In this document: positions 1 to 64,000 of the stretch, in pieces
Position numbering within the stretch: the first letter of the stretch is position 1
Layout of the letters: each line of letters opens with the position of its first letter
Source: a virus
Reading direction: 5' to 3' (one strand)
IMG/VR virus record: IMGVR_UViG_3300029305_006221
Coordinates: 1-64,000 of that record
Length of the DNA: 64,000 nt
Translations under genes and position numbers: made by a program
The notes under the pieces: model-generated
What the model saw: only the letters and a program-made list of their open reading frames with translations
The model's database searches: none
Told to the model about the DNA's origin: nothing

Positions 1-626
1 AACGAGATCAAGATAATTCTGCGCGTAATTAGTGTGCATAAGTGAGTCAAGGTATCTACAAAACTGCCATGTGATGCCAACGCCCGATAGTTGCTTATTT
101 GGATAGGCGCAAAGCTGATTGTTTATAACGATTGCGTTAGGGGAAACAATATCTGCTTCGTGGTGATCTAATACAATGATATCTACACCTTTATCAATAA
201 AGGCTAGATGATACTCATAGTCATTAGAACTCGCGTCTGGACACAAGATTAATGCGTAATTGGCGGCCGCCCATTCAACATCGACATCGCTAAGTCCGTG
301 TTGTTTACCGCTATGAATAAACCAGTCTAAGTTATTTTGAACCCAAGCTGGGAAGTGATCATACAGGTAATTGATTAAAAGCGCAGACGAGGTAAAACCA
401 TCGCAGTCTGAGTCTACGATAACTAGCGCCCGGGCGCCTTGAGAAATCGTTTTTATTAAGGTTTGAGCTGCCTTGCGCAATCGATCGGTGCCCAATAGAT
501 TAAAGTCATTTATATCCGCATCTGTTGTATTCAGCCAGTGATGGATATCATAGTAGGGAATACCTCTATTGGTAAGCACCTACTCTACTGCTGAATAATG
601 CGGATTTATTTTTCCTAAAAGTTTAT
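1..626 (-). CDS. DHH-family phosphoesterase (RecJ/NrnA-like), partial: the 3' end runs off the window start. One in-frame TAG near 570-572.
   Basis: Minus-strand translation gives ...LVIVDSDCDGFTSSALL... and ...IIVLDHHEADIV... (DHH motifs). AGGAGG RBS before a TTG/GTG start. Frame stays open through a TAG. Confidence 0.5.
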
Positions 627-629
627 AAT

Positions 630-956
630 TCAAAAGTAATGCACCCTCCTATCTATTGGTATTTTTGCTTCAGGCGAATCCCAATGATACACCATAGCAT
701 GAGGCAGAATTTTTTCTTCTATAATTTCTTGCGGTATTTTTTTATCTATAAAGCAATAATCCCATCTATATCCTCTCGCTGCATTATAGGAGCTAAATAA
801 ATACCATATATCACCATTTTCAAATTCTACAAAAGTTTTATCTTGGTTAGTTACAAAACATGTATGTCTATGCCCTTCAAGAGCTGCGTCTCCTACAATT
901 TCTTTAAGAAGACGCATACCCTCATAACGATTAATACAATAAATAATTCCTTTCAT
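630..956 (-). CDS. hypothetical protein
   Basis: 108-aa ORF whose stop is 1 nt before the downstream gene. Confidence 0.45.
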   Translation of the reverse strand: MKGIIYCINRYEGMRLLKEIVGDAALEGHRHTCFVTNQDKTFVEFENGDIWYLFSSYNAARGYRWDYCFIDKKIPQEIIEEKILPHAMVYHWDSPEAKIPIDRRVHYF

Positions 957-2092
957 AATCTCACCCTTTCTTTAAATAATTTTATAAATGTTTCTCCATC
1001 ACGGTCAACGGGCGCATCTTTATATCCTAACATATCTCCCTTTTTATCAAAGATAAAAGAGATATTTACTAATTTACTATATTTATTATGCAGCGCCGTT
1101 AGTTTCTTCGTCCACTGCTTAAACTCTGCATCATTAGGTTTCTGAAACTGTTTATCAAAAGCAATCACTATCTCTCTTGCTCCATATTGGCGCAAAAGGT
1201 CAACCTGATGCTGAATTAAGTTACTGCCACAAGTTGCAACAGAGATGTCGTTGTCGGCGCCAAACATTGATGCGTATTTTAAACAGCTTTTTTCACCCTC
1301 AAACACGATGGCAATACCCATCTGTTTAATATGCTCTTTGCTATTGTTTAAGTTATATAAAGCGAAGCCTAGTGGATGATTATATTGAATACCATTAAGA
1401 ATCGCAGGTCGATACTTTCCGTATGCTTCTTCTTCTTTGATAAGAGTGCGCTCACGGATACCTATTAGCGCCCCATTTTCATCGTAATGAGGTATCACAA
1501 TGCCTTGATTTACGGGGTCGTAACAGATACCGCGAGAATCCATTATCTCTTGAGTTATTCCTTCATTAAGCCACGGGATAATGCGCGGGCGTGGCAAGTG
1601 TTGAAGGATATTTTCATCAAATTCTTTGAACTCAATTATTTTTTTATCATTACTGATGGAACTATTTTGTTGATAATTCTTTAAAATATCCCAATCATGA
1701 AGTTTTTGTTGTGAGTCTCCAAAATTTTCGTCTTCAGAAGAAGCTATACCGAAATAGCGGGCAACATACCCCACAGCGCGTGATAGTGGCCACTCTTCGC
1801 CGCGCTGAATCTTCATTGCGCGCCGCGTTAAGTCATATATGTCAAATGCATCTCCTGCGCATTCTGTATAACACTTCCACAAGCGACTGTTATGATAATA
1901 GTATAGCTTGTGCGATCCTGTGCAGGCTGGATTATGACAAATAGTTTGAGATACTATTACTTCAGCTCCAGATGGATCAAGTTTTGGATTGCCCCCCAAT
2001 TCGGCAACATAATCGAATACTTGTTGGAAGGTGAGTTGTTGTTTAATTGCATCACTGTCATACCTCATTCTTTTTTCTCCCAGCAAGTCCAA
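953..2092 (-). CDS. DnaG-like DNA primase (CHC2 zinc finger plus TOPRIM)
   Basis: CHNPACTGSHKLYYYHNSRLWKCYTEC zinc-binding motif. TOPRIM-like VFEGEKSCLKYA and DxD-type acidic residues. 379 aa. Confidence 0.7.
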   Translation of the reverse strand: MDLLGEKRMRYDSDAIKQQLTFQQVFDYVAELGGNPKLDPSGAEVIVSQTICHNPACTGSHKLYYYHNSRLWKCYTECAGDAFDIYDLTRRAMKIQRGEEWPLSRAVGYVARYFGIASSEDENFGDSQQKLHDWDILKNYQQNSSISNDKKIIEFKEFDENILQHLPRPRIIPWLNEGITQEIMDSRGICYDPVNQGIVIPHYDENGALIGIRERTLIKEEEAYGKYRPAILNGIQYNHPLGFALYNLNNSKEHIKQMGIAIVFEGEKSCLKYASMFGADNDISVATCGSNLIQHQVDLLRQYGAREIVIAFDKQFQKPNDAEFKQWTKKLTALHNKYSKLVNISFIFDKKGDMLGYKDAPVDRDGETFIKLFKERVRL

Positions 2093-2643
2093 ATACCATT
2101 AGATGCAACATTTTTACGACTACAAAGATGTCCGTGAGTATCATATTTACATTGACTACAAATTGCTTTTGTAAGAAAAGGTTCATAATCACTTATAACA
2201 GTTTTATTCTTATTAGGCTTGTTAAGCTCAGCTACTTTCATTGTGCAGGGGATAAAGTCTTGTTCTAATGTCTGCTGTATTTTTTCTAAATCTTCTTTTA
2301 AAAATGAAGCATCACAAGCATCATCGTAAATATTACAGTTTGCTCGTTGACCTCTTGTATAATTTGTTGAATGATAATAGTCACAAGGCATATCTTTATA
2401 AAATTCTTTAAGAGGTTCAGGATGATTGAATAAACATATTGGACCTACCATGGGATCACTATCATCAAAATGAATACAATCATCTTGACAGGTTTTTTGC
2501 CCTCTAATAGGCTCAGTCTCAACATAACAGTCGCACTTCCCGTCTTCGCCAATGTTAATCACATAGTTATCACATACCCCATTGTGATTAAATAGGCAAT
2601 TAGGATACGCCTTACATTTCACTATTGTGTTCTTTTGATCCAT
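2065..2643 (-). CDS. cysteine-rich hypothetical protein
   Basis: 192-aa ORF with many CxxC pairs. ATGA overlap with the upstream gene. Confidence 0.4.
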   Translation of the reverse strand: MDQKNTIVKCKAYPNCLFNHNGVCDNYVINIGEDGKCDCYVETEPIRGQKTCQDDCIHFDDSDPMVGPICLFNHPEPLKEFYKDMPCDYYHSTNYTRGQRANCNIYDDACDASFLKEDLEKIQQTLEQDFIPCTMKVAELNKPNKNKTVISDYEPFLTKAICSQCKYDTHGHLCSRKNVASNGIWTCWEKKE

Positions 2644-2834
2644 TAGAACCCCTCCTGAAAACCTGACCAGTCTGTTGCATCTATTTCTTCTCTGATAATC
2701 ATTCTTAAAATATCCTCTCGTAGTTGATCACAGTCGCCAAAATATGGACAAGAGTTACAATTACGTATTTCTCGAAGGCAGCACTTTACTCCTTCTTTTA
2801 CTTTATTACGATGTTGCTCGGAACAATCATTCAT
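2643..2834 (-). CDS. small cysteine-rich hypothetical protein
   Basis: 63-aa ORF, translationally coupled. Confidence 0.3.
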   Translation of the reverse strand: MNDCSEQHRNKVKEGVKCCLREIRNCNSCPYFGDCDQLREDILRMIIREEIDATDWSGFQEGF

Positions 2835-2837
2835 TTT

Positions 2838-3056
2838 TTACTTTTCCTCCTTTATATCTATTAAAGTATTAATGGGAATACCGTTACAAAACACCTGCTT
2901 TAAAGGCACTTCAATTAATTCAAAATGAGTATTTTGATGTAAAGAAAGAAATTCATTAAGCCAAGATTGCGCTACCAAATCGGCTGAGTTAGTAACGAAA
3001 ATACCTAATTGAACACCTAAATATTTTACTTTATAAAATTTAGTTGTATTTTCCAT
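2838..3056 (-). CDS. hypothetical protein
   Basis: 72-aa ORF in the operon between helicase and primase. Confidence 0.3.
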   Translation of the reverse strand: MENTTKFYKVKYLGVQLGIFVTNSADLVAQSWLNEFLSLHQNTHFELIEVPLKQVFCNGIPINTLIDIKEEK

Positions 3057-3065
3057 TTTTCCTCC

Positions 3066-4610
3066 TTAAAACGCTGATAAATCAACGCTCTTCTTTACAT
3101 TTATTTTAAAATCCTCAATATCGACAAGTCCATAATCATATTTAGTGACAAAAACAGGATCTATTCTACAAATTCCTCTATTTGCTTTACACCAAACTAA
3201 AACACCTTTCCAGCGCGAACTTCTATTTTTATAAATTGACATCTTTATATCTGGCATTTCAAAGCCACCTCTTTTACAAATATCTTGCAGTGCTTCTTTA
3301 TCTTTCTCTGTGATTTCCAACATTAGCGCCCCATAGTCAATTTTATCGGCAATTGCCTTGGCACCTCTTAAAAGGTTTTGATCATAAACTTCAGCGTCTC
3401 GATAATCTCCGTTCAACTGGGTTGCACTCATAATAAAAATGCCATATTCGTTACATAGATCCTTGAGTTTAACCGAAAGCATAAAGAGAACATTATCTTC
3501 TCTTAATTTAACTCCTCCACTTCTGCGAGTTATTTCCTCTAAAATACGGAGTGAGGTATGGATATAATCCTGAAAGACATAGCATACTTCATGCTCTCTA
3601 ATGCCCTTTTTAATAACATTCTCTATGTCTTGAAGAGAAAAATCTGGTAGAGATTCGAAGTATATTTTACCATTTTTCAAGAGCTGAGCTGCATGCATAA
3701 CTCTTTCCCATTCGCCTTCATAGTAATCACCTGTTGCAATTCTATCTGAATCGACCGCCGCTAAAAAAGCAATCATCATTTGTTGCACTTCATCAAGACT
3801 TTGCTCTGTTGCAATATAAAGAGTAGGCTGTGGCATTCCAGTGTTTATCCAAGTATTCGTTTCTAAATCGTACATAGATCCACATCCAATATAGCAGGCG
3901 TCTGCAATCATTGAACGGGTTTTACCAACGCCAGTCGCCGCAGAACGAAGATAGAACTTTTTAAGTCTCGCACCTCTTGTAATCGTGTTAATATATTTAC
4001 CATAAAGTGGGTATCCTAATTCTGGCTTTTGTTTAAGCTGTTCTAGCATTAGTTCAACTCCATCTCCCGCCTGAACAATATCTGCTTCACAGTTGTCAAC
4101 ATAAACCGATTTAACATCATCTATCTTTTTATCAATTAAATCTGCGATTTCTACAAGAGGCGTATTATCTAACCAGTCCTCTTGCGCTTGTTTCTTCTTT
4201 GCATCGAAAATATTATCCATATCATAGAGCCACGATAAATCCATTCCACAGCGCTCATTATACATACGCAAGAGAGTCATCTTTTTGACTCTATCATAGT
4301 AATATTGAAATGCGCTTAACTGTGTAGCCTCTTTAAGTTGCTCAAGATACTCTGCACCTTTATTTGCTTTATATATCGCTTGGCGCTTAGGGCGCTGTGC
4401 AAGATAGTCTTCTATTGCATTGAGTGTTATCTCTTTTGCGCCGAGCGCGTGAAGATTATATATAGTTCCAAAAAGAGTTACGTGAAAGTCCTCACAAAAA
4501 TCCTCTTCGTGGAAGTGATAATTTTCGTTATCTAAAAGTGAAGGTTGGATATAGATAGCGCCGATTACTTGCATTATTGCGGCAGTATCTACATATTTAC
4601 TTTTGCTCAT
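3066..4610 (-). CDS. DnaB-family replicative DNA helicase
   Basis: N-terminal DnaB-like domain. Walker A SAATGVGKTRS. RecA-like C-terminal fold motifs. 514 aa. Confidence 0.8.
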   Translation of the reverse strand: MSKSKYVDTAAIMQVIGAIYIQPSLLDNENYHFHEEDFCEDFHVTLFGTIYNLHALGAKEITLNAIEDYLAQRPKRQAIYKANKGAEYLEQLKEATQLSAFQYYYDRVKKMTLLRMYNERCGMDLSWLYDMDNIFDAKKKQAQEDWLDNTPLVEIADLIDKKIDDVKSVYVDNCEADIVQAGDGVELMLEQLKQKPELGYPLYGKYINTITRGARLKKFYLRSAATGVGKTRSMIADACYIGCGSMYDLETNTWINTGMPQPTLYIATEQSLDEVQQMMIAFLAAVDSDRIATGDYYEGEWERVMHAAQLLKNGKIYFESLPDFSLQDIENVIKKGIREHEVCYVFQDYIHTSLRILEEITRRSGGVKLREDNVLFMLSVKLKDLCNEYGIFIMSATQLNGDYRDAEVYDQNLLRGAKAIADKIDYGALMLEITEKDKEALQDICKRGGFEMPDIKMSIYKNRSSRWKGVLVWCKANRGICRIDPVFVTKYDYGLVDIEDFKINVKKSVDLSAF

Positions 4611-5143
4611 TCCTCTTCCTCCAAATCATCTAAGTTAAATAGGCGCGGCGGCTTTACGATTCTCACAGGTGGTTCAATAGAGAACTCTCTAACTTTAACT
4701 TGAAAATGCTCTACATCTTTGTCTTCATTAGCGACCGCCGCCAGATATAAAGCATAGTAATATTTAAGAGCATCGTTATAGATATATGGAATAATTCCAA
4801 TTCCGCCATTGGCTTTTTCAACATCTGCGTGTCTAATATCATACCAATATACTAAACTCTTATACATTCCACTATAAGTATATGGTTTTCCTTGAAAATC
4901 AAGGAGTGTCTTATATTCTTTTAATTGCTTCCATACACGAGGATTTAAATCATTACCTAAAAGTTTTTTTATATAATCAATTAAAATTTCATAATCTCGC
5001 TCTTCTTGCGAAAGTGAACCCATATGTGCATCGTAACATTTTTTATGTGCATATCTGTTGCCTTTTGGCTTTTCAAATGGTTCACTATTTCGGTCAAAAA
5101 GCTGTTGACAATAGAAACACTTAACCATTGCTTTTGTTGCCAT
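4607..5143 (-). CDS. hypothetical zinc-finger protein
   Basis: 178-aa ORF with a CxxC...HxxC N-terminus. Promoter at 5179-5207 lies just upstream. Confidence 0.4.
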   Translation of the reverse strand: MATKAMVKCFYCQQLFDRNSEPFEKPKGNRYAHKKCYDAHMGSLSQEERDYEILIDYIKKLLGNDLNPRVWKQLKEYKTLLDFQGKPYTYSGMYKSLVYWYDIRHADVEKANGGIGIIPYIYNDALKYYYALYLAAVANEDKDVEHFQVKVREFSIEPPVRIVKPPRLFNLDDLEEEE

Positions 5144-5178
5144 TTATTTTTTACCTCTTTTTATACTTTTATATGTAT

Positions 5179-5207
5179 ATTATAACATAAATTAAATAAA
5201 AAGTCAA
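5179..5207 (-). promoter_or_regulatory. sigma70-type promoter, class A (TTGACT-N17-TGTTATAAT)
   Basis: Exact -35, 17-nt spacer and extended -10 read on the minus strand. Confidence 0.6.
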
Positions 5208-5238
5208 TAGAAGATATTATCCTCTATTGACTTAATCA

Positions 5239-7406
5239 TTATTGAGCTGTATTTATTAAATCTCTAATTGCTGTTACAATCAAATCCAAAGCTTCTATCT
5301 GCTCACGAGAACATTGACTTACGCGCATTCCTTTGCCTAAATAGCTTTCGATTATCTGAGTAATACGAGGCTGCCAATAGGTTTTAAATGTTTCTTCATC
5401 ACTTTGAACTGAAAGATCTTGAATCATTGAATTAAACTGCATCATAAGTTCGTCGAAATCAAGTTCTTTAGATGCGGTATAAAGGTTTGCATCGTTTGTA
5501 GTAAAATGTTCTGAACCTTCTTCTGCAGCCTGCCTATCAATTGCATCACAGATAGCATTTACCAGATTTTGATAAGTGAAATCAATAACATCTGGGGTAT
5601 ATTTGAAACGGCTACCTGCTACATATCGAGGAGTTCCACGCATAAACAATTTAGTAGCGGTTCCTCCTTCAGGCAGATCTACTGTACGAGAATACCCAAT
5701 AATATCTGCCATCCTATTAACGATGTTACGAGGTTTGTTATCGAGAGTAGGGACGATCTGATTGTACTCGTTGCCATTCTGATCCTTAAAAGTCTTATCA
5801 ACTGAATGTGAGATAAGAACTAAACCGTAATTCATTTGAAGAATTGAGCGTAGGCAATCGTCAAATTCTTTAGCCGCCATCTTATAGCCCTTCCCGTAAG
5901 GGATGTCTCCTATTGCATCTACTCCAAAACCGCCATCGGCACGAGGTGCATTTGCGCAAATATATTTTTCACAATAGTCATAAGCTATATCAGCTGTATC
6001 AATAATAATAGTAGAAAAACGCTTTTGGACCTTAGGATCTTTTAATTGGCGAAGAACTTTTCGAAATTCACCCCAGCTATTAACTGGTTGTGCCATAGCT
6101 CCGGGGATTGCATTCCAACCTTTTTCAAAGCCAAGCAATAAGTGATTAGGAAATTTGGTGGCGATTGTAGTTTTACCCTTTTGTTTTTATCTATAGATTT
6201 TTTATTCTATACTCTGGAAATTTCTTTCATTTCTTAATACCGCCTTATATTAAGTCATCGAATGGTTTATTCCATTCCAGTTTAGCATAACTTCTCTTCT
6301 TAAGTCTATCAGAAGTCGTAGACTCGTGGTTTTATTATATTCTATTATTTTGTTCTTTCCACGCTAGATACTTTATATATTTTCTTTGTAAATAAAAACA
6401 TTTTTGTTGGTTCATAAGCTCGTAAAGAGTATTTAAAATCAGTTCAGCTTGTTGAGTTGAATACGTAATGGTATAATAATGTTGTTTCTTAGGCTCTTTA
6501 TAAACTTCACGAGGAATATGAAATACAGTATCAATTAACTGTGTAAAATCTTGAAGAATGTTAGGATCATAAGAACAAATTTCAATACGGCAATATTTAC
6601 CATCATTTTTAAAACATCCATCTCCATCAAAATAGCCTAAGAAAAAAGCTAATTGATATTGTTGTTCAAAAGCAGGGAGTCTCATTCCCTTGTAAGTTTT
6701 ATTGGGAACTATTGAGAATTGTGCTAATTTTTTCTTGTGATTTTCGCTACTCCAAGCCAAAGTTGATACTTGAAAACCTTGATTAGTTTCTTTATCGACG
6801 ATATTTCTTTCAATATCCAGTTCTTTTTGAATTTTTTCCAAAATTTCTCTATCTACTGAACTTAGCCCTAATTTAATAGAATTTCTATCTGGAGTAATAC
6901 TACCATCAGCTGCTAAGAATCCTAGCAACCAAGCCTTTTGTAAAGAATCTATATTATCAAAATAAGAGTGGTTTACTTTTTTCCCTCGTTCTTGATTAGT
7001 AATTCTATTTTGCTCTGCATGGGTTCTAGTTTTAATACCTTGCGCCTATAACATATTTTTTATTTTCTCTGGATAGGTTCCATATTTATTCGCAAGAAAA
7101 GTAAGCGATTTTCCTTCGCTATATAATTGTATCATTTCAGTGATGTCCATATACGGTACATGCTCCTTTCAAAATAATAGGTTCAAAAACTATGCGTTGC
7201 ACGTGGGGTGGCTATTACACCACCCCTTCCGTTCGGGTTATCTCTATAAGACCTTCCCGTTTTTTCTACGATGTTTGCCCTTTAATTTCTTAAAGGGAGA
7301 GCAGTAAAAGTTTACTCTTCGGTTCCCCATAAAAGAATACTGAATATCCTCTAAGGGTGCGACTAACCTAGTGGGGGGCTAGTTCAAGTAAATTAATATC
7401 TGCCAT
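5239..7406 (-). CDS. AAA_24/Sak4-like P-loop ATPase, split by a group I intron. Exon 1 is 7406..7314 (contains one in-frame TAG). Exon 2 is 6177..5239.
   Basis: Exon 1 reads MADINLLELAPH*VSRTLRGYSVFFYGEPKS and exon 2 reads GKTTIATKF.... Joining them restores a perfect Walker A (GEPKSGKTT). IIIDTADIAY and LVLISHS motifs lie downstream. Confidence 0.6.
6178..7313 (-). mobile_element. group I intron (about 1136 nt) inside the Walker-A codons of the AAA_24 ATPase gene; carries a LAGLIDADG homing endonuclease ORF
   Basis: Exon 1 ends in U (..AAGAGU) and the intron ends in G before GGUAAAACU. The exons join in frame. The region is structured and GC-richer than its surroundings. Confidence 0.55.
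6335..7150 (-). CDS. LAGLIDADG homing endonuclease with N-terminal HTH; one in-frame TAG at 7046-7048
   Basis: Two LAGLIDADG motifs (LGFLAADGSI and FLGYFDGDGCF). An N-terminal HTH (MDITEMIQLYSEGKSLTFLANKYG) continues in frame through a TAG. Confidence 0.65.
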
Positions 7407-7422
7407 TTAGATCGCCCTCCTA

Positions 7423-8388
7423 TCAGAAATTAAAGCCACCAGCTTTTGCTTGAGGAGCGGCGGGCGCTGCTACAGGATTATTCTTCTGTGCCTTATACTC
7501 TTCGCTTCTCTTCTTTTCCTCAGCAAGCTTAACCTGTCTATCCTGCATAGCCTTAGTAAGCTCTTCGCCCGTAAGGATGCCTTCTTCACCAAAATCATAA
7601 GGATTCTGTGACGCACGAGTTACAAGCCACTCCTTAGTCTTACGCTCAAAGGTTCTGACAGAGTCACCACCAAATGCAGTCTCTTCCTTAACCTCAGTTT
7701 TTACAGTGTTGCAATTAATAACACCTTCAACCCAAGTGTAAACAGGTTCACTGCCAGAGGCGCCAAGTCCTTCAAAATAGTTCATACCATTAGGATTCTT
7801 AACTGTGAAAGTAAGAGGAAGAAGCTCTTTGCGGAAATTAAATACCGCACCACGAATAGCAACATGCTCGTCAACATTCTTCTCTTCATCTGCTTCTACA
7901 TGAGTTACATTTGTGATAACCATATCACAACGGAAATAAGTTCTTTCTGCCTCGTTTTCAGGAAGAGTATTTACTATTGTTGCAAAACCACCTTCATGCA
8001 TTACCTGAGATACGAGTTTATCTTCGCCATTCTCATTGATATAGAAATCATTAAGTGCAAAAGAAGGCTCAAGCTTAACCATAGGCGCAGCATCCTTGCC
8101 ATCCTTTACCCAGGTCTTGCCACCATCGATAAGTGCCTTAAGAGCAGTAAAGGTATTATTGGTTCCGCCAGCTTTAGTAGTAGGACTTACAAAAGTATAG
8201 TGAACAGGAATTACATTAAGACCTGCCTCATCTACTGCTACCTGGATGGTTCCTGCAATAAACTCCTTACCGAAGTTCTCAGACTTCTCATTCTTTACAG
8301 TCTTAATCTCAAGCATATTTCTTCCATTTGCTTCTCCAAAACTGTAAACTCTTCCTTGAATTGTAATTGAATTCTTTGTGTACTTCAT
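7423..8388 (-). CDS. hypothetical protein (possible ssDNA-binding partner of the adjacent ATPase)
   Basis: 321-aa ORF. Promoter at 8452-8480. Sits immediately upstream of the Sak4-like ATPase. No diagnostic motif found. Confidence 0.4.
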   Translation of the reverse strand: MKYTKNSITIQGRVYSFGEANGRNMLEIKTVKNEKSENFGKEFIAGTIQVAVDEAGLNVIPVHYTFVSPTTKAGGTNNTFTALKALIDGGKTWVKDGKDAAPMVKLEPSFALNDFYINENGEDKLVSQVMHEGGFATIVNTLPENEAERTYFRCDMVITNVTHVEADEEKNVDEHVAIRGAVFNFRKELLPLTFTVKNPNGMNYFEGLGASGSEPVYTWVEGVINCNTVKTEVKEETAFGGDSVRTFERKTKEWLVTRASQNPYDFGEEGILTGEELTKAMQDRQVKLAEEKKRSEEYKAQKNNPVAAPAAPQAKAGGFNF

Positions 8389-8451
8389 TTCTTTCTCCTT
8401 TTTTAATTTAATTATTTTACTTATTTAATATTTTTGTCCAATATCTTTATT

Positions 8452-8480
8452 ATTATAACAAAAATTTTTTACTTTGTCAA
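8452..8480 (-). promoter_or_regulatory. sigma70-type promoter, class A (TTGACA-N17-TGTTATAAT)
   Basis: Motif read directly. Upstream of 7423..8388. Confidence 0.6.
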
Positions 8481-8638
8481 GTTGTTTAGATTAATATCGC
8501 CAGCAATATAAAGCTGAACAAGTTTATATAAAACTTCATCAGCAGGACGAACGCTTCCATCTGAATTGTAAATGGTAATTCCGTGTTTTTTAAGCATGCC
8601 TAAAGCATAATTGAAAGTCATTTGCTCTGCCCAGGTCA

Positions 8639-9022
8639 TTATTCTTCATCCTTGGTTTTCTTTTCAGGTATTACTACTGTTACGCTCATACCAAGTTCGG
8701 TAAGTGAATAACAAGTAGGGGTTCCTTCTGTCTTGCTTACATAACCGTCGGTAATAAGTTTTCTCATGGCGCCAGACACAGTGCGCGAAGAACAGAAGAG
8801 TCCATCTCCTATTTCTTTTGCCTTGAGGATATTATTATAAGATACATAATTCTCCTGCATCCAGATAAGAACCTTTGCGCCGTTTTCTGTGAAAGGAGCC
8901 TTCTCCTTTTCTGGAATTGCCTTAAGTTGCTCAAAGTAGGCGCGGGCGTCCGCTGAAAGGATAGTACAGCTCTTGCAAATCATATCCTCAACTTCCTTAA
9001 TAAATACTTCTTTGTTTGTCAT
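8639..9022 (-). CDS. winged-helix DNA-binding protein (MarR/TrmB-like)
   Basis: SSRTVSGAMRKLITDGYVSK recognition-helix-like segment. 127 aa. Confidence 0.45.
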   Translation of the reverse strand: MTNKEVFIKEVEDMICKSCTILSADARAYFEQLKAIPEKEKAPFTENGAKVLIWMQENYVSYNNILKAKEIGDGLFCSSRTVSGAMRKLITDGYVSKTEGTPTCYSLTELGMSVTVVIPEKKTKDEE

Positions 9023-9111
9023 TTAATTAATTTATCTCCATTTCTATTTATTTCATTTATTTTATATAAATATTATAATTAAAATTGTATAAAAAGTCAA
9101 TAAATTAACTA

Positions 9112-9687
9112 TTAACCAGTTATTAATTCACTCATTGGGAGTGTTTCAATCCACTGGCAAAAAGCGCGCCATTCAGGCAATCTATGTGTTTTACGTTGTG
9201 CATAAATAGTTTTAAGTTGACGATAGTTGGTTGTCATACCAGCTGTAAGTTTCATCCCGCAAGGATTTGAATAAAGAACATCAAGATATCTAATAGCTTT
9301 AATTTTTTCATCCTCGCATTCATTGTAAGCAGCTACTTTTTCTTTCATAATTTTAATAATACGAGGATCCACATGCCCATTATAAGCATTATCCAAATCC
9401 ATTTTTGTAATACGATGCATTGTTGATTGACTGGATACAAAATCAAAAAAATGATATCTTTCTGCTTCGGTCCAAGCTTTAATAGTAAAGGTTAAATCAA
9501 ACTGAACTATAATACCAGTTAAAAATTGATCATGCCCAGAACCAATATCGCTTTTTGCCAAGTTCTTAATACCTTGTGTTAGATTAGAATCGAGTGACCA
9601 AGGATCAACAGACATTGGATATTTTGCGCGCTTAATTGATTCTTCAAGTCCATAAACTTTAACATTATTTACTACATTCATTCCCAC
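9112..9687 (-). CDS. hypothetical protein, weak ThyX-like (FAD-dependent thymidylate synthase family) resemblance
   Basis: C-terminal N.R.L...Y..R..H...EW..F..WI pattern resembles the ThyX C-terminus. The RHR motif is not canonical. Confidence 0.3.
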   Translation of the reverse strand: MGMNVVNNVKVYGLEESIKRAKYPMSVDPWSLDSNLTQGIKNLAKSDIGSGHDQFLTGIIVQFDLTFTIKAWTEAERYHFFDFVSSQSTMHRITKMDLDNAYNGHVDPRIIKIMKEKVAAYNECEDEKIKAIRYLDVLYSNPCGMKLTAGMTTNYRQLKTIYAQRKTHRLPEWRAFCQWIETLPMSELITG

Positions 9688-9945
9688 TCATCCTCCATAT
9701 TTTCTTCTTTTATTTCTTTTTTAAGTTTCTTTAAATAACGAATTGCAACATCAATAGAGTCAAAATAACCTTCATGTTCAAATTCGCCACTCTCCTCCCA
9801 TTCAAGAGAGATTTCAATTCTTGTTACTTTCATTGTTTATCCTCACTAATATTTCAGCGACAAAGCTAAAACACTCATTCCATGACCAAAATTCTTTTTC
9901 TTCAATATCACCAATTTCATCTGTCCATTCTAGTTTAATATACAT

Positions 9946-11139
9946 TTAGTTATTCCCACGAGTTTTATTCAGTCCAAAATCATATGTTTGATATAGGTCA
10001 ATATAAAACTTCTCCTTTTCATTTAATTCATTAATACTACATTTCTCTAATATCTCAAAAGTGAAGTTGTCAATACCCTTTTCTCTTGTAAAAGCATAGA
10101 GTTGACTTGTTACAGGGGTATCGATACCCAAACTACATTTAACATGCGTTACCCAACGCTCTTTAATATCTTTAGCCTGACCGATATAGGATATACCAGA
10201 GTCAATGTGAGTTATTTTATATATTCCACTTGCGCCCACCGCACCTACGCGCGCCGCAAGGTCATTGACTTTATCTCTATAGAACGTAGACCATATAAGC
10301 ATGCGTAGAGGTCTTGGTTCGCGCAAGTTATATTCGATACTTTGAAGATATGCCACGTCACGCTTATCTGCTTCATTAAGTTGAAGAGTATAGAATGTTG
10401 CTTGGTTTTTAATCTCTTCTTCGCGCAGTTGAGCTTCCATTGCGGCGGCCCTAGTTGCACGAATTTTTTCTAGTTCTTTACGGATTGAGTCTAGATCGGC
10501 GCGCATTGCCGCCTCTTCTTCTTGCAATTCTTTAGACATTGACTGTTGCTTATCATAAAATAACTATACAAGAGCATCAATATCTTGTCTGCGCTCTTCA
10601 ATTAATCCTTTTTCTCTTGCATCAAGTTCTTGGAGTCTATCAAAGTATAATTGATCAAGAGTATCTATCTCCATATCAAACTCTTGTTCTTTCTATTTGT
10701 ATTCATAATCAAGAGTATCACAGTATTGCTCAAACGATGCGCGGGCTGCAGCTTTTAGGTCGCCTAACATTGTCTCTACAGAGCTGCTTAAAGCGGTGAT
10801 TTGCGCCTCAACTCCTGCTTTTTCAATTTGTTTACTTTGAATTTCATCTATTAATAATAACTTCTATTGAGTTAGTTGATTTAATTTGTCGTAAGAGTTT
10901 TTTGTTTTTTTGCAGTTCTCTTCATACTTTTGAGAAATTTCATTGTTAGATTTTATCAATAAGTCATTTTGAGCTTCTAAACTTTTGCGAGTTGCATGTA
11001 ATGACTAATTAAGTTCTTCCAGCTTCTAATTCTCCTCTGCCGTATAGTGATTAGCTTTTACGGACGTGGTTTTAGTCCATATACCATAAGCAAGACCTCC
11101 CGCTCCAAGAAGAATTGATATTACGCATATTATTATCAT
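9946..11139 (-). CDS. membrane-anchored coiled-coil protein with C-terminal GIY-YIG nuclease domain; five in-frame TAG codons
   Basis: N-terminal TM helix (MIIICVISILLGAGGLAYGIW), then a long heptad-rich region, then GIYKITHIDSGISYIGQAKDIKERWVTH. One frame is open through 5 TAGs and no other stops. ATGA overlap with the upstream gene. Confidence 0.6.
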
Positions 11140-11360
11140 ACAAAAGTAGACTCCTTTGTATTATATAAATCTTTTAAAAGATTAAATATTCCTTCTCCGG
11201 TTTGATATCCATCTGGAAAGTATTTTGTATATTCCTCTTCTGTTAATACCGCTCCTTGTCCCCACCAAGGAGTTTCTGGAGGCATTTTTGGTAAATCAGT
11301 AATGAACTCTGCTTTATCAGAAGGCTGTAAACTTATATATAAATGTAATTCGTATTCCAT
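11136..11360 (-). CDS. hypothetical protein
   Basis: 74-aa ORF. Confidence 0.35.
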   Translation of the reverse strand: MEYELHLYISLQPSDKAEFITDLPKMPPETPWWGQGAVLTEEEYTKYFPDGYQTGEGIFNLLKDLYNTKESTFV

Positions 11361-11411
11361 AGCTTTTACAATTTAAGGGGTAATTTAAGAAATTACCCCT
11401 ATCCTTCCTTA

Positions 11412-11681
11412 TTACTTGCTCTCAGGTGCCTCTGGATCAAAGTCACGACCTGCATCGGTAAGACGAATAAATTTTACCTTCTTATGTGTGTTATCTGCAA
11501 GTTCGACCTCGGCCTCTTCACGAACCATAAGACCTTTCTTTTGAAATGCACTTGTTACAATACCGTTAACACTCTTTACTTCAAGATTAAGAGCTTCTGC
11601 GATATCCTAGGCAGTAAAATCTGCTCCATCATTTTCTTTTACATAGTTAAATACTGCAATTGAGTTGGGCTTAAGTGCCAT
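11412..11681 (-). CDS. winged-helix protein with one in-frame TAG (11607-11609)
   Basis: MALKPNSIAVFNYVKENDGADFTA*DIAEALNLEVKSVNGIVTSAFQKKGLMVREE... A paralogous pattern to the 8639-9022 gene. Confidence 0.5.
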
Positions 11682-11943
11682 AATTTTGTTCTCCTTTTTT
11701 CTCTGTTGAATTTTTATTTTTATTTCTGACAAAGTTATCTTCTAAGAGTCCCTTTGACATAATATAATCTTCCAATGCCATCATCTCCATTAAGGTCATA
11801 GATTCTATGATGGCGCTTATTTTTTCTTCGCACTCATCTTTTTTTTCTGGATCTCGAGCCATGATTTCAAGTGCGGCAACCTCTTTAGCCTTAGGTGCGA
11901 TTTTCTTTTTGAGCGCTCTGCGCTCTTCTCTATTCATAGTCAT
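11671..11943 (-). CDS. hypothetical protein
   Basis: 90-aa ORF. A promoter-like TTGACA-N18-TATAAT lies at about 11945-11985. Confidence 0.35.
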   Translation of the reverse strand: MTMNREERRALKKKIAPKAKEVAALEIMARDPEKKDECEEKISAIIESMTLMEMMALEDYIMSKGLLEDNFVRNKNKNSTEKKGEQNYGT

Positions 11944-11968
11944 ATTATATATTATTTTTTTAAATATG

Positions 11969-13966
11969 TCAATTTAACATATCTAAAAGCTCCTGTTCTG
12001 TAATTATTGGTATATTTAGTTCTTTTGCTTTTTGGTTTTTACTTGAAGTAGAATTTATGTCATTGTTAACAAGGTAGTCAGTTTTTGAAGATACTGATGA
12101 TGTTACCTTGCCACCTGCGGCGGTTACTGCTGCCGAAAGTTCATCTCGATTCTTCCAGATGTGAACTCGACCTGTGACGCAGAAAGTTTTACCTTCGAGC
12201 GCATTTCCAGAATTTTCCAGTGCGCTTATTCCAGGTCCATCTTCAATCACTATAAAACCTCTGTCATACATCATATCAGCTTCTGTATAATCAAAATTAA
12301 CAATAGCATCATGCATTGCTGGGCCAAAACCATCAAGCTCCGTAAAATCCGCTCCGCTACGCATTGTTAATCTAAAGATATCATAATCATCATAAGTCTG
12401 CGCTAACTGACGCGCATAAGTTTTACCAATAAGTGGAATACTGATGGCACTCAAATACTTCTCAAGGGTCGTATGGCGCGCAGTTTCAATAGCATCTAAT
12501 ACTTTATCTACACTCTTGATTCCAAATCCAGGTTTTTCAATCCATTCTCTTCTACGCTGATGCAAATAGAATAGATCCATTATTCTTGTTACCCAACCCC
12601 AGTCAATAAGTTTCTCTAAAGTCGCTTTAGATAAGCCTTTAATATCAAGACCTTTCTTAGAACAAAAATGCTCCAAACGATTTATTAATTTTCCTTCGCA
12701 AGTATCGCTTGAACAATACAGCTCAACAGTTCCACTATCACTCTCTCTGATTTCTGTTGGCGCGCCGCAAATTGGGCATATCTTAGGCGGGAATAAGAAT
12801 TTAATTTCTGAATCATTAAGATAATAACCCGGATCCGCGCCCAATATTTCCTCAGCTTTTTGCCCCCAACTTACTTGAGGATTTATCATTAACGCCTTAT
12901 ATGTTTTTATCTTTTGTCCTACATAGGGATATTCACCAAGAATCTCGACTAAAGTGTTGATATTATGAAGACTTGCCCTTGAGCACATAGTATTTTCCAT
13001 TTCTATTTCTCGATAAATAGCAACTGGACTAAGCACTCCTGTTTTGCCCATGCTCCATTCAATATCTAATAGCTCAGTTTCATATTCTTCATCATAAAAT
13101 TTGAATGCAATCGCTGCTTTCGGATGATGTGCGGTAATGCCAGCTGCATAATATTCGCTCTTATTGTTTAGCTTAAAGACAACCCCATCAATGGGAACGC
13201 CTTCATTTTGAGCATTTAACTGAATTCCTTTGATGATTAACTCCCAGTCATTAGGGCCATTAACATAATCAACAATAGTAAACCCATAAAGAGCCAAATT
13301 CTCAAGCTGTTGGTGAAGCTCGATAGTTTCGCTTTCGTCGTCATAAATACAGTCCCATGCAATAAAGCTTAAATTTCTTTTGGCGGACTCCGCCGCATCA
13401 AGCAATCTAATACTGCCTGATGCAAAATTTCTTGAGTTAGCATATTCTTCTGCAAAAGGTGCAAAGTCTTGCGCCAAACAGACTATTTCTCCATCAACTA
13501 CAAGTCTGCCATCATGTGGAATCCACTTAGGTATATTTTTCACAACCTTAGCATTGTGCGTGATATCTTCGCCTACCTCACCATTGCCTCTTGTCGCTGC
13601 TTGAATTAAGCGTCCATCCTGATAGATAAGACGACACGATAGACCGTCACATTTAGCCATTGCAATCCATTGCTTATTTTCGAATTTATTTTCGATATCA
13701 GAAATCTCTTTTGTTTTATCAAGAGAGAGCATAGGGAAGTCTTCATCGTGCTTTACCTTTTTAAGCTCGCTTACAACTGTATATCTTATCTTTTGAGTTG
13801 GAGAGTTTGGAAGCACTTCTCCTATAGCAATTTCAAGTTCTTTAAGTTCAAGATATGCTTCATCCCAAGCAGAGTCTGAAATTGCAGGCATACCTTTATC
13901 ATATAAATCCTGATATTTATTTAGATAATCAACAAGGAAAATCATTCTTTCTTTAAGATTACTCAT
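11969..13966 (-). CDS. ligA: NAD-dependent DNA ligase (LigA-like)
   Basis: N-terminal Ia domain with the SPTQKI signature. KxDG adenylation motif (AKCDGLS). C-terminal BRCT (GKTFCVTGRV...). 665 aa. Confidence 0.8.
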   Translation of the reverse strand: MSNLKERMIFLVDYLNKYQDLYDKGMPAISDSAWDEAYLELKELEIAIGEVLPNSPTQKIRYTVVSELKKVKHDEDFPMLSLDKTKEISDIENKFENKQWIAMAKCDGLSCRLIYQDGRLIQAATRGNGEVGEDITHNAKVVKNIPKWIPHDGRLVVDGEIVCLAQDFAPFAEEYANSRNFASGSIRLLDAAESAKRNLSFIAWDCIYDDESETIELHQQLENLALYGFTIVDYVNGPNDWELIIKGIQLNAQNEGVPIDGVVFKLNNKSEYYAAGITAHHPKAAIAFKFYDEEYETELLDIEWSMGKTGVLSPVAIYREIEMENTMCSRASLHNINTLVEILGEYPYVGQKIKTYKALMINPQVSWGQKAEEILGADPGYYLNDSEIKFLFPPKICPICGAPTEIRESDSGTVELYCSSDTCEGKLINRLEHFCSKKGLDIKGLSKATLEKLIDWGWVTRIMDLFYLHQRRREWIEKPGFGIKSVDKVLDAIETARHTTLEKYLSAISIPLIGKTYARQLAQTYDDYDIFRLTMRSGADFTELDGFGPAMHDAIVNFDYTEADMMYDRGFIVIEDGPGISALENSGNALEGKTFCVTGRVHIWKNRDELSAAVTAAGGKVTSSVSSKTDYLVNNDINSTSSKNQKAKELNIPIITEQELLDMLN

Positions 13967-14201
13967 TTTCTTCCTCCCAATAACTTTGATTTCTTGCGCC
14001 CATTTTTTCTTGCTCCCAAATTAAATCGCTGAACAAATCATCTTGTTTGTCTTTAATATTCTCTGCTATTGTGGCATATAGCAATGCAAATAAAGCAGGC
14101 GGAATTTCTCTTGTCGTATTTGTTCTATTATTCACACATAACACTTGACTAAAATCTCCATTATAATGAATAGTATAATCTTCATTATGTTTACTGTGCA
14201 T
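13959..14201 (-). CDS. hypothetical protein
   Basis: 80-aa ORF overlapping the ligase start. Confidence 0.35.
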   Translation of the reverse strand: MHSKHNEDYTIHYNGDFSQVLCVNNRTNTTREIPPALFALLYATIAENIKDKQDDLFSDLIWEQEKMGARNQSYWEEENE

Positions 14202-14202
14202 A

Positions 14203-14742
14203 TTATTTCTCCTCTATTCCCCAACCTAAATTCAAATTTTCCTTAATCCAAGATGGTAAATCTTTTTTCTGCATTAATTCAAAATGCCTTTTGCTTGGCG
14301 CCATACATTCAATCCAATCAAACGGAATAATAACTGTTGCGCCATAGATCCCGTTTAGCTCAAAAACATAAGCATCTCTGATTTGAGCCAATATTTTTCC
14401 TGCAAACTTATGATTAATAGTAGTATTTTTAAAGTTAATTTGGAACTCTGGTTTAACTCTTACTATATAAACCATATCTGTATTATTTTGAGGCTGTTCT
14501 GTTTCTTTCTTTGGAAAAGTTTCCATAATAATTGAAAATTGTCCTCGATTGAGTTTTTCATCTAATTCAACAGGATATCCAAAAAAGTATGTTGTTTTTA
14601 ATTTATTAAAATCAAAACCTTTGGGTAAGCAAATTTTTGTTATTCCACATCCTCTAAAATCATCATATTCTCTAAAATTTTCAAGAAGTGCATCAAATAC
14701 TCCAATTCGCTCACAATCATAATTTACAATATACTCAACCAT
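14203..14742 (-). CDS. hypothetical protein
   Basis: 179-aa ORF. Promoter at 14773-14801. Confidence 0.45.
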   Translation of the reverse strand: MVEYIVNYDCERIGVFDALLENFREYDDFRGCGITKICLPKGFDFNKLKTTYFFGYPVELDEKLNRGQFSIIMETFPKKETEQPQNNTDMVYIVRVKPEFQINFKNTTINHKFAGKILAQIRDAYVFELNGIYGATVIIPFDWIECMAPSKRHFELMQKKDLPSWIKENLNLGWGIEEK

Positions 14743-14772
14743 TTTTTATTTCTCCTTTTATTCTTATAATAT

Positions 14773-14801
14773 ATTATAACATATTTTTAATAAAAAATCA
14801 A
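14773..14801 (-). promoter_or_regulatory. sigma70-type promoter, class A (TTGATT-N17-TGTTATAAT)
   Basis: Motif read directly. Upstream of 14203..14742. Confidence 0.6.
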
Positions 14802-14802
14802 T

Positions 14803-14823
14803 AAGAGGGTTATTCACCCTCTT
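14803..14823 (-). terminator. rho-independent terminator after the gyrA-like gene
   Basis: AAGAGGGUGAAUAACCCUCUU hairpin followed by a U-rich tract on the minus strand. Confidence 0.5.
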
Positions 14824-14828
14824 ATTGT

Positions 14829-17165
14829 TTATAGTTTTATTACTGATTTAATAATGCTATTTTTAATCATTATATTACCTTGCGCCGTGCGCGCTAAAAG
14901 CGGAATTTCAGTGGCTGATATACAGATACTGTTTGGTGAACCTACTATGAGAAGGTTATCTTCATCACTGATAAGAGCTGCGCCGGACAGGTCTCCGCTT
15001 CCTATCTTTAGACCTTTACCACCCCTGCCCTGAACAGGGAATTCTTCAATCGGGGTCTTGCGCCCCATGCCATTTGCGCTAAATGTTGCAAGAGTGTCAG
15101 TCTTGTGTTTAATAGGCAATCCAGTCAAAACTTCATCACCATCATTTAACTTAATGCTCTTTACACCAGAAGTTACGCGCCCAATAGGAGAGATATCTTT
15201 CGTTTCAAAGCGAATACTCATTCCCTGCTTTGTAATGATGATAAAATCTTCTTCATTAGCAAAGGTAACAGTGGCAAGCGAGTCACCTTCCTTAAACTTA
15301 ATTGCGGCAATACCTGTTGTGCGTTTAGTTTGAAGGTATTCTTCTAACTTAGTCTTCTTAAAGAGTCCCTGCTTTGTAATAAAGATTACATATTCTGCTT
15401 GGCTCTTGCGATATAGAGATGTCATAGCTACGACTTTTTCATCTGCTTCAAGATTTATCAATGCGCCGATACGTCCACCCTTAGAAGCATTGGTTCCAGT
15501 AGGAACTTTATCTACCAAGAGACGATACATCTTACCCTTATCCGTAAAGAACATCAAGGTATCAACGGTGTTAGTAGAAATCATATCAAGGATTGCGTCA
15601 TCTGTTGTCTTTACCCCTTTGCCATTACGTCTCTGCAATTTAAAGCTACTTGAAGGCACTCTCTTAATGTCACCATTTTGCGTAGCTATTACAACACAAT
15701 CTTCAGGCACTACAGTTTCAAGTTCCTTTTCTGCTTTAGGAAGCTCAATCTGTTCAAGACTGGTTCTACGCGCATCGCCATATTTCTTGACAAATGTAGT
15801 AAGGCGCTCGCGCAATACCTCACGCTGCTTAGTTTCATTAAGGAAGAGAGTGTTTAATTCCTCAACTTCTTTGCGCAATTCTTCTGCCTCTTGATTCAAC
15901 TCAACCTTTTCAAGTCCAGCGAGCTTACCAAGCTTCATATCTACGATAGCTTTTGCCTGTGCTTCGGAGAACTTATAGGTGGCGATTAACGCATCCTTGG
16001 CGGCCGTCGCACTTGCAGATTTCTTAATGAGCGCAATAATGTTATCGATATCTTCCAATGCACGAAGAAGTCCTTCAACGATATGAAGTCTATCCTGTGC
16101 CTTTTCCAAATCAAACTGCGCTTCGTTTTGAATACAAAGCAGATTATGGTTTACATAAATCTCGCAACACTGTTTCAAATTAAGCTCTGTAGGAGTCTTA
16201 TCCACAAGCGCGACTTGGTTATACGAGAATGAGGACTGGAGATCGGTCTTTGCGAACAATTGCTTTACGATAGCGTCAGGGTTTGCGCCTTTCTCACATT
16301 CGATAACGATTCTCATACCCTTCTTATTACTCTCGTCTCTTAAATTCTCAATACCTTCAAGTTCTTTTGCATCACAGAGCTTTCCAATTTCTGCAAGAAG
16401 AGCTTCTGTTTGAACTCCATAAGGTATTTCATAAAAGACGATATTTTGCTTTTCAATATTATATCTACCACGAACCTTTACTGTTCCGTGACCTGTTTTC
16501 ATTATTGCAGGGATGTCATTTTTGTTTATTACAACACCACCTGTTGGGAAGTCAGGTCCAGGCAACATAGGCTCAGCGCCATCCATATATGCGAAAATTG
16601 CATCTGCGACTTCGGTTAAGTTGTGTGGCGCCCAGTTACAAGCAATAGCCCATCCAATACCCATATTCGGATTGCAAAGTAAGTTAGGAAACAATGCAGG
16701 AAGAGTCATAGGCTCTTCTGTTGTTTCATCATAATTGCGCATAAAACGCACATTGCGCTTCTTTAATCCTTGCAATAGTCCGTCTTCTGTAAACTTAGCA
16801 AGGCGCGCCTCAGTATAACGATAATGCGCCGGGCCGTCGCCTCCCACATTACCCATGTTTCCGTGGAAATCAATCAGCGGATATCTCATTTCCCAAGGCT
16901 GTGCAAGGCGAACAAGCGCGCCGTAGATGGAGCTATCTCCATGAGGATGGAACCTAGCCATTACATCACCGACGATATTTGCACACTTAACATGAGGCTT
17001 ATTGGAGCTTCTACCCGAATCATATGCGCCATAGATAATTCTTCTTGCAACGGGTTTCAAACCGCTTGTAGCATCTGGTATCGCGCGGTCTTCATTCACG
17101 GCGGCCGCGTACTCAATACAGTTATTTGATAACTCTTGTGTTAATTCAACTTTATTATACTCCAT
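14829..17165 (-). CDS. type II topoisomerase A subunit (GyrA/ParC-like)
   Basis: AIPDATSGLKPVARRIIYG and the catalytic Tyr region. GGAGG RBS. 778 aa from MEYNKV. Terminator hairpin at 14803-14823. Confidence 0.8.
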   Translation of the reverse strand: MEYNKVELTQELSNNCIEYAAAVNEDRAIPDATSGLKPVARRIIYGAYDSGRSSNKPHVKCANIVGDVMARFHPHGDSSIYGALVRLAQPWEMRYPLIDFHGNMGNVGGDGPAHYRYTEARLAKFTEDGLLQGLKKRNVRFMRNYDETTEEPMTLPALFPNLLCNPNMGIGWAIACNWAPHNLTEVADAIFAYMDGAEPMLPGPDFPTGGVVINKNDIPAIMKTGHGTVKVRGRYNIEKQNIVFYEIPYGVQTEALLAEIGKLCDAKELEGIENLRDESNKKGMRIVIECEKGANPDAIVKQLFAKTDLQSSFSYNQVALVDKTPTELNLKQCCEIYVNHNLLCIQNEAQFDLEKAQDRLHIVEGLLRALEDIDNIIALIKKSASATAAKDALIATYKFSEAQAKAIVDMKLGKLAGLEKVELNQEAEELRKEVEELNTLFLNETKQREVLRERLTTFVKKYGDARRTSLEQIELPKAEKELETVVPEDCVVIATQNGDIKRVPSSSFKLQRRNGKGVKTTDDAILDMISTNTVDTLMFFTDKGKMYRLLVDKVPTGTNASKGGRIGALINLEADEKVVAMTSLYRKSQAEYVIFITKQGLFKKTKLEEYLQTKRTTGIAAIKFKEGDSLATVTFANEEDFIIITKQGMSIRFETKDISPIGRVTSGVKSIKLNDGDEVLTGLPIKHKTDTLATFSANGMGRKTPIEEFPVQGRGGKGLKIGSGDLSGAALISDEDNLLIVGSPNSICISATEIPLLARTAQGNIMIKNSIIKSVIKL

Positions 17166-20159
17166 ACTTAGCCTCCTTACTGTGATCCTGAATAAATTTC
17201 TTTCTTGCTGCAACTCCTACGCCCATCAGCTGATCAAACAAAACATCTGCTTTCTTTGCTTCTTCAACCGTAACCTGATTCAACACTCTTAAGCCTGGGT
17301 CTACAAGAATTTCAGTCTCGTCCTCTGACATCTCGCCTAATCCTTTGAATCTATTGACCTGATACTTTTTTCCTCTATTTTTCTCTTGAAACTCAGCCAA
17401 CTCTTTATCGTCTCTTAAATACAGATAAGTATCTTTACCCATCGTAATCTTATAGAGCGGCGCCACAAGTGCATATACATATCCATTTTCAATTAAAGCG
17501 GGGCAAAAATTCCATATAAATGTGTAAAACAAGTTTCTAATGTGTGCCATTAAACATTAGAATTGAGTATTTCTCCTGACTATCTTTTACTCTCTGTTTG
17601 AGAGGAAACCATTTCAGCATTTAATGGACTTCGTTTCCTAAAATCCAACTGCGTACCAATAGCAGCCTTACTTCCTTGCCCAGAAGGCTTAAGGAATAGT
17701 CGATACAGGTCAAATATTAACCCATTTTTTTTCTTTTTTCTTGTAAATAGGAAGGTTATCATAATAACGACCCCATAAAATCATTTGGAAAGTTTGATAA
17801 GCGACTCTGTTTTTATAATCTTCATAAATTTGCTTCGCAGTTTCATTAATATAACGAGTGCGAATAGCAATAATTTCTTCATCTGTAAAATGAGCATCTT
17901 TACCTTTTGAGCCACGGCTATTTTCATAGATGTAATAATCTTTATTCTCTTTGGTAAAAACCTCGGGCATAATGTGTGCCCAAGTTCTACCCTGCCAAAC
18001 AGATTGAAAGTTACTAAAAGTAGTTTTATCTTTAAATAATTCATATACATCTTTTTGGCGAAGATGCTTAGCGTATGCTTTACGAATTATCATAACATCT
18101 TCTTCGTTTAATTTTGCATTACCATTTAAAGAACCAACAGATGCTTGTTCTCCTCCGGGATTACAATTGTATCCATTTGGATAACTTTTATAATAAGCAA
18201 TCCAATACTGTTCTCTTTCATTTAATTGCTCTAATGAACATTCTTCTAATATCTCAAAATCAAAAGCTTCAGTTCCATATAAACCAATAGCTACGTCTAC
18301 TGGGATATCGGTTCTATCTCCTCTTTTATGCTCAGAGAAGCGCCTTTTTATATCATTAGTTTGTCCAATATAACACTTTCCATTAGATTTTTTAGTAATT
18401 TTATAAATTCCTATCATAATATATCTCCTTTTTGTATTTGGAGATAAGAGTTAATAAATGTTCCCACGGGATTACCAATACTCAGGCTTCCCCGTTAGCA
18501 TTGAAAAATTCTTATCTCTGTTCTATTATTATATGAAAATCGTACTAATCACATATTCTAATTTTAACCAAAAATTTTAAATTTTTCAATACCCTGCTGG
18601 TTAGCAGTAAAGTTTTTCATCGGCGCAACTTAAACTCGTTCACCGTCTGCATCCGCATCGGCAGCTATAATAATCTTCCCATAGCGCAGTGAGTCTTTAT
18701 CATACGTTAGCTTCATTGTTTTCGGATCGGTTTTAAGACCAAAGGCTTCAATCATAGTCATAATTTCTGCATTCTTTTGAATTTTATCTAAGGCTGCTTT
18801 TTGCGTATTTAATATCTTTCCGCGCACGGGCAGCACTGCTTGAAACTCATTATCGCGGGCAGCTTTCATATTGCCGGAGGCGCTATCGCCTTCCGTCACG
18901 TAAATTTCACAGTTAGCGCGAACCTTTGAATAACAGTCTGCTAATTTTGAATCAAACTTAAGCGCCTTTTCCTTTTTCTTTTTATCGCCTCGAGCCGCGT
19001 CGCGCGCCTTTTTAGCAGCTTCTCTTGCTTTCCTTGCAGATAAGGCTTTTTCAATAATTGTTTTAAAGGCATTTTTATAAGAAGATGTTAAATCTCCAAG
19101 AGCTTGAGTTGTTAGCTTCTGCGCATAAGTTCTACCTTCAGAAGAACTAAGCTCCTCTTTATTTTGTCCTTTAAAAACAGGATCAATCATCTTAAAGTTT
19201 AGAATTAAAATCATACCTTCTTCATAGTCTGAACCAGTAAGATTTTCTTCTTTTTCTTTAATTAACTTATTTTCTCTTGCAAAATTATTTAATCCCATTG
19301 TCCAAGCTGTTTTAAAACCTGTCAAATGAGTTCCTTTTTCTTGGGGAATATTGTTTGTATATAGTTTAATAACAGAAGAATAAGATTTACTATATCCAAT
19401 AGCAACCTCGAGTTGAAACTTACCTTCTTCGCTATTGAAGTAGAAAGGATCAGCTATAAACTCTCCTTTTGGATTTAAATAATCCATATAATCTGCAAGT
19501 CCGCGCTCAGAATAGAAATCTTCTTTTGTATCTAAAACGGTATAAATAAAATGTAGCCCTTTGCATAAAAAGCTAAATTCTCGAATCATATCTCGAATAC
19601 CTTTAATATCAAACTCTACTGTTTCAAGGACTTCTGGGTCAGGATAGAATTCAACAGAAGTTCCAGTGATCGATTTGTCAATTTTATTCTCTTTATGAGA
19701 AATAAATTGACCTCTTGAAAATTCTACGATTTCTTCAATGCCTTCGCGGCGGGTTTTTACAATCATAGATTTAGATAAAGCATTTACAGCCTTACCTCCA
19801 GTTCCGTGTTCTCCGCCAGAAGTATTATATCCAGATTCTCCAGTAGCATTATCAAATTTACCGCCAGTATTTGCAATACCAAAACAAGCTTGAAGCACAC
19901 TACAACCACTTGGATGTTTACCATGCGGAATGCCGCGCCCATTATCTTCTATGCGAATACCATTGTTTGGTAAAATAGTTACTTTTATTTGATTACCAGC
20001 TCCATTTAAATATTCATCAATACTATTAGAAATTATCTCTTTTACACAATGAAGTAATCCTTTTGCATCCTTACTTCCTATATACATACCGGGATACTTT
20101 CGGATATGCTCAAAGTAATCAAGAGATTTAATATTATCTGCTTGATAATTTTGTGTCAT
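17155..20159 (-). CDS. type II topoisomerase B subunit (GyrB-like), split by a group I intron. Exon 1 is 20159..18642. Exon 2 is 17547..17155.
   Basis: Exon 1 carries the GHKL ATPase (YIGS, NGRGIP) and TOPRIM EGDSA. It ends ...IIIAADADADG. Exon 2 starts AHIRNLFYTF...KGLGEM. The join recreates the conserved DxDxDG-HIR block. Confidence 0.75.
17548..18641 (-). mobile_element. group I intron (about 1094 nt) in the gyrB-like gene, carrying a GIY-YIG homing endonuclease
   Basis: U before the 5' splice site (GGU|GAA). G before exon 2 (..UUUAAUG|GCACAC). Structured GC-richer 3' region at 17580-17700. Confidence 0.6.
17710..18417 (-). CDS. GIY-YIG homing endonuclease (I-TevI-like), intron-encoded
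   Basis: MIGIYKITKKSNGKCYIGQTNDIKRRFSEHKRG. 235 aa. Confidence 0.75.
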   Translation of the reverse strand: MIGIYKITKKSNGKCYIGQTNDIKRRFSEHKRGDRTDIPVDVAIGLYGTEAFDFEILEECSLEQLNEREQYWIAYYKSYPNGYNCNPGGEQASVGSLNGNAKLNEEDVMIIRKAYAKHLRQKDVYELFKDKTTFSNFQSVWQGRTWAHIMPEVFTKENKDYYIYENSRGSKGKDAHFTDEEIIAIRTRYINETAKQIYEDYKNRVAYQTFQMILWGRYYDNLPIYKKKEKKWVNI

Positions 20160-20215
20160 TCATTTTCTCCTTTACTTTATTTTATTTTTTATTCATTTTT
20201 ATTTACTTATACTAT

Positions 20216-20244
20216 ATTATAACATATTTTTTCAAAAATTTCAA
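20216..20244 (-). promoter_or_regulatory. sigma70-type promoter, class A (TTGAAA-N17-TGTTATAAT), upstream of the gyrB-like gene
   Basis: Motif read directly. Confidence 0.55.
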
Positions 20245-20287
20245 CAAAATAAGCCTCAGATTAAATCTGAGGCTTATTATTTAATTA

Positions 20288-20908
20288 TTAATCATCGCCT
20301 TGTTTATAACTTGTATCACAGAATAAGAATGGGAATACATCTGCTTTAGTTAAAAAGCTAATGCCAAAGAAAGAAAGCGCAATGGTTTCTATTAACCAAA
20401 TCTAAATACGGAAATAAGGTAATAACAAAATGCCAAATGAAGCAATCATTCCAATTCCGCAAATTCTATAGATAATATTACGCGCCTTTTTCTTTTTAGT
20501 CATTTCTCCGCTTGATTTTGTAAACAAAAATAAAGAGTTGTAAGAAAGAAGACCGAAGAATACAATAGCTGATACATTATGAATGGTTGCACTAATGTTT
20601 ACAGGAATCTAAAAGGTTCCTACTAGCGCCGGCGCTAATGCATCCCAACAGGGACAGAAACAGATAAGCAAGCCACATATTCCTGCAAGTGTCAGAATAA
20701 TATCATCCAATTTAGTATATCCTCGGTAGGAAATCAAAAGAAAAGATGCTGAGCATAAGATTCCCATAAAAGGGGTTATACATTGAGCGATATAATAAGT
20801 GGCGGAAATAGATGAGGGTATGCCGCCGAAGAGTAAAGCAACAATCCAAGGAAGTGCCATACTTAATATACCAATTAAAATGCGCAAGCGCGCGGTGTTT
20901 AATTTCAT
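20288..20908 (-). CDS. polytopic membrane protein with two in-frame TAG codons (20609-20611, 20402-20404)
   Basis: The hydrophobic ORF continues in frame ...VGTF*IPVNISATIH...PYFRI*IWLIETIALSFFG... down to a TAA at 20288. Confidence 0.55.
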
Positions 20909-20981
20909 AGGTTTTTCCTCCTTTAATATATTTTCTAATAATATATTAAAAGAAAATCAATAAAATTAAATAATATTGACC

Positions 20982-21455
20982 TTAATGAAGATATTGTTTA
21001 TATCCTTCTAACATTACTCTAAATTTAAAATATAATTGAGGAAGAGTATCAGCTTCGAGCGCCGGATCATTATAGGGAAAAACAGGTTCAATCATTGGAA
21101 GATCATTTTCGGCTAAAAAATTTCTAAAAGCCAAATCAATTTCACGAAGACGCTGGATTTCTGTCCGAGCCAACTCAGCATTATACTTTAAATTATAAAA
21201 TCCTGTATCTATTGTCATAAAGTATTTTTTAGAAACTCTGTTATAATAGATATAAGCGTCATCCCATGAGTAGAAAGAAGGAGTTATATTTTTATCTATA
21301 TTGTATCCCCAAATAAAAAGATTGTCAAGCATATTGAATTCGTCATCTTTCCAATCAGGATAAAGGCGCGAACATCTTTCTTTTTCATATCTATAGTCTT
21401 TGTTTAATTCTTCATATAGCTTTTGCAGATAAGCATCAAATTTTTGTTTATTCAT
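20982..21455 (-). CDS. hypothetical protein
   Basis: Start at MNKQKF, just downstream of the suppressor-tRNA terminator. Confidence 0.45.
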   Translation of the reverse strand: MNKQKFDAYLQKLYEELNKDYRYEKERCSRLYPDWKDDEFNMLDNLFIWGYNIDKNITPSFYSWDDAYIYYNRVSKKYFMTIDTGFYNLKYNAELARTEIQRLREIDLAFRNFLAENDLPMIEPVFPYNDPALEADTLPQLYFKFRVMLEGYKQYLH

Positions 21456-21488
21456 ATTGAAACTCCTTATTAATAAATAAAATAAAAA

Positions 21489-21510
21489 CTCCTTTGAAAA
21501 TTCAAAGGAG
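21489..21510 (-). terminator. terminator immediately after the suppressor tRNA
   Basis: CUCCUUUGAAUUUUCAAAGGAG hairpin plus a U-run. Confidence 0.55.
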
Positions 21511-21519
21511 TTTAAATAA

Positions 21520-21595
21520 TGGCGGCGGAGGTGAGATTCGAACTCACGCATATGCACTTTTAGAGAGTGCCGCCTTCCCGCTTGGCTACTCCGCA
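21520..21595 (-). tRNA. amber suppressor tRNA, anticodon CUA, tRNA-Gln-like D-arm
   Basis: Cloverleaf folds. Anticodon loop is CU-CUA-AA. D-arm AGCCAAGCGGGAAGGC matches the tRNA-Gln D-arm. T-arm is GUGAG/UUCGAAU/CUCAC. CCA is encoded. Own promoter (21625-21653) and terminator (21489-21510). Confidence 0.8.
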
Positions 21596-21624
21596 ATATT
21601 GATTTCTTAACTTATTACATATAT

Positions 21625-21653
21625 ATTATAATTAAATTTTTTTAAGAAATCAA
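21625..21653 (-). promoter_or_regulatory. dedicated promoter of the suppressor tRNA (TTGATT-N17-TATAAT)
   Basis: -10 lies about 30 nt upstream of the tRNA 5' end. Confidence 0.55.
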
Positions 21654-21677
21654 TTAAATTAATCAATAGGGAACTGG

Positions 21678-22535
21678 TTATGAATTATAATATTCCCAAT
21701 GATATCCCGCAGCTGTTTGCTGCAAACCCATAACGCAATGCTAAATGTCTCCTCCATATTTTCGTTCCGCATCTCCAATGCTTAAAAATATTTCACCCGT
21801 TTCTAAACAAATTATAGATCGAGCTCGGCCTGTTTTTTTACGACGACTCTCAATTATTTCGATTGTAGTTATATTATCATCTGCTTTCACCCAATGTTTA
21901 CCATTAATGGATAGCGCTTGACCTAAAACACAACGATTGATACCTTTTCTATCGCAATGTGTTTTTCGTGCAGCTTCACTAATAGTAGGATAAATTTGAC
22001 CTGTCTCTAAACACTTAACAGCATAGCCGTATGCATTATCATGTTTTTGCTTTTCTTCAGGCGATAAATTTTTTCGCCAATTCTATAATGCTTGTACGCA
22101 CTATTCTTTAAGCTCAGGATACTATTGCAACCTTTCTTTTGTTTTTATAGATTGTTTAATATGTTCTTCTTCTCGCTAATATCTTATTATTTGTCCTTGT
22201 GACATATTTTGACGAGCTTCATTTGATAAAGCATCTCTACATCCATCTTTAATTCTTTTATTATAGCCCTTTTCTGGAAGATAAGTTTCGTATTGTAAAA
22301 TATATTTTGTTTCTAGTTCTAAAGCTTCTTTTTCAGACAGATTTTCATGTAAAATAGAATGGATAAATCCTTCTTGCCATCCGTCTTCTTGTATATCTCG
22401 CCAAAAACGCTAATTTTTGTTATACCCGTTACCATTACGCCATCTAGCCGTGGCAGAAGCAGAAGTGATACCAAAGTATTTCTAACCAGTCTTTTTTCTT
22501 TCGTGCATATAAACAAGATATTTTTTTTGATCCAT
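21678..22535 (-). CDS. free-standing GIY-YIG-family homing endonuclease with tandem C-terminal DNA-binding modules; six in-frame TAG codons
   Basis: MDQKKYLVYMHERKKTG*KYFGITS... Two repeats of a CLETGxIF..S..EA.RK....I..C..G...A.GYHW module. All interruptions are TAG. Confidence 0.55.
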
Positions 22536-22536
22536 A

Positions 22537-23034
22537 TTAGGTTTCTCCTTTGTATTTAATATTATACTCTTCACAAAGCTTGTTAAATTGTTTTATATTA
22601 CCTGTAGCTAAGCAATCTGCTAATTCATTACCTAATATATTTGCATGTCCTGGTACTTGCAGAATTTGCGTGGCAAAACTAAGTTGTTGATATAATTTAT
22701 AAGCTTCTTGTATATATATTAAATTTTGAATAGGTTTTTTATCTTTTTTTGTCCAATTATTCTTAGCCCAGGTATCGGCCCATTGAGTAATGCTATTAAC
22801 AACATAGGCGCTATCAGAGTAAATAACGAATTGATGTTGTGGATTAGACTCTGCATAATTGAGGGCGCAAATCATTGCTTTAAGTTCCATACGGTTATTG
22901 GTTACATTATCTTCAGAATCGTGTTCTAAGAAAAGAATTTCAGAATCGTCTCCGCTCATCACGATCATTCCCCAACCACCTGGACCAGGGTTTCCGCGAC
23001 TAGAACCATCTGTATATGCATAGTATTTAGCCAT
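22537..23034 (-). CDS. rnhA: ribonuclease HI
   Basis: YTDGSSRGNPGPGGWG, MELKAMICAL, VPGHANILGNELADCLA. 165 aa. Confidence 0.85.
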   Translation of the reverse strand: MAKYYAYTDGSSRGNPGPGGWGMIVMSGDDSEILFLEHDSEDNVTNNRMELKAMICALNYAESNPQHQFVIYSDSAYVVNSITQWADTWAKNNWTKKDKKPIQNLIYIQEAYKLYQQLSFATQILQVPGHANILGNELADCLATGNIKQFNKLCEEYNIKYKGET

Positions 23035-23641
23035 TAGATTTCTCCTTTTCTAAAGACTCTTTTACACCCTTATAAAACTCTTCTGTTAATTCACGAGATT
23101 CATACCATTCATAAATCCATGCTAAATCAATATCTTGTAATTTTAACCCATGAGTTAACTGTTTTAATGCGTGGGTAATAAAATCTTTGGTATTTTGATG
23201 CATTGCTAAAGGCTTTTCACATTTTTTACACCACCATTCATATTCCTTTTGGTAAGTGAAATCCTTCCCCATATAAGCGCGCCCGGCGCCGAGATAATCA
23301 CAAAGCATTTCAACAGCATCTTTATAAGGCATTTGAAGCGGCTGTCCACCGTTATCAAAGTTGTCTTGGTGATATTCGTAGTGATGAGAATTACGCCCTT
23401 TATGATGTAGCCATGCTTTAGAGACGCCTTTATCTTCCTTACAGGCATCAATAGGAGAGCGATTACCTTGATAATATCTCACCGACTCCCAGAATTCAGT
23501 CGGTGAGAACTTGGACATATCGTGTTTAATTCCGCGCCAAGGGATACCTGCTTTACAACAATAATAAAATACCCAATATTTATGCTTACATATTTTTCCA
23601 AAATGTCGAAAAGTATTTTTAATAGTAATTCGAGTCTTCAT
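23027..23641 (-). CDS. hypothetical protein (His/Cys-rich)
   Basis: 204-aa ORF. Confidence 0.4.
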   Translation of the reverse strand: MKTRITIKNTFRHFGKICKHKYWVFYYCCKAGIPWRGIKHDMSKFSPTEFWESVRYYQGNRSPIDACKEDKGVSKAWLHHKGRNSHHYEYHQDNFDNGGQPLQMPYKDAVEMLCDYLGAGRAYMGKDFTYQKEYEWWCKKCEKPLAMHQNTKDFITHALKQLTHGLKLQDIDLAWIYEWYESRELTEEFYKGVKESLEKEKSNG

Positions 23642-23921
23642 TTAATCCTGTTAACCTTTCTGCTTTATATCCATTATCATTTATTACCATAAAATCAACA
23701 TCATCATACCAAACAATAACTTGATGACATGGGAAAGTTTCTTTTAGCATCTTTCTTAGTTCGCGTAATTCATCTATATCATATCCGCTATCTTTAGAAA
23801 AGCGTGCAACAAGAACAGAATTTCGTTCAAGAGTAAGGGTATTTAGATTTAATGGGGTAATATTAGGCGGCTCATTATCTAAACCCTAGTTAATAATATT
23901 CGTCTTATAAGTATCTATCAT
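23619..23921 (-). CDS. hypothetical protein with one in-frame TAG (23886-23888)
   Basis: MIDTYKTNIIN*GLDNEPPNITPL... stays open to a TAA. Overlaps the downstream start. Confidence 0.4.
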
Positions 23922-23924
23922 ATC

Positions 23925-24353
23925 TTAAACCTCTTTAAAGCTTTTACGATTTGCATTAGCCGCATCAAAATTCTTTATTTTTTCATAATAAAGAGATTTT
24001 AGAGTAATAATTCTATCTGCCCAATAACAACGCTTATTACGAGCATCATCAACAGCTATGCGCATTTTCTTTACCCAAAACGCGTCCTGATCATAAGTGC
24101 GAGTTGCAGACATCTCTCTCCAAAACTGAGTAAGTGCCTTTAGACGATCATTCCAATGTCTTCGCTGAGCTCGGCAATATTCAATCTCAGCCTTCATTTC
24201 AGCAAGCTCAAAGCCGAAATATCTTGATTCGTTATAATAATCTTCTTCTTTGCATTGAACGGCGCCTGTAAATTGCCCCATATTGGTTCCTATTGTTACA
24301 ATATAGGCGTGCTGTGCTTCATCGTGAAGTGTTTCTATAAGAGTATGTTTCAT
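23925..24353 (-). CDS. hypothetical protein
   Basis: 142-aa ORF. Confidence 0.4.
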   Translation of the reverse strand: MKHTLIETLHDEAQHAYIVTIGTNMGQFTGAVQCKEEDYYNESRYFGFELAEMKAEIEYCRAQRRHWNDRLKALTQFWREMSATRTYDQDAFWVKKMRIAVDDARNKRCYWADRIITLKSLYYEKIKNFDAANANRKSFKEV

Positions 24354-24451
24354 ATTAGTTATCTCCTTCTATCCAATTATTTATTAATCTTTCGATTTCA
24401 AATCTATTTGTTATAATCCACTCCCAAATAGGAGCTATAATGTGTATCATA

Positions 24452-25015
24452 TTAGTCATTATCAAGCATCTCCTCACATTTATTCATTTCTGCTCTGATA
24501 TCTTCGAGAACTTGATCAAGAGAAACAGGGTATCCGTCATGACTATCCACTCCTACGTGATACATCCAAGGATCTCCTTTATAAAAGTTAGATGTCTGAT
24601 GAAGGTGACCATATAAGTTCACTACAACCTGCCAGAGTTCTTTCTCCTTAAGGTTGTGAGTAATAGTAGGATAATGTGAAAGATAAAAGTTGATTTTCTT
24701 ATATTTTAGGCGCGCGCAAAGCTGCACATCCCAGCCCATATCGCGATAAGCCTGCTCTCTCCTTGAAGTATCGTGATTTCCGAGACAAACATGAATTTTA
24801 CCTTTAAGCTGCTTAAGAAGCGCTAGGCCGCCTTCAATGTCGCCAAGAACGAGATCTCCAAGAATCCATACTTCGTCTTCGTCAGATACCACAGAATTGA
24901 ATTTCTCAATCTGCTTAATATTCATTTCATTTACATCTGCATAGCCTCGGGCGCCCCAAATAAATTCGCGGTCATGCCCCAGATGCAGATCCGACGTGAT
25001 CCAAATCTTACTCAT
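24452..25015 (-). CDS. calcineurin-like metallophosphoesterase (polynucleotide 2',3'/3'-phosphatase candidate)
   Basis: SDLHLGH, GDLVLGD, GNHD, GHLH motifs. Stop overlaps the kinase gene start. Confidence 0.7.
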   Translation of the reverse strand: MSKIWITSDLHLGHDREFIWGARGYADVNEMNIKQIEKFNSVVSDEDEVWILGDLVLGDIEGGLALLKQLKGKIHVCLGNHDTSRREQAYRDMGWDVQLCARLKYKKINFYLSHYPTITHNLKEKELWQVVVNLYGHLHQTSNFYKGDPWMYHVGVDSHDGYPVSLDQVLEDIRAEMNKCEEMLDND

Positions 25016-25476
25016 TACTCTTCCTCCTTTATAACAGTTATTTTATTAAACCCCTCTGCCTCTTCAGGCATCTCCATTGTGAAAAACATACGGCGGATAA
25101 TACCATGCTTAACCCAAGCGCGCCCTTCGCGTTGGTCATTTCTTTTAAATGCAGTTTCTACACTTGTATCGAGTACCACTGCCTCAATTTCATCTGCAAA
25201 CTTACGCACTTTATCAAGCACTCTTGCGCGTGATTTTTTATTAAGATGAGTAGCATCTGCTATTGTTACTTCATCTGCTACAAGGCTACCGATAATTTGA
25301 CGAATAAACTTATCAAAAACTTCATCTTCGTAGTCAAAGTATTCGCCGCCTCTTTCATCAAGTGATTCAAAACGGATTGCATCTCTTGATACAGGTGTTA
25401 TATCTGGAAAATTATTTTTAATATAGGTCGACTTACCCGATCCTGGAATACCTACCATCATAATCAATTTACTCAT
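25015..25476 (-). CDS. P-loop polynucleotide kinase-like protein
   Basis: Walker A GIPGSGKST. AAA_33/Pnk-kinase-like length of 153 aa. Confidence 0.6.
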   Translation of the reverse strand: MSKLIMMVGIPGSGKSTYIKNNFPDITPVSRDAIRFESLDERGGEYFDYEDEVFDKFIRQIIGSLVADEVTIADATHLNKKSRARVLDKVRKFADEIEAVVLDTSVETAFKRNDQREGRAWVKHGIIRRMFFTMEMPEEAEGFNKITVIKEEE

Positions 25477-25797
25477 TTAGTTCCTCCAATTTATATATAC
25501 CGTTATTTTTACTATTGCTCCCATAAGTTCATCGGTTCCTATTTCTGCATTATATCCGAGTAAAACTAAAAACTTTTTTAACTCATCTTGAAAAAGATGC
25601 ATATCAACACCCTGTTCCATCAGTGTATTAGCAGCCCAAAAATAACTACAGGTATAAGTGCCAACCTCTGCGGCTGCAATAATTCTCGGAGCAATAAATT
25701 CTTCCCATTCAGCTTCGACAACTTCTCTTGCTCTTTGTCTTTTATTTGTATTTATTTTGTTTGCTATTTCTCTTACCGTTTTTGCATCTGTAAACAT
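25477..25797 (-). CDS. hypothetical protein
   Basis: 106-aa ORF. Promoter at 25831-25859. Confidence 0.4.
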   Translation of the reverse strand: MFTDAKTVREIANKINTNKRQRAREVVEAEWEEFIAPRIIAAAEVGTYTCSYFWAANTLMEQGVDMHLFQDELKKFLVLLGYNAEIGTDELMGAIVKITVYINWRN

Positions 25798-25830
25798 CTT
25801 ATTTTCTCTCTTTCATTTCTTTTATAATTT

Positions 25831-25859
25831 ATTATAACATAATTTTTATAAAAAATCAA
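25831..25859 (-). promoter_or_regulatory. sigma70-type promoter, class A (TTGATT-N17-TGTTATAAT), for the kinase/phosphatase operon
   Basis: Motif read directly. Confidence 0.6.
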
Positions 25860-25860
25860 A

Positions 25861-25886
25861 AAAGCCACATAGTCGTGGCTTTTTTA
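25861..25886. terminator. bidirectional hairpin terminator after the RNA ligase gene
   Basis: GCCACAUAGUCGUGGC hairpin flanked by A-runs and T-runs. Confidence 0.55.
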
Positions 25887-25889
25887 TTT

Positions 25890-26105
25890 TTATTCTTCTG
25901 TTACTTCAACTTCTTGTGCTTCTTCTACATCGGGAGCAGTTGCTTCAGCTTTAACCAGCCCCTCTAAGCATTTGAAACTAAAATTTTTATGTTTAAATGC
26001 GGCGAACTTAGGCCTATTAACAATACGAACCACTACGCCTTCGCGCACATGGGTCTTGCCTATCGGATCGGGACCATCATAAAACTGCTCTGCCTTAAAA
26101 CCCAT
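25890..26105 (-). CDS. RNA ligase C-terminal segment (motifs IV/V) in the -1 frame relative to 26060..27295
   Basis: EGVVVRIVN (motif IV) and FKHKNFSFK (motif V) with an acidic tail. Overlaps the upstream ORF by 46 nt. Confidence 0.45.
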   Translation of the reverse strand: MGFKAEQFYDGPDPIGKTHVREGVVVRIVNRPKFAAFKHKNFSFKCLEGLVKAEATAPDVEEAQEVEVTEE

Positions 26106-27295
26106 TCACCCGCAGAAATAGTAGGATCGTCTGCTGACGCGCAGTGGTCAGGAATAATACCTTTCCACATTACAGGAACGGTTTTTACTCCCATCTGTTC
26201 ACAGCGATAACGCATGAAGTCAGGAGTATACTCAACTACATCACCATCCTCGTTAGTCATAGTCATACGGTAGATATAGATATCTGACTGAGGGACTTCC
26301 ACAGAAATAGAAAAAACTCCATTATCATCATTGCCATACATTGTCTTTAAACCATCAGGAGCGCATCCATAAGAAAAACGAGTAGTTTCACCATACTGTT
26401 TAATAAAATCTTTATCATTTAGCTTTTTATTATTTGCATCTCCCATAATAGGCTTTCCATCGGTTGTAAAACCAACTACCTCGTAGTAAATAGTCTCGCC
26501 CTTCCAAAGTTTTCCTTCAAAAGTCTTTGAATGTTTTTCTCTAAACTCATTAGAGCCATAAAACCCACCTTCATAATCTTCAAGAACTACGCGGCGGGTG
26601 CCAGAAACACCGCCCCAGTCATATATAGGAGTACCTTCTTTTCGAGTGATCTTATCCCAAAGGCTACGCTTGTATCCTTTTAGAGTAGGCAGATAACCAG
26701 TTCTCTGACTAGTGCCATGTAGCTTAAGCGTGATCTCAATCTCGTCACCAGGCTTAAAAGCGCCAAGGTTATAAGCTAACTGCTCAGTGTCAGCATGCTC
26801 CTTGAACAAAGGCGCGGTAGAGACCTTCTTCTTACGAGTTCTGTTTCCATCTGATACATAACCGCGACGAGTATTAGAACGAGGAATATACTTGCAACAA
26901 ATCTCGTGTCCATTAACAAGACCTTCGATTATATCTCCCTCTTTAAGATGCGCGGCGGCTGCCTCATCTTCGAAGCAATAGTCGAGCGCAGATAAAGGAA
27001 GGAAAATACCATCTGATTTCTCTCCGCGCAAACGAATAGCGGTTATATTGCGTTTGTCAGGATCCATGTAGCCACCTATATTCACTCCATTTTCGTCTTT
27101 CTTACGAAGTAGATTATTATGTTTAGCAAATTCTACTGATACCTGACCATCGGTAGGTAGATAGATACCAAGCTGTCCCTCTTTATAATCAAGAGAGACG
27201 CATATAGTATTTCCAAAACAGTCTGCAAGAAGCAGTCTATCTGCATTGGGATGAGGGCGCACATTTTTAAGTGTAGTTATATAAGCCTTATACAT
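26060..27295 (-). CDS. RNA ligase (Rnl2-like), N-terminal part: tRNA-binding (Trbp111/Myf-like) domain plus adenylyltransferase motif I. The ORF ends at a TAG and continues in the -1 frame.
   Basis: N-terminal VRPHPNADRLLLADCFGNTICVS. Motif I KLHGTS (KxHG). 411 aa. Confidence 0.55.
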   Translation of the reverse strand: MYKAYITTLKNVRPHPNADRLLLADCFGNTICVSLDYKEGQLGIYLPTDGQVSVEFAKHNNLLRKKDENGVNIGGYMDPDKRNITAIRLRGEKSDGIFLPLSALDYCFEDEAAAAHLKEGDIIEGLVNGHEICCKYIPRSNTRRGYVSDGNRTRKKKVSTAPLFKEHADTEQLAYNLGAFKPGDEIEITLKLHGTSQRTGYLPTLKGYKRSLWDKITRKEGTPIYDWGGVSGTRRVVLEDYEGGFYGSNEFREKHSKTFEGKLWKGETIYYEVVGFTTDGKPIMGDANNKKLNDKDFIKQYGETTRFSYGCAPDGLKTMYGNDDNGVFSISVEVPQSDIYIYRMTMTNEDGDVVEYTPDFMRYRCEQMGVKTVPVMWKGIIPDHCASADDPTISAGEWVLRQSSFMMVPIR

Positions 27296-27319
27296 TTCTA
27301 TTCTCCTTTTATCTCTTTT

Positions 27320-27547
27320 TTATTCTTTCCAAAACCAACTATTAGGATTACTACATTTATTAACATACTTACATGTTGCATAACAACTGAAAAATGTTGC
27401 TATCATACAGCCAATTACAACGCTCCATACTGGAAGATCAAATAGATAAAAAAAACTAACGCCAATTAAAACAGGCGCACTAGCTGCTATTATAGCGCCT
27501 ATGATTGCTACTAAAAATAATTTACAATATATCTTAAAAGATATCAT
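27320..27547 (-). CDS. small membrane protein
   Basis: Two hydrophobic helices. The ATG lies 1 nt after the sigma-factor stop, with a GGAGG RBS. Confidence 0.4.
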   Translation of the reverse strand: MISFKIYCKLFLVAIIGAIIAASAPVLIGVSFFYLFDLPVWSVVIGCMIATFFSCYATCKYVNKCSNPNSWFWKE

Positions 27548-27548
27548 A

Positions 27549-28445
27549 TTAAGCCTCCAAAAATTCTCTAAGCGCATTGGCGCGCATTGGATTACGAAGT
27601 TTCTTAAGTGCTTTTTCTTCAATTTGTCTTATACGCTCTTTAGAGAGTCCATAAAAATTACCTACTTCTTCAAGAGTCTGAGGATGTCCTGTTTCGAAGC
27701 CATACCTACGGCGCAAAACGTCGGCTTCGCGCGCCTCAAGAGTCTCTAATACAGTATCAATCTTTTTGCTAACCTCTTGTCTATAAAGGTTTTCAATAGG
27801 ATGTTCTATTGAGTCATCTGCAATTAAATCTCCAATAGTGCCATCATCTTCATCATTAAATGTTTGATCAATAGAAACAGGGTCTTTAATTATAGATTGA
27901 AGCTCTCGCACTTTATTCTCTTCTATTTCCATTCTGCGCGAGATTTCACTTATAGTAGGTTCACGGTGAAGTTCTTGAAAAAGTTCATTAGTGACTCGAC
28001 TAAGTTTACTAAGCTGCTCTATAACATGAGCAGGAACTCGAACAAAACGAGATTGTTCAACAACTACTTTTGAGATTGCTTGTCTTATCCACCAAGTAGC
28101 ATAGGTTGAAAATCTATAGCCAAGACTATAATCCCACTTATCAACAGCTGTCATAAGTCCGATATTTCCCTCTTGAATAAGATCAAGTAGCGGAATCTTA
28201 GAGCGATGGGTATATTTCTTTGCGATGCTTACAACTAGGCGCAAATTAGCGTTTATAAGTGCTTCACGGGCGCTCTTATCTCCTTCTTTTATTAAGGCTC
28301 CAAGATGTTGCTCTTCTTCTGCTGTTAAAAGAGGGGTTTTACTAATTGATTTTAAATAGGCGCGAGTCGCTTCCATTACAAAACCAACATTTTCTTCTCC
28401 ATAAATTTCTGTTTCATTTTCTAAAGTCATTACGTTATCATTCAT
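27549..28445 (-). CDS. sigma-70 family RNA polymerase sigma factor
   Basis: Regions 2.1-2.4 ([40 protein letters not shown]) and 4.2 ([20 protein letters not shown]). 298 aa. Confidence 0.85.
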
Positions 28446-28493
28446 ATTATCTCTCTCTTTTCTATTTTATTTTTATTTTTTTTTAAGTATAAT

Positions 28494-28522
28494 ATTATAA
28501 CATAATTTTTTTAGAAAGTCAA
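28494..28522 (-). promoter_or_regulatory. sigma70-type promoter, class A (TTGACT-N17-TGTTATAAT), upstream of the sigma factor gene
   Basis: Motif read directly. Confidence 0.6.
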
Positions 28523-28776
28523 CTATTATATTCTCCTGTGAGCTCTTTTATTGAAACTGGTGGAACTATTGCTATAAACTTTGACCAACTTCCATAGTCA
28601 ATAAAAGTAGCCGTTTCTCCCATTATAATGCGCCAATAAGGATCTTGATGGAAGTTGTTTACAGAAAGATATTCTTTGATTATTTTACACGCTTCTTGAT
28701 AAGAATTAGCTGCGCTAATTGGCTGTTCATTAAGAAGCGTTTCTATACTATCTGATAAAAATATTTTATATCTCAT
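28519..28776 (-). CDS. hypothetical protein
   Basis: 85-aa ORF. Confidence 0.35.
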   Translation of the reverse strand: MRYKIFLSDSIETLLNEQPISAANSYQEACKIIKEYLSVNNFHQDPYWRIIMGETATFIDYGSWSKFIAIVPPVSIKELTGEYNS

Positions 28777-29068
28777 TTATTTCCTCCTTGTTTTCTGATG
28801 CATATGTTTGGAGTATACTACCTATTTTTATGTCTGTTGGATTTCCATACTGCGCCGAAGTAGATTCAAGTTCTTTTTCCTGAAGTTTAGATTCTAATTC
28901 AAGCACTTGCGCCTTTAACTCATCCCTGTCGCGCACGATGGCTTCCATCTCATTTAAAATATTTACAAGTTGTGTGAATTCACAAGCAAGATTAGGAAAA
29001 CTTATTTTATTGTAATAAACAGCTCTTTCAGTGGCTTTATTTCTTAATTCATCTATTCGATTTAACAT
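28766..29068 (-). CDS. hypothetical coiled-coil protein
   Basis: 100-aa ORF. Confidence 0.35.
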   Translation of the reverse strand: MLNRIDELRNKATERAVYYNKISFPNLACEFTQLVNILNEMEAIVRDRDELKAQVLELESKLQEKELESTSAQYGNPTDIKIGSILQTYASENKEEINEI

Positions 29069-29457
29069 AATAATTTCTCCATTTCTGATACATCAACGCC
29101 CTTACCACGAAGATTGTTGATACATTCTTTCAAGTATTCATCATTGTGTTCAGGATAAATAATTTCTCTAGTATAAGCATATTCACAACCACAAAATTGC
29201 GGAACGAAGCCTAATATTGTTCCTCGGTAAGAAGAGTGCCTCCAATTTCGATCAGGATGATAGCCACGACGCTCCATTTCATCCATAACGCAACAGTGAT
29301 ATTCATAAAGATATTCAGGATCATACTTGAATACATAGTCAACTGTTGCATGTTTCTTGCCCCAACCCTTGCCGCGCAATGCGCAACACTCGCGATGCTG
29401 ACCTAGCAACTGCTGTCTTGGAAGGTAGGGTATTAATTGCTGTGCCCAGAGTCTCAT
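29062..29457 (-). CDS. pyrimidine-dimer DNA glycosylase (T4 endonuclease V/DenV-like)
   Basis: MRLWAQQLIPYLPRQQLLGQHRECCAL resembles the N-terminus of the Pyr_excise family. Confidence 0.5.
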   Translation of the reverse strand: MRLWAQQLIPYLPRQQLLGQHRECCALRGKGWGKKHATVDYVFKYDPEYLYEYHCCVMDEMERRGYHPDRNWRHSSYRGTILGFVPQFCGCEYAYTREIIYPEHNDEYLKECINNLRGKGVDVSEMEKLLC

Positions 29458-39940: not shown

Positions 39941-40461
39941 ATATAAGTGGCAGTAAGTTGCCAGCCGCGTATTGCTTTTCCTTATGGTTCCATTTGCTCT
40001 ACCAAGAGTTGGATTACTCCAACGAAAATAGAAACTTTAAGTGGATCGGCGTTGCCTCTATTCCACTTTTCCGCGTTGTCGACTTACGCTTAACCGTTTT
40101 ACTTTTTATCTGCGTCCAGACCTGCTTATTGCTTACAGGTGTTTCTATATAGATGCACGCATCTTTGGGCAATCCAAATTATGGCGGCGTGCCAGCCTCT
40201 GGCGGAGAGCTGAGGTGTCGATCCCCATACGGGTACTAGCCGTACCAACCGTTTTCAAGACGGTGTTGCGAGCCGTCGCAATTAACCCTCCATATAAAGC
40301 AGAGGTTATCGTACTCTGCGCAGTCCCATATGGCGCCTTGTAAAGACTGCAACGATTCGACTATTCGCTATCGACAAACGCTACTTCTGATTGTGGATGG
40401 TCCACCAATACGCTTCCAACTTAGGGAGTTTCACCTTTTATGTCGCCGCATTAACGACAGC

Positions 40462-40553
40462 TGGCAGCGAGGGTGAGACTTGAACTCACACACCGATTAC
40501 TCGATTACTGGTAGGTTAGCAACCTACTGCCTTACCAATTAGGCTTACCCCAC
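40462..40553 (-). tRNA. class-II tRNA-like gene (Ser GCU-like anticodon arm), atypical. The acceptor pairing is unresolved and may indicate a pseudogene.
   Basis: Anticodon arm GUAGG-UUGCUAA-CCUAC. The variable arm contains a tandem AGUAAUCG repeat. T-arm GUGAG/UUCAAGU/CUCAC. 3' ..GCCA. Confidence 0.35.
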
Positions 40554-40873
40554 TATAAGTGATAAGCTGCGCCAACATACGCCCTTATCTTGTCACTGTG
40601 TTTTACAACCCGTCAGTGAGCCAGTTGTTGGGTTTTTCCCTCTGCGTAATGTTGGGCGCTTTTGGGGAGTTGTCCTTCTCCTGTTAAGGCATTCGCTCTA
40701 AGCTGCTCTTACTTAGTGGGGCCGCTTTATTCCCATACCTTATGTATTGTGTGTTCCACTTGCGTTTTCTCTTCTTAATCGGTTTACACACAACCTTCCA
40801 CTTGAAGCGCCACTAATTTATATACCGAATCTGGCTTTCATCGGTGAGTATGATATCGATCCCTTTAAGGGAC

Positions 40874-40961
40874 TGGTGGGGGAGATGAGATTCGAACTCA
40901 CAGCGTTTCTAATGTACGCGATTTTAAGTCGCGGGCGTCTCGCCAATTCCGCCACTCCCCC
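40874..40961 (-). tRNA. tRNA-Leu (UAA), class II
   Basis: Acceptor GGGGGAG/CUCCCCC-A-CCA. Anticodon arm CGCGA-CUUAAAA-UCGCG. Long variable arm. Confidence 0.7.
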
Positions 40962-40990
40962 GTGTCGCCTCATAGTGAGGCTTTTGCGCC

Positions 40991-41335
40991 TTAACAGACG
41001 CGAACAAAATGATACATCATTGGATGATGAGTATCTGCAAAAGACATATCTCCAAAAGCATTTTCAAATTCTTTATCAATAGCATCTGTTTCATATTCAA
41101 ACCAACAGATAGCGTCTATTGAGTCAAGATCAATTTCTCGACCAAGAGTGACTCCAAAATAGTAATCACCATAGTTGCCATAGGCATTATCTGTGATAAA
41201 TGAGTACTTGTCAGTTCCATCGTACTTATCGCAGAACTCTTCTATGAACTTACCTGTTTCTTCCTCAAGGCGCTTAATTTCACTTTTAGATATTTTATAT
41301 CCATAAATTAAAACTGACTCATAATCAACACTCAT
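40991..41335 (-). CDS. hypothetical acidic protein inside the tRNA island
   Basis: Start MSVDYESV. Promoter at about 41365-41400. Confidence 0.4.
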   Translation of the reverse strand: MSVDYESVLIYGYKISKSEIKRLEEETGKFIEEFCDKYDGTDKYSFITDNAYGNYGDYYFGVTLGREIDLDSIDAICWFEYETDAIDKEFENAFGDMSFADTHHPMMYHFVRVC

Positions 41336-41431
41336 TTTTTCTTTTTTCCTCTCTTTCATCTTACATATATATTATATCATAAATTTTTGTAAAAATCAAA
41401 GAAGTTTCATAGTAATTGATTAAAATTTCAT

Positions 41432-41520
41432 TGGTGGGCGATGAGGGAATCAAACCCACTCGAGTCACAATGACGCTAGATTTACAGTCTAACCCGCCTA
41501 TCTTAACGGTTTAATCGCCC
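41432..41520 (-). tRNA. tRNA-Tyr (GUA), class II
   Basis: Acceptor GGGCGAU/AUCGCCC-A-CCA. Anticodon loop CU-GUA-AA. Variable arm stem GUCA/UGAC. Confidence 0.65.
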
Positions 41521-41587
41521 ATATAAAATAACTTTAGGTCAGTCAACCACACATCTATTTTAACCTCGACATTTGTTCTCTGAGGAC

Positions 41588-41677
41588 TGGAGCAAGATGC
41601 TGGAATCGAACCAGCATTAATGGAGTATATAACCCGTCCCTATAACAGGCGCGTATAACCTATTCCGCCAATCTTGC
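41588..41677 (-). tRNA. tRNA-Leu (UAG)-like, class II, A33 in anticodon loop
   Basis: Acceptor GCAAGAU/AUCUUGC-U-CCA. T-arm GCUGG/UUCGAUU/CCAGC. Anticodon arm CCUGU-UAUAGGG-ACGGG (one G-U pair). 17-nt variable region. Confidence 0.45.
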
Positions 41678-42001
41678 ATATAAAATGAGGCGCCAGTGCA
41701 TGCTACAGCCAAGCCGGCAGTTACCCATCGCCGCCTCTCTTGGATTTATGGGTGCGGATATCGGTACTGCCCCGATCACCCTGAGCTTATGAGGCTCTGG
41801 TGAGCACTATGCCCATCCGCGATATAAAGTGAGAGTTTACAGTACCCTCGGAACCTTATCCCAACTTCCCATTAAGTACAGCCAAGTTGGCACTGTACGC
41901 CTGATTTTTATTTATACTCCCACTCGGACAGGAGTGGCGCGACCTTAAGAGATTAACTCTTCCCCATCGGCGCTCTTATTAGTTGATGGGCGGCATTAAT
42001 A

Positions 42002-42076
42002 TGGTGAAGCTTGAAGGAATTGAACCTTCGCCTAAGCGCTGAGAACGCCTCGTTGTAACCACTTAACTAAAGCTCC
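42002..42076 (-). tRNA. tRNA-Glu (CUC)
   Basis: Anticodon loop UU-CUC-AG. Acceptor GGAGCUU/AAGCUUC-A-CCA. Confidence 0.6.
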
Positions 42077-42126
42077 ATATGAGGGACAGTAATTTCGATT
42101 ACGCGCTGTACCTCTGACCGCGTTTC

Positions 42127-42203
42127 TGGTGATGCCGACAGGATTCGAACCTGCGAATATAGGGATGAAAACCCTAGGAGTTAAACCACTTCTCAACGGC
42201 ACC
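42127..42203 (-). tRNA. tRNA-Glu (UUC)
   Basis: Anticodon arm UAGGG-UUUUCAU-CCCUA. Acceptor GGUGCCG/CGGCAUC-A-CCA. Confidence 0.65.
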
Positions 42204-42416
42204 GCATGCCTTGATGCATTTAACGCTCATCAAGTAGCGTGGTGTTTTCTCTCGGATTACTCCCTAACCGCCCTTTGATTATGCCACCTCGCAACTCACA
42301 AACGGGTAATTTGTTGCGCCATATCTTCATTAAATACCCTACACCGTCACTCCATCAACGGCGGGTTTATCTAAACGATTTTACTAATATAGGATTATCG
42401 TGAACCTATACATAAG

Positions 42417-42490
42417 AGGGACTTAACGGACTCGAACCGTTGCCACATAGCTTATCCATTCTACTGCTCTACCATCTGAGCTAAGGTCCC
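42417..42490 (-). tRNA. tRNA-like gene, atypical: the anticodon stem cannot be paired and there is no CCA. May be a pseudogene.
   Basis: Good acceptor, D-arm (GCUC/GAGC) and T-arm (AACGG/UUCGAGU/CCGUU), but the central UGGAUAA loop region lacks a stem. Confidence 0.3.
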
Positions 42491-42905
42491 ATATTCCAAG
42501 GGGTTCGTATCGCGGTTATCCCCACCGCGTGTGTACACAAGCATTTTCAGACTCCTAACGGTTGTCTACTGATGCTTACAGGTATTTCCCGCCTTTATTC
42601 ACCCACTTTTGCAATTCGCTTGCAGGTTGGAGAACAAAAGTAAATGCAGCTCCTATGCGGAGGGTTCTCTCTCTTTCACACCCACAACGTCAGCTCCGTC
42701 ACGAGGAAGCCACGCTCATTTTTTCATAGGAGTTGAGTATTCTCCCAATGTCACGCAGACCTCATGCAGTCCTTGCGACTATACCAAGCGTAGTTGTCTT
42801 TCAGACTTTCACGGGACTACGCAACTCCGTTCACTTTTTGCTTCTTTGCTTTTCTATTGTATATATATTATATCATATTTTTTTAATAAAATCAATAGAG
42901 AATGA

Positions 42906-43124
42906 TTAAACGATAATAAAATCGCTTATATTTCGATAAATATCATTCTCTGCTTCGCACCAGAGTTCATCAAACTCCATTGCATAAAGTGCGCCAAGCA
43001 ATGATTTTGCATTAACCTTAAGCCCCGCTCCATCGGTGATATGAACTGCGCCTTCCATCTTAGTTGTGATGTTAACAAACTCTTGAACATCACGCATTGT
43101 ATCAAGTCTTATTTTTGCTTTCAT
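42906..43124 (-). CDS. small HPr-like (phosphocarrier-fold) protein (tentative)
   Basis: VNAKSLLGALYAMEF resembles the HPr VNLKSIMGVMSLG segment. 72 aa from MKAKIRLD. Confidence 0.3.
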   Translation of the reverse strand: MKAKIRLDTMRDVQEFVNITTKMEGAVHITDGAGLKVNAKSLLGALYAMEFDELWCEAENDIYRNISDFIIV

Positions 43125-43247
43125 TTTTTTTTCTTTTCTTCCTCTCTCATTATTACATATATATATTATATCATATTTTTTTATAAAAATCAATAATTGC
43201 GCAAGAAATTACTTTTAAATGCCTTAAGATATGGATTAAAATGTTTT

Positions 43248-43322
43248 TGGCAGGGGACCTAGGATTCGAACCCAGACCAAGCGGGTTGGAGCCGCGTATG
43301 CTAGCCGTTACACCAATCCCCT
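43248..43322 (-). tRNA. tRNA-Trp (CCA)
   Basis: Anticodon loop CU-CCA-AC. Acceptor AGGGGAU/GUCCCCU-G-CCA. Confidence 0.65.
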
Positions 43323-43329
43323 ATATCTC

Positions 43330-43575
43330 TCATAAAACCTCCCACCAAAACTCAGAAATTTTACGATATCTTCCTTTGCTGCCTAAATCGCCTTTATAGC
43401 GACGGACAGCGCGATTACATTTTCGCTTAACAAAGCGAACTCGCTCTGGCATTTGATATCTGCGATAAATACCTTTTTCTTCATCATAGTAAACACCTTT
43501 ACCATACCAAGTTTTGGTTTGGGAATAACAGTGTTTATCTCGTCTTCTTTGGTCTCTACTTCTTTTCCAACCCAT
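43330..43575 (-). CDS. small highly basic protein
   Basis: 81 aa, Arg/Lys-rich, between tRNA genes. Confidence 0.3.
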   Translation of the reverse strand: MGWKRSRDQRRRDKHCYSQTKTWYGKGVYYDEEKGIYRRYQMPERVRFVKRKCNRAVRRYKGDLGSKGRYRKISEFWWEVL

Positions 43576-43654
43576 AAGCCTCTCCTTTCTGAGTGGGTAT
43601 TATTATATTAAAATTTCTTTTAATACTTTAATTACTTTTGAAAAAATTTTTACC

Positions 43655-43807
43655 CTAATCTTCCATAGAGCGACAGTCGTGCGCCTTTTCACGCTTGCGA
43701 TTATGTTTCTTCTTACTTTCAATTACTCTTGTATGCAGAGAGGGCGAGTTGCGCATTCTTTCTTTACGCATAGCTTGAGTCTCTTTTGCTTCAAGCGGCT
43801 TTTTATT
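43655..43807 (-). CDS. small highly basic protein
   Basis: Start MSNKKPLEAK. Arg/Lys-rich. Confidence 0.3.
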   Translation of the reverse strand, partial: NKKPLEAKETQAMRKERMRNSPSLHTRVIESKKKHNRKREKAHDCRSMED

Positions 43808-43906
43808 ACTCATTTCCTCTCTCCTTTTGTTTATTAACACAAACTCGACCACACGCGTCCCACCGTCCTGTTTCATACGCCTAAGCCTTGTCCGTCGGTT
43901 GTGTAT

Positions 43907-43981
43907 TGGCACGGGATAAAGGAATCGAACCCTTGTCTTGGCGTCCGTAGCGCCACGTTCTGTCCATTAAACTAATCCCGC
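43907..43981 (-). tRNA. tRNA-Arg (ACG)
   Basis: Anticodon arm UGGCG-CUACGGA-CGCCA. CCA encoded. Confidence 0.7.
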
Positions 43982-44108
43982 ATAAAAATGCAAAGGTATC
44001 TAAGGCGATTCTGATAGAGTTGTCCTTTGCTAGTGTTTTTATCTCTATGTTTAAACACTTCTTTCAGTCTTTATATAAACCCGAATAGAGATGAGGTTTA
44101 TATCGCAT

Positions 44109-44185
44109 TTGGTGCGCCACCAAGGGCTCGAACCTTGGGTCTGCTGATTAAGAATCAGCTGCTTTACCACCTAAGCTAGTGGCGC
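44109..44185 (-). tRNA. tRNA-Lys (CUU)
   Basis: Anticodon arm GCUGA-UUCUUAA-UCAGC. Acceptor GCGCCAC/GUGGCGC-A-CCA. Confidence 0.7.
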
Positions 44186-44274
44186 ATATTTACTTCCAAC
44201 CGCCGAACGGGTAGCACGGTCATCTGGTCTCCTTTTGCGGCGAGACGCTTACTACATTCCCCATGTTGTCCTTG

Positions 44275-44349
44275 TGGCACGGGATAAAGGATTCGAACCT
44301 TTGGCTTATCGCTTAGAAGGCGATTACTCTTCCGCTGAGTTAATCCCGT
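44275..44349 (-). tRNA. tRNA-Arg (UCU)
   Basis: Anticodon arm AUCGC-CUUCUAA-GCGAU. CCA encoded. Confidence 0.7.
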
Positions 44350-44363
44350 ATATGTAGCAGTCA

Positions 44364-45107
44364 TCATTGAAGTGACTGCATTCTGTATTTAATCATATCT
44401 AAAATGAAACTTTCAAGAAACTCGTCAAGCGCCTGCTTTTCCCACGGAGTGGTTCCCCAACTATCGGCGTGCTCAATCATCGACTCAAAGTAGATTTCCA
44501 TATCTTTTATAAAGTTAGGAGGAATAGGCGTCTCAAGAGTGCGAATACCACGAATATTTTCGTTCTGCCAGATAATATCCTTATAGGACCTATCTCTATT
44601 GGTTACAAGATTTGCAAGAGTATTAGCAATTCTTGCAGTATTCATAAGTTTCTTAAGATCAGTTGGGTCTTGATGCATTGTATGAAGCGCCTGATGTGAC
44701 ATCGACTTAACTGCTGCCGCAATATCATAGCGCGCAATCCTTTCACGCATCTCTTTAGAAAAATAACCATACCAAACCTCTTGATAGAAAGGGTTGATAA
44801 TGCAATAGTCGGTAAACAGAATTTCAACAAAGTTGATATTCTGCTTCTTCCAATTTGCAACCATATGCATTATCGACATACACTCGCAAACCTCATCGTC
44901 AATATGAAGATGCTTTACCTCGTATGGCTTAATAGCAAGAGAATAGAGATTAGGGACAAGGATACACTTGGTATCGACATCCGAATTTTCAAGCGCTGTG
45001 TTATAATTCCAAGAGCCATAACAAAATACGCCAAGAACTGCGCCTGCACCATAATGCTCTACCGCGCGCTCATAATGCTTCTGCACTCTCTCCATTACAT
45101 TCGTCAT
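44364..45107 (-). CDS. nucleotidyltransferase-fold protein (minimal NTase, GS...SDVD)
   Basis: CYGSWNYNTALENSDVDTKCILVP matches the pol-beta-superfamily hG[GS]-x9-13-Dh[DE]h motif. Lies immediately upstream of the tRNA array in the same orientation. Confidence 0.5.
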   Translation of the reverse strand: MTNVMERVQKHYERAVEHYGAGAVLGVFCYGSWNYNTALENSDVDTKCILVPNLYSLAIKPYEVKHLHIDDEVCECMSIMHMVANWKKQNINFVEILFTDYCIINPFYQEVWYGYFSKEMRERIARYDIAAAVKSMSHQALHTMHQDPTDLKKLMNTARIANTLANLVTNRDRSYKDIIWQNENIRGIRTLETPIPPNFIKDMEIYFESMIEHADSWGTTPWEKQALDEFLESFILDMIKYRMQSLQ

Positions 45108-45111
45108 TTTC

Positions 45112-45423
45112 TTACTCCTCTATATCACTATTTTCCACGCTCAGTGCATCTTCAAGCGCCACTCGAAGCTGAGGTCCTACCGCGCTAGTAAATGCTTCCT
45201 CTTTCTCTTTGTAGTTAAGATATTCAAGCATTTCTTCAAAAAGAAGCATTCCACCGCATTCTCCAATAGGCTCAACCTGAATACTTTTAATATTATCAAA
45301 GTGGTACTCTACGAGTTGCTGGACTGCATCTGAAAAACTTTCTCCAGTAATAATTCCTTCAGAAATCTCAGGCTGACAATCTTCATTCTGCCATCTTACT
45401 GTAAACTTATAAAAATCTCTCAT
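45112..45423 (-). CDS. hypothetical protein
   Basis: 103-aa ORF. Promoter at about 45440-45480. Confidence 0.4.
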   Translation of the reverse strand: MRDFYKFTVRWQNEDCQPEISEGIITGESFSDAVQQLVEYHFDNIKSIQVEPIGECGGMLLFEEMLEYLNYKEKEEAFTSAVGPQLRVALEDALSVENSDIEE

Positions 45424-45516
45424 TTGTTTTTTTCCTCTCTTTCATTTTACAATTTATTATATCATAAAATTTTATAAAAATCAATGAAGAAATCATTGTT
45501 TAGTAATTTTTTATTA

Positions 45517-45819
45517 TTAAACTACAAAATTATGCTTCCTTGCCTGCGCATTGAGCCAATTCTTAAAGCGCCTCATATCATTTATATTGCGCCAAGAATA
45601 GACTAAGACATCTGCCTCTTTAAAATATTTGATGCGGTCTGGATGAAATTGCTCTACTAAAAGAGTAACATATTCTGCAGGAGAGATATTGAGCATATAT
45701 GCAGGAGTTGCCCATAAAGCTCTAACACTACACAAGTCTGATGTATCATTACAATGCCAGTTACCATTGCCATCATTCCATTCGGTATATCGTAATAGTT
45801 GCGGTGCCTTATTACTCAT
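45517..45819 (-). CDS. hypothetical protein
   Basis: 100-aa ORF. Confidence 0.4.
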   Translation of the reverse strand: MSNKAPQLLRYTEWNDGNGNWHCNDTSDLCSVRALWATPAYMLNISPAEYVTLLVEQFHPDRIKYFKEADVLVYSWRNINDMRRFKNWLNAQARKHNFVV

Positions 45820-45837
45820 AATATCTCTCCTTTCATG

Positions 45838-46149
45838 TTAAATCATTCCAAGTGCTCTTAATGCATCTTCAACTCTTTGTTTTTCATCTGCTGTTTTTTC
45901 AACAGGGACGGTGCGCTGAGGGGTTGGTGCTGTCATCTTAGGCGCTGGGAAATCGCCCGGTATAGCTGCATCGGCGCCCATTTCTACATTCTCTTTAGCG
46001 CAGGTTAAAGTTACTTTAATCTGGATTGGCTGCCCCTCTTCAATGCCACAAATTCTTATTTCCTTCGCATCATTATGCAAAAAGGAATTAGGAAATAACT
46101 GCAAAATTTTTTCTTGAACTTCCTTTTTAAATTGCTGTCCTTTAGCCAT
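45838..46149 (-). CDS. hypothetical protein
   Basis: 103-aa ORF. Promoter at about 46170-46205. Confidence 0.4.
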   Translation of the reverse strand: MAKGQQFKKEVQEKILQLFPNSFLHNDAKEIRICGIEEGQPIQIKVTLTCAKENVEMGADAAIPGDFPAPKMTAPTPQRTVPVEKTADEKQRVEDALRALGMI

Positions 46150-46204
46150 TTTTTATTCTCCTTTTTTATTTTATAATTTATTATATCATATTTTTTTTAG
46201 AAAA

Positions 46205-47032
46205 TCAATCATCTTTTATTGCTTTTGCATAAAGATGCTTTTCTTCAAGCTTTTGTCCGATTGAAGCAACAGTATAGCATACCCTACAACCATTGCCTTT
46301 TTCGCACTTTTTACCACAATTCTTTCGAGTCTCTGCAAATACTGAAAGAATGCGATGCGAATCTATATCTTCATCAAAATCAAGAATAATATCTTTTAAA
46401 GATGCCATCCAGTTGCGCTTTTCATAAATATGGCGCAATATTTTTTGTCTATCAAGAGGACCCCAGAACTCAAATACATCAATGTATTCTTCATAGACGC
46501 CTACATCTTGCGGTCTAATAAAGAATTTAGTAATTGTATCAGAGGTTCTTATTTCACTTTGCGCCACGTTTGGATAGGCGCGAACCTGGGCGCCGTATTT
46601 TGCACAAAGATTTTTAACCGCTTCTACTTCAAACCCAAGATTCTCTCCTATATAAACATCGCTTACGCCAAAATCTAAAAGATATGTTAGCTGTGAAAAG
46701 TTAGTAGCTAAATCTCCAGTGAAATAAGGGATTGTGTGTAGGTTGTTTATAATTTCATCTATTCTCAAATCTTCAATCATAGAGAAGCGCTTGGCGCCTC
46801 CAAAGCAAATATAAAGTTCTCTTTCTGGCATAGCTTCTTTTATTTTTTCAAGTTTAATCCACTCTTGATTATTATAGAATTTTTCAATATCTCGTACAAT
46901 AAGATTGATGCGCTGGTCTGGATATTCTTGTAAAAATCCTAAAAGTTCTTTTGATTGATCTTCATAGATAATTGATATTTCGTCAAAAATTTTCATATTT
47001 ATTTTATTAGAATAAAAACCGCAATATTTCAT
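46205..47032 (-). CDS. hypothetical protein with a C-terminal Cys cluster
   Basis: 275-aa ORF. A hairpin at 47042-47076 immediately precedes its RBS. Confidence 0.45.
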   Translation of the reverse strand: MKYCGFYSNKINMKIFDEISIIYEDQSKELLGFLQEYPDQRINLIVRDIEKFYNNQEWIKLEKIKEAMPERELYICFGGAKRFSMIEDLRIDEIINNLHTIPYFTGDLATNFSQLTYLLDFGVSDVYIGENLGFEVEAVKNLCAKYGAQVRAYPNVAQSEIRTSDTITKFFIRPQDVGVYEEYIDVFEFWGPLDRQKILRHIYEKRNWMASLKDIILDFDEDIDSHRILSVFAETRKNCGKKCEKGNGCRVCYTVASIGQKLEEKHLYAKAIKDD

Positions 47033-47114
47033 TTTATCCTCCTTTAATGAAAAACAAACGGCGGCAATTGGCGCCGCCGTTTGTTTTATTACTTAAATTT
47101 TTAATTATCTTAAA

Positions 47115-47507
47115 TTACTCTGCGTCGCCAGTAAAAACGGTATAAGCAGTCTTCTTCTTGCCGTCCTCAGTCTTAACTTCACACTTAGAAGCCTGACCGA
47201 ACTTAACAAGGTTATTAAGTTTAGCCTGAACTTTGCCCACAGTCAAAGTCTCATCTCCTGTAGCCTCGATTGTTGCTGCAAGGATGTCATCTCTTGTCTG
47301 AGGATCCTCGGTAAGAGTAGCCGCTACATTAGCCTGAAGCTCATCGCCCTCAGCTCTCTTCTTATCCTGACGCTCTCTTGCCTTAACCTTCTTACTCTCA
47401 AGAAGAGCGAGTTCGTTTTCGCAGTATGCTACTACATCTGCGTTGTCTGCCATTGCCTCAAGAATTACTCCGAGTACTTCTGCTTTAGTGATTTTCTTGT
47501 CTGCCAT
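47115..47507 (-). CDS. small conserved protein, member of a 3-gene paralog family (with 56122..56556 and 57124..57519)
   Basis: MADKKITK.. N-terminus and a conserved C-terminal block shared with the two paralogs. Confidence 0.45.
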   Translation of the reverse strand: MADKKITKAEVLGVILEAMADNADVVAYCENELALLESKKVKARERQDKKRAEGDELQANVAATLTEDPQTRDDILAATIEATGDETLTVGKVQAKLNNLVKFGQASKCEVKTEDGKKKTAYTVFTGDAE

Positions 47508-47709
47508 AATTTGTTTCTCCTTTAAAATTATTATATTATTTTTATTTGGTGTTATTATTATACCAAAAATTTTTTATTTTTTCAACCAAAGTAGCATTGA
47601 CTTAAAGATTTTTTTATTAACTCTTTTATTCGCCACTTTCTTTATCTTACATATTTATTATATCAAAAAATTTTAAGTTTTTCAAGGTGCAGTCACTATT
47701 CTATTCTTA

Positions 47710-48564
47710 TTAATCCCAATACCTAAAGCCTGAATAATCAAACAAGATTGGCGCGCCATCAAGATAGCCAATATTACTACCACGCAAATCGCCAATATTC
47801 ATTTCATTAAGGAAAGTATTAAGACGCTTTAACTCGTCTTCTCCATAGTATTCTATAAAGTCTGCAATCCATAGAGGATTAAAGCAATAGATATCAAGCT
47901 CTTTACAGCGGGCGCGCGTTTTTGCGCTTTTCTTACTATATTCAACAGATGAATAATCATAATTTAATTCTTCAATAGGAGTGCATCTTGTTTGAATATA
48001 AACAGGATGATTACAATCAAGTGTTCCTAGAAAATGCTCTTCTGCAAAATAGGCGCCTAATCCTCTTTCAACTGCTTTGTTATAAATTACACATTCAAGA
48101 TTGCAATAATCCCAGTCCGGTTCTTTTTGCATTTCTTCAATATCGATATAAGTTGCTCCTTCAAGCTTATAATAAAATCTATCATCATCGCACATAGGCT
48201 CTGCCGCCTTATAATTTTCACAGATGATATCTATCTCTGCCTGGCTAGCATTGCGCGCTTCAGCTTCTTTTATTGCGTCATCACATTCTTCTCTCCATTC
48301 ATAATGAGCATTAGAGTAGTCATCTTCGTTAAACATATGAGAAAAAGGAAGTTTAATAACAAAAGACGCGTTTTTAATTAAAATTACTGCTTTGCTTATA
48401 CCGCTCGTCACTGACCAGTCAAGCCATTTTTCATTTGCTAGTTGATCTGTCAATTGCCAATCACAATCTTCGCTACAAAAGCGCTCTGGAATACTTGTAA
48501 TTGTTTTATTAAGTAATTCAAATAATACCTTTTCTTCTTTCGTCATATTTATTTCCTCTTTCAT
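47710..48564 (-). CDS. hypothetical protein
   Basis: 284-aa ORF. Promoter at about 48565-48605. Confidence 0.45.
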   Translation of the reverse strand: MKEEINMTKEEKVLFELLNKTITSIPERFCSEDCDWQLTDQLANEKWLDWSVTSGISKAVILIKNASFVIKLPFSHMFNEDDYSNAHYEWREECDDAIKEAEARNASQAEIDIICENYKAAEPMCDDDRFYYKLEGATYIDIEEMQKEPDWDYCNLECVIYNKAVERGLGAYFAEEHFLGTLDCNHPVYIQTRCTPIEELNYDYSSVEYSKKSAKTRARCKELDIYCFNPLWIADFIEYYGEDELKRLNTFLNEMNIGDLRGSNIGYLDGAPILFDYSGFRYWD

Positions 48565-48647
48565 TATTTCTATATATATTATAACATATAAAATTTAAAA
48601 AATCAATAAAAAAGAAGCGGCGCAGATGCGTCGCTTCTAAATGCTTA

Positions 48648-48896
48648 TTATTCTTCGTAAAATACCTTTATTACTCTTTTGCATTGAGGGCAAGAGACAA
48701 GAAAACCATTACTGTGTTTAACCGATGCGTTTTCTTCACTCCAAGAAATTAGATGATTACATTCTTTGCAATTGGTAAATCTGCGTCCTTTGGGGACGAT
48801 TATATCCTCTTCATAGTCGGAATGACGCGCACTTATAACCAACGCCGTAACAGTAGTAATAATTACTCCTGCAATAAGAATTATGATTGTCCACAT
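48648..48896 (-). CDS. small membrane-anchored zinc-ribbon protein
   Basis: N-terminal TM helix plus CKECNH...CPQC. Confidence 0.35.
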   Translation of the reverse strand: MWTIIILIAGVIITTVTALVISARHSDYEEDIIVPKGRRFTNCKECNHLISWSEENASVKHSNGFLVSCPQCKRVIKVFYEE

Positions 48897-49144
48897 ATTC
48901 TTTTTCTAACCTCCTGCTTTATATATTCAGCTTCAGAACAAAATCCATCATCAAGGAGACTATAGCGCTCAAGAGTATCGTTAAAGATTTTTGGATCTTC
49001 AATATCATAATCATCGTTATGAAGATCAACAAGCTTCCTAATAGCAAGGTCTATTGATTCATAATGATGTGCAATAGCAAAAGATGATGGATTGTTATTT
49101 CCTGCGGTAAAAGCGGAAAAAGGGGTTTTAAAATTAGGTGTCAT
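48881..49144 (-). CDS. hypothetical protein
   Basis: 87-aa ORF. Confidence 0.3.
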   Translation of the reverse strand: MTPNFKTPFSAFTAGNNNPSSFAIAHHYESIDLAIRKLVDLHNDDYDIEDPKIFNDTLERYSLLDDGFCSEAEYIKQEVRKRICGQS

Positions 49145-49371
49145 TATTTAACCTCCTCAATAATATATTCGCAAGCCTCTGCGATAGTTTCAAAAGGTGT
49201 TGAAAGAGTGTTCCAGATATCGCTGTGCATATCAAGATAAGTGCCACAAGCTTCATTTATGCAGTAATCCATCTCTTCTTTATCAAAGATGTCTACTGAT
49301 GGATAGTAGAAGTTTTCAGAAACTCCTATTGCGTAAGGATTTGTAATTGAAATACAGATGTTTGTAATCAT
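49144..49371 (-). CDS. hypothetical protein
   Basis: 75-aa ORF. Confidence 0.3.
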   Translation of the reverse strand: MITNICISITNPYAIGVSENFYYPSVDIFDKEEMDYCINEACGTYLDMHSDIWNTLSTPFETIAEACEYIIEEVK

Positions 49372-49413
49372 TTTCTTTTTACCTCGCGTTTTTCCAAATT
49401 TTTCCAGCGGCGC

Positions 49414-49737
49414 TCAACACCAAATATAGATAATGACGCCATCAGTGTAACCTGCTTCGCGCAGAGCCTTGATAAGGTCAAGATCGTTCTGGAGATGTCT
49501 GATAGCATCAGAATAATCCCACTCAGGATGCTGCTTCATAATCTCAAGAAATCCCTCAATTTCCTGCTCGCAATAGACAACATCATCCTCGTCAGTACCG
49601 AACCAAAAGTATCCCTCATACTGGTCGGCGCGATTATAGAATGAGTATTCCTCTTTCTTGATTTCAAACTCGCACTCGAGCTCATCAAAGTCTATCACGG
49701 GAGCATTGGTTACTCTTACATTCTTAATATCTTTCAT
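49414..49737 (-). CDS. hypothetical acidic protein
   Basis: 107-aa ORF. Promoter at about 49755-49795. Confidence 0.4.
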   Translation of the reverse strand: MKDIKNVRVTNAPVIDFDELECEFEIKKEEYSFYNRADQYEGYFWFGTDEDDVVYCEQEIEGFLEIMKQHPEWDYSDAIRHLQNDLDLIKALREAGYTDGVIIYIWC

Positions 49738-49827
49738 ATTTTTATTTCCTCTCTTTCTTTATTACATATATATTATATCATAAAATTTTCAAAAAATCAA
49801 TAATGAAAAATGCGGATGAAACTATAC

Positions 49828-49856
49828 TTGACTTATTTTTAAATTTATATTATAAT
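49828..49856 (+). promoter_or_regulatory. plus-strand sigma70-type promoter (TTGACT-N17-TATAAT) for the 49.9-51 kb plus-strand genes
   Basis: Motif read directly on the plus strand. Confidence 0.55.
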
Positions 49857-49893
49857 AAAGGTGTATAAAAAGAAAATATGATAGGAGAAATAT

Positions 49894-50355
49894 ATGAAAA
49901 TTGGATTGCTTTTATTATTAGCTTGTTTAATCTATATTGGAATTGACTATGGGCGGCGTGTATACAACGATGGGCGCAATTAGGTTATTTTTGAACCTTT
50001 TGAACTTACACGATATATTTTTATATTAGGTAAAAATGTTGGAAAAGTGCAAGAGTATGTTGATTTAAGATTGGCTTCATTAAAAAACAAAAATATTAAA
50101 TTACTTACCACTACTAATTTAAATAATTCAAAACTATATCGCTTTGAAAATGGTGATGAAATGTGGGTAGTTCAATATGAAAAAGGAACGCTTCCAACCT
50201 TAACCAAAGAAGAAATTGAAAACTATAATAACAAGATATTTTTTGACTGCAATTTACCGCGTGCGACTGTTGCAGAAACAATAATTAAATTAGGATTAGA
50301 AGATTATGCCATTACTGTTGGCATATGCAAAGGAGATGATGAAAATGCCGTATAA
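49894..50355 (+). CDS. secreted or membrane-anchored protein with one in-frame TAG (49981-49983)
   Basis: MKIGLLLLLACLIYIGIDYGRRVYNDGRN*VIFEPF... continues in frame into the annotated 50047 ORF. Plus-strand promoter at 49828-49856. Confidence 0.45.
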
Positions 50356-50731
50356 GAAAACAAATGAAGCTTGGTTTGGAGATAGCTTTAATAGAGATAA
50401 TACTATGTGTACCTACACTATTGCTAATAATGATTTGCAATCGATCTCAGCGGCGCTTGATGGTTTAACTGGGACTGCGAATAATTTTACAATAACCGCA
50501 GATTGCGCCAAGGGAATAGATACAAGTGCTATAGCTACTGTAAAATCTAATGATTCTGCACTTGAATGGAAGGATACTGTTTCTATTAGTTTAGTAGATC
50601 TTTTAAGTGATAAACTTGAAAATTTACAAGCGCAAATTGACAACTTAAAGAAGACTATAGAAAAGCGTGGAGTAGGATTAAGTATCAGACCGGCGCTTAA
50701 GACATTGAAGTATCAAAGAGAGGTAGAATAA
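50345..50731 (+). CDS. hypothetical protein
   Basis: Start MPYKKTNEAW. 128 aa. Confidence 0.4.
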   Translation: MPYKKTNEAWFGDSFNRDNTMCTYTIANNDLQSISAALDGLTGTANNFTITADCAKGIDTSAIATVKSNDSALEWKDTVSISLVDLLSDKLENLQAQIDNLKKTIEKRGVGLSIRPALKTLKYQREVE

Positions 50732-51058
50732 ATGAATTATTTTGATATGGGTAAAGGAGCTTATGTAAGGACAGGTTTACTCAATGAAAGATCTATTGTA
50801 AAACCCATAGAGTATGCGACAAAAGAAGAATTAAAAGAAGAGATAATATTGGCGCAAAATGCGCGTTCTAAGATGACTAATAAAATAGGACAGAATGCAG
50901 AATATATTGAAGATTTATATAATAGACACAATATAATGCGTAGTGATTTAAATGATTTGATAAATTATGTTGATTATTTAAAAAGATATATTAATGAACA
51001 AGAGTCTGCGCCAAAGGTCGGAAAAAGGCGCAGAAGAGTGACTATATTACAAGGTTAA
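50732..51058 (+). CDS. hypothetical protein
   Basis: 108-aa ORF starting immediately after the upstream stop. Confidence 0.4.
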   Translation: MNYFDMGKGAYVRTGLLNERSIVKPIEYATKEELKEEIILAQNARSKMTNKIGQNAEYIEDLYNRHNIMRSDLNDLINYVDYLKRYINEQESAPKVGKRRRRVTILQG

Positions 51059-51276
51059 AAGAGATGAAAAAAGGCGCTGATTAGTAAAAATTGGCGCCTT
51101 ACTAACAAGAAGGATGTTTTTTGTAATTTGTAATTACAAATTTGTGTTTCGACAAAAATACGACAAAAAAGCAGTAGAATTATACAAAATAAAGCATTAT
51201 TCAAGCAAAAAGTTTGGACATTTTCAAATAAAATGCTTGAATTAATTTTTATATATAAATAGAGGAGGATAAGAGT

Positions 51277-51465
51277 ATGACATTAAAAGAGGTGGCCGCT
51301 TTGCTCGGCAAAAGTGAATCCACATTAATTAACTCTTTTCCGCGAACATAGGCTAATTTGCGCAAGAAGGGAATTATACTTATGAAGTGGGGAAGAGGCA
51401 AAGATGCCGAATATGAAATAGAGTATGAAAAATTTGATTCTCTTGAAGAAGAGGATGAAGAGTAA
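51277..51465 (+). CDS. small HTH protein (excisionase/AlpA-like) with one in-frame TAG
   Basis: MTLKEVAALLGKSESTLINSFPRT*ANLRKKGIILMKWGRG... with an acidic tail. AGAGGAGGA RBS. Confidence 0.45.
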
Positions 51466-51484
51466 CTAAAAGGAGATACCAATT

Positions 51485-51685
51485 ATGCCAAAACACGAAG
51501 AACAAGAGTATGCTTTTGTTTATCGAAAGCCATACGCAATGAAGATGATTGAGAAAGGACATTAGGTCTTTTCTACAATGCCCAATCCAAAGAATAATAG
51601 ATTGATTGTTTGGATTTTTTATAAAGATGAGACCTTCCAAAAAGATTTTGATAAGATTATAGAGGAGGGTTTGCGCAATGGCTGA
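51485..51685 (+). CDS. small protein with one in-frame TAG
   Basis: MPKHEEQEYAFVYRKPYAMKMIEKGH*VFSTMPNPKNNRLIVWIFYKDETF... Overlaps the next start (ATGGCTGA). Confidence 0.4.
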
Positions 51686-52064
51686 TATTACATTTGTAGT
51701 TCATAAGGATTGGCTTGATGCCATTGCAATGTTACCTATTGATCAACAAGATAAGATTATTGCGGATATTATTAGACATGGAACAGAATTGCCTGCCGCA
51801 CATGCAGAAGATCCAAATATTGTTTCTTATGTTAATCTATTGCGTGGTCGAATAGATGCAAGTAAAGATGATTATGCGCGGAAGATAGAAAATGGTAAAA
51901 CCAATGGGCGCAAGAAAAAGATAGATAGTAAAGAGGTTTGGCGCCTTGCAAGGACAGGAATAGGCGCAGCGAAAGTGGCCGCAGAATTAGGAGTATCTGC
52001 CGCCTCTATATATCATGATGAAGGTTGGGAGAAAAGAAATGATCCTATGTGGGGATTAATGTAA
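51678..52064 (+). CDS. hypothetical protein with a C-terminal HTH
   Basis: AAKVAAELGVSAASIY segment. 128 aa. Confidence 0.45.
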   Translation: MADITFVVHKDWLDAIAMLPIDQQDKIIADIIRHGTELPAAHAEDPNIVSYVNLLRGRIDASKDDYARKIENGKTNGRKKKIDSKEVWRLARTGIGAAKVAAELGVSAASIYHDEGWEKRNDPMWGLM

Positions 52065-52349
52065 GTAGCAGCTTTACAAATGTTTGTAAAAATGATTTTA
52101 CAAGTTTTGTAAATTTGTAAAAATGATTTTACAAAAAGTAGTAGGATTTACAAATAATTTCTACAAAAATTTTTGTATGAAGTGGCATATTTGTACAAAT
52201 TCTTTGTAATTTGTAATTTGTTATCTTATATGTTCAAATTTACAAGAAATTTGTACAAATTCTGTACTCTTTTTACAAACAAAATGCTACGCATTTTGAA
52301 TGTAAATATAATTGCGCTGTCCCGGGATGAACGGGAGAAAGGAGAAGAT

Positions 52350-52739
52350 ATGTGTGGAATTTATATAATTGCAGATGCGAGTGGAAGGGTATACTATGTA
52401 GGTAAGAGTAAACATATAAAAAAAAGAGCGAAGTAGCATCTGTATGAAATGAGTAGGGATGAAGATGATTGGAGAAAGAATAAAATGTATTGGATACTTG
52501 GAAGATTATATTATACGCAACCTATAGATTTAGGATTATATGTAGCTGGAGAATGTAAAGAAGAGTGGTTGGACTTTCACGAATAGAGAATAATAAAATA
52601 GCTATAGCCCGTGTTAAATTCGATTGTGCCACCAGGATGTAGAAGAGTTATTCATAAGATAGACACTGTAACAGATGCAATAGTATATGCGGATTAGAAT
52701 GGATGCTGGGACTTTAATCACTTGAAAAGAATATGGTAA
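52350..52739 (+). CDS. mini GIY-YIG (URI-domain) nuclease with five in-frame TAG codons
   Basis: MCGIYIIADASGRVYYVGKSKHIKKRAK*HLYEM... stays open through 5 TAGs to a TAA. Confidence 0.5.
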
Positions 52740-52995
52740 GGAAGGAGAGAAGGTTAGGTAGGATTGAGGAAAATCAAAGAAGATTGGATAAGATTGGTGA
52801 GTTGTAGCTAAAATTATAAAAAATGTGTTAAAATTATAGAAAATGTGAAGTTGCGGTGGAACCTAATCCAACCCCACTCTTCTTCTCCCTCGTTACCGTC
52901 TTCCTTATAGAGATTAGTATCTCTAATTTGACTTATACAAAAAAATATGTTATAATAATTATAGAAAATAAGAAAGGATTAAAAAGTGAACACCA

Positions 52996-53367
52996 ATGAA
53001 TATAGAAGATATGATCATGAATGGCGCTTCTGATAAAGAAATTAATGAGGCGCTGAACCAGATTAAAGCAGAAAAGGCTAGACAAGAGGAGGCGCTAAGA
53101 CAGAATAAAGAAAACAAGAGCGCGAAGGAAGCGCTTAAGGCAGAGGGCCGCGCCTATCTAATTAATGCGCTGATGTGTTATTCTCAGGCTTTTGACCTCT
53201 TGGATGAAGATGAGGAATGGGGTCAAGAGGAAGTAGACAGAGCCGAAGAGGTAATAAAGAAACTTGAGGATATGATTCCTTTGTATATAAAGCTTGCAGA
53301 AATGCAGGGAGATATGGATAAACATTTTGGACTTGATGGAGATATATTCTTCAAGGGAATGTTTTAA
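52996..53367 (+). CDS. hypothetical acidic coiled-coil protein
   Basis: 123-aa ORF. TTGACT-N17-TGTTATAAT promoter at about 52932-52960. Confidence 0.4.
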   Translation: MNIEDMIMNGASDKEINEALNQIKAEKARQEEALRQNKENKSAKEALKAEGRAYLINALMCYSQAFDLLDEDEEWGQEEVDRAEEVIKKLEDMIPLYIKLAEMQGDMDKHFGLDGDIFFKGMF

Positions 53368-53620
53368 GAGGTAAAAGGAGAGGGCGCCAGTCGCTGGAAT
53401 TGGCGCCCTAGGGGGTGAGTAGAAATACTCACCTTTTTTTGTTGCGCAGGACTGGGTTATAGAAACTTAGGGCAGAATTAGATAAATGTGTTACTTTTAT
53501 TTTTATATATTAATGAACAAGTAAAAGTGTTGAAAAAAGAATTATCGTGTTGAAATTTTTGTGTAACCGGTAAATTATATAGGTTACACAAAAAAATATG
53601 CAAGAAAAGCTTGTATCCTA

Positions 53621-54070
53621 TTGATGAAAGGAGATGAATATCAAATGATTGAAGCAGGAAAAATTTATGACTTTAAAGGCGAGTTTTTTGAATTGACAGG
53701 AATCACTACGTATCAATTTCGCAATCGTAAAGAAGATTTATTCGAATGGCTTAAAGAGTTTTATGATTATGAAATCTATGAAGGGCGCCCAATTAGAATC
53801 TATATAAAACAAGTCATTGGTGAATACAAGCCACTGCCGCGCAAAGTTAACTCACGTGAATTAACAGAGCGAAAGAAGAAAAGCTATACTACTTTTGCTA
53901 TTGCATCGTTAGGAACAGAGTATGCTCCTAATAGTAAATCAAGAGTGGCGCGAGAAGCAATATCTGAGTTTGGCTATGAAGAGTTTGGACACACCAGTGT
54001 CCCAGCTGTAGTTGAGCGCTATGTGGGTCCCGCTATGAATGAATATGGAGAGCATAATGATAAATATTAG
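53621..54070 (+). CDS. hypothetical protein
   Basis: 149-aa ORF preceded by a TGTGTAACC..GGTTACACA palindrome. Confidence 0.4.
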   Translation: MMKGDEYQMIEAGKIYDFKGEFFELTGITTYQFRNRKEDLFEWLKEFYDYEIYEGRPIRIYIKQVIGEYKPLPRKVNSRELTERKKKSYTTFAIASLGTEYAPNSKSRVAREAISEFGYEEFGHTSVPAVVERYVGPAMNEYGEHNDKY

Positions 54071-54109
54071 TGGGTTTGGTTTATTGATTATACTCCATTA
54101 CCAGAAGAT

Positions 54110-54313
54110 GTGCTGATACATTGGAAACAAATTCTTAAAGAGGAAAAAATTTCTGAAGAAGAAGCGGCAAATGCTTTCTATCGTCAAGAGAATGGCGAAG
54201 ATATTACCAAAGAAAAGAACTCTTATAAGAAAGCGCAAAAGCGTTTTAAAGAGATCTATGGAACTATCCCTGTAAAAGTTGCAGAGTGGAGAATAAAAAA
54301 GAATATCAATTGA
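54110..54313 (+). CDS. hypothetical protein
   Basis: 67-aa ORF. Confidence 0.35.
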   Translation: MLIHWKQILKEEKISEEEAANAFYRQENGEDITKEKNSYKKAQKRFKEIYGTIPVKVAEWRIKKNIN

Positions 54314-54913
54314 ATAACTTTAGCGCACTTTTCCCCTAATTTTTCTAACTGTTTCATATTTAGAGGAAAGTGCGCCTTTCCAATTTTTACGTTTTTACCA
54401 ATTTTTGGAAGTGCGCACCTATACTACCCCCAAGTCACGGCTTCCCTTAATATCTTCACCTTTTGCCCCCCTTTTATTCTCTTTCTATAATAATTATAAC
54501 ATAAATTACTATAAAAATCCAATTATTCTTCGCTATTGAGCGCGCATCTCTTAAAAACTGGCTCTGAGTTTAAAATTTGCTGTTATTAAAAGAGCTAAAA
54601 TAAATAAAAAACATTAGAAATATCACTTTTTGATTAAGAATTCATATGTTTTGAAATAAAATTTACAGGATTTTCGCTAAAATGAAACAAACAGCAAAAT
54701 CGAGCGTATAAGTATAGAAGCGCTGGTCCAGGCTCTAGACGGGCTTTCGCGGTCGCCCGCGGCCCGAGCTCAATGTACATCTGCTATGAGGTGTATTTAG
54801 GGAAAATGAAAATCAATCAACTATTTAAACAATCGCATATAGAAGTATGGAATGGTGGTCTAGTGCTGGAATCGGCAGCCTACCGGAGGTAGGCGTGCCG
54901 GCGATTTGCACAA

Positions 54914-54951
54914 AAAAGGTGTGCAGTTTTTAGTTATTCTGCACACCTTTA
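54914..54951. terminator. bidirectional terminator between the convergent plus and minus gene blocks
   Basis: AAAGGUGUGCAG...CUGCACACCUUU hairpin with flanking T-runs. Confidence 0.5.
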
Positions 54952-54952
54952 T

Positions 54953-55273
54953 TTATTTATTCATATTGCGTTCATAAGCCTCTATCATTTGGCGCACCAT
55001 CTGTCCGCCAATAAAGGTCGGCATAGGGTCAGGCTTTGGCGCTTTCTCTGTGCGCTCATAGTCCTCGATATGCTCCATCATATCATCCTCATCTATTGCG
55101 CCCAATCCTGCAACTGAGCCATCAGGCGCAAAGCAAACCATACCTAAACCTGTATCGGCAAATTCGGCAAAATAGATAGTTGCGAGATAGGAGCGAGACT
55201 CTGGGACTACCTTATAACAATCTGTGTTAAGGTGTTTCTCACACCACGCTTTTAGTTCTTCGTATGCGGTCAT
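54953..55273 (-). CDS. hypothetical protein
   Basis: 106-aa ORF. Bidirectional terminator at 54914-54951. Confidence 0.4.
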   Translation of the reverse strand: MTAYEELKAWCEKHLNTDCYKVVPESRSYLATIYFAEFADTGLGMVCFAPDGSVAGLGAIDEDDMMEHIEDYERTEKAPKPDPMPTFIGGQMVRQMIEAYERNMNK

Positions 55274-55314
55274 TTTTCTTCTTCCTCACTTTCTTCTTTT
55301 GATGATGTTTGATA

Positions 55315-55542
55315 TTAACTTTCAAACAGACAACAACGCCAATCTGTTGTATAGGCATCTTCTATCCATTCGGTAGTGGTTTCGGTTGCATTTGCACCTA
55401 ACGGCAACTCCATTTTCTCTTGTAAAAGATTGCAAAATTCTTCGTGAAGTTCGTGATAGTTGATAGGCTCTTCAATGTCCACAAGACCTTCAAAGCAATC
55501 ATCGACTTCTATTTCTTTGACAATAGTTACATAGATTTTCAT
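55315..55542 (-). CDS. hypothetical acidic protein
   Basis: 75-aa ORF. Confidence 0.35.
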   Translation of the reverse strand: MKIYVTIVKEIEVDDCFEGLVDIEEPINYHELHEEFCNLLQEKMELPLGANATETTTEWIEDAYTTDWRCCLFES

Positions 55543-55581
55543 ATCATTTCCTCTCCTTCGTTTTATGTATGCAAGGGGTTT

Positions 55582-56007
55582 TCACCCCTTGCTTTCTTTG
55601 GGCGGTCTTTGTCTTATAAGGTCAAACTTGAATTTATCTGCGCCTACGGTAAAGGTGATAAGTTTTCCTTTTTTCTCTATGACCACATTCTCGGCTTGGA
55701 GATTAGGAAGCATATCCGCTACCGCTTGGATAATGTCCTCTTTGACCTTATCCTCTTTAACTACTCGCTCTCTCTGTGTTTTCTGCTTGACCTCTGCCCT
55801 TGCGCCTTTGCTTACTTTGTTTTCTTTTGCCTTGGCGGTCAGCTCGTCTGCTTCGGGACAGTCGATATATCCCTCGTCATATAACCAACAATCAACCGCT
55901 TCTGCTCTGCTACATTTGAGAGCCGTTTGGAGTTTGGTTATTTCAGCATTGGGAACATTGACTACTCTACCGCCTTTAAGTCTGTATGGAGTGTATGCAC
56001 TTGCCAT
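55582..56007 (-). CDS. hypothetical protein
   Basis: 141-aa ORF. Consensus promoter at 56045-56073. Confidence 0.45.
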   Translation of the reverse strand: MASAYTPYRLKGGRVVNVPNAEITKLQTALKCSRAEAVDCWLYDEGYIDCPEADELTAKAKENKVSKGARAEVKQKTQRERVVKEDKVKEDIIQAVADMLPNLQAENVVIEKKGKLITFTVGADKFKFDLIRQRPPKESKG

Positions 56008-56044
56008 TTCTGTTTACCTCTCTTTCTGTCCTCTTGACATATAT

Positions 56045-56073
56045 ATTATACCATACTCTCGGCTATTTGTCAA
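56045..56073 (-). promoter_or_regulatory. consensus sigma70 promoter, class B (TTGACA-N17-TATAAT with an upstream A/T UP-like tract)
   Basis: Perfect consensus hexamers with a 17-nt spacer. AAAAATTTTTTAAAAAG tract upstream. Confidence 0.65.
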
Positions 56074-56121
56074 GAGGTTTGGTAAAACTTTTTAAAAAAT
56101 TTTTTTCAATGGGTGGGGAGA

Positions 56122-56556
56122 TTACTCTCCCTCACCCTCTCCCTCAACACCATAGTTAAGGGAATAGTATGCGACTTTCTTCTCAACAGTACGGATAAAT
56201 GCGCCGTTGGGGTTCTTGTCGGATACGGTGTCCTTAGTGAATATAGCGGTTATCTTCTGAGAAGATACGCTATCTCCGTTAGCGCACACATAGGACTTTA
56301 TGCGCTCGTCTTTGAGGATTGCGCCTACGGTCATACCCTTGTTATCCTCGACCTCTGCGAGTATGTCCTTGACTATCTCCGCTATAGCAAGAGCGTCTTT
56401 CTGTGAGGGAGAGAGAGTTGCGGATTTGGAGTTCTTACGAGCGAGGAGGTCTATCTCGTGAGCCATAACCTCTGCCCACTCGGTCTTTCCGTTGGCTTCA
56501 AGGTATGCACGAATGTTCTCGAAATTCTCTCTCTTAGTGATTTTCTTTTCTGCCAT
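56122..56556 (-). CDS. small conserved protein, paralog family member
   Basis: MAEKKITKRENFENI... with the shared C-terminal block. Promoter at 56636-56664. Confidence 0.45.
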   Translation of the reverse strand: MAEKKITKRENFENIRAYLEANGKTEWAEVMAHEIDLLARKNSKSATLSPSQKDALAIAEIVKDILAEVEDNKGMTVGAILKDERIKSYVCANGDSVSSQKITAIFTKDTVSDKNPNGAFIRTVEKKVAYYSLNYGVEGEGEGE

Positions 56557-56635
56557 AATTTTCTACCTTTGCGGTCTGTGACCGCCCTTTCAAATTTTTT
56601 ATTTTCAAGGGGTGTTCCCTCTTGATTACATATAT

Positions 56636-56664
56636 ATTATACCACAAGTTTGTGGTTTTGTCAA
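56636..56664 (-). promoter_or_regulatory. consensus sigma70 promoter, class B
   Basis: TTGACA-N17-TATAAT on the minus strand. Confidence 0.65.
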
Positions 56665-57123
56665 GGGGTTTTTGAAATTTTTTCAAAAAATTTTTTGGTT
56701 TCATTCAAGCGGGTAGCCTCACCGCCCTTTGCCTCTCCCCTTGACTACGATAATATTATACCATAGAATATTAAAAAAGTCAATACGGAATATTACACAA
56801 AGTTTTAGGGAATTTTTTGTGCAGATTGACGGGCGCCAAGCGCTTGATAAAAAATGCCACTTATGGAAAAAACTGGAAAATCGTGGCGGAGCGGCCGCTC
56901 GCGCCACGGCAAAAATAAAGACCTCTGCCGTCGCAGAGGTCTATCCTCGAGGTTGAGCATTCTCACTTTCTCACCGCTCCTTGCGCTTAGGGGGCTTTGG
57001 ATTTAATGCTCTGCGATGGTGTGAGATTTGAACTCACCTCTGTGCTTACTACACACTGTTTTTACCGCTAAACTACCCACCGTTATGTATGGGAGAGGGT
57101 TTTGCGCCCTCTCCCTTGCTTAC

Positions 57124-57519
57124 TCACGCAAGGCGAAAATAAGTCACTTTCTTGTCAGTGGTCTTGACCACATCACCCTTGTCAACGAGCTTCTTCAGCA
57201 TTGCGGACACTCTCTGAGAAGAGGTTTCCTTGCCGTCTTTCCAAGCAAAAGTTGCCGCTCTCTCGTCCTTTGCGATAGCACCGCACTGCATACCCTTGAC
57301 ATCTGCGCACTCGCAAAGAATGTCACGGATTACCTCGAAGAACGCTTCCTGTTCCTCGTCCTTCTTTGCCGAACCGCCTGAAGCCTTGTTTGCCAACTGT
57401 GCGAGTTTCTTCTCGGCAAACTCGATTACCTTATCCATAGGGATTGAGGTAGGCTCACCGCTCGCCATCTTGATAACCTCTTCATACATCTGCTTCTGTG
57501 TGTACTTGATTTCTGCCAT
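57124..57519 (-). CDS. small conserved protein, paralog family member
   Basis: MAEIKYTQKQ..CADVKGMQCGAIAKDERAATF.. Promoter at 57585-57613. Confidence 0.45.
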   Translation of the reverse strand: MAEIKYTQKQMYEEVIKMASGEPTSIPMDKVIEFAEKKLAQLANKASGGSAKKDEEQEAFFEVIRDILCECADVKGMQCGAIAKDERAATFAWKDGKETSSQRVSAMLKKLVDKGDVVKTTDKKVTYFRLA

Positions 57520-57584
57520 AATTTTTTTCCTCTCTTTATTTAAATATTTTTTATTTTGTAGGTGTATCTCAACCTTACATTCAT

Positions 57585-57613
57585 ATTATATCATACTTTT
57601 GACGATTTGTCAA
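57585..57613 (-). promoter_or_regulatory. consensus sigma70 promoter, class B
   Basis: TTGACA-N17-TATAAT on the minus strand. Confidence 0.65.
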
Positions 57614-57658
57614 TAGGTTTTTGAAAAGTTTTTTAAATTTTTTTTGGTGGTAGAGGAC

Positions 57659-58375
57659 TTAGTCCTCTACCTCTTTGCGCTTATGGAAAGGGAATACCCA
57701 TTCACCTTCAGGAGTGAGACAGCCATTTCTTGCGCCCTCTTGAAATATGTTGCAACCTCTTTTACCTAATTCACAGAGTATGCGGAGTTCCCATTGCACA
57801 TCGGAAAGTGCGGTGTGGTCTTCGACAAATTCCTTGTCATTGTTAAGGAAAGCGGTTACACCCTCAACAGAGGTGGGGATATATTTACCACTTGGAGTGC
57901 GGAGTTCGTACTCATTGCAAAATGCGATATAATCCTCGGTGGAGCATATCCAATTCTGTGCATTACACCATATATCGACAACCTTTATATCATCAAGGGG
58001 ATTGTGAAGATTAAGTTCAACTGCGGTTCTGCGGAATTTATCCTCGTCAAAGTCAGAGTTGTATGCAAAGCCATAGGTTATACCATACTTCGCTATATCT
58101 CTTGACATTTGTTCAAAAATCTGTTTTTCAGTTCGGAGAATAGCAGAGCCATTTTCTACATTGGTATCAAACTTGATAAGTTTTTCTGCCTTAACAAACA
58201 TATCATTCAAGAGCCAAAGACGGTTCTTATAATGTTTGCCTATGAGATAATCTCTACCTTTAAGTATGCGATACTTAAAAGTGGTTAGGTCAACATCTGC
58301 TATACAATAGCCTATGTTAAGTAAGGTTTGAGTGCAACAACCTGCGGTTTCGGTGTCAAATACCATAATGTTCAT
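57659..58375 (-). CDS. DEDDh 3'-5' exonuclease (DnaQ/RNase T-like)
   Basis: Exo I MVFDTETAG. Exo II YNSDFDEDKF. Exo III HTALSDVQW (H-x4-D). Confidence 0.65.
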   Translation of the reverse strand: MNIMVFDTETAGCCTQTLLNIGYCIADVDLTTFKYRILKGRDYLIGKHYKNRLWLLNDMFVKAEKLIKFDTNVENGSAILRTEKQIFEQMSRDIAKYGITYGFAYNSDFDEDKFRRTAVELNLHNPLDDIKVVDIWCNAQNWICSTEDYIAFCNEYELRTPSGKYIPTSVEGVTAFLNNDKEFVEDHTALSDVQWELRILCELGKRGCNIFQEGARNGCLTPEGEWVFPFHKRKEVED

Positions 58376-58469
58376 TTCTTTTTTTCCTCTCTTTCTGTCA
58401 TAGGGGATTGCTTCCTTTCCCTCTCGACATATATATTATATCACATCTTGACGGATTTGTCAAGAGGTT

Positions 58470-58913
58470 TTACGAAATTTTTTTCAAAACTTCAAAAATT
58501 TTTTCTGGCGGATATGCCTTGCCTTTTTTCCACTCAAGGCGGTTGCGCTCTTCATCATCAAACAGTATGCCGATATTTTTTGTTACTGTTGACTTTGGAG
58601 TGCCATAGGGGACTATATGCACCTCATCAAAGTTTACAGATTTGAGATGCTTTTTGAGCCATTTGCGCTTTGCTCTTGCGACCGCTTTGTTATAGTCATC
58701 TGTTGCGCTCTTAGATAGCCACGATATAATGCCTATACGATAGCCGTTGCGTTGAGCCTTGTTTAATGCTCTTGCAAGTGCGGACATATTGTGCATTACT
58801 TTGGCTTCGTCATAAGGGCGAGTGCGGTGTGCTTCAAGGTCTGCTAACCAGCCCTCTACGCCATAAAGGTCAGCAATAGTGCCATCTAAATCAAAGTAGA
58901 TTGCTTTCGTCAT
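58470..58913 (-). CDS. HAD-superfamily phosphatase (5'(3')-deoxyribonucleotidase-like)
   Basis: Motif I IYFDLDGTIADL. 147 aa. Confidence 0.55.
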   Translation of the reverse strand: MTKAIYFDLDGTIADLYGVEGWLADLEAHRTRPYDEAKVMHNMSALARALNKAQRNGYRIGIISWLSKSATDDYNKAVARAKRKWLKKHLKSVNFDEVHIVPYGTPKSTVTKNIGILFDDEERNRLEWKKGKAYPPEKIFEVLKKIS

Positions 58914-59215
58914 TTGTTATCTCCTTTCCTCTTGTGTATATATTATACCACACTTTGAGTGATTTGTCAAGGGGTTTTTGAAAAGTTTTTCAAAAATTTT
59001 TTTAGCTTACATCGCCCCATTCGGTTTGGTAGAACTCCCTGCCCCTTGACTACATTAATATTATACCACAAAGGGCGCAAAATGTCAAGAGAAAATGGGA
59101 AATTTCTTTTCGTCAAGTTGCACAAACATTTGGCGAAAAAAGATGTGAAATTGTGCACTTTGCACAAAAACGGCGCGCAACGGTCGGGCGCGCGCCGGGC
59201 AAAAGAAAAGGGAGA

Positions 59216-59575
59216 TTACTCTCCCTGATAAATTGAATTGATAACCTTCATAAAACTATCTTGTGCTTCACGCACCTTCTGTGCGGCTTCTCTTAGTGGA
59301 CAATGGTCGCATTTAAGAGTGCTACAATTAATAAATGCACAAGGGTCAACCAAGACATTATCTCTCGTTTCTTCGTATTCTTTTGTAGTCATTACAATTT
59401 TCATATTTACCCCCAAATCAAATTGATAATATAGTATCCGTTCATCGCAAAAAGCGATACATTTAATAGTATAAGGTTTAGCCGCCTTGTTTGAAAACAA
59501 AATGCGGTTGATATTGCCGAGCCTATGAAGAACAGTATCGTCATATCCACTCCGCACATAACACCTATAGCGCAT
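59216..59575 (-). CDS. cysteine-rich hypothetical protein
   Basis: 119-aa ORF. CxxC pairs near the C-terminus. Confidence 0.35.
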   Translation of the reverse strand: MRYRCYVRSGYDDTVLHRLGNINRILFSNKAAKPYTIKCIAFCDERILYYQFDLGVNMKIVMTTKEYEETRDNVLVDPCAFINCSTLKCDHCPLREAAQKVREAQDSFMKVINSIYQGE

Positions 59576-59658
59576 ATCGTGTAGATTAAAGCGGTTATGT
59601 CTGTGATATCAAACTCATATGGGCGGTCAAGATTGAAAAAGGTTTTGATTTTATTCAT
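59407..59658 (-). CDS. small membrane protein (alternative frame overlapping 59216..59575)
   Basis: Two TM helices. The ATG is at 59658, right after the upstream zinc-ribbon gene's stop. Confidence 0.3.
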   Translation of the reverse strand: MNKIKTFFNLDRPYEFDITDITALIYTICAIGVMCGVDMTILFFIGSAISTAFCFQTRRLNLILLNVSLFAMNGYYIINLIWG

Positions 59659-59659
59659 T

Positions 59660-59839
59660 TCATTTCCTCATTTCAACATCATATATTTTTTTCCCGTCGT
59701 GAATTTGTTTCAATTCCCATACGGCAGAAAAGTTGCACCCACACCCACATTTATATTTTTCTATTTTGGTAAGTGCGCACTGTCTATCGTCAATTTTGTA
59801 GACTTGTGCGGTGCTACCGCAATTTGGACATTTAATCAT
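59660..59839 (-). CDS. zinc-ribbon small protein (59 aa)
   Basis: MIKCPNCGST...KYKCGCGCNF. ATGATTAA overlap with the upstream gene. Confidence 0.4.
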   Translation of the reverse strand: MIKCPNCGSTAQVYKIDDRQCALTKIEKYKCGCGCNFSAVWELKQIHDGKKIYDVEMRK

Positions 59840-60008
59840 TGATAATATCTACCCTCACTCTCTCATATCTTACTACAAAAGTTTGGTTGCAATCGGGACA
59901 AAAGTATTCTTCATTATATTTAAGGAAACTTGGCGACCAACCTTGCTTACCTATGGCTACAGGATTGTGGCAACAAGGACAAAAGTATGTTTTACCTTTA
60001 ATATTCAT
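59832..60008 (-). CDS. zinc-ribbon small protein (58 aa)
   Basis: YFCPCCHN...FCPDCNQ. Consensus promoter upstream at about 60030-60060. Confidence 0.4.
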   Translation of the reverse strand: MNIKGKTYFCPCCHNPVAIGKQGWSPSFLKYNEEYFCPDCNQTFVVRYERVRVDIIND

Positions 60009-60286
60009 AAGTATTACCTCTCTTTCACACTTATATTATACCATATTATGTAGGTTTTGTCAAGAGGTTTTCGAAAAATATTTGCAACTATTTTTCTTAT
60101 ACAAGACCTACTCATACTCAACAGAATTGTTTCTGAGTCCAACCCAAGCGAGTCAGTGCGCACTGTCCTTGAAAGTATCGTATCTGCCTGTCCACTGTTT
60201 CTTGTCTTTCGGTCTTGTGTTCCCCTCTTGACATTATTATTATACCACAAAAGTGGCGATTTGTCAAGAGGTTTTGAGAAATTTTT

Positions 60287-60754
60287 TTAATTTTTTTCGT
60301 TCAACTTGAAGATGATTTCAGTTTGGTCGGAATAGTCGCTTACTACCTTTTTAGTGAAGCCCTCCAGCTCAAACTTTTCAATCAAATACTTGCGAACATC
60401 GCCACCGCCCCAATGTGTGTGGTTTTTCCACCATCTGCGGTCTTTTCTTTTGAGATACTGTTTAGCGAGGTTCATGTTCCATCCGTAGCCGTTGTCAAAG
60501 AAGTAGAATTCCTCTTCTTCGGCATCCCATTCTGCTCTACGGGGAATATAGTAGCGAAGGATTTCGTCAACTCTCTCCTCGTTCCATACTTGGCGAGCAT
60601 TGAGTTTCTTCTGTATCTTTTCAGAGATAACCATTATAATCCAGATAGGGAAGAAGATTACTCTGTTGACCTTATAGCCGTTCTTGCTCCACCACTTGCG
60701 GAAGGTGTTCTTCTTGGACTTTCTGTTCATTGCTTTGATGATTTCGTTGTTCAT
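60287..60754 (-). CDS. hypothetical basic Trp-rich protein
   Basis: 155-aa ORF. Promoter at about 60780-60810. Confidence 0.4.
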   Translation of the reverse strand: MNNEIIKAMNRKSKKNTFRKWWSKNGYKVNRVIFFPIWIIMVISEKIQKKLNARQVWNEERVDEILRYYIPRRAEWDAEEEEFYFFDNGYGWNMNLAKQYLKRKDRRWWKNHTHWGGGDVRKYLIEKFELEGFTKKVVSDYSDQTEIIFKLNEKN

Positions 60755-61034
60755 GGTGTTTACCTCTCTTTCACACCTATATTATACCACATTTAAGGGA
60801 AAATGTCAAGTGGTAATGTTGCACAAACTTTCAGCAGAAAAATAGCGAGAAGTATACAAAATGCACAAAACGGCGCCGCTCGGCTGAAAAGGCGCCGGCC
60901 GGCACTTTAAGTTGCGTGTGGGTAATTGCAGGAAAAAGAAAAAGCCCCGAACTTTTGACAAAATTCGCGGCAAATGTTGCAGAGGTCTAAGTCGCGGAAA
61001 ATCGGACTTGGCGCGACCGCCTTCGTCCGTCAGC

Positions 61035-61337
61035 TTAATGGCTGAAGTGTTTCAACACGTCTTGCGCATCATACTCATTTTCATCATCACTCATAATTAT
61101 AATTTTATTTTCCCATTCAGCAGGAATGCTTAAAATTTTAAATGTTTCCTTTAAGAAGGAGATTAACTCTGCACAATCATTTTTTTGATTGTCAGAATGA
61201 AAGAGAAGGGCGCCCAACTCTTCACAATATAGCGTGTGAAGTGGATAGTCTTGCGCTGAGAGGGTTTCCCAATCAAGGGGAGTTAGTGATGATTCAAAAG
61301 AAGTGATGACAAGAGCGTGGATGAAGTGATACTTCAT
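61035..61337 (-). CDS. hypothetical protein
   Basis: 100-aa ORF. Confidence 0.35.
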   Translation of the reverse strand: MKYHFIHALVITSFESSLTPLDWETLSAQDYPLHTLYCEELGALLFHSDNQKNDCAELISFLKETFKILSIPAEWENKIIIMSDDENEYDAQDVLKHFSH

Positions 61338-61419
61338 ACCGCGCGACCTCCTTGTATCTCTTATTTCTTTTTACATTTATATTATAATATAAAATTTTAT
61401 AAAAGTCAATGGGTGTGGA

Positions 61420-61740
61420 TTATTCCACACCCATGTTTTCTTCATATTCTTCTTTTGAAATTTCCTCATACTCATAAGAGCAATCGGCATAATAATTATC
61501 AAGAAGCTCTTGAATTTCATCTTCGTTCATATCTTCCACATTCTCGTCATTCCAACCTGTTACAAGATATTCGAAACTTTCCGCATTTTCTCTTGTTAAT
61601 TCTTCTGCGGTTTCTCGCAATTCTTCTTCGCTCATAGGCTCTTGTGAAGCAATATAGTGTTCGTTGTCAGTACCACAGAAGATTGTGGTTGTGGTTATTT
61701 TATAGTATTTCATTTTTTCTCCTTTGATGCGAATTTCCAA
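61420..61740 (-). CDS. hypothetical acidic protein
   Basis: 106-aa ORF. Confidence 0.35.
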   Translation of the reverse strand: MEIRIKGEKMKYYKITTTTIFCGTDNEHYIASQEPMSEEELRETAEELTRENAESFEYLVTGWNDENVEDMNEDEIQELLDNYYADCSYEYEEISKEEYEENMGVE

Positions 61741-61774
61741 ATTTTTCCAATGCGCTCTTCCTTAGTCCACCGCA

Positions 61775-62197
61775 TTATACGGTGGAGCTTTTGCGCTCAA
61801 AGGGTGTCATATCTTTGCGGAAAGTAAGCAACTTTGTATAAGTTTCTCTGATTTCAGCGAAGATATCATCGTAATTTTCCCAACCATCATATTTGCAATT
61901 ATATTTATAAATTCCGATTTTTTCTTTGCAATTAGAGCCTCTATCCCACGGATAAGAATACCCATATTCTGTTGCAATATGCTTTATATATTCAATATCT
62001 TCTTGCTTATTGATGATAAGATAATATGCACTTTCATACCCTTCTTCATCAAGAGTAAGCTCTTGAAATTCATCATTAAGCATTTTTAAACCGAGACTTT
62101 TTGACCGTAAAGTAGCTTCATATTCTTGGCACTCTTTTGCATTTGTAAAAGATTTTCCGTCAAAAGCTTCATAAGTATAGTGAATAATTTCTTTCAT
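61775..62197 (-). CDS. hypothetical protein
   Basis: 140-aa ORF. Promoter at about 62225-62255. Confidence 0.4.
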   Translation of the reverse strand: MKEIIHYTYEAFDGKSFTNAKECQEYEATLRSKSLGLKMLNDEFQELTLDEEGYESAYYLIINKQEDIEYIKHIATEYGYSYPWDRGSNCKEKIGIYKYNCKYDGWENYDDIFAEIRETYTKLLTFRKDMTPFERKSSTV

Positions 62198-62532
62198 AAG
62201 TATTTCCTTTCTTTCTTTGGTATCTATATTATACCATACTTTTATGTATTTGTCAAGAGGTTTTTGAAAATTTCTGCAAAAATTTTCAAAAGACTTTGCT
62301 ACTTGTCTTTACTCTATTGCAGTAGAGAAAGTCTTTGGTTATCCTTGCGGAGTTGCGACTACTCTTGCAACCGTCCTTTCCTCTTGACATACTTATTATA
62401 CCACATTTATCGGGATTTGTCAATAGGTAATAATCAACAAAGTTTTGTGCAGATTTTTGTGCAAAATGCCGGCTTGCAGATAAATCGGCACGCGCGCGAC
62501 TGTGCTCGTGCCGCCCGATAAAAAGAAAAAAA

Positions 62533-62548
62533 GAGGGCGGGCGCCCTC
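62533..62548 (-). terminator. terminator after the MazF-like operon
   Basis: GAGGGCGCCCGCCCUC hairpin followed by U8 on the minus strand. Confidence 0.55.
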
Positions 62549-62550
62549 TC

Positions 62551-62745
62551 TTATACAATATTCAAAAGGCTATCTTGCAATTTTTCATAGCTACAACGTG
62601 CTGACCATAACGGACAACTTAGACAGTCCATACCTTGACAGTCCACATTTGCACAGATATCCCCAAGATTATCTACTGCAGTTTGATATGCGATTATTTT
62701 CTCTTTTTCTTCTTTTTCATATACTGCTACTATTTTTGTTTTCAT
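62551..62745 (-). CDS. small cysteine-rich protein
   Basis: CANVDCQGMDCLSCPLWSARC. Last gene before the terminator at 62533-62548. Confidence 0.35.
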   Translation of the reverse strand: MKTKIVAVYEKEEKEKIIAYQTAVDNLGDICANVDCQGMDCLSCPLWSARCSYEKLQDSLLNIV

Positions 62746-62747
62746 AT

Positions 62748-63080
62748 TTAAACCCCCAAACTTTTCATTATTGCTTTGTTGACCTTTTGCATAAGGCTTT
62801 CATCAATTTCGGTTACCAACCATTTTAATCTGCTCTTGTCTATCGTACGCAACTGTTCAGTTAATATACAACTATCTTTTATTAGTGCGCCTGAGAGATT
62901 TATGTGAGTTGGTATGCGCTTTTTTGATTGAACTGAAGTGATTGCCGCAACGATTGTGGTTGGCGCATTTTTATTGCCTATATCATTTTGAATTATAAGC
63001 ACTGGTCTATATCCCCCTTGCTCGCTACCGACGACGGGCGACAAATCAGCATAATATATTTGTCCTCTTTTGATTTCCAT
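62748..63080 (-). CDS. MazF/PemK-family endoribonuclease toxin-like protein
   Basis: RGQIYYADLSPVVGSEQGGYRPVLIIQNDIGNKNAPTTIVAAITS matches the PemK/MazF N-terminal signature. Confidence 0.6.
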   Translation of the reverse strand: MEIKRGQIYYADLSPVVGSEQGGYRPVLIIQNDIGNKNAPTTIVAAITSVQSKKRIPTHINLSGALIKDSCILTEQLRTIDKSRLKWLVTEIDESLMQKVNKAIMKSLGV

Positions 63081-63106
63081 ATGTATCTCCTCTCTATAGA
63101 GGGCGA

Positions 63107-63397
63107 TTACTCGCCCTCACACACTGCAATGATTGCTTCCATTATGGAATTATAGCGGTAAAGCGGAACGAACCAATCATCAGCTACATAATGAGATATC
63201 AAAACCTCTCCTGTGGTTTCGCTAACTACCTCTACCTCACGAAACGCATTTTTTACTATTTTATAGATTTTCTTTGCCTTATCTTCGGGCAAATCGTTTA
63301 AACGGAGTGTGAGATTTGGAACTTCGTTCGACTTTGCAGTGATGGTGCAAGTGTGGATAATTCTGTCAATATTAGAGTTTATTTCTTTTGGTCTCAT
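63107..63397 (-). CDS. hypothetical protein upstream of the MazF-like gene (candidate antitoxin or partner)
   Basis: 96-aa ORF 27 nt upstream in the same operon. Consensus promoter at about 63425-63455. Confidence 0.3.
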   Translation of the reverse strand: MRPKEINSNIDRIIHTCTITAKSNEVPNLTLRLNDLPEDKAKKIYKIVKNAFREVEVVSETTGEVLISHYVADDWFVPLYRYNSIMEAIIAVCEGE

Positions 63398-63498
63398 AGA
63401 TATGTACCTTTCCTTTCTTTATCTTACATATATATTATACCATATACTTAATGATTTGTCAATATGGCATTTTGCACAAACTTTTGGGTGGGGACTTG

Positions 63499-63807
63499 TC
63501 AACAATAGACAAGTCCCATATCTCTCCATCTCAGTATGGAGATTTGCTCACAAGCGCGCCCAACCTCAAGCGCCTTTTTGAGAGTGCTCTCACGATGTGA
63601 TTTATCAATGTAGTATATGCCATTGCTAAACCATACACCGCAGTTACCGCCATATGCCTTAACAGCATTGATTGCTTCTCTTGCTGTGCGACATTCTATA
63701 CCCTCTGTTGCGACTTGATAACCTGTCTTATATATGATAGGCGCGCCCTTCTTGAGTGTTAAACCGTCATTATCCTTCAGCTTGAGAATTGAACGAATGT
63801 TAATCAT
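63499..63807 (-). CDS. hypothetical protein
   Basis: 102-aa ORF. Promoter at about 63835-63865. Confidence 0.35.
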   Translation of the reverse strand: MINIRSILKLKDNDGLTLKKGAPIIYKTGYQVATEGIECRTAREAINAVKAYGGNCGVWFSNGIYYIDKSHRESTLKKALEVGRACEQISILRWRDMGLVYC

Positions 63808-64000
63808 AGTATGTATTACCCCTTTCCTTTATTACACTTATATTATATCACAAATGCGGGATTTTGTCAATAGTCAAATGTAACAAAGTTTTGAAGAAAA
63901 AAAGACGATGATTTGTGCAGATTGCATAAAACGTGCCGCGGCGGGGGATTGCGGCACGGCGAGTGAAAAAAGACTGCTGTGTTAGCAGTCCTTTAAGTCA

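Follow-up and report, generated by a model that had tools for sequence, protein, structure and literature searches.

Introduction

Group I introns of phages (T4 td, nrdB and sunY; the SPO1 and SP82 DNA polymerase genes; Twort orf142) interrupt conserved genes of nucleotide metabolism or replication, at codons for catalytic motifs. Introns in the DNA polymerase, RNR and terminase genes of Bastillevirinae have the same setting, and intron lineage and endonuclease type are uncoupled among them (PMC11878797). The endonucleases of phage introns are mostly of the GIY-YIG, HNH, PD-(D/E)xK or EDxHD type (PMC3984707). In 'Agate' phages, an early gene is interrupted by a group I intron whose endonuclease ORF has in-frame reassigned stops, and it was proposed that recoding delays endonuclease production (Borges et al., bioRxiv 10.1101/2021.08.26.457843).

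Here we analyze a gene for a Sak4-like (AAA_24) ATPase that is split by a 1136-nt insert in the window, the 64,000-nt stretch of viral DNA under study (IMG/VR record IMGVR_UViG_3300029305_006221). We conclude with high confidence that the insert is a mobile group I intron, probably of the IA type, with a LAGLIDADG homing endonuclease. It has in common with the phage introns an endonuclease ORF looped out from a peripheral helix, an extra hairpin (P7.1) of the kind seen in IA introns between P7 and P3′, the presence of several introns and several insertion sites per gene across relatives, and the uncoupling of intron lineage and endonuclease type. It differs from them in its Sak4-like/AAA_24 host gene, its non-consensus P7 and its escape from Rfam detection, and its endonuclease is a LAGLIDADG protein. 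No report of an intron in a Sak4-like/AAA_24 gene was found in the literature.

Results

The ATPase gene is split inside its Walker A codons

The gene lies on the minus strand, as do all the features described below (positions are those of the window). Exon 1 (7406..7314; 31 codons, MADINLLELAPH[TAG]VSRTLRGYSVFFYGEPKS) opens with an ATG at 7406 and ends with the codons TTC TTT TAT GGG GAA CCG AAG AGT (..FFYGEPKS), the last base being 7314. Exon 2 (6177..5239) opens with GGT AAA ACT ACA at 6177, reads GKTTIATKF... and encodes the remainder of the AAA_24/Sak4-like ATPase up to a stop at 5239; 1136 nt separate the two exons. When joined, they encode a 343-aa AAA_24/Sak4-like protein. The insertion point falls between the Ser and Gly codons of Walker A (GEPKS|GKT), and the junction of the spliced product, GEPKSGKTT, is a perfect GxxxxGKT motif. 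A preliminary description of the locus had given the same exon ends, gap length and in-frame fusion, and all of them hold.

The Pfam AAA_24 profile crosses the junction unbroken (residues 20–222, profile 2–195 of 195, 131.5 bits, E 4.6e-38), and this full-length match including Walker A applies solely to the spliced product. The host gene also matches PHROG 124 'Sak4-like ssDNA annealing protein' (1e-48). Many intron-less 343-aa homologs with 72–86% identity run ..YSVFFYGEPKSGKTTIATKF.. or ..GEPKSGKTTIATKF.. across the proposed junction and have there, position by position, the same residues as ..GEPKS|GKTT.., and exon 1 aligns with the N-termini of intron-less homologs P0003–P0006 and P0011. 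Since the homologs are uninterrupted at the junction, the N-terminal piece is the genuine start of the ATPase gene, and not the unrelated small gene that the preliminary description had considered as an alternative. Exon 2 is 91.6% identical to that of locus L017 at the DNA level and 97% at the protein level, and the host gene is under purifying selection in the intron-bearing genomes. In the RNA, the predicted ligated junction would read ..GAACCGAAGAGU-GGUAAAACUAC.. (ligated-exon k-mer GGGGAACCGAAGAGTGGTAAAACTACAATC), and the unspliced junctions AAGAGTAAACTTTTAC and AACAAAAGGGTAAAAC.

The insert folds as a group I intron

The insert (6178..7313, 1136 nt) starts AAACUUUU and ends ..ACAAAAG, with the predicted 5′ splice site after U7314 and a terminal (omega) G at 6178. 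Its length is not divisible by 3, and the exon frame runs into stops within it. The fold was tested with 15 copies of the intron in this gene, stripped of their ORFs and aligned with MAFFT by sequence alone; their endonucleases are 50–97% identical. With the full P1–P10 fold, including the P3/P7 pseudoknot, 91.3% of the cells are paired, compared with 39–41% when the partner strands are slid. Both sides change in 59 of the 96 pairs (9–26 in the slid controls), and the covariation score is 0.361 vs. 0.06–0.09 in the slid controls. Helices P3, P7, P7.1, P8, P9 and P9.1 are each 100% paired in the 15 copies, and the core helices are all intact in the window copy. Folding of the ORF-deleted window intron gave z = −6.4, and its centroid recovers the P2–P6, P7.1a and P9 hairpins.

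The exon strand of P1, AGAGU (7318..7314), is the last 5 nt of exon 1. Within the internal guide sequence (7298..7309), GCUCU (7302..7298) pairs with this strand, placing a U·G at the splice site, and its neighbor UUUUACU (7309..7303) forms P10 with GGUAAAA of exon 2 (6177..6171). All 15 copies have the U·G pair at the 5′ splice site as well as the terminal G. At L037 the guide is GCCCC and matches the exon end GGGU, so that the guide covaries with the exon. In the window copy P10 is a strong helix of 7 bp; in several relatives it is weak, and 69% of its cells are paired.

The P2 hairpin (7278..7297, CCCUUUAA-GAAA-UUAAAGGG) is paired in 98% of cells, with both sides changing in 7 of its 8 pairs. 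The P3 5′ strand UCGUAG (7266..7271) has its partner CUACGA at 6321..6316, and 5/6 pairs are compensatory (e.g., UCGCAG/CUGCGA and UUUCGG/CCGAAA). The P4–P6a segment (7201..7259) consists of P4 (CGGG 7259..7256 with CCCG 7237..7234), P5 (7252..7240), P6 (ACG 7232..7230 with CGU 7203..7201) and P6a (GGGGUGG/CCACCCC), and both J4/5 and J5/4 are AA. P4 (92%) and P6a (99%) are well paired, and P6 (80%) and P5 (63%, in a gappy part of the alignment) are moderately supported.

The R element (GCAACGCAUA, 7191..7200) contributes J6/7 and the P7 5′ strand GCAUA (7195..7191), which pairs with UAUGC (6289..6285); P7 has one compensatory pair, with A-U replaced by G-C in 3 copies. Comparison of the R/S consensus and of the relatives placed this 5′ strand before the ORF. 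An initial assignment of P7 after the ORF, as AGUCUA/UAGACU or GAGUC/GACUU, was discarded, since it left no room for P3′/P8 or made J8/7 too short. Between P7 and P3′ the intron is extended by a covarying P7.1 and P7.1a stack, with the endonuclease ORF in its loop. The 5′ strands (7170..7190) are GUUUU (7190..7186) and CUAUUAUUUUG (7180..7170), and the 3′ strands (6329..6352) are CAAAAUAAUAG (6352..6342), which lies within the final codons of the endonuclease ORF, and AAAAC (6333..6329). P7.1 shows 4 pair types at one position, and 8 of the 11 P7.1a pairs are compensatory. Additional helices at this place, P7.1/P7.1a or P7.1/P7.2, are the mark of subgroup IA, and the intron may accordingly be IA1-like.

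The 3′ part of the core (6285..6328) comprises a conserved CACGAGU joiner, P3′ (CUACGA, 6321..6316), P8 (CUUCU/AGAAG, 6315..6296; 4/5 pairs compensatory) and the S element (6295..6285), formed by J8/7 AGAAGU (6295..6290) and P7′ UAUGC (6289..6285). The last segment (6178..6280) begins with the P9 domain, in which P9 (CUGG/CCAG) encloses three hairpins, one of them missing as a unit in 7/15 copies. The P9.1 hairpin (UAUAGA/UCUAUA) follows, with a conserved loop, AUAAAAAA; the tail GAUAAAAACAAAAG runs to the omega-G at 6178.

The window intron belongs to a family with a member recognized by Rfam

Rfam Intron_gpI (RF00028) gave no match to the window copy at the gathering score (50 bits), nor at E ≤ 10 over 6000–7500, so that the Rfam check proposed in the preliminary description was negative for the predicted intron itself. 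In this copy the 816-nt ORF splits the core, and P7 GCAUA/UAUGC deviates from the common GACUA/UAGUC. Weak matches to other Rfam families (rli37, Bacteroid-trp and others) fall on the P2 hairpin or on A-rich coding sequence and are due to chance.

The ORF-less family member L049 (locus L064, Ignavigranum ruoffiae DSM 15695) is matched by RF00028 over the full model at 70.8 bits (threshold 50), and the Rfam alignment assigns R/P7, the inserted hairpin, P3′ and S/P7′ as in the window copy. The two introns have in common the R element GCAACGCAUAG, the hairpin GGUUUUGAA..AAACC followed by CCACGAG, the S element GA(A/U)AUAUGCU, the P9.1 loop GAUAAAAAG and the tail GAUAACAAAUUG. The window copy differs from L049 in its 816-nt ORF within an extended P7.1a, its larger P9 domain and its host gene. 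Together with the covariation among the 15 copies, the Rfam match of L049 bears out the group I assignment of the preliminary description.

A covariance model (R1) built from the copies at the locus finds ORF-less relatives at 44–155 bits (L049 at 44 bits, E 4e-10), and most of these relatives likewise fall short of E 0.1 with Rfam Intron_gpI. R1 recovered related copies in contigs of phages as well as in several genomes and bins of bacteria. In the proposed family signature, the R element GCAACGCRUAG precedes the hairpin GUUUUGAA..AAAAC, and the joiner CCAMGAG comes next. The family occurs in phages and prophages apparently associated with Bacillota, an attribution taken mostly from the titles of binned assemblies. 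A search of viral contigs with the S-element pattern AAGAGAAGTTATGCTAA yielded chance matches only. Neither nhmmer nor R1 detected further copies of the intron within the window; weak nhmmer matches near 26.6 kb and 25.9 kb lie in coding regions and were rejected as chance. With blastn against about 50,000 GenBank phage records, no similar intron was found, and exon 2 alone matched Sak4-like genes of Enterococcus phages (about 65% identity).

The intron ORF encodes a LAGLIDADG protein

The ORF (6335..7150; 816 nt, 271 aa) is preceded by a Shine-Dalgarno sequence, AGGAG (7167..7163), and encodes a putative single-chain homing endonuclease with two motifs, LLGFLAADG (aa 75–83, 6928..6902) and FLGYFDGDG (aa 170–178, 6643..6617), both of which keep the acidic residue. 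It matches Pfam LAGLIDADG_3 in 2 stretches (70.8 bits, cutoff 22.5, E 1.2e-19) and PHROG 4645 (8.9e-43); a PDB sequence search returned no relative. The LAGLIDADG ORF of the preliminary description is confirmed by these matches. The N-terminal HTH that was also claimed is weakly supported: the first 70 aa match Pfam HTH_58 at E 0.14, below the cutoff, and some homologs have precomputed HTH_38 matches. The stop of the ORF lies ∼13 nt before P3′, so close that translating ribosomes would clash with core folding.

Exon 1 and the endonuclease ORF each contain an in-frame TAG

The TAG in the endonuclease ORF (7046..7048, codon 35) is the sole one there. The preliminary description took it to be recoded, and the codon is CAA (Gln) in the L021 intron, which is 95% identical. 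No TAG is found in 7 of the 8 distinct related endonuclease copies checked. Failure of suppression would truncate the endonuclease at 34 aa. A second in-frame TAG, absent from the preliminary description, lies in exon 1 (7368..7370), where homologs have Gln (PHQVSR). This codon aligns with Q in >20 homologs; it is CAG in L017 and TAG in L021, L022 and L001.

A tRNA with anticodon CUA (21520..21595; Rfam tRNA, 53.2 bits) is encoded in the window, and a suppressor is needed for both TAG codons. Both TAGs are read as Gln, presumably via the phage's own tRNA-CUA. The evidence for this assignment consists of the two aligned codons and the tRNA-CUA; ORF lengths under alternative stop-codon sets are uninformative in this AT-rich sequence. 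When compared with the Agate phages, where TGA encodes Trp and recoding is preferential in the endonuclease family, the window has TAG as Gln, a single TAG in the endonuclease and, unlike Agate, a TAG in the host exon as well.

Sequence identity is discordant between the intron and its flanks

The window intron and the L021 copy are 94.8% identical (ribozyme parts 96–99%). Outside the intron, identity is 86.8% in exon 2, 82.7% in the upstream gene and 64–87% per 100-nt window (mostly 68–80%) in the downstream genes. The intron is clearly more conserved than the host genes that flank it, which we take as indirect evidence of its mobility; the presence of other introns 3–8 nt away in relatives points the same way.

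Loci L017–L020, whose flanking genes are ∼92% identical to those of the window (L017 being closer to it in these genes than L021), carry an HNH-encoding intron in the same P-loop codons of the same gene. This 987-nt intron sits 3 nt downstream, after GGU, and its sequence is unrelated to that of the window intron (a global alignment gives 50% identity). A partial Rfam match (32 bits, E 4.6e-5) and canonical P/Q/R/S elements mark it as a group I intron, and its HNH_3/NUMOD ORF lies shortly before the S/P7′ strand, ∼25 nt from the 3′ end. Relative to the window site, members of the window-intron family are inserted at three points that span 8 nt of P-loop-coding sequence (−8, −6 and 0) and the HNH intron at +3, all inside 11 nt of Walker A-coding DNA. 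Two further insertion sites were detected, one at Walker B and one in L072 after ..GDIPYGK|, where the 5′ part of a likely second copy is seen. The LAGLIDADG and the HNH introns each destroy the presumptive target site of the other.

Discussion

A free-standing homing endonuclease gene that splits the ATPase gene, with no splicing, would leave pieces of 31 and 299–312 codons that yield separate products, or the gene dead. The 29–38-aa ORF, LAGLIDADG ORF and truncated AAA_24 ORF that gene callers give in public assemblies, and the lack of an Rfam intron match, accord with this reading, but we judge it highly improbable. The break lies inside GxxxxGKT, and the first in-frame start of exon 2 is a TTG 13 codons in, after GKT; with no start before the P-loop remnant, a separate exon 2 product would have no Walker A motif. 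The non-coding parts around the endonuclease ORF are the most conserved of the locus (96–99%) and covary helix by helix, with the guide sequence tracking the exon, and the exons remain under purifying selection. A ∼1.1-kb insert that encodes an endonuclease and interrupts a conserved motif would also be typical of inteins, but a length not divisible by 3 and stops within 8 codons after exon 1 are incompatible with an intein. A group II intron is contradicted by the lack, in the insert, of a reverse transcriptase, GUGYG...AY boundaries and a group II Rfam match, and a transposon by the lack of terminal repeats or target duplication and by boundaries that are the U and G of group I introns. The probability left to any of these three elements is negligible, and on sequence grounds we regard them as excluded.

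Given a group I intron, its RNA might no longer self-splice, because it needs a host factor or the LAGLIDADG protein, acting as a maturase, or because the copy is decaying. LAGLIDADG maturases are known, one of them in a bacterial 23S intron (Hausner et al., 2014; PMC3984707), and the short P6 (3 bp), the non-consensus P7, the missing Rfam match and the TAG in the endonuclease gene would be consistent with such a state. We nevertheless consider it improbable, for the core helices are complete in the window copy and several genomes retain family members that have no ORF. Their persistence argues that the RNA is not generally dependent on the LAGLIDADG protein, and the near-identity to the L021 intron points to a recent, functional copy. 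A self-splicing group I intron is thus very likely.

From the layout of the intron and the known chemistry of group I splicing, we propose the following pathway. The guide GCUCU would pair with the exon-1 end AGAGU and set U7314 in a U·G wobble, and an external guanosine bound in P7 would attack after U7314. The terminal G6178 would then occupy the same pocket while the UUUUACU guide segment holds exon 2 (GGUAAAA) in P10, and ligation of the exons would restore the frame for the 343-aa ATPase. In mixed infections, the endonuclease would likely cut intron-less alleles of the P-loop-coding DNA, after which the intron would be copied into them by recombinational repair (homing). We infer self-splicing, the activity and target of the endonuclease, and homing from the features of the locus.

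The element is of an ordinary kind, in a gene and a phage lineage in which it had not been described before, and these results leave the known workings of such elements unchanged. We regard it as possible, if rather doubtful, that the family is a distinct lineage of IA-type group I introns, largely missed by current models, with spread within the gene, competition with the HNH intron and perhaps TAG-gated timing of the endonuclease. Most members of the family escape Rfam, and the R1 model recovers related copies. As a small natural locus, it illustrates the turnover of introns and endonucleases. It also provides a case with recoded TAG for the proposal that reassignment of stop codons can set the time at which homing endonucleases are expressed. 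In the public assemblies examined, the gene is always called as three unrelated ORFs, with an ATPase seemingly devoid of a P-loop; once the intron is recognized, a clade of ∼135-kb uncultivated phages is seen to encode an intact recombination ATPase.

Two exons of one predicted ATPase gene flank the insert

All genes around the insert lie on the minus strand. Exon 1 runs from an ATG at 7406 to its last codon, AGU, at 7314 (31 codons, MADINLLELAPH[TAG]VSRTLRGYSVFFYGEPKS), and unspliced read-through from it meets a stop after 8 further codons. Exon 2 (6177 to the TAA ending at 5239) opens with GGU AAA ACU (GKTTIATKF...); its frame has no start codon ahead of the P-loop remnant, the earliest possible start being a TTG 13 codons in. 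The insert between them (7313..6178, 1136 nt) begins with AAACUUUU and ends with ACAAAAG. The coordinates, strings and length given in the preliminary description were all correct on checking.

When exons 1 and 2 were joined, a 343-aa protein was obtained. Pfam AAA_24 covers it in a single stretch across the junction (residues 20-222, profile 2-195 of 195, 131.5 bits, E 4.6e-38), and PHROG 124 ('Sak4-like ssDNA annealing protein') matches it at 1e-48. A large protein collection contained hundreds of full-length relatives (~343 aa, 72-86% identity) that are uninterrupted across the proposed junction (..PHQVSRDLRGYSVFFYGEPKSGKTTIATKFPNHLLL..), and the site is also uninterrupted at the DNA level in intron-less loci (L001-L008 and L022). 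Among the nearest ATPase relatives (93-100% identical), every call is truncated at the N terminus (285-312 aa); L017-L021, fetched among them, carry an insert at the window intron's spot, and the truncated call of L022 (83% identical) is owing only to a TAG. The comparison argues that the two pieces are one gene, and the in-frame exon fusion at the P-loop claimed earlier is borne out.

Probable recoding of TAG codons

Exon 1 contains an in-frame TAG (7370..7368, -), absent from the preliminary description, at the position of the conserved Gln in PHQVSR; L017 has CAG there, and L021, L022 and L001 have TAG. The endonuclease ORF has one in-frame TAG (7048..7046, codon 35), which had been described as recoded. 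This was supported: the codon is CAA (Gln) in L021, and the window encodes an amber suppressor tRNA with anticodon CUA (21520..21595, -) apart from the main tRNA array. There are 22 tRNA genes in the window, the majority in one array (36151..44349, -), including one for which ARAGORN called a 4-base anticodon (GGAU, 42416..42490).

Across the clade an in-frame TAG is common near the start of the Sak4-like gene (L001, L012-L014, L016, L006, L021, L022). L001, L012-L014 and L016 have two each, in DI*PH*VS, and in L006 a TAG falls within the Walker A motif (G*PKSGKT), at a residue that is Glu or Asp, not Gln, in other relatives. Elsewhere in the window, a 411-aa ORF (27295..26060) and a 71-aa ORF (26105..25890) overlap in different frames on the minus strand and look like one frameshift-broken gene (25890..27295); the alternative, TAG read-through in the frame of the 411-aa ORF, would give an implausible tail.

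A covarying group I fold

Rfam Intron_gpI, the check suggested for the predicted intron, gave no match on the window, at the gathering score or at E<=10; therefore, the case rests on anatomy and comparison. In the proposed fold of the window copy (minus strand), P1 pairs exon AGAGU with GCUCU, and UUUUACU, immediately 5' of the P1 guide, pairs with exon-2 GGUAAAA as P10 (7 bp). These are followed by P2 (CCCUUUAA-GAAA-UUAAAGGG), P3 (UCGUAG/CUACGA), P4 (CGGG/CCCG, with AA on either side of P5) and P6/P6a between P4/P5 and J6/7. J6/7 and the 5' strand of P7 (GCAUA) lie in the R-like element GUGCAACGCAUAG. The strands of P7.1 (GUUUU/AAAAC) and P7.1a (CUAUUAUUUUG/CAAAAUAAUAG) enclose the ORF; then come the joiner CACGAGU, P3', P8 (CUUCU/AGAAG), J8/7 (AGAAGU) and P7' (UAUGC, in the S-like element AAGUUAUGCUAA). 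The 3' part comprises a branched P9 domain, the P9.1 hairpin and the terminal G. The ORF-deleted window intron folded far better than shuffles (z = -6.4), and P2, P3, P4, P5, P6/P6a and P7.1a, together with the P9 hairpins, reappeared in its centroid structure.

Proteins homologous to the intron ORF product, at 40-97% identity, served to gather relatives. L021 and L028-L034, from diverged phages, share the order YorF-like gene, short exon 1, LAGLIDADG ORF and AAA_24 exon 2. A 19-nt conserved-core motif (GCAACGCRTAGNTTTTGAA), used as a probe of viral contigs, yielded further copies (L035-L059). Fifteen distinct copies, with ORFs removed, were aligned with MAFFT on sequence only, and the fold was then written from the window copy. 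Standard pairs filled 91.3% of cells, compared with 39-41% when the 3' partners were slid 1-3 columns; changes on both sides occurred at 59 of the 96 pairs, compared with 9-26 in the slid controls. The covariation score was 0.361, vs. 0.06-0.09 (slid) and 0.14 ± 0.008 (shuffled; 0/500 reached the observed value). Every cell was paired in P3, P7, P7.1, P8, P9 and P9.1. Compensatory switches were found in P3 (UCGUAG/CUACGA to UCGCAG/CUGCGA, and also to UUUCGG/CCGAAA) and P7 (GCAUA/UAUGC to GCGUA/UACGC), and one position of P7.1 had 4 pair types. The terminal G and the U.G pair at the 5' splice site were invariant in the 15 copies. In L037 the same intron lies 8 nt upstream of the window's site, with exon end GGGU and guide GCCCC replacing GCUCU. 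The weakest helices were P5 (63% paired), partly because of an alignment problem, and P6 (80%).

Several members of the motif family lack an ORF. One of them, L049 (locus L064, from the isolate Ignavigranum ruoffiae DSM 15695), is accepted by Rfam RF00028 over the full model (70.8 bits, gathering score 50, E 4e-16). Rfam's alignment places the P7 5' strand at GCAACGCAUA, an insertion ahead of P3' at gguuuugaaauaauaaacccacg, and J8/7 with P7' at GAAGAUAUAUGCU, in agreement with the fold proposed for the window intron. A covariance model built from the 15-copy alignment matched the window intron as two halves, at 148.5 and 84.7 bits, and the ORF-less relatives (44-155 bits, L049 included at E 4e-10), with no match in the intron-less loci or the unrelated HNH intron of L017-L020. 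The window copy falls below the Rfam threshold because its core is split by an 816-nt ORF and P7 in this family departs from the consensus; the miss is not due to the insert being other than a group I intron. Anatomy and comparison together identify the insert as a group I intron, as had been claimed.

The same family was observed in Bacillota genomes or bins, ORF-less or differently equipped (Ignavigranum, Clostridium sp., Selenomonadaceae/Selenomonadales; L064, L083, L066, L071). The L083 copy has a different endonuclease-like ORF upstream of P4, and the DNA around that at L064:3821-4065 is AT-rich, with no coding exon evident on its upstream side.

The predicted intron-encoded endonuclease

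The ORF (7150..6335, -) encodes 271 aa, and its assignment as a LAGLIDADG enzyme was upheld by Pfam LAGLIDADG_3 (70.8 bits, two stretches), PHROG 4645 (8.9e-43) and two motifs, LLGFLAADG and FLGYFDGDG, each with an acidic residue. The N-terminal HTH also described is plausible but not significant in the window copy (HTH_58, E 0.14). No close sequence relative of the ORF product was found among solved structures. The start is preceded by a Shine-Dalgarno sequence (AGGAG) at a distance of 12 nt. The ORF occupies the P7.1a loop, its final codons (..Q N N R I) forming the 3' strand of P7.1a, and its stop codon lies ~13 nt ahead of P3'; therefore, the core would be unfolded by any ribosome that reaches the end of the ORF. 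Other introns are known to face such a conflict between translation and core folding (PMC3984707).

Signs of mobility, and other introns in the same gene

Between the window and L021 the intron is 94.8% identical (ribozyme parts 96-99%). Identity is 86.8% in exon 2 and 82.7% in the YorF-like gene upstream; per 100 nt of the downstream genes it ranges from 64 to 87%, most values being 68-80%. In L017-L020, whose host genes are closer to the window (about 92%), the insertion instead lies 3 nt downstream, after GGU, and is a group I intron of 987 nt, unrelated in sequence and encoding an HNH_3/NUMOD endonuclease. The discordance in identity and the neighbouring HNH intron may be taken as signs of mobility. 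As P1 requires, (A/G)AGAGU precedes the intron in 14/14 copies at the window's site; intron-less alleles mostly have other Ser/Thr codons there (UCU, UCA, UCG, AGC or ACC). Standard group I splicing, then homing, would be the most likely working, with putative catalysis, putative endonuclease cleavage and target, and a putative timing of endonuclease translation.

The P-loop codons are a hot-spot of insertion. Introns there were seen at L037:6455-7514(-), L072:4600-6320(-), L075:1-1460(-) and L017:1798-2785; in L072 and L075, by the P1 reading, the family of the window intron lies 6 nt upstream of the window's site, with exon end CCU. At the Walker B codons (..IVIDTA|), L029 (3632-4760) and L030 have a paralog of the window intron that contains a second LAGLIDADG ORF. 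After ..LLLA|, L028:3613-3873 and L034:4353-4590 have an intron of canonical type, again with a LAGLIDADG ORF, and L012-L014 (L012:3567-4540) have a group I intron after ..NIVNRMA| that passes Rfam (78.2 bits) and carries a 211-aa LAGLIDADG ORF. A further family copy is likely after ..GDIPYGK| in L072, near 4705-4888. An intein is suggested in the DnaB-like helicase of L031 (4967-5819), a 700-aa call that matches Hom_end_hint faintly; the window DnaB (4610..3066, 514 aa) looks uninterrupted.

Relation to known introns

Phage replication genes interrupted at the codons of a catalytic motif by a group I intron that bears a homing endonuclease gene are a classic finding. Several introns and several sites per gene, and intron lineages uncoupled from endonuclease type, are well documented (PMC3984707; PMC11878797). 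A recoded intron endonuclease is also documented in stop-codon-reassigned phages, the Agate phages (bioRxiv 10.1101/2021.08.26.457843); there the reassigned codon is TGA, in contrast to TAG in the window endonuclease. No report of an intron in an AAA_24/Sak4-like host gene was found in the literature, and blastn against cultured phages did not find the window intron lineage. What is new is (i) the AAA_24/Sak4-like host gene; (ii) the LAGLIDADG enzyme, uncommon in phage introns; and (iii) an intron lineage mostly missed by the standard model. The group I intron call itself, unsurprising to a specialist, is useful for annotation.

Follow-up and report, generated by a model that had tools for sequence, protein, structure and literature searches.

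Borges et al. (10.1101/2021.08.26.457843) described the Agate clade of phages, with genomes of ~127-154 kb and predicted Firmicutes hosts, in which standard-code, TGA-recoded and TAG-recoded members are found together. Recoded stops in Agate phages are concentrated in structural and late genes and are sparse in replication genes, and the authors expressly point to a recoded intron or homing endonuclease (10.1101/2021.08.26.457843). The detailed Agate analysis dealt with TGA-to-Trp genomes; for two members of the clade with TAG recoding, an RF2 gene was reported (10.1101/2021.08.26.457843). The phage phAss-1 (PMC10607447; OQ749652), of the proposed genus Phassvirus, uses TAG as Gln in ~28% of its ORFs, including the terminase. 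It encodes three suppressor tRNAs (CUA) and a large tRNA set but no dedicated aaRS, and Phassvirus members are reported to share 82-86% genome-wide nucleotide identity (PMC10607447). Metaproteomic evidence for code 15 use in crAss-like phages is reported in PMC9523058.

The DNA analysed in this study (the window) is the stretch of 64,000 nt from position 1 to 64,000 of the IMG/VR record IMGVR_UViG_3300029305_006221. The source is a tailed phage of ~136 kb that has SPbeta, Enterococcus phage EF1 and phAss-1 as distant relatives. Its hosts are most likely gut Bacillota, a placement read from the MAG bins that hold related contigs and from nothing else. The best explanation of the data, to which we give a probability of about 0.93, is that the phage decodes TAG as Gln in the pattern of genetic code 15, with a tRNA mechanism and a timing gate that we infer. 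That phages recode in this way, how they probably do it, and that phages of this broad lineage are among them has been published before; the finding confirms and extends known work. A large family of animal-gut phages gains one more TAG-to-Gln member with good support. The coding states among 80 terminase loci were TGA (35), TAG (19) and none (26). Genomes that read TAG as sense, that read TGA as sense and that keep the standard code are found side by side in the family, with terminases 60-90% identical, which makes it well suited as a natural system for the study of code switching. The TGA-to-Trp (code 4) sister phages carry orthologous genes in the same order as the window phage. Their in-frame TGA codons are at conserved positions: each of the four Trp residues of the terminase is TGA, and so is the Trp in LRMLIW and in ERW of the protein encoded at 9946-11139, the focal gene of this study. 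The stop codon and the amino acid are different, and the window genes have no in-frame TGA.

By its description, the Agate clade resembles this phage in genome size class, mixed codes, animal-gut origin and a phage-encoded suppressor tRNA, as well as in Firmicutes-type hosts, late-gene stop bias and three coding states within a family. However, the ~80 kb of genome read here yielded no gene for RF2 and none for a Gln-tRNA synthetase, and the window phage is TAG-to-Gln, unlike the TGA-to-Trp genomes analysed in detail for Agate. The traits of Phassvirus (a genome of ~133-138 kb, TAG recoding and tRNA-Sup(CUA)) were all found, the genome length is nearly equal to that of phAss-1 (135,976 vs. 135,988 bp), and the terminases are homologous with 42% amino-acid identity. 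In contrast, megablast of 35 kb of the window against deposited phages, including OQ749652, gave no match. Since there is no nucleotide-level similarity to phAss-1, the two phages are not of the same genus. One suppressor tRNA was found in the ~80 kb, compared with three in phAss-1, and the MVP-like protein of the window phage had no phAss-1 match. The phAss-1 homologue of the focal protein is partial (residues 204-396, 32.5%). Pfam families of SPbeta-like phages, namely YorF, YorH, YonG, YonD, YonB, YomW/V/U and DNA pol III alpha, were present in the source contig and its relatives. SPbeta-like phages have genomes of ~134 kb, and the relationship is distant, at the family level only. The terminase is ~30-36% identical to those of large Bacillus-group phages, and its match in Brevibacillus phage Sundance is annotated as 'putative protein YonF'. 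The features of code-15-type phages were found together: in-frame TAG in conserved genes, TAG at Gln codons, no TAG termination, a tRNA(CUA) and late-gene enrichment.

A preliminary description had reported that at least 13 genes of the window read through in-frame TAG codons and never TAA or TGA. The observation was confirmed, and its interpretation as a TAG-to-Gln code is supported. Each of the 12 listed intervals has a frame that is interrupted by TAG but by neither TAA nor TGA. The list, announced as 13 genes, itself contains 12; there are at least two further TAG-bearing genes, at 34344-35000 and 53624-54313. The gene at 21678-22535, listed with six TAGs, has seven. Every listed gene at or below position 23921 is on the minus strand. 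The window has 29 in-frame TAGs in total, which make up 5.4% of its putative Gln codons and are strongly clustered by gene.

Our own gene caller, which is scored by codon usage, was used to compare TAG, TGA and TAA as sense codons in the window. With TAG as sense, the total coding score increased from 6100 to 6240 and the coding density from 73.2% to 77.6%, while the score dropped with TGA or TAA as sense. On the neighbouring 10 kb of this contig, TAG as sense likewise raised the score, from 825 to 944, and the density, from 63% to 75%. Raw stop-to-stop ORF totals for each recoding were dropped as not discriminating, because any recoding makes ORFs longer in AT-rich DNA. Annotation with the standard code breaks up the genome (JGI gene calls cut the terminase into products of 217, 118 and 58 aa and give 197 aa for the focal gene), and translation with table 15 is therefore required. 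Gene ends agreed with this result, with TAG essentially absent as a terminator: at most 1/84 genes in the window and 1/78 in TAG-recoded relatives ended in TAG, compared with 14/152 in standard-code relatives and 15/85 in TGA-recoded relatives, and TGA ended 0/85 genes in the last group. The small ORF at 43655-43876 has an ambiguous TAG end. A 411-aa ORF in the RNA-ligase-like gene at 26060-27295, which is followed by a poor 52-codon extension, was considered as a real TAG terminator and rejected, as the gene is frameshifted; in relatives the protein runs on into a conserved C-terminus, which the window encodes in the -1 frame, past a gap of 4 nt.

The same TAG positions come back in assemblies made independently from other samples (L001-L005, L119-L121), so the TAGs are not assembly artefacts. 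Homologue alignments crossed the TAGs of 8 of the 12 listed genes, and in a ninth (52350-52739) the TAG at codon 29 is inside a Pfam GIY-YIG domain. The support for 49894-50355, 51277-51465 and 51485-51685 consists of the ORF and coding potential only. Homology is not lost after the TAGs, and both homology and purifying selection persist across them. No in-frame TAA occurred anywhere in the homologue alignments, and in-frame TGA was confined to a different set of relatives, where it is on Trp.

The focal gene (9946-11139, minus strand) encodes a 397-aa protein with an N-terminal TM helix, a coiled coil and a C-terminal GIY-YIG domain (residues 304-385, Pfam), and ends with TAA at 9946-9948. 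Its five TAGs are codons 38, 45, 92, 149 and 192 (11026-11028, 11005-11007, 10864-10866, 10693-10695 and 10564-10566). The recognisable GIY-YIG domain is wholly downstream of the TAGs. Therefore, the earlier argument that the TM helix, coiled coil and GIY-YIG domain lie in one frame over five TAGs needed comparative evidence. In the distant relatives L006-L023 the same layout is a single unbroken ORF, and the TAG-bearing half of the gene (codons 1-192) had a dN/dS of 0.10-0.13, which upholds the claim. L001-L005 keep TAGs 38, 45 and 92, and in relatives codon 192 is Q or K and codon 149 is K. The gene is family-wide and syntenic, and its product is a membrane-anchored coiled-coil GIY-YIG protein.

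Among the other TAG-bearing genes, the free-standing GIY-YIG/NUMOD1 homing endonuclease at 21678-22535 (minus strand) has seven in-frame TAGs (enrichment p=2e-6), and its GIY-YIG domain (residues 5-89, Pfam) spans TAGs 18 and 42. This gene is within a ~930-nt insertion (~21642-22570) that is missing from the close relative L033. The AAA_24 ATPase, a continuous ORF in relatives, is split here into exon 1 (7314-7406, minus strand, one TAG at codon 13) and exon 2 (5239-6138). At codon 13, relatives have K (9) or Q (4), and TAG in L001-L005. The split is made by a ~1.17-kb insertion, missing from L001 and L002, with a LAGLIDADG endonuclease (6335-7150, minus strand, one TAG at codon 35) inside it. 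Rfam group I intron models matched at neither of the two split genes, and to call the insertions introns is therefore no more than an inference. The N-terminal part of a RecJ-like DHH exonuclease (1-633, minus strand) has one TAG at a position that is Q in 6/12 relative loci; the full gene has 593 codons in L116. Also on the minus strand are a small conserved protein at 11412-11732 (one TAG, 25 relatives align across), a multi-pass membrane protein at 20288-20908 (two TAGs, just two relatives align across) and a 100-aa protein at 23619-23921 (one TAG, Q there in relatives). The 218-aa structural/tail-like protein at 34344-35000 (minus strand), missed in the preliminary description, has a PHROG structural/tail match over residues 2-81 that spans its TAG at codon 18. 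A plus-strand island of small genes (49894-54313) holds five TAG-bearing genes: 49894-50355, 51277-51465, 51485-51685, 52350-52739 and 53624-54313. Homologue alignments covered none of the TAGs in this island, and its sole independent support is the Pfam GIY-YIG domain (residues 1-48) across TAG 29 of 52350-52739. This last gene encodes a small GIY-YIG protein with five in-frame TAGs (enrichment p=2e-5) and may start at 52230. For 53624-54313, also missed before, the extension has a positive coding score.

These genes could be read as pseudogenes: accessory genes or homing endonucleases in decay that nonsense mutations have struck. Many of them are indeed mobile nucleases or small ORFs of no assigned function, and the RNA-ligase-like gene shows that true disruption by a frameshift occurs in the window; the absence of other disruptions, as claimed earlier, applies to the listed TAG genes (no TAA or TGA) and not to the window as a whole. 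However, the interruptions are TAG only, although off-frame TAA and TGA are commoner than TAG. Seven TAGs are in the essential terminase, TAG positions are conserved among relatives, TAGs align to invariant Gln codons, and the TAG-bearing half of the focal gene is under the constraint given above. We consider this explanation effectively refuted.

The amino acid was assigned at the codon level, mainly with the terminase, which is just outside the window on the same contig and has seven TAGs. Codons at these sites were counted in the DNA of 80 relatives' loci. These counts replaced 120 database terminase homologues, which are partly circular evidence because they were translated with TAG as Q. 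At TAG positions 64, 222 and 473, the relatives were all CAA or CAG (75/75, 78/78 and 79/79), that is 232/232 non-TAG codons for the three sites together. Gln is in the majority at positions 190 and 246, and position 480 is mostly Lys. In the reverse direction, TAGs of relatives fell on Q of the window genome at 11/27 unique terminase sites (p=3e-9) and 5/14 window sites (p=1.5e-4); Glu was the second commonest window-genome residue under them (7/27 unique sites). The data indicate, as far as codon comparison can, Gln at the TAG positions of the phage proteins, in agreement with the proposed TAG-to-Gln code. By alignment alone, variable TAG sites such as terminase 480 and codon 13 of ATPase exon 1 might be read as Lys.

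A suppressor tRNA with anticodon CUA was found by ARAGORN at 21520-21595 on the minus strand (Rfam tRNA model, 53.2 bits), just downstream of the endonuclease at 21678-22535. It folds into a canonical cloverleaf, in which the D-loop is normal and contains GG, the anticodon stem has 5 bp and the T-loop is canonical too. The acceptor end, with a U1-C72 mismatch and a G73 discriminator, is Gln-like. In a comparison with 285 family tRNAs, 11/12 tRNA-Gln had U1-A72 or A1-U72 with G73, all Lys and Tyr tRNAs had G1-C72 and A73, and Glu tRNAs paired G1 with either C72 or U72 and, with a single exception, had A73. The U1 mismatch and G73 thus agree with family tRNA-Gln and not with Lys, Glu or Tyr. The tRNA described earlier is therefore real and has a Gln-type acceptor end, but the D-arm that had been called Gln-like is also similar to those of family Lys and Pro tRNAs. 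Whole-sequence identity was rejected as an isotype test, as Thr, Met, Gln and Asn tied as best matches at 0.72. The sequence of the suppressor tRNA gene is sharply diverged from that of a close relative. A promoter-like site (21625-21653, minus strand; TTGATT, 17-nt spacer, TATAAT; a consensus match only) lies ~30 nt upstream of the tRNA, and a terminator-like hairpin (21486-21513, minus strand; 12-bp stem, then a T run) follows directly after it. Rfam scans found no HDV-like or theta ribozyme near the tRNAs. A sub-threshold 'tRNA-Sec' at 41436-41520 was rejected as an opal suppressor; its anticodon is GUA, and it is therefore a tRNA-Tyr.

In E. coli, supE is a tRNA-Gln with a CUA anticodon that is charged by GlnRS and inserts Gln at UAG against RF1. 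The phage tRNA shares the CUA anticodon and, with G73 and a weak 1-72 pair, an acceptor end of the Gln type; it would be charged by GlnRS and act in the same way. Unlike supE, it is phage-borne, and phage genes have evolved to depend on it. It is very improbable that TAG encodes another amino acid, such as Lys, Glu, Trp, Tyr or pyrrolysine. Lys is commonest in relatives at terminase codon 480 and ATPase codon 13, Glu ranks second under the relatives' TAGs, and ARAGORN labels the tRNA 'Pyl', but this label mirrors the anticodon only. Against these points, three terminase sites are 100% CAA/CAG, and the Lys, Tyr and Glu tRNAs of the family have G1 and A73 (with one Glu exception), where the suppressor has a U1 mismatch and G73. 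A tRNA-Pyl has a short D-loop, a 6-bp anticodon stem and a 3-nt variable loop and goes with pylS/pylBCD genes. Here the tRNA is canonical, and there were no Pyl-related Pfam hits among the scanned proteins.

With Gln as the amino acid, we propose the following mechanism. The tRNA(CUA) would be transcribed by the host RNA polymerase from its own sigma-70-type promoter and charged with Gln by the host glutaminyl-tRNA synthetase, an enzyme for which U35, the discriminator G73 and weak pairing of 1 with 72 are recognition features, as in the E. coli supE amber suppressor. The charged tRNA would then compete with host release factor 1 at UAG. As a result of this competition, TAG-free genes could be translated at once, and full-length products of TAG-bearing genes would appear only after the suppressor tRNA has built up; through this delay, the recoding would act as a translational timing gate.

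The distribution of TAGs partly fits this model. TAGs were sparse in replication genes and dense in the packaging module, which adjoins the window just past its end; this bears out the view that recoded genes tend to be late or accessory. The TAG-bearing genes that the gate would delay include those for the terminase (7 TAGs), a YonG-like protein (6) and a late sigma-like protein (2), and the three GIY-YIG genes. Primase, DnaB, ligase, gyrase, the sigma factor, the MVP-like protein and DNA pol III alpha are TAG-free. The earlier statement that replication genes contain no TAG is correct for primase, helicase, ligase and others, but not for the RecJ-like gene and AAA_24 exon 1, with one conserved TAG each. 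L119 is the nearest relative whose structural module is complete, and several of its large structural genes, a YonB-family gene among them, are free of TAG. The timing gate idea is weakened by both observations. Proteins of the late module had matches in PHROGs but none in Pfam.

If the host itself were TAG-sense, the phage would merely match it, with no phage-driven switch or timing gate. The related contigs were binned with varied MAGs, which leaves room for this idea. However, TAG accounts for only the small, gene-clustered share of putative Gln codons given above, most long genes are without any TAG, and the phage has its own suppressor tRNA. Sister phages at 60-90% terminase identity are TGA-sense or standard, which fits the phage-side switching reported for standard-code hosts (10.1101/2021.08.26.457843). 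We therefore regard a TAG-sense host as hardly probable, and decoding of TAG as Gln by the phage remains the preferred explanation.

It is conceivable, though we think it unlikely, that the recoded stop is mainly a licence on nucleases and selfish elements and not a lysis timer only. This idea rests on the three GIY-YIG genes (focal, 21678-22535 and 52350-52739), which hold 17/29 of the window's TAGs, and on the position of the 7-TAG mobile endonuclease directly beside the suppressor tRNA. If it is true, the five TAGs of the focal gene would postpone the making of its protein to a late stage, in keeping with a nuclease that is tethered to the membrane and acts late. The mobile endonuclease and the suppressor tRNA might even travel as a unit and spread the code change between phages. 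When the TAG sites are read with Gln, the predicted peptides over them include EENQKLEELNQSL in the focal protein and FFYQR in the terminase.

The minus strand carries the majority of the window genes, in line with GC skew and the tRNA genes. The interval 9946-11139 (minus strand), which encodes a protein with a transmembrane helix, a coiled coil and a GIY-YIG domain, forms a single 398-codon frame with a terminal TAA and no internal TAA or TGA. Five internal TAGs were found, at codons 38, 45, 92, 149 and 192. The preliminary description proposed that genes of this phage are interrupted by TAG only; its title counted 13 genes, although its list held 12, and all 12 listed intervals contain one frame with TAG as the sole internal stop. 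The gene at 21678-22535 has seven TAGs rather than the six reported. Two additional TAG-bearing genes (34344-35000 and 53624-54313) were detected by our own gene caller, which scores codon usage as log-odds after training on 18 long standard ORFs. Because ORF lengthening is uninformative in AT-rich DNA, coding potential was scored instead. Reading TAG as sense raised the summed coding score of the window from 6100 to 6240 and the coding density from 73.2% to 77.6%. The score fell to 6009 with TGA as sense and to 5509 with TAA as sense. All TAG-delimited segments of the 9946-11139 gene scored positive in the proposed frame, and the other five frames scored lower.

Alignments with homologues cross the TAGs in eight of the 12 listed genes, and a Pfam GIY-YIG domain spanning TAG codon 29 adds a ninth, 52350-52739. 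The Pfam GIY-YIG domain of 21678-22535 spans TAG codons 18 and 42. For three small plus-strand genes (49894-50355, 51277-51465 and 51485-51685), the support consists of an ORF and coding potential only. The 9946-11139 gene had been described as having its whole domain layout in one TAG-spanning frame. This held comparatively, but since all five TAGs precede its GIY-YIG domain (residues 304-385), a Pfam match by itself cannot prove read-through, and the proof comes from comparative data. The gene was compared with 31 related loci from an IMG/VR scan. In the distant loci L006-L023 (35-43% identity), the transmembrane helix, coiled coil and C-terminal GIY-YIG domain lie in one uninterrupted TAG-free ORF. 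TAGs 38, 45 and 92 are common to the close relatives L001-L005 (88-92%), in which codon 149 encodes K and codon 192 either K or Q. The dN/dS of codons 1-192 was 0.10-0.13 against three relatives, which indicates purifying selection at the protein level on the frame that contains the TAGs. In L003, L004 and L005, an insertion of about 1.28 kb within the GIY-YIG domain of the orthologue separates residues 1-325 from residues 324-396, at about 6975-8260 in L004/L005 coordinates and 2626-3911 in L003.

The window is part of the contig JGI Ga0318466_10002506 (135,988 bp). The late module, in the 10 kb adjoining the window's 64000 end on this contig, is divergently transcribed and contains large TAG-rich genes. 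It encodes the terminase large subunit (581 aa, 7 TAGs; phrog_2 over residues 56-437), a YonG-like protein (406 aa, 6 TAGs) and a sigma-factor-like protein (395 aa, 2 TAGs). Standard-code calling split late-module genes into fragments of 58-261 aa. With TAG as sense, the coding score of the module rose from 825 to 944 and its density from 63% to 75%. Two families of "unknown function", phrog_15503 (245 aa) and phrog_24618 (230 aa), match the N- and C-terminal parts of the terminase (E = 3.5e-61 and 1.2e-39, respectively). They look like terminase fragments from standard-code gene calling of recoded phages.

A terminase search retrieved 120 full-length proteins, in which five of the seven TAG columns show Q. 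These were set aside as proof of Gln: the loci do not yield such proteins under the standard code and TAG lies under many of the Q residues, which makes the evidence partly circular. Therefore, the DNA of 80 terminase loci was fetched and the codons were read directly. The non-TAG codons were CAA/CAG in 75/75 relatives at TAG position 64, 78/78 at position 222 and 79/79 at position 473. At positions 190 and 246, 48 and 54 Gln codons were counted, respectively. Position 59 was variable (12 Gln codons), and Lys predominated at position 480 (77 codons). In the reciprocal check, Q occupied, in this genome, 11 of the 27 unique terminase sites (p = 3e-9) and 5 of the 14 window sites (p = 1.5e-4) where relatives have an in-frame TAG. 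In-frame TAA did not occur in the relatives' terminase and window-gene alignments. In this phage, TAG functions as a sense codon interchangeable with CAA/CAG, not as a terminator. The observation and the interpretation of the preliminary description are correct, and codon-level comparison now backs them.

Terminators were counted at the ends of orthologous genes, with relatives grouped by code. The counts were TAA 48, TGA 29 and TAG 1 in TAG-recoded relatives, TAA 70, TGA 0 and TAG 15 in TGA-recoded relatives, and TAA 98, TGA 40 and TAG 14 in standard-code relatives. Only one window gene was a strong candidate for ending at a genuine TAG stop, the RNA-ligase-like gene at 26060-27295, which was rejected as frameshifted. 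In relatives, this gene (PHA02142 OB-fold; 25905-27295 with the frameshift, minus strand) continues into a C-terminus that is conserved (FYDGPDPIGKTHVREGVVVRI...). In the window, this C-terminus is read in the -1 frame, beyond a gap of 4 nt near 26095, up to a TAA near 25905; the 4 nt are absent relative to the related loci L033, L035 and L038 (GGGTTTTAAG/GCAGAG). The frameshift may mark a pseudogene, reflect an assembly error or be programmed; no canonical slippery heptamer was seen at it. The small window ORF 43655-43876 is ambiguous as a TAG-terminated gene.

The cognate tRNA for TAG is encoded by the phage. The tRNA(CUA) reported at 21520-21595 (minus strand) was recovered by ARAGORN and by the Rfam tRNA model (53.2 bits); it is 76 nt long and folds into a canonical cloverleaf. 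The ARAGORN label "Pyl" was discounted, as it merely reflects the anticodon. Acceptor ends were compared among 285 tRNAs of this phage family. G73 with U1-A72 or A1-U72 was found in 11 of 12 tRNA-Gln, and G1-C72 with A73 in all Lys and Tyr tRNAs. The Glu tRNAs combine G1 with C72 or U72, and all except one carry A73. The window tRNA(CUA) has G73 and a U1-C72 mismatch, and the syntenic suppressor tRNA of a close relative has G73 and U1-U72. GlnRS recognises its substrates by a weak first pair together with G73 and U35 (cf. the supE suppressor). Two flanking sites are consensus matches only: a promoter-like TTGATT-17-TATAAT some 30 nt 5' of the tRNA, and a terminator-like 12-bp hairpin directly 3' of it. 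None of the window's 23 tRNAs is a tRNA-Gln with a UUG or CUG anticodon. Pfam scans of window proteins of at least 125 aa and ten listed TAG-bearing genes found no release factor or aminoacyl-tRNA synthetase.

When window 21599-22570 is compared with 16251-16474 of the close relative L033, the seven-TAG GIY-YIG endonuclease sits in an insertion of about 930 nt that L033 lacks. The adjacent suppressor tRNA gene is far more diverged between the two, and its 5' half fails to align; identity is 70% over the block that starts inside the tRNA and extends into the downstream gene, compared with 76-81% for flanking gene blocks. Endonuclease-associated replacement of the suppressor tRNA could lie behind this divergence. 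An 85-nt class II tRNA-Tyr (anticodon GUA; 41436-41520, minus strand) was missed by ARAGORN and fell below Rfam gathering scores; its match to the tRNA-Sec model scored 38.1 bits. Weaker still is a tRNA-like match at 39159-39230 (27.1 bits). At 42416-42490 (minus strand), ARAGORN called a tRNA with an 8-nt anticodon loop and the four-base anticodon GGAU (Rfam tRNA, 45.5 bits), and calls of this kind, with UUUU, also occur in relatives. Either quadruplet decoding or just a miscall of an Ile tRNA could explain this.

The TAGs are unevenly distributed, with packaging/late genes and certain nuclease genes favoured. The window contains 29 in-frame TAGs against 507 CAA/CAG codons (5.4%), and TAG is absent from 13 of the 16 genes of at least 250 codons. 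Three GIY-YIG genes hold 17 of the 29 TAGs (binomial p = 1e-3, 2e-6 and 2e-5). Among the replication genes past the other window end, those for the helicase and DNA pol III alpha are TAG-free, and the RecJ-like gene has a single TAG in its 593 codons. In L119, which has a 95% identical terminase and is the closest relative whose structural module has been sequenced, TAG accounts for about 20% of the Gln codons on the late strand, and several large structural genes, including a YonB-family gene, are TAG-free. We infer that host GlnRS charges the tRNA(CUA), which would compete with host RF1. Early TAG-free genes would be translated without delay, and translation of TAG-bearing genes would have to await accumulation of the tRNA. 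Such a temporal gate was proposed by Borges et al. (bioRxiv 10.1101/2021.08.26.457843).

Precomputed Pfam families on the contig and its relatives include YorF, SPbeta_YorH, YonG_N, YonD_N, YonB, YomW/V/U and DNA pol III alpha. The terminase matches Geobacillus virus E3, Enterococcus phages H1/EF1 and phage phAss-1 at 42-45%, and large phages of Bacillus and related hosts at 30-36%. Taken together, the families and the terminase matches assign the phage to a large Firmicutes phage lineage with a distant relationship to SPbeta. Related contigs were binned mainly with Bacillota MAGs (rumen, yak, sheep and rabbit guts), which weakly hints at Bacillota hosts. Among the 80 terminase loci (L122-L201), 35 have in-frame TGA, 19 in-frame TAG and 26 neither, so three coding states exist in one family. 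In-frame TGAs of relatives fell on all four terminase Trp residues and on Trp at 8 of 19 window sites (p = 5e-11). Sister phages with TGA at Trp comprise L006, L010-L014, L018, L019, L021, L022, L027, L028 and the 35 terminase loci; their in-frame TGA at conserved Trp and lack of TGA-terminated orthologues indicate TGA-to-Trp recoding. Some other relatives use the standard code.

These mixed states match those of the Agate clade, with genomes of about 127-154 kb and Firmicutes hosts, in which standard-code and TGA-recoded genomes occur at >90% ANI, some members are TAG-recoded, and a group I intron endonuclease in an early gene is preferentially recoded (10.1101/2021.08.26.457843). Phage phAss-1 (135,976 bp) reads TAG as Gln in 41 ORFs, including the terminase, encodes three tRNA-Sup(CUA) genes without a dedicated aaRS, and belongs to a larger monophyletic group, of which Enterococcus phage EF1 is also a member (Babkin et al., PMC10607447). 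The window has no nucleotide-level match to phAss-1, which places this phage in a different genus within the same broad lineage. TAG-to-Gln recoding is already known, and enrichment in endonuclease genes also has precedent. The chief value of this case is correct table 15 annotation and a clean further example from a mixed-code phage family.

Two genes of the window are split by insertions. The gyrB-like topoisomerase subunit gene (17155-20159, minus strand) is divided into 18630-20159 and 17155-17550 by an insertion of about 1.08 kb with a TAG-free GIY-YIG endonuclease (17710-18417), and is continuous in L033 and L007. Rfam gave no group I intron match at this split, and the insertion is a putative intron. 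The AAA_24 ATPase gene (5239-7406, minus strand) is split by an insertion of about 1.17 kb encoding a LAGLIDADG endonuclease, with no Rfam intron match at the split; the insertion is absent in the close relatives L001 and L002, and exon 2 of L005 carries a different one at residue ~144. The small genes near the window end include one for a PemK/MazF-type toxin domain protein (62748-63080, minus strand; L113, 10728-11060). The 830-aa protein at 30265-32757 (minus strand) has major-vault-protein shoulder and repeat domains, and its only deposited-phage matches are the 462-735 kb "uncultured phage" records LR756500/501/503, at 40% identity.

Follow-up and report, generated by a model that had tools for sequence, protein, structure and literature searches.

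A probable mobile group I intron with a GIY-YIG endonuclease gene at the DxDxDG-coding site of a phage gyrB-like gene

A phage gyrB-like gene is divided over two open reading frames (ORFs), and a third ORF lies between them, which raises the question of what the insert is and whether it is removed from the RNA. The locus belongs to the 64,000-nt stretch analyzed here (positions 1 to 64,000 of IMG/VR record IMGVR_UViG_3300029305_006221; hereafter, the window), and the ORF listing places all of its genes on the minus strand. An earlier note, made from the sequence alone, read the insert as a group I intron that carries an I-TevI-like GIY-YIG endonuclease and splits the gene at its DxDxDG motif. 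The 1094-nt insert is very probably a mobile intron of group I, phage IA2-like in type. The features of the locus are listed in Table 1.

Table 1. Features of the gyrB-like locus, in window coordinates.
Feature	Position	Strand	Description or basis
gyrA-like gene	14829..17165	-	Pfam DNA_topoisoIV and five DNA_gyraseA_C repeats
gyrB-like exon 2	17155..17547	-	130 codons + stop; opens GCA CAC, the AH of AHIRNLFYTF
Group I intron (predicted)	17548..18641	-	1094 nt, IA2-like; starts GAACG, ends UAAUG, terminal G at 17548
3' tail	17548..17577	-	Poorly formed P9, terminal ..UAAUG; P9 pairs flagged non-canonical
3' catalytic core	17578..17701	-	Covarying helices; covariance model R1; blastn matches to introns of Enterococcus phage EF1 and of Lak phage
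P8	17604..17590	-	Part of the 3' core
P3'	17610..17606	-	Part of the 3' core
P7.2 with inserted hairpin P7.2a	17668..17616	-	Part of the 3' core; next joining segment GAAAUG
P7.1	17695..17673	-	Part of the 3' core
P7	GACUAU 17701..17696 / AUAGUC 17583..17578	-	Part of the 3' core
GIY-YIG homing endonuclease gene	17710..18417	-	235 aa; Pfam, 1LN0, PHROG 7168
Hairpin UAUCUCC...GGAGAUA	18422..18446	-	Covers the endonuclease Shine-Dalgarno sequence; MFE -7.8 kcal/mol in the window
P6 5' strand UAUUAACUC	18448..18456	-	Pairs with GGGUUAAUA 17723..17715; by eye in the window
P4-P5-P4' (CUAACGGGG ... UCCCGUGG)	18464..18498	-	Classical P and Q elements; P4 invariant, P5 co-varies
Variable peripheral extension, closing strands GAAAAAUU/AAUUUUUC	18503..18587	-	MFE fold only
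Extra hairpin P3a, CUGCU-AACC-AGCAG	18594..18607	-	Between P3 and P4; 3/5 pairs compensatory
P3 5' strand AAACU	18611..18615	-	Pairs with GGUUU 17610..17606; pseudoknot with P7
Internal guide sequence CGCCG	18621..18625	-	Forms P1 with exon CGGU (18645..18642) and intron G+1 (18641)
gyrB-like exon 1	18642..20159	-	506 codons; ORF, Pfam domains; colinear with the intron-less 636-aa homologue
End of exon 1	18644..18642 (GGT)	-	Closes DADADG; exon 1 holds the ATPase, the transducer, and the first part of Toprim

The ORF containing exon 1 (20159..18630, 509 aa) ends in ...IIIAADADADG-ERV*, stopping three codons past the motif as described previously. In Pfam, exon 1 matched HATPase_c and DNA_gyraseB and, in truncated form, Toprim (positions 1-71 of the 96-position profile). 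The next ORF on the same strand (17550..17155, 131 aa; M-AHIRNLFYTF..KGLGEM) matched DNA_gyraseB_C with an E value of 1.4e-16 and is colinear with the intron-less homologue; it does continue GyrB, as the earlier note had claimed. The split point is ...DADADG (GGT|) / |AHIRNL. The 1094 nt previously given for the gap is exactly the distance from GGT| (18642) to |GCA (17547), that is, an intron of 18641..17548, whereas the stretch between the two ORFs measures 1079 nt. The proposed U|G boundaries were also found, with U immediately 5' of the 5' junction and G as the final intron base. The predicted junction of the ligated exons reads ...GCAGACGGT|GCACACATT..., and the predicted spliced product has 636 aa (637 codons including the stop, compared with an earlier estimate of about 637 aa). 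Dozens of uninterrupted homologues have the same length, and the best of them is 97% identical to the spliced product. The gyrA-like gene likely starts with the ATG at 17165, behind AAGGAGG, giving an 11-nt overlap with the end of gyrB. Because the closest GyrB among deposited phage genomes is less than 40% identical, there is no annotated relative for comparison.

Comparison with intron-less homologues, which the earlier note had suggested, was made with a closely related empty allele (L123), whose protein is 97% identical and likewise 636 aa long. It aligns on both flanks with zero indels at the junction, lacks exactly 1094 nt, and shows the identical gyrB/gyrA overlap. As the allele is colinear and without exactly these 1094 nt, the insertion is real and not a chance arrangement of ORFs. 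Presence and absence of the intron are polymorphic among 97%-identical proteins. Over 330 nt around the junction, the identity to the intron-less allele is 73%, compared with 94% over the remaining gene (Fisher p about 3e-26). Judged from the sequence, this diverged tract is co-conversion-like, resembling what co-conversion during homing would leave. An alternative 3' splice site at the first UAAUG (17555), where the covariance-model alignment ends, was rejected because exon 2 would go out of frame and the site conflicts with the intron-less allele. An insertion acting at the protein level, such as an intein, would not be out of place in this gene, since type IIA topoisomerase and replication genes often host inteins (PMC4760082). 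The intein reading is refuted by the reading frames, as the insert is out of frame and meets a stop so soon after DADADG. The endonuclease gene moreover comes with a ribosome-binding site and a start codon of its own, and no Hint domain was found with Pfam; the chance that the insert is of this kind is negligible.

The insert contains a group I core comprising the P3/P7 pseudoknot, P4-P6, P7.1/P7.2, and P8. In P1, five of five pairs are formed in the window, the pair at the 5' splice site being U·G. Across relatives, changes in the guide are matched by changes in the exon and in the first intron base (CGGU^C/GGCCG, UGGU^C/GGCCA, and ACGU^C/GGCGU). A P2 helix between P1 and P3 is absent from the window's intron. 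P3 is paired in 95% of cells in the family and shows compensatory changes in four of its five pairs. The GAGA motif just upstream of P4 was considered as the P3 partner and rejected, since this pairing breaks down in class C introns and AGACU/GGUCU shows covariation in all of them. The peripheral extension is missing from the shortest relatives and gapped in the alignment of L013, L028, and L059. An insert at the locus L088 looked tRNA-like and has GGTTCGAA motifs; ARAGORN, however, predicts no tRNA there. The P4-P5-P4' motif was found in at least 119 viral contigs. Compensatory changes were found in 10 of the 12 pairs of P6 across the family. Because the two strands of P6 pair with each other, the endonuclease ORF lies inside the P6 loop, and its final codons (..KWVNI*) also serve as the P6 3' strand. 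P7.1 and P7.2 are located between P7 and P3' in the layout of Twort I2, which is the signature of subgroup IA.

Over 26 related introns, the 72 proposed pairs are formed in 95.3% of cells, compared with 37-45% when the partners were slid, and 44 of them show compensatory changes; none of 500 shuffles reached any of these measures. P7 and P4 are invariant, and thus these two helices provide no covariation evidence. A covariance model of the 3' half of the intron family (R1), built without the window (leave-one-out), scored the window at 107 bits (E = 1.5e-28), in line with the structured 3' region noticed previously. The same model scored Twort orf142-I2 at 46.6 bits (E = 2.5e-11). This intron sits in a coding sequence annotated as containing group 1 introns, and it is the self-splicing ribozyme with the crystal structure of PDB entry 1Y0Q. 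The covarying core, P1 at the 5' splice site, and the leave-one-out tie to the Twort ribozyme together bear out the assignment to group I. The Rfam Intron_gpI model (RF00028), which the earlier note had proposed as a check, gave a different outcome: the window was unmatched at the gathering threshold (50 bits, whole window), and neither positions 17000-18800 at E up to 10 nor the 3' half alone was matched. RF00028 finds all three Twort introns (64-101 bits) and L073, an ORF-less relative (60 bits), and it also misses ORF-less gyrB introns and the ORF-containing introns annotated in EF1. As the EF1 introns were missed too while Twort and L073 were found, the miss was not counted as absence; it is likely due to the ~0.7 kb ORF in P6 and the extra 5' domain.

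The poorly formed helix is P9. A P9 hairpin is conserved in 24 of the 26 relatives, and it is unformed in the window, where the fold of the tail is no better than that of shuffled sequence (z = 0.02). Such a tail might belong to a decaying intron, group I by descent, that splices inefficiently because of its degenerate P9, leaving gyrB as a pseudogene or at low expression and the phage dependent on the host gyrase. We consider this highly improbable. The catalytic-core elements and P1 are all intact, and the reading frames of the two exons and of the endonuclease are open and conserved. In addition, a 99.6%-identical copy with the same 3' tail (L125) is present in an independent metagenome, which suggests a circulating, viable phage. 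Changes in P9 are tolerated by many group I introns.

The weak P9 would also suit a gene that is split without splicing, in which an endonuclease cassette divides gyrB, the 509-aa and 131-aa polypeptides reassemble, and the ribozyme-like RNA is a relic. The models for this arrangement are T4 gp39/gp60 after the insertion of MobA and Aeh1 NrdA after the insertion of MobE. Phage topoisomerase genes that are split have been described (bioRxiv 10.1101/2022.08.31.505936). The ATG of the exon-2 ORF falls precisely on the junction, and the exon-1 ORF is closed shortly beyond it, as a split gene would have it. However, no Shine-Dalgarno sequence was found before this ATG; AAGGAG-type sites precede gyrB, the endonuclease gene, and gyrA. 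All 34 related introns have G as their last base, and class B introns end in an A(U/C)G that is not in frame with exon 2; the terminal AUG/ACG thus belongs to the intron and does not serve as a start codon. In classes B and C (24 loci) and in L040, the junction offers exon 2 no in-frame ATG, and the same sites are occupied in six loci by ORF-less introns of 221-347 nt. All core helices but P9 are intact in the window and co-vary in the family, and there are no conserved C- or N-terminal extension tails as in MobA-split genes. With these points against it, a split gene is likewise highly improbable, and a spliced group I intron remains the preferred reading.

The ORF within this predicted intron was correctly recognized in the earlier note as a GIY-YIG endonuclease, matching PF01541 with an E value of 3.6e-12 (46.8 bits vs the cut-off of 22.6 bits). 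The description as I-TevI-like holds for the catalytic domain, which is intact and matches that of I-TevI (1LN0) with an E value of 3.8e-7. The 1LN0/1MK0 alignment covers residues 3-85 only and takes in the GIY, YIG, KRRF, ERE, and NGYN motifs, which presumably supply the catalytic Arg, Glu, and Asn of I-TevI. It does not extend to the C-terminal 148 residues (88-235), which match no Pfam family even at E up to 10; an I-TevI-type DNA-binding domain (zinc finger, minor-groove helix, helix-turn-helix) was not detected among the Pfam and PDB matches. Residues 1-230 fall in PHROG 7168 (E = 1.7e-29), which is annotated just as 'homing endonuclease'. A leader hairpin equivalent to that over the Shine-Dalgarno sequence in the window, with a different sequence, was found in 12 of the 13 other distinct leaders folded.

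We propose the following course of events. Transcription of the gyrB-like gene would run through the intron, and the guide CGCCG would pair with the final exon bases CGGU, giving P1. Two transesterifications would then be catalyzed by the core (P3-P8, with the guanosine site in P7), and ligation of the exons at GGU|GCA would restore ...DADADG-AHIRNL... in the 636-aa GyrB. The ribosome-binding site of the endonuclease in the P6 loop may be held in its hairpin. By analogy with I-TevI, the endonuclease would cut intron-less gyrB alleles in co-infecting phages, and repair of the cut copies would bring in the intron plus flanking exon sequence.

A close counterpart of this arrangement is the T4 td intron (group IA2) with I-TevI. 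In both cases, a large virulent phage has an essential gene for DNA metabolism interrupted by a group I intron with a GIY-YIG ORF in a P6-region loop; the catalytic domains of the two endonucleases are homologous. The P4 of the window's intron (ACGGGG...UCCCGU) is presumably the same as that of td. The hairpin over the ribosome-binding site is a further likeness; Gibb and Edgell reportedly described in 2010 how translation of I-TevI is regulated via a hairpin-held site. The two differ in the host gene (thymidylate synthase vs gyrB), in the C-terminal half of the endonuclease, where the I-TevI DNA-binding domain is undetectable here, and in the region preceding P4, which here has no P2 and has an extra hairpin and extension after P3. 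The Twort orf142 introns share the order of the 3' core and near-identical joining segments (GACUAU-P7.1-AGUA-P7.2-GAAAUGG-P3'-P8-..GAUAUAGUC-P9, GGAAAC loop). Unlike the window's intron, they have no ORF, possess P2, place P3 directly before P4, and are matched by Rfam; by eye, they have no counterpart of P3a. The introns in the DNA polymerase III alpha gene of Enterococcus phage EF1 and in nrdD of Lak megaphages belong to the same family, with 3' cores of 77-83% identity in blastn and R1 scores of 109 and 64 bits, respectively. EF1 likewise carries a GIY-YIG ORF within the same loop and shares the P4 motif, but the host genes and guide sequences of the EF1 and Lak introns are different.

T4 gene 39/mobA/gene 60 is the counterpart in terms of the host gene: the large subunit of a phage type IIA topoisomerase is interrupted at the same hot spot. 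In phage vB_Eco_F26 (..GAT CAC GAT GGA TAG + gap + TTA GGT..), the T4-type gap follows right after the Gly of DADHDG, so that the gene 60 coding gap and the window's intron occupy the identical codon boundary (DG|). T4 has a 50-nt ribosome hop and two separate polypeptides after the insertion of an HNH endonuclease (MobA), whereas here a ribozyme probably excises the interruption from the RNA. The codon boundary of the ribosomal hop thus appears to be used by a predicted self-splicing intron as well.

Surveys of the Bastillevirinae (PMC11878797) and of Jug gut jumbo phages (PMC12880540) show that essential phage genes are common hosts of IA-type introns with HNH, GIY-YIG, or LAGLIDADG ORFs, and metatranscriptomes of the Jug phages confirm the splicing of 37 of 76 predicted introns (PMC12880540). 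Neither study describes a gyrase or topoisomerase intron; neither 'gyrase' nor 'topoisomerase' occurs as a word in PMC11878797, and topoisomerase IV is an intact core gene in PMC12880540. The full-text literature searched, a limited library, contained no account of a phage gyrase or topoisomerase gene with a group I intron. The type of element is well known, and the gyrB intron leaves unchanged how such elements are thought to work; it is the host gene for which no earlier report was found. The Toprim motif of type IIA topoisomerases accordingly joins the targets of phage group I introns. For annotation, the ORFs of 509, 235, and 131 aa become one 636-aa GyrB gene and an intron-encoded endonuclease, an arrangement overlooked by gene callers and by the Rfam model alike.

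Homologous introns occur in 33 other viral contigs at three staggered sites of the same gyrB motif, with matching guide sequences. The sites in the DxDxDG-coding sequence are at 0, -7, and -12 nt, with the guides GCCG, GCGU, and UGGC. With at least 34 gyrB introns, three sites, matched guides, ORF-containing and ORF-less forms, and close empty sites, this family lends itself well to the study of how introns home and switch sites and of endonuclease specificity. Between P3 and P4, the lineage has a structural domain unseen in the Twort introns examined. We give an even chance to a broader reading, that at least 119 IMG/VR contigs hold one large undescribed intron lineage, repeatedly retargeted among the three gyrB sites by changes of the guide and also into polIII alpha and nrdD. 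If so, the family would be a natural record of ribozyme retargeting, and the T4 gene 60 hop boundary would be a general hot spot for mobile elements.

The interrupted gyrB-like gene has the three-ORF layout described in the earlier note, with matching domains (see the table). Fusion of the GGT codon (18644..18642) to the GCA codon (17547..17545) yields an in-frame protein of 636 aa, so the description was accurate and the finding correct. The 1094-nt gap named there is the span between these codons, and the proposed spliced length (about 637 aa, typical of GyrB) agrees with the many uninterrupted homologues of 632–639 aa found by searching the predicted spliced protein against ~5.8 billion proteins; the best are 636 aa long and 97% identical. 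The note had also proposed a comparison with intron-less GyrB homologues. One 636-aa uninterrupted homologue lies on a 120-kb contig (L123), whose DNA matches the window in both flanks (91.6% and 90.1% identity), with exactly 1094 nt missing between them. The junction codons (AADGDADG^SHIRNLFYTF in L123 and AADADADG^AHIRNLFYTF in the window; ^, junction) are colinear with zero indels. An insert-bearing copy from a second metagenome (L125) is 99.6% identical to the window. Because L123 lacks the insert and L125 carries it, the intron is polymorphic among very close relatives, as a mobile element predicts. In the 330 nt around the site, the intron-less allele and the window are 73% identical, compared with 94% in the remaining gene (Fisher p ~3e-26). 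This tract probably represents co-conversion left by homing; selection for endonuclease-resistant empty sites is the alternative explanation.

Features of the interrupted gyrB-like gene and its surroundings (window coordinates)
Feature	Position	Strand	Description
gyrB exon-1 ORF	20159..18630	-	509 aa; HATPase_c, DNA_gyraseB, truncated Toprim; C-terminus ...IIIAADADADG-ERV-stop
Exon 1	20159..18642	-	
Intron	18641..17548	-	1094 nt
P3–P4 hairpin and variable extension	18607..18503	-	
Shine-Dalgarno hairpin	18446..18422	-	
Endonuclease ORF	18417..17710	-	235 aa; GIY-YIG domain
R1 match	17711..17555	-	107 bits, E 1.5e-28
gyrB exon-2 ORF	17550..17155	-	131 aa; N-terminus M-AHIRNLFYTF; DNA_gyraseB_C
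Exon 2	17547..17155	-	
gyrB/gyrA overlap	17155..17165	-	11 nt
gyrA-like gene	downstream of exon 2	-	DNA_topoisoIV and five GyrA C-terminal repeats
tRNA genes (19)	36154..44349	-	within ~8 kb
tRNA gene	21523..21595	-	

The gyrB stop overlaps the likely gyrA start (ATG at 17165, preceded by AAGGAGG), also in L123, which suggests that their translation is coupled. In the mechanical ORF list, gyrA starts at TTG (17213) instead. The tRNA array together with the gyrB and gyrA genes points to a large virulent phage. Related contigs are 120–180 kb long.

The Rfam check suggested in the earlier note gave no Intron_gpI match in the window. By blastn, the 135 nt just 3' of the endonuclease ORF share 77.5% identity with a stretch of Enterococcus phage EF1 DNA. 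In EF1, this stretch is flanked on one side by an ORF with N-terminal GIY-YIG motifs (seen by eye; annotated as hypothetical) and on the other by the next annotated CDS, close downstream of a DNA polymerase III alpha gene that an intron splits. A match to Lak megaphage DNA (blastn, 65 nt, 83% identity) falls in what looks, by eye, like a split nrdD gene. Inspection by eye also showed the classical P, Q, R, and S elements (GCUAACGGGGAA, AAUCCCGUGGGAA, GUAUCGACUAUUCC, AAGAUAGUC). Scanning of IMG/VR found the P/Q motif in at least 119 contigs; in 33 of these, the intron interrupts a gyrB-like gene at the DxDxDG motif, as in the window, and gyrA usually comes next. Twenty-six distinct cores, four of them naturally ORF-less, were aligned after ORFs had been cut out where present. 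RNAalifold recovers P4/P5, P7, P7.1, P7.2, P8, and P9 from this alignment; P3 (a pseudoknot), P6, and two more hairpins, the inserted P7.2a and the extra P3a, were added to the fold, and 72 pairs were counted. Paired cells amount to 95.3% (72 pairs, 26 cores) against 37–45% with the 3' partners slid by 1–3 columns, both-sided changes occur in 44 of the pairs, and none of 500 shuffles attains any of five pairing measures. Covariation is clear in P3 (AGACU/GGUCU, AAACU/GGUUU, AUACU/GGUAU, and ACACU/GGUGU). All helices but P9 are fully formed in the window; the P9 hairpin is kept in relatives, and its failure to form here is the main caveat to the splicing reading.

In the window, all five P1 pairs form between CGCCG and exon CGGU plus intron G+1, the pair at the cleavage site is U·G, and the last intron base is G, in agreement with the U^G boundaries noted earlier. 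Relatives show compensatory changes in P1 (UGGU^C/GGCCA, CGGU^C/GGCCG, and CGGU^A/UGCCG). A covariance model of the 3' half (R1), built from 25 relatives with the window left out, has a single match in the window. The covarying core, P1, and the R1 match uphold the identification of the insert, which is very likely a group I intron in both structure and descent. The hairpin and variable extension between P3 and P4, short or absent in the smallest members (L013, L028, L059, and L073), may form a peripheral domain specific to this lineage.

The insertion site varies among related introns, falling at three staggered points in the DxDxDG motif. Class A introns (10 loci including the window) follow GGU of DG; class B introns (17 loci) lie 7 nt upstream of that point, behind GU of the Val codon in phase 2; and class C introns (seven loci) lie 12 nt upstream of it, behind GCU of Ala. 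The guide sequence matches the class: class A has GCCG and class B has GCGU; the class C guide (UUGGC with GCU^AA) was paired by hand, as the scripted register did not fit. A split gene, with exon 2 translated separately and no splicing, would make use of the ATG at the junction, the one feature in its favor. However, this ATG has no Shine-Dalgarno sequence ahead, unlike gyrB, the endonuclease gene, and gyrA, which are preceded by AAGGAG-type sites at 7–8 nt. Class B introns also end in A(U/C)G, there in a different frame from exon 2; in one class A locus (L040), the terminal triplet is ACG; and all 24 loci of classes B and C lack an in-frame junction ATG for exon 2. Moreover, six loci carry ORF-less introns (221–347 nt) at the same sites, for which a free-standing endonuclease cassette cannot account. 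The intron very probably splices to give the 636-aa GyrB. The class A intron of locus L088 is 1258 nt long (P8 loop region ~7639..8891, locus coordinates), and its P8 loop holds an extra ~200-nt insert with two GGTTCGAA(A/T)CC motifs resembling tRNA T-arms, in which ARAGORN found no tRNA.

Twort I2 is self-splicing, and its crystal structure is known. The sequence we take to be I2 matches the AF132670 record at 97%. R1 scored the EF1 intron at 109 bits, the Lak nrdD intron at 64 bits, and Twort orf142 intron 2 at 46.6 bits (E 2.5e-11); in GenBank AF132670, group 1 introns are annotated within orf142. The element order, GACUAU-P7.1-AGUA-P7.2-GAAAUGG-P3'-P8-J8/7-AUAGUC-P9, equals that of I2 on direct reading, so that the intron can be classed as IA2-like. 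Two features set it apart from the Twort introns: the lack of P2 between P1 and P3, and the P3–P4 hairpin and extension, which have no counterpart there. Rfam recognizes all three Twort introns and, within this family, one short intron (L073, 60 bits); the ORF-less gyrB introns gave no Rfam match. The miss in the window is probably due to the missing P2, the P3–P4 hairpin and extension, and the ~0.7-kb ORF in P6. Further group I introns lie close by in loci of this family: Rfam scores 88–98 bits in L047 (528..826, minus strand) and L023 (1998..2225, plus strand), the EF1 polIII alpha gene has an HNH-containing intron (L001 237..1063), and L073 has a weak R1 match at 6016..6127. These phages would thus have several introns apiece.

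The endonuclease had been called I-TevI-like, which holds for its catalytic domain: residues 3–85 align with that of I-TevI (1LN0, E 3.8e-7), an alignment spanning the GIY, YIG, Arg, Glu, and Asn motifs. Pfam gives no match for the 148 C-terminal residues, so the label is limited to this domain. The entire protein has a match in PHROG 7168 ("homing endonuclease"). The ORF sits in the P6 loop, and its last codons (KWVNI-stop) form the P6 3' strand. Its Shine-Dalgarno sequence is paired within a hairpin, and an equivalent hairpin of different sequence is present in 12 of 13 other distinct leaders folded. I-TevI is under a translational restraint that this arrangement resembles. Identity to the window endonuclease is 57–68% in classes A and B and 44–48% in class C.

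Essential phage genes are a classical location for group I introns with endonuclease ORFs, and such introns have recently been surveyed (PMC11878797, PMC12880540). The literature searched yielded no earlier report of such an intron in a gyrase or topoisomerase gene of a phage, and no close relative of the window GyrB was found among deposited phage genomes (all <40% identical). As a thematic parallel, T4 gene 39/60 comes closest. Gene 60 has a 50-nt coding gap that directly follows the Gly codon of DADHDG (checked in a T4-like genome), which is also the codon boundary of the window intron, so that the DNA coding for DxDxDG appears to be a shared hot spot. The T4 interruption is repaired by ribosome hopping, whereas RNA splicing would serve here. 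The staggered sites with matched guides, the extra 5' domain, and this hop-site parallel give the intron moderate comparative interest. Exon 1 is split a second time in several related contigs (L060, L069, L114, L020, and L081) near residues 423–448 (~residue 424/425 of the window protein), presumably the Toprim EGDSA region; a more distant GIY-YIG ORF (36–39% identical) lies at this split, suggesting a second intron hot spot in the same gyrB gene.

Follow-up and report, generated by a model that had tools for sequence, protein, structure and literature searches.

The DNA analysed here (the window, a stretch of 64 kb) represents the replication arm of an SPbeta-like phage of ~136 kb, which carries TerL and a structural module of the YonG/YonD/YonB/YomU/YomV/YomW type and whose hosts are, in the best explanation, of the Firmicutes type. 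Of the 136 kb, our examination covered the window and a further ~9 kb past it; additional copies of the suppressor, or genes that help it, may be encoded in the remainder. Between the RNase H and GyrB genes lies a cassette of ~1.5 kb, encoded on the minus strand. It comprises a 76-nt tRNA gene with the anticodon CTA, called by ARAGORN at 21520..21595 (-) and referred to below as tRNA(CUA), followed by the gene for a conserved protein, orf157 (20982..21454, -), and by a third gene encoding a 206-aa membrane protein (20288..20908, -). The tRNA is preceded by a sigma-70-type promoter found by consensus scan (TTGATT-N17-TATAAT; 21625..21653, -) and by a discriminator or initial transcribed region with 5' leader, ATATATGTAATAAGTTAAGAAATCAATAT, that is conserved in the alignment of relatives (21596..21624, -). 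Folding and scanning place an intrinsic-terminator-like hairpin of 12 bp with a T-run downstream (21476..21513, -). We annotate tRNA(CUA) as a putative Gln-type amber suppressor with encoded CCA, combining the ARAGORN call, the Rfam score, the cloverleaf, covariation among orthologues, the Gln-type D-arm and the U1/G73 acceptor end.

An earlier sequence-only reading had proposed a canonical 76-nt tRNA with CUA, U33 and A37, and both ARAGORN and the Rfam covariance model agree with it on the minus strand. The RF00005 match reaches 53.2 bits, where the gathering score is 29, covers model positions 1-71 and has E = 1.3e-8 across the whole window. The cloverleaf contains U33, C34-U35-A36, A37, G18G19, an anticodon stem of 5 bp, standard D- and T-loops (the latter GTTCGAATC), a 5-nt variable loop, G73 and the encoded CCA. 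Elongator tRNAs typically have a Watson-Crick 1:72 pair, and a mismatch there is a mark of bacterial initiator tRNA. In tRNA(CUA) 1:72 is a U.C mismatch, and the orthologues have U.U, A.A, U.C or U-A, never G-C; among 626 bacterial reference tRNAs, 1:72 mismatches occur essentially only in initiator Met (C.A, 11 cases). Compensatory double changes are found in 12 of the 17 predicted stem pairs across eight orthologues, so that the stems are maintained, and the CUCUAA loop is invariant, which together indicate that selection acts on tRNA(CUA). Judged by its sequence, this is a genuine, canonical and conserved tRNA and no chance match. An exact search of viral contigs with 33 nt of tRNA(CUA) gave no match. 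ARAGORN also calls ~20 other tRNAs on the phage, and the main tRNA island begins at 36151, ~14.5 kb away and not 12 kb as first estimated.

Upstream of the promoter stands a GIY-YIG/NUMOD1 homing endonuclease gene with seven in-frame TAGs (21678..22535, -; Pfam). In relatives, RNase H ends in NWFPID-stop directly against the promoter. The RNase H gene of the window, which marks the upstream boundary of the slot (22537..23034, -; Pfam RNase_H), ends in KYKGET-stop, and comparison of C-termini identifies an orphaned RNase H remnant, NQFPID-stop, after the endonuclease (21659..21679, -). This remnant indicates that the endonuclease inserted into the 3' end of RNase H and replaced it. The insertion is lineage-specific: the endonuclease is absent from relatives, whereas contig L011 carries it with identical TAGs, and the arrangement recurs in contigs of six samples. 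The TAG-rich endonuclease thus does adjoin the tRNA, as had been noted, but the adjacency is incidental. The same comparison bears on whether tRNA(CUA), lying next to a mobile gene, is a decaying and functionless passenger of it. Relatives keep the tRNA without the endonuclease, the insertion occurred upstream of a pre-existing promoter-tRNA unit, and covarying stems and an invariant anticodon loop are not those of a decaying gene; on these sequence comparisons the passenger reading has virtually no probability and can be considered already refuted.

We further note that a CUA tRNA occupies this slot wherever a relative has a homologue of orf157 (in one such relative the tRNA is cut off by the contig end), with orf157 always directly downstream. 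The two are jointly present in all relatives and jointly absent in a sister group that has nothing between RNase H and GyrB. The ATG of orf157 lies ~30 nt past the hairpin, with no promoter between them in the window or in any relative. This indicates that tRNA(CUA) heads a conserved cassette that is partly expressed by read-through, and the description of the tRNA as a stand-alone unit is not supported. The AF2 model of orf157 has a pLDDT of 92; Foldseek searches of PDB and BFVD returned nothing significant and there was no profile match. Release factors recur among the PDB matches of orf157 at noise level (E about 1, probability at most 0.04, rmsd ~24 Å), but searching PDB sequences with a profile fails to retrieve them, and we did not take these matches as evidence. 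The third gene has a hydrophobic, membrane-like translation through two in-frame TAGs and no Pfam match, and several relatives have a gene of 204-207 aa at the equivalent position after orf157, a correspondence of position only.

The sequence-only reading had also given the tRNA its own promoter and a hairpin-U terminator, and at the level of sequence both are present. Promoter hexamers and N17 spacing at 21653..21625 (-) do not vary in relatives with flanking proteins of 42-67% identity, and in two of them (L003 and L151) the -35 of this promoter is a perfect TTGACA. The 12-bp hairpin and subsequent T-run (21513..21486, -) fold at -15.1 kcal/mol (z = -5.6 against shuffles), and every relative keeps a hairpin and T-run at this slot with a different stem sequence. 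Conserved elements that directly flank the tRNA are what would be expected of an individually regulated late switch, in which promoter and terminator time TAG decoding independently of the neighbours, and passages of Borges et al. (bioRxiv 10.1101/2021.08.26.457843) present a model in which suppressor expression gates late and lysis genes. The promoter is, however, one of ~15 near-identical promoters that lie on the coding strand from 14.8 to 49.8 kb and form a class typified by TTGATT-N17-TATAAT followed by ATATATGTAA. This motif follows many TTGATT-class promoters (24 matches against 1.05 expected, 23 of the 24 on the minus strand), which stand before replication genes and within the tRNA island, where the tRNAs are likewise dispersed among small promoter-bearing units. 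The TTGACA of some relatives is the -35 typical of the window's second promoter class, the conserved upstream TTGATTAA is merely the RNase H stop region, and neither an operator-like element unique to this promoter nor a class-specific signature was found in the window and the relatives. Finally, orf157 depends on read-through from the tRNA promoter. Nothing therefore marks individual regulation, the claim of separate control is not borne out, and we consider a dedicated late switch improbable.

In-frame TAGs are concentrated in the late genes of this phage (TerL, a YonG-like gene and others), at 8-11 per 1000 codons in the late arms versus ~2 in the arm covered by the window. TerL contains seven and the next two late ORFs six and two, and calling genes under the standard code shatters the late genes of the source genome. 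A few replication-arm genes, mostly homing endonucleases, also have multiple in-frame TAGs. In the endonuclease next to the tRNA, translation and Pfam show the GIY-YIG domain and NUMOD1 motifs running on through all seven. A second client encodes a protein with TM, coiled-coil and GIY-YIG regions and five in-frame TAGs (9946..11139, -; translation and Pfam); three of the five are kept as TAG in relatives at 87-89% identity, and the others align with Q or K. A LAGLIDADG endonuclease gene has one (6335..7150, -; translation). Minus-strand ORFs end in TAA 50 times, in TGA 17 times and in TAG three times, and all three TAG cases are spurious or read through. From its sequence, TAG is essentially never a real stop in the source phage. 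No synthetase or release factor was found in the 64-kb window.

Comparison with relatives suggests which amino acid these codons specify. The phage belongs to an SPbeta-like gut phage family that is very large (7,700 TerL homologues) and mixed in its coding: among 80 TerL genes, TGA recoding is seen in 37, TAG recoding in 22 and the standard code in 18, and genomes whose TerL is at least 60% identical include all three types, standard, TAG-to-Gln and TGA-to-Trp. A plain tally of homologue residues is potentially circular since some pipelines translate TAG as Q (the gene call in L011 reads through its TAGs). We guarded against this by checking for CAA or CAG codons in the DNA of genomes without in-frame TAG, and the tally was moved to the late arm and standard-code relatives; a tally restricted to coding frames of the window was too sparse. 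Two such relatives, L139 and L140, translate under code 11 with a TerL that ends in a TAG stop, and have CAA or CAG at five of the seven TAG sites of the source TerL. Across late genes, 19 of 43 TAG sites align with Gln codons in standard-code relatives against a background of 3.9%, and pooled residues at TAG columns in 43 TerL genes are 44% Gln against 3.4%. Gln is thus enriched more than 10-fold with no other residue above about 13%, and TerL TAG columns that are otherwise invariant all have Gln except for one with Glu. About half of the TAG sites align with other residues (K, E, A and others, with Lys second most frequent), which is expected for variable columns but leaves the Gln assignment short of proof. 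Together with the in-frame TAGs of the late genes, this enrichment upholds the earlier proposal that the suppressor decodes TAG-containing genes.

The lineage itself has no deposit in the phage collection that we searched: its best match there among annotated TerL proteins is 45% identical, and megablast of 15 kb around tRNA(CUA) against deposited phages gave no nucleotide match. When the tRNA was compared by BLAST with phage and E. coli collections, there were either generic T-arm matches only, mostly to tRNA-Ser, or none, and the comparison was uninformative as to isotype. We therefore judged the isotype by a census of D-arm motifs and a census of acceptor ends. In 120 genome stretches from diverse bacteria, the D-arm motif TAGCCAAGCGGNAAGGC occurs 113 times in tRNA-Gln and eight times in tRNA-Cys; tRNA(CUA) has the Gln-type D-arm AGCCAAGCGGNAAGGC, and a bearer of the motif is a tRNA-Gln in 113 of 121 cases. 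The D-arm had been called nearly identical to that of bacterial tRNA-Gln, and the census agrees. tRNA-Cys can be ruled out as the source of this D-arm type, as it has U73 and G1-C72. Among bacterial reference tRNAs, a non-G N1 combined with G73 is confined to Gln, Asn and Trp, plus a few Ser. On sequence, the combination of D-arm and acceptor end in tRNA(CUA) would fit only Gln.

These observations bear on the alternative that tRNA(CUA) inserts pyrrolysine, serine, lysine, tryptophan or tyrosine at TAG. ARAGORN prints the label 'tRNA-Pyl', which derives from the anticodon alone. Hallmarks of tRNA-Pyl are a variable loop of 3 nt, 6 bp in the anticodon stem and a small D-loop that lacks G18G19. 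In tRNA(CUA) the variable loop has 5 nt and the anticodon stem 5 bp, G18G19 are present and the T-loop is standard; no pyl genes were found among the annotated proteins of the DNA examined. Serine is suggested by the BLAST matches of the T-arm and acceptor 3' half, which are mostly to phage tRNA-Ser, also with G73. Four orthologues (L004, L149, L317 and L366) and one Phass-1 copy have a long variable arm in the class II style. The window copy lacks such an arm, which makes SerRS, LeuRS and TyrRS unlikely. Lysine, second at TAG-aligned sites, falls like every other residue at or below about 13% there, against the more than 10-fold enrichment of Gln and its near-exclusive hold on the invariant columns. 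With a D-arm and acceptor end that fit Gln only, we regard a residue other than Gln as very improbable.

How the tRNA would be charged can be assessed against the identity set of bacterial tRNA-Gln, which consists of G73, U1-A72, G2-C71, G3-C70, G10, U34/U35/G36, A37 and U38 (Giege and Eriani, 2023, PMC9976931). G73 is present in the window copy and in every orthologue, and G2-C71, G10, U35 and A37 are found in the window sequence and its cloverleaf. U1 is kept with C at 72 in place of the weak U1-A72 pair, and the 3-70 pair is C-G in the window copy and in orthologue L155 and G-C in the other six. Of the GlnRS elements that had been singled out for checking, G73, U35 and the 2-71 pair are therefore as in tRNA-Gln, and the 3-70 pair of the window is not. 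The tRNA also has A36 and A38 for G36 and U38, A36 being unavoidable in an amber suppressor that reads UAG. With C3-G70, A36 and A38, the window copy departs at three points from the identity set of E. coli GlnRS. GlnRS opens the 1:72 pair, with which an unpaired U1.C72 is functionally compatible. Many Firmicutes lack GlnRS, and in these charging would have to be indirect. The amidotransferase, however, relies on the U1-A72 pair and GluRS of the B. subtilis type on a modified U34 (PMC9976931), and tRNA(CUA) has neither that pair nor a U34 of this type (it has C34). Indirect charging by GluRS and amidotransferase in a host without GlnRS thus appears problematic from the sequence. The fit of G73, G2-C71, G10, U35, A37 and an already unpaired 1:72 to the identity set makes the host enzyme GlnRS the most likely charger.

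These lines of evidence converge on our preferred reading, which we consider very probable on the sequence evidence: tRNA(CUA) is a functional amber-suppressor tRNA that puts Gln at UAG, and constitutes the decoding part of a phage lifestyle in 'genetic code 15' (TAG = Gln). Transcription would start near 21618, and the promoter class shared with replication and tRNA-island genes suggests that the tRNA is made no later than the middle genes. The precursor would then be processed by RNase P and trimmed at its 3' end to the encoded CCA, and Gln-tRNA(CUA) would out-compete RF1 at UAG, so that TAG-interrupted late genes might be translated only once the suppressor has accumulated. The seven TAGs of TerL require seven successive suppressions and hence a high efficiency per codon; at 50% per codon only ~0.8% of chains would reach full length. 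Timed decoding of TAG genes, as first envisaged, is retained in that later translation would be enabled, in agreement with the model in the passages of Borges et al. (bioRxiv 10.1101/2021.08.26.457843), and the idea is not new; its element of separate control is unsupported.

Another possible role is sabotage of the host or of competing phages through read-through of host TAGs, or service as a spare against anticodon nucleases. The ~20 other phage tRNAs may have such a role, host proteins whose genes stop at TAG would inevitably be lengthened by a suppressor, and passages of Borges et al. (bioRxiv 10.1101/2021.08.26.457843) deal with how co-infecting phages might be sensed or might interfere with each other. 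Essential genes nevertheless need tRNA(CUA), as the TAGs in TerL (seven) and the YonG-like gene (six) demonstrate, and there is no host tRNA with a CUA anticodon to replace. The cassette, moreover, goes with TAG recoding of TerL and not with TGA recoding: among genomes typable at both loci, it is found in three that are TAG-recoded and is absent from two that are TGA-recoded. As a side effect, read-through in the host is conceivable, but it leaves the conservation pattern unexplained, and as a main role it seems most unlikely.

The same distribution allows a more far-reaching proposal, in which tRNA(CUA) is the first element of a portable code-switch cassette of ~1.5 kb (promoter, tRNA, leaky terminator, orf157 and membrane protein) whose gain distinguishes TAG-recoded members from their TGA-recoded siblings, with orf157 as a dedicated suppression helper and the conserved 1:72 mismatch as part of the same adaptation. 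We hold this to be speculative and, as it stands, unlikely. A search for the slot among standard-code relatives was of little use, as scans with orf157 gave few loci and RNase H is too generic. If the proposal were true, orf157 might help, for example, by antagonising RF1 or by helping a tRNA that is unpaired at 1:72 to be charged or used, and the cassette would answer how code-15 phages reach near-complete read-through in a standard-code host.

Phage-encoded TAG-to-Gln suppressors of code-15 phages were reportedly treated by Ivanova in 2014, and are a subject of Borges 2021/22, Peters 2022 and Babkin 2023. tRNA(CUA) shares with this group a CUA anticodon on a phage genome, essential genes interrupted by TAGs that are not terminators, and TAG sites that align with Gln codons. 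One of the closest counterparts is Phass-1 (proposed genus 'Phassvirus'; Babkin et al., 2023, PMC10607447; OQ749652.1), which passages of that paper describe, like the source phage, as a ~136 kb gut phage of an SPbeta/Geobacillus E3/Enterococcus EF1-like assemblage. According to these passages, Phass-1 carries tRNA-Sup-CTA genes, TAG-to-Gln recoding concentrated in TerL and virion genes, ~30 tRNAs, no phage aaRS and a predicted Clostridia host. Its 72-nt Sup-CTA shares the U1.C72 mismatch, G73 and a GGGGAG stem with tRNA(CUA). The TerL proteins, however, are only 42% identical and there is no nucleotide match; Phass-1 lacks an orf157 homologue, and its suppressors are two tandem genes with tRNA-Leu, beside anaerobic ribonucleotide reductase genes, whereas the source phage has a promoter-tRNA-terminator unit between RNase H and GyrB. 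These differences place the source phage in a separate lineage, whose suppressor locus is organised in another way.

Similarly, the phages in the passages of Borges et al. (bioRxiv 10.1101/2021.08.26.457843) pair early and replication genes compatible with the standard code with structural and late genes that are recoded, encode a suppressor tRNA of their own, are proposed to rely on host GlnRS and have close standard-code relatives. Those authors also outline a route in which recoding follows the suppressor. Their Firmicutes-infecting 'Agate' clade mixes standard, TGA-recoded and TAG-recoded genomes, as does the family of the source phage, a likeness drawn from the description. Metaproteomic evidence is reported, in the part of the source consulted, for crAss-like code-15 phages (PMC9523058); the crAss and Lak examples, whose hosts are Bacteroidetes, have a gene content unrelated to that of the source phage. 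The word 'promoter' is absent from the texts of Babkin et al. (PMC10607447) and Borges et al., and in the passages searched we met neither the promoter and terminator anatomy nor the three-gene cassette or the 1:72 mismatch.

Laboratory suppressors offer a further parallel. The E. coli supE type is a tRNA-Gln(CUA). CUA derivatives of other tRNAs, such as tRNAfMet(CUA), are glutaminylated as well (Giege and Eriani, 2023, PMC9976931), and tRNA(CUA) resembles both in joining CUA to U35, G73, G2-C71, G10 and a weak or unpaired 1:72, the features of a GlnRS substrate that reads UAG as Gln. Those tRNAs are chromosomal mutants or constructs with partial suppression in a standard-code cell, whereas tRNA(CUA) is a dedicated, conserved phage gene with dependent essential genes, and it has C3-G70 and A38 in place of G3-C70 and U38.

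TAG-to-Gln phages with Sup-CTA tRNAs are thus already published, and tRNA(CUA) is a well-characterised further example and no new phenomenon. The locus adds a cleanly dissected case to the stop-codon-recoded phages, an incremental gain that leaves the established picture unchanged. It also provides testable handles on how a suppressor with an unpaired 1:72, common to Phass-1, is charged and on how RF1 is beaten at the seven TAGs of TerL, and in orf157, a conserved companion protein with no detected fold match, a candidate worth testing.

All long ORFs of the window lie on the minus strand, and the gene content includes DnaB, an AAA_24 ATPase, an NAD-dependent ligase, GyrA, a split GyrB and RNase H, along with the phage's own sigma-70-family factor (27549-28466, minus strand) and about 20 tRNAs. 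An exact-protein look-up assigns the window to a metagenomic contig of 135,988 bp (JGI 3300031555). The order RNase H, endonuclease, tRNA also occurs in contigs of several other samples. About 5.5 kb past the high-coordinate end of the window the coding strand switches, and the divergent arm starts there with a TerL-like ORF containing 7 in-frame TAGs, a YonG-like ORF containing 6 and a third ORF containing 2, all of which are shattered by standard-code gene calling. Relatives carry an SPbeta-type structural module (YonG, YonD, YonB, YomW, YomV and YomU). There is no nucleotide-level match to deposited phages; at protein level the TerL of the source genome reaches 70% identity with an unannotated 12-kb fragment, against 42-45% with its counterparts in Geobacillus virus E3, Enterococcus phages and Phass-1, a published recoded gut phage.

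Comparison of codons across genomes indicates that TAG is a sense codon in this phage, meaning glutamine. Minus-strand ORFs of at least 80 aa end in TAA (50), TGA (17) or TAG (3). Of the three TAG endings, one belongs to a spurious nested ORF, one to a gene with a frameshift and one to a membrane protein with read-through. In-frame TAGs number about 2 for every 1000 codons in the window arm (a few spurious ORFs included) and 8-11 per 1000 in late arms that are recoded; the late arms of standard-code relatives have about 1 per 1000, confined to the ends of ORFs and to sequence ahead of starts. In a residue tally over 120 TerL homologues, glutamine occupies five of the source TerL's seven TAG columns. 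Because certain pipelines render TAG as Q to begin with, the codons were checked in the DNA. Two relatives with standard-code translation, whose TerL terminates at a TAG stop (L139 and L140), have CAA or CAG at five of the source's seven TerL TAG sites, CAT at one and AAA at one. In a second recoded genome (L138) the TAGs fall elsewhere, and the other two genomes have CAA or CAG there. Over all available late genes TAG aligns with glutamine at 19 of 43 sites (background 3.9%), and the pooled non-TAG residues at 37 TAG columns of 43 TerL genes are 44% glutamine (background 3.4%). TAG columns that are invariant in the other genomes are nearly always glutamine, and glutamate in one. This is column 331 of the TerL alignment, the sole invariant non-Gln column with TAG, which has TAG in two genomes and Glu in all 41 others.

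The sequence-only reading had proposed an amber-suppressor tRNA with its own promoter and terminator, and all three were recovered. ARAGORN places a tRNA of 76 nt, anticodon CTA, at 21520..21595 (minus strand), and the Rfam tRNA model matches it at full length with 53.2 bits against a gathering score of 29. The cloverleaf combines U33, C34-U35-A36, A37 and G18G19 with a standard T-loop and a variable loop of 5 nt, and it has G73 and an encoded CCA; the only irregular point is that U1 and C72, which top the acceptor stem, are mismatched. The promoter TTGATT-N17-TATAAT lies at 21653..21625 and the terminator, a 12-bp hairpin followed by a T-run, at 21513..21486 (both minus strand); the hairpin folds at -15.1 kcal/mol, with z = -5.6 relative to shuffles.

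The same slot, RNase H followed by the CUA tRNA and the conserved protein gene orf157 (20982-21454, minus strand), is found in viral and metagenomic relatives, even at orf157 identities as low as 42-67%. The promoter hexamers and N17 spacing are invariant across relatives; in L003 and L151 the site is a perfect TTGACA-N17-TATAAT. Every tRNA copy is followed by a hairpin and T-run whose stem sequence varies by genome. Among eight orthologues of the tRNA itself, 12 of 17 stem pairs have double compensatory changes and the CUCUAA loop is invariant. In some relatives an insert of 40-90 nt separates the promoter leader from the 5' end of the tRNA (L003 ~9730-9865, L151 ~5780-5873 and L155 ~5820-5859), flanked in L003 and L151 by the inverted repeat GTAATGAG ... 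CTCATTAC; the insert may act in processing or stability.

The glutamine-like D-arm claimed for this tRNA is supported by a census of one genome for each bacterial species, in which TAGCCAAGCGGNAAGGC occurs 113 times in tRNA-Gln and 8 times in tRNA-Cys (120 stretches returned). In a census independent of the D-arm, a non-G first base combined with G73 is found only in Gln, Asn, Trp and a few Ser tRNAs. As far as these sequence features go, glutamine is the sole isotype compatible with both the D-arm and the acceptor end. The suggested GlnRS identity elements are present in part: of the published bacterial Gln identity set, which includes a U1-A72 pair (PMC9976931), the tRNA has G73, G2-C71, G10, U35 and A37, but departs from it at 3-70, 36, 38 and U1-A72. 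Its 3-70 pair is C-G (G-C in most orthologues), positions 36 (unavoidably) and 38 are both A, and U1 is present without the U1-A72 pair. Across orthologues 1:72 is U-A, U.C, U.U or A.A and never G-C, and in the reference tRNA set a mismatch at 1:72 is essentially restricted to initiator tRNA-Met. The short Sup-CTA of Phass-1 has the U1.C72/G73 design in common with the window's tRNA, though the two are distant. Longer orthologous CUA tRNAs of 88-99 nt are found in L004 (10580-10678), L149 (5867-5956), L317 (5480-5576), L366 (4758-4854) and Phass-1 (L148, 12445-12532). The three inspected (L004, L149 and Phass-1) have a long, class II-like extra arm in the variable region, and that of L004 is misread by ARAGORN.

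The description of the unit as stand-alone was overstated, as its promoter is not unique, orf157 has no promoter of its own and the adjoining endonuclease gene is an insertion. With up to 3 mismatches, TATAATATATATGTAAT has 24 matches against 1.05 expected, 23 of them on the coding strand. Two spatially separate families of near-consensus promoters occur on this (minus) strand: about 15 perfect copies of TTGACA-N17-TATAAT at 56-64 kb (56000-63900), before small ORFs by the strand switch, and about 15 copies of TTGATT-N17-TATAAT plus ATATATGTAA at 14.8-49.8 kb, before replication genes, within the tRNA island and before the suppressor. These families look like two temporal classes. No promoter lies in the ~30 nt between the hairpin and the start of orf157 in any genome compared, and orf157 must therefore be expressed by read-through; the membrane-protein gene after it, which contains two TAGs, has by eye at best a weak variant promoter. 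The main tRNA island starts at 36151, some 14.5 kb away rather than 12 kb.

Just upstream, the ORF at 21678..22535 (minus strand) is a GIY-YIG/NUMOD1 homing endonuclease whose domains run through 7 in-frame TAGs. A TAG-rich endonuclease gene does adjoin the suppressor, as had been read, but it is a lineage-specific insertion: RNase H of relatives ends in NWFPID and a stop abutting the -35, and that of the window has the altered tail KYKGET, with an orphan NQFPID and stop beyond the endonuclease gene. We further note that 13 of the ~16 in-frame TAGs of the replication arm fall within endonuclease-domain genes: these 7, 5 in a TM, coiled-coil and GIY-YIG protein (9946-11139, minus strand; 3 kept as TAG in relatives) and 1 in a LAGLIDADG homing endonuclease gene (6335-7150, minus strand). 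The mobile endonucleases of the replication arm seem to use the code of the late genes.

The RNase H-GyrB slot was surveyed in GyrA-anchored loci on 53 viral contigs, which form two groups. Contigs with GyrA at least 71% identical have RNase H, tRNA(CUA), orf157, a 204-207-aa gene (in those examined) and GyrB. The sister group has DUF5662, RNase H, ~100 nt and GyrB, with neither the tRNA nor orf157 in the slot, and its TerL has TGA interruptions exactly at the Trp positions of other members. The genetic code is polymorphic within this phage family: among 80 TerL genes with 60-97% mutual identity (IMG/VR loci L156-L235), 37 are TGA-recoded, 22 TAG-recoded and 18 standard, and 3 (L177, L181 and L186) have four TGAs and one TAG near the 3' end. 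On contigs bearing both loci (three TAG-recoded and two TGA-recoded genomes), the cassette is present in all three of the former (the source, 3300029705_000054 and 3300029305_004519) and absent from both of the latter (3300045988_162592 and 3300045988_142935). In these five genomes the three-gene cassette tracks TAG, not TGA, recoding.

The orf157 gene is found nowhere except beside a CUA tRNA. Nothing but this strict co-occurrence hints at a functional link, and joint inheritance in one inserted block explains it equally well; a role for orf157 as a dedicated suppression helper seems improbable. Its AlphaFold model (pLDDT 92) has a long N-terminal helix, a three-stranded sheet and two helices, with no significant Foldseek match in PDB or BFVD, no profile match among PDB sequences and no Pfam family. 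Likeness to a release factor appeared in Foldseek at noise level only and was not counted as evidence.

Other loci of the window are also unusual. The gyrB region (17155-20159, minus strand) is split by a free-standing GIY-YIG endonuclease gene (17710-18417) into an N-terminal part with a truncated Toprim (18630-20159, minus strand) and a 131-aa C-terminal ORF (17155-17550, minus strand); GyrB is intact (632-635 aa) in several relatives and split in others. The PHA02142/RNA-ligase-like gene (25890-27295, minus strand) is broken into two overlapping ORFs, of 411 and 71 aa, by an apparent -1 frameshift near 26100 (GAATGGGTTTTAAGG) for which programmed slippage, mutation and assembly error are candidate readings; relatives have a single protein of 474-478 aa. 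The tRNA island (36151-44349, minus strand) is not dense, with 100-700 nt spacing and interspersed small ORFs and promoters. Several of its tRNAs are oversized: Thr(UGU) at 85 nt and Lys(UUU) at 87 nt, both with enlarged variable regions, and an 'Ile(UAU)' of 90 nt. One tRNA is called with a 4-base anticodon (42416-42490, minus strand), and the window has no tRNA-Gln. An 841-aa protein (30265-32790, minus strand) has a Pfam major vault protein shoulder domain (E = 3.5e-25) and a vault repeat, domains unusual for a phage replication arm. Among the early small ORFs, a 110-aa protein with a PemK/MazF-type toxin domain (62748-63080, minus strand), whose gene is found on at least 24 contigs of the collection, is immediately followed by a 64-aa gene.

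A mechanism can be proposed from the conserved canonical CUA tRNA, the TAG-bearing client genes, the glutamine meaning of TAG and the conserved promoter and terminator, which the sequence comparisons establish. Transcription would start near 21618, by host RNA polymerase or with the phage's own sigma factor, and RNase P and 3' trimming would free the tRNA. A host enzyme would charge it with glutamine. GlnRS would be the favoured enzyme, since it classically accepts CUA tRNAs that have U35 and G73. GlnRS opens the 1:72 pair, so an unpaired 1:72 should aid charging. The indirect GluRS/GatCAB route relies on a modified U34 and the U1-A72 pair (PMC9976931), and the suppressor tRNA has neither. The charged tRNA would then compete with RF1. 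At 50% suppression per codon the 7 TerL TAGs would give only ~0.8% full-length product, yet the window's annotated proteins include neither a release factor nor a synthetase. Because the late genes are TAG-rich and the suppressor has the promoter type of the replication genes, late proteins would be completed only after the suppressor has built up, in line with the model proposed by Borges et al. (bioRxiv 10.1101/2021.08.26.457843).

TAG-to-Gln recoding with phage Sup-CTA tRNAs is established for crAss-like, Lak and several Firmicutes-infecting clades (PMC9523058; bioRxiv 10.1101/2021.08.26.457843), and PMC10607447 describes it for Phass-1, a ~136 kb member of the same broad assemblage; NCBI taxonomy has an entry 'Caudoviricetes code 15 clade'. 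The window's suppressor is an instance of this known phenomenon, in a lineage that the deposited-phage collection searched does not contain. The analysis adds local detail, namely the conserved promoter and terminator anatomy of the suppressor and the fact that its promoter belongs to a phage-wide class, the three-gene cassette whose presence follows TAG rather than TGA recoding, the recurrent unpaired 1:72, and the concentration of replication-arm TAGs mostly in homing-endonuclease genes.
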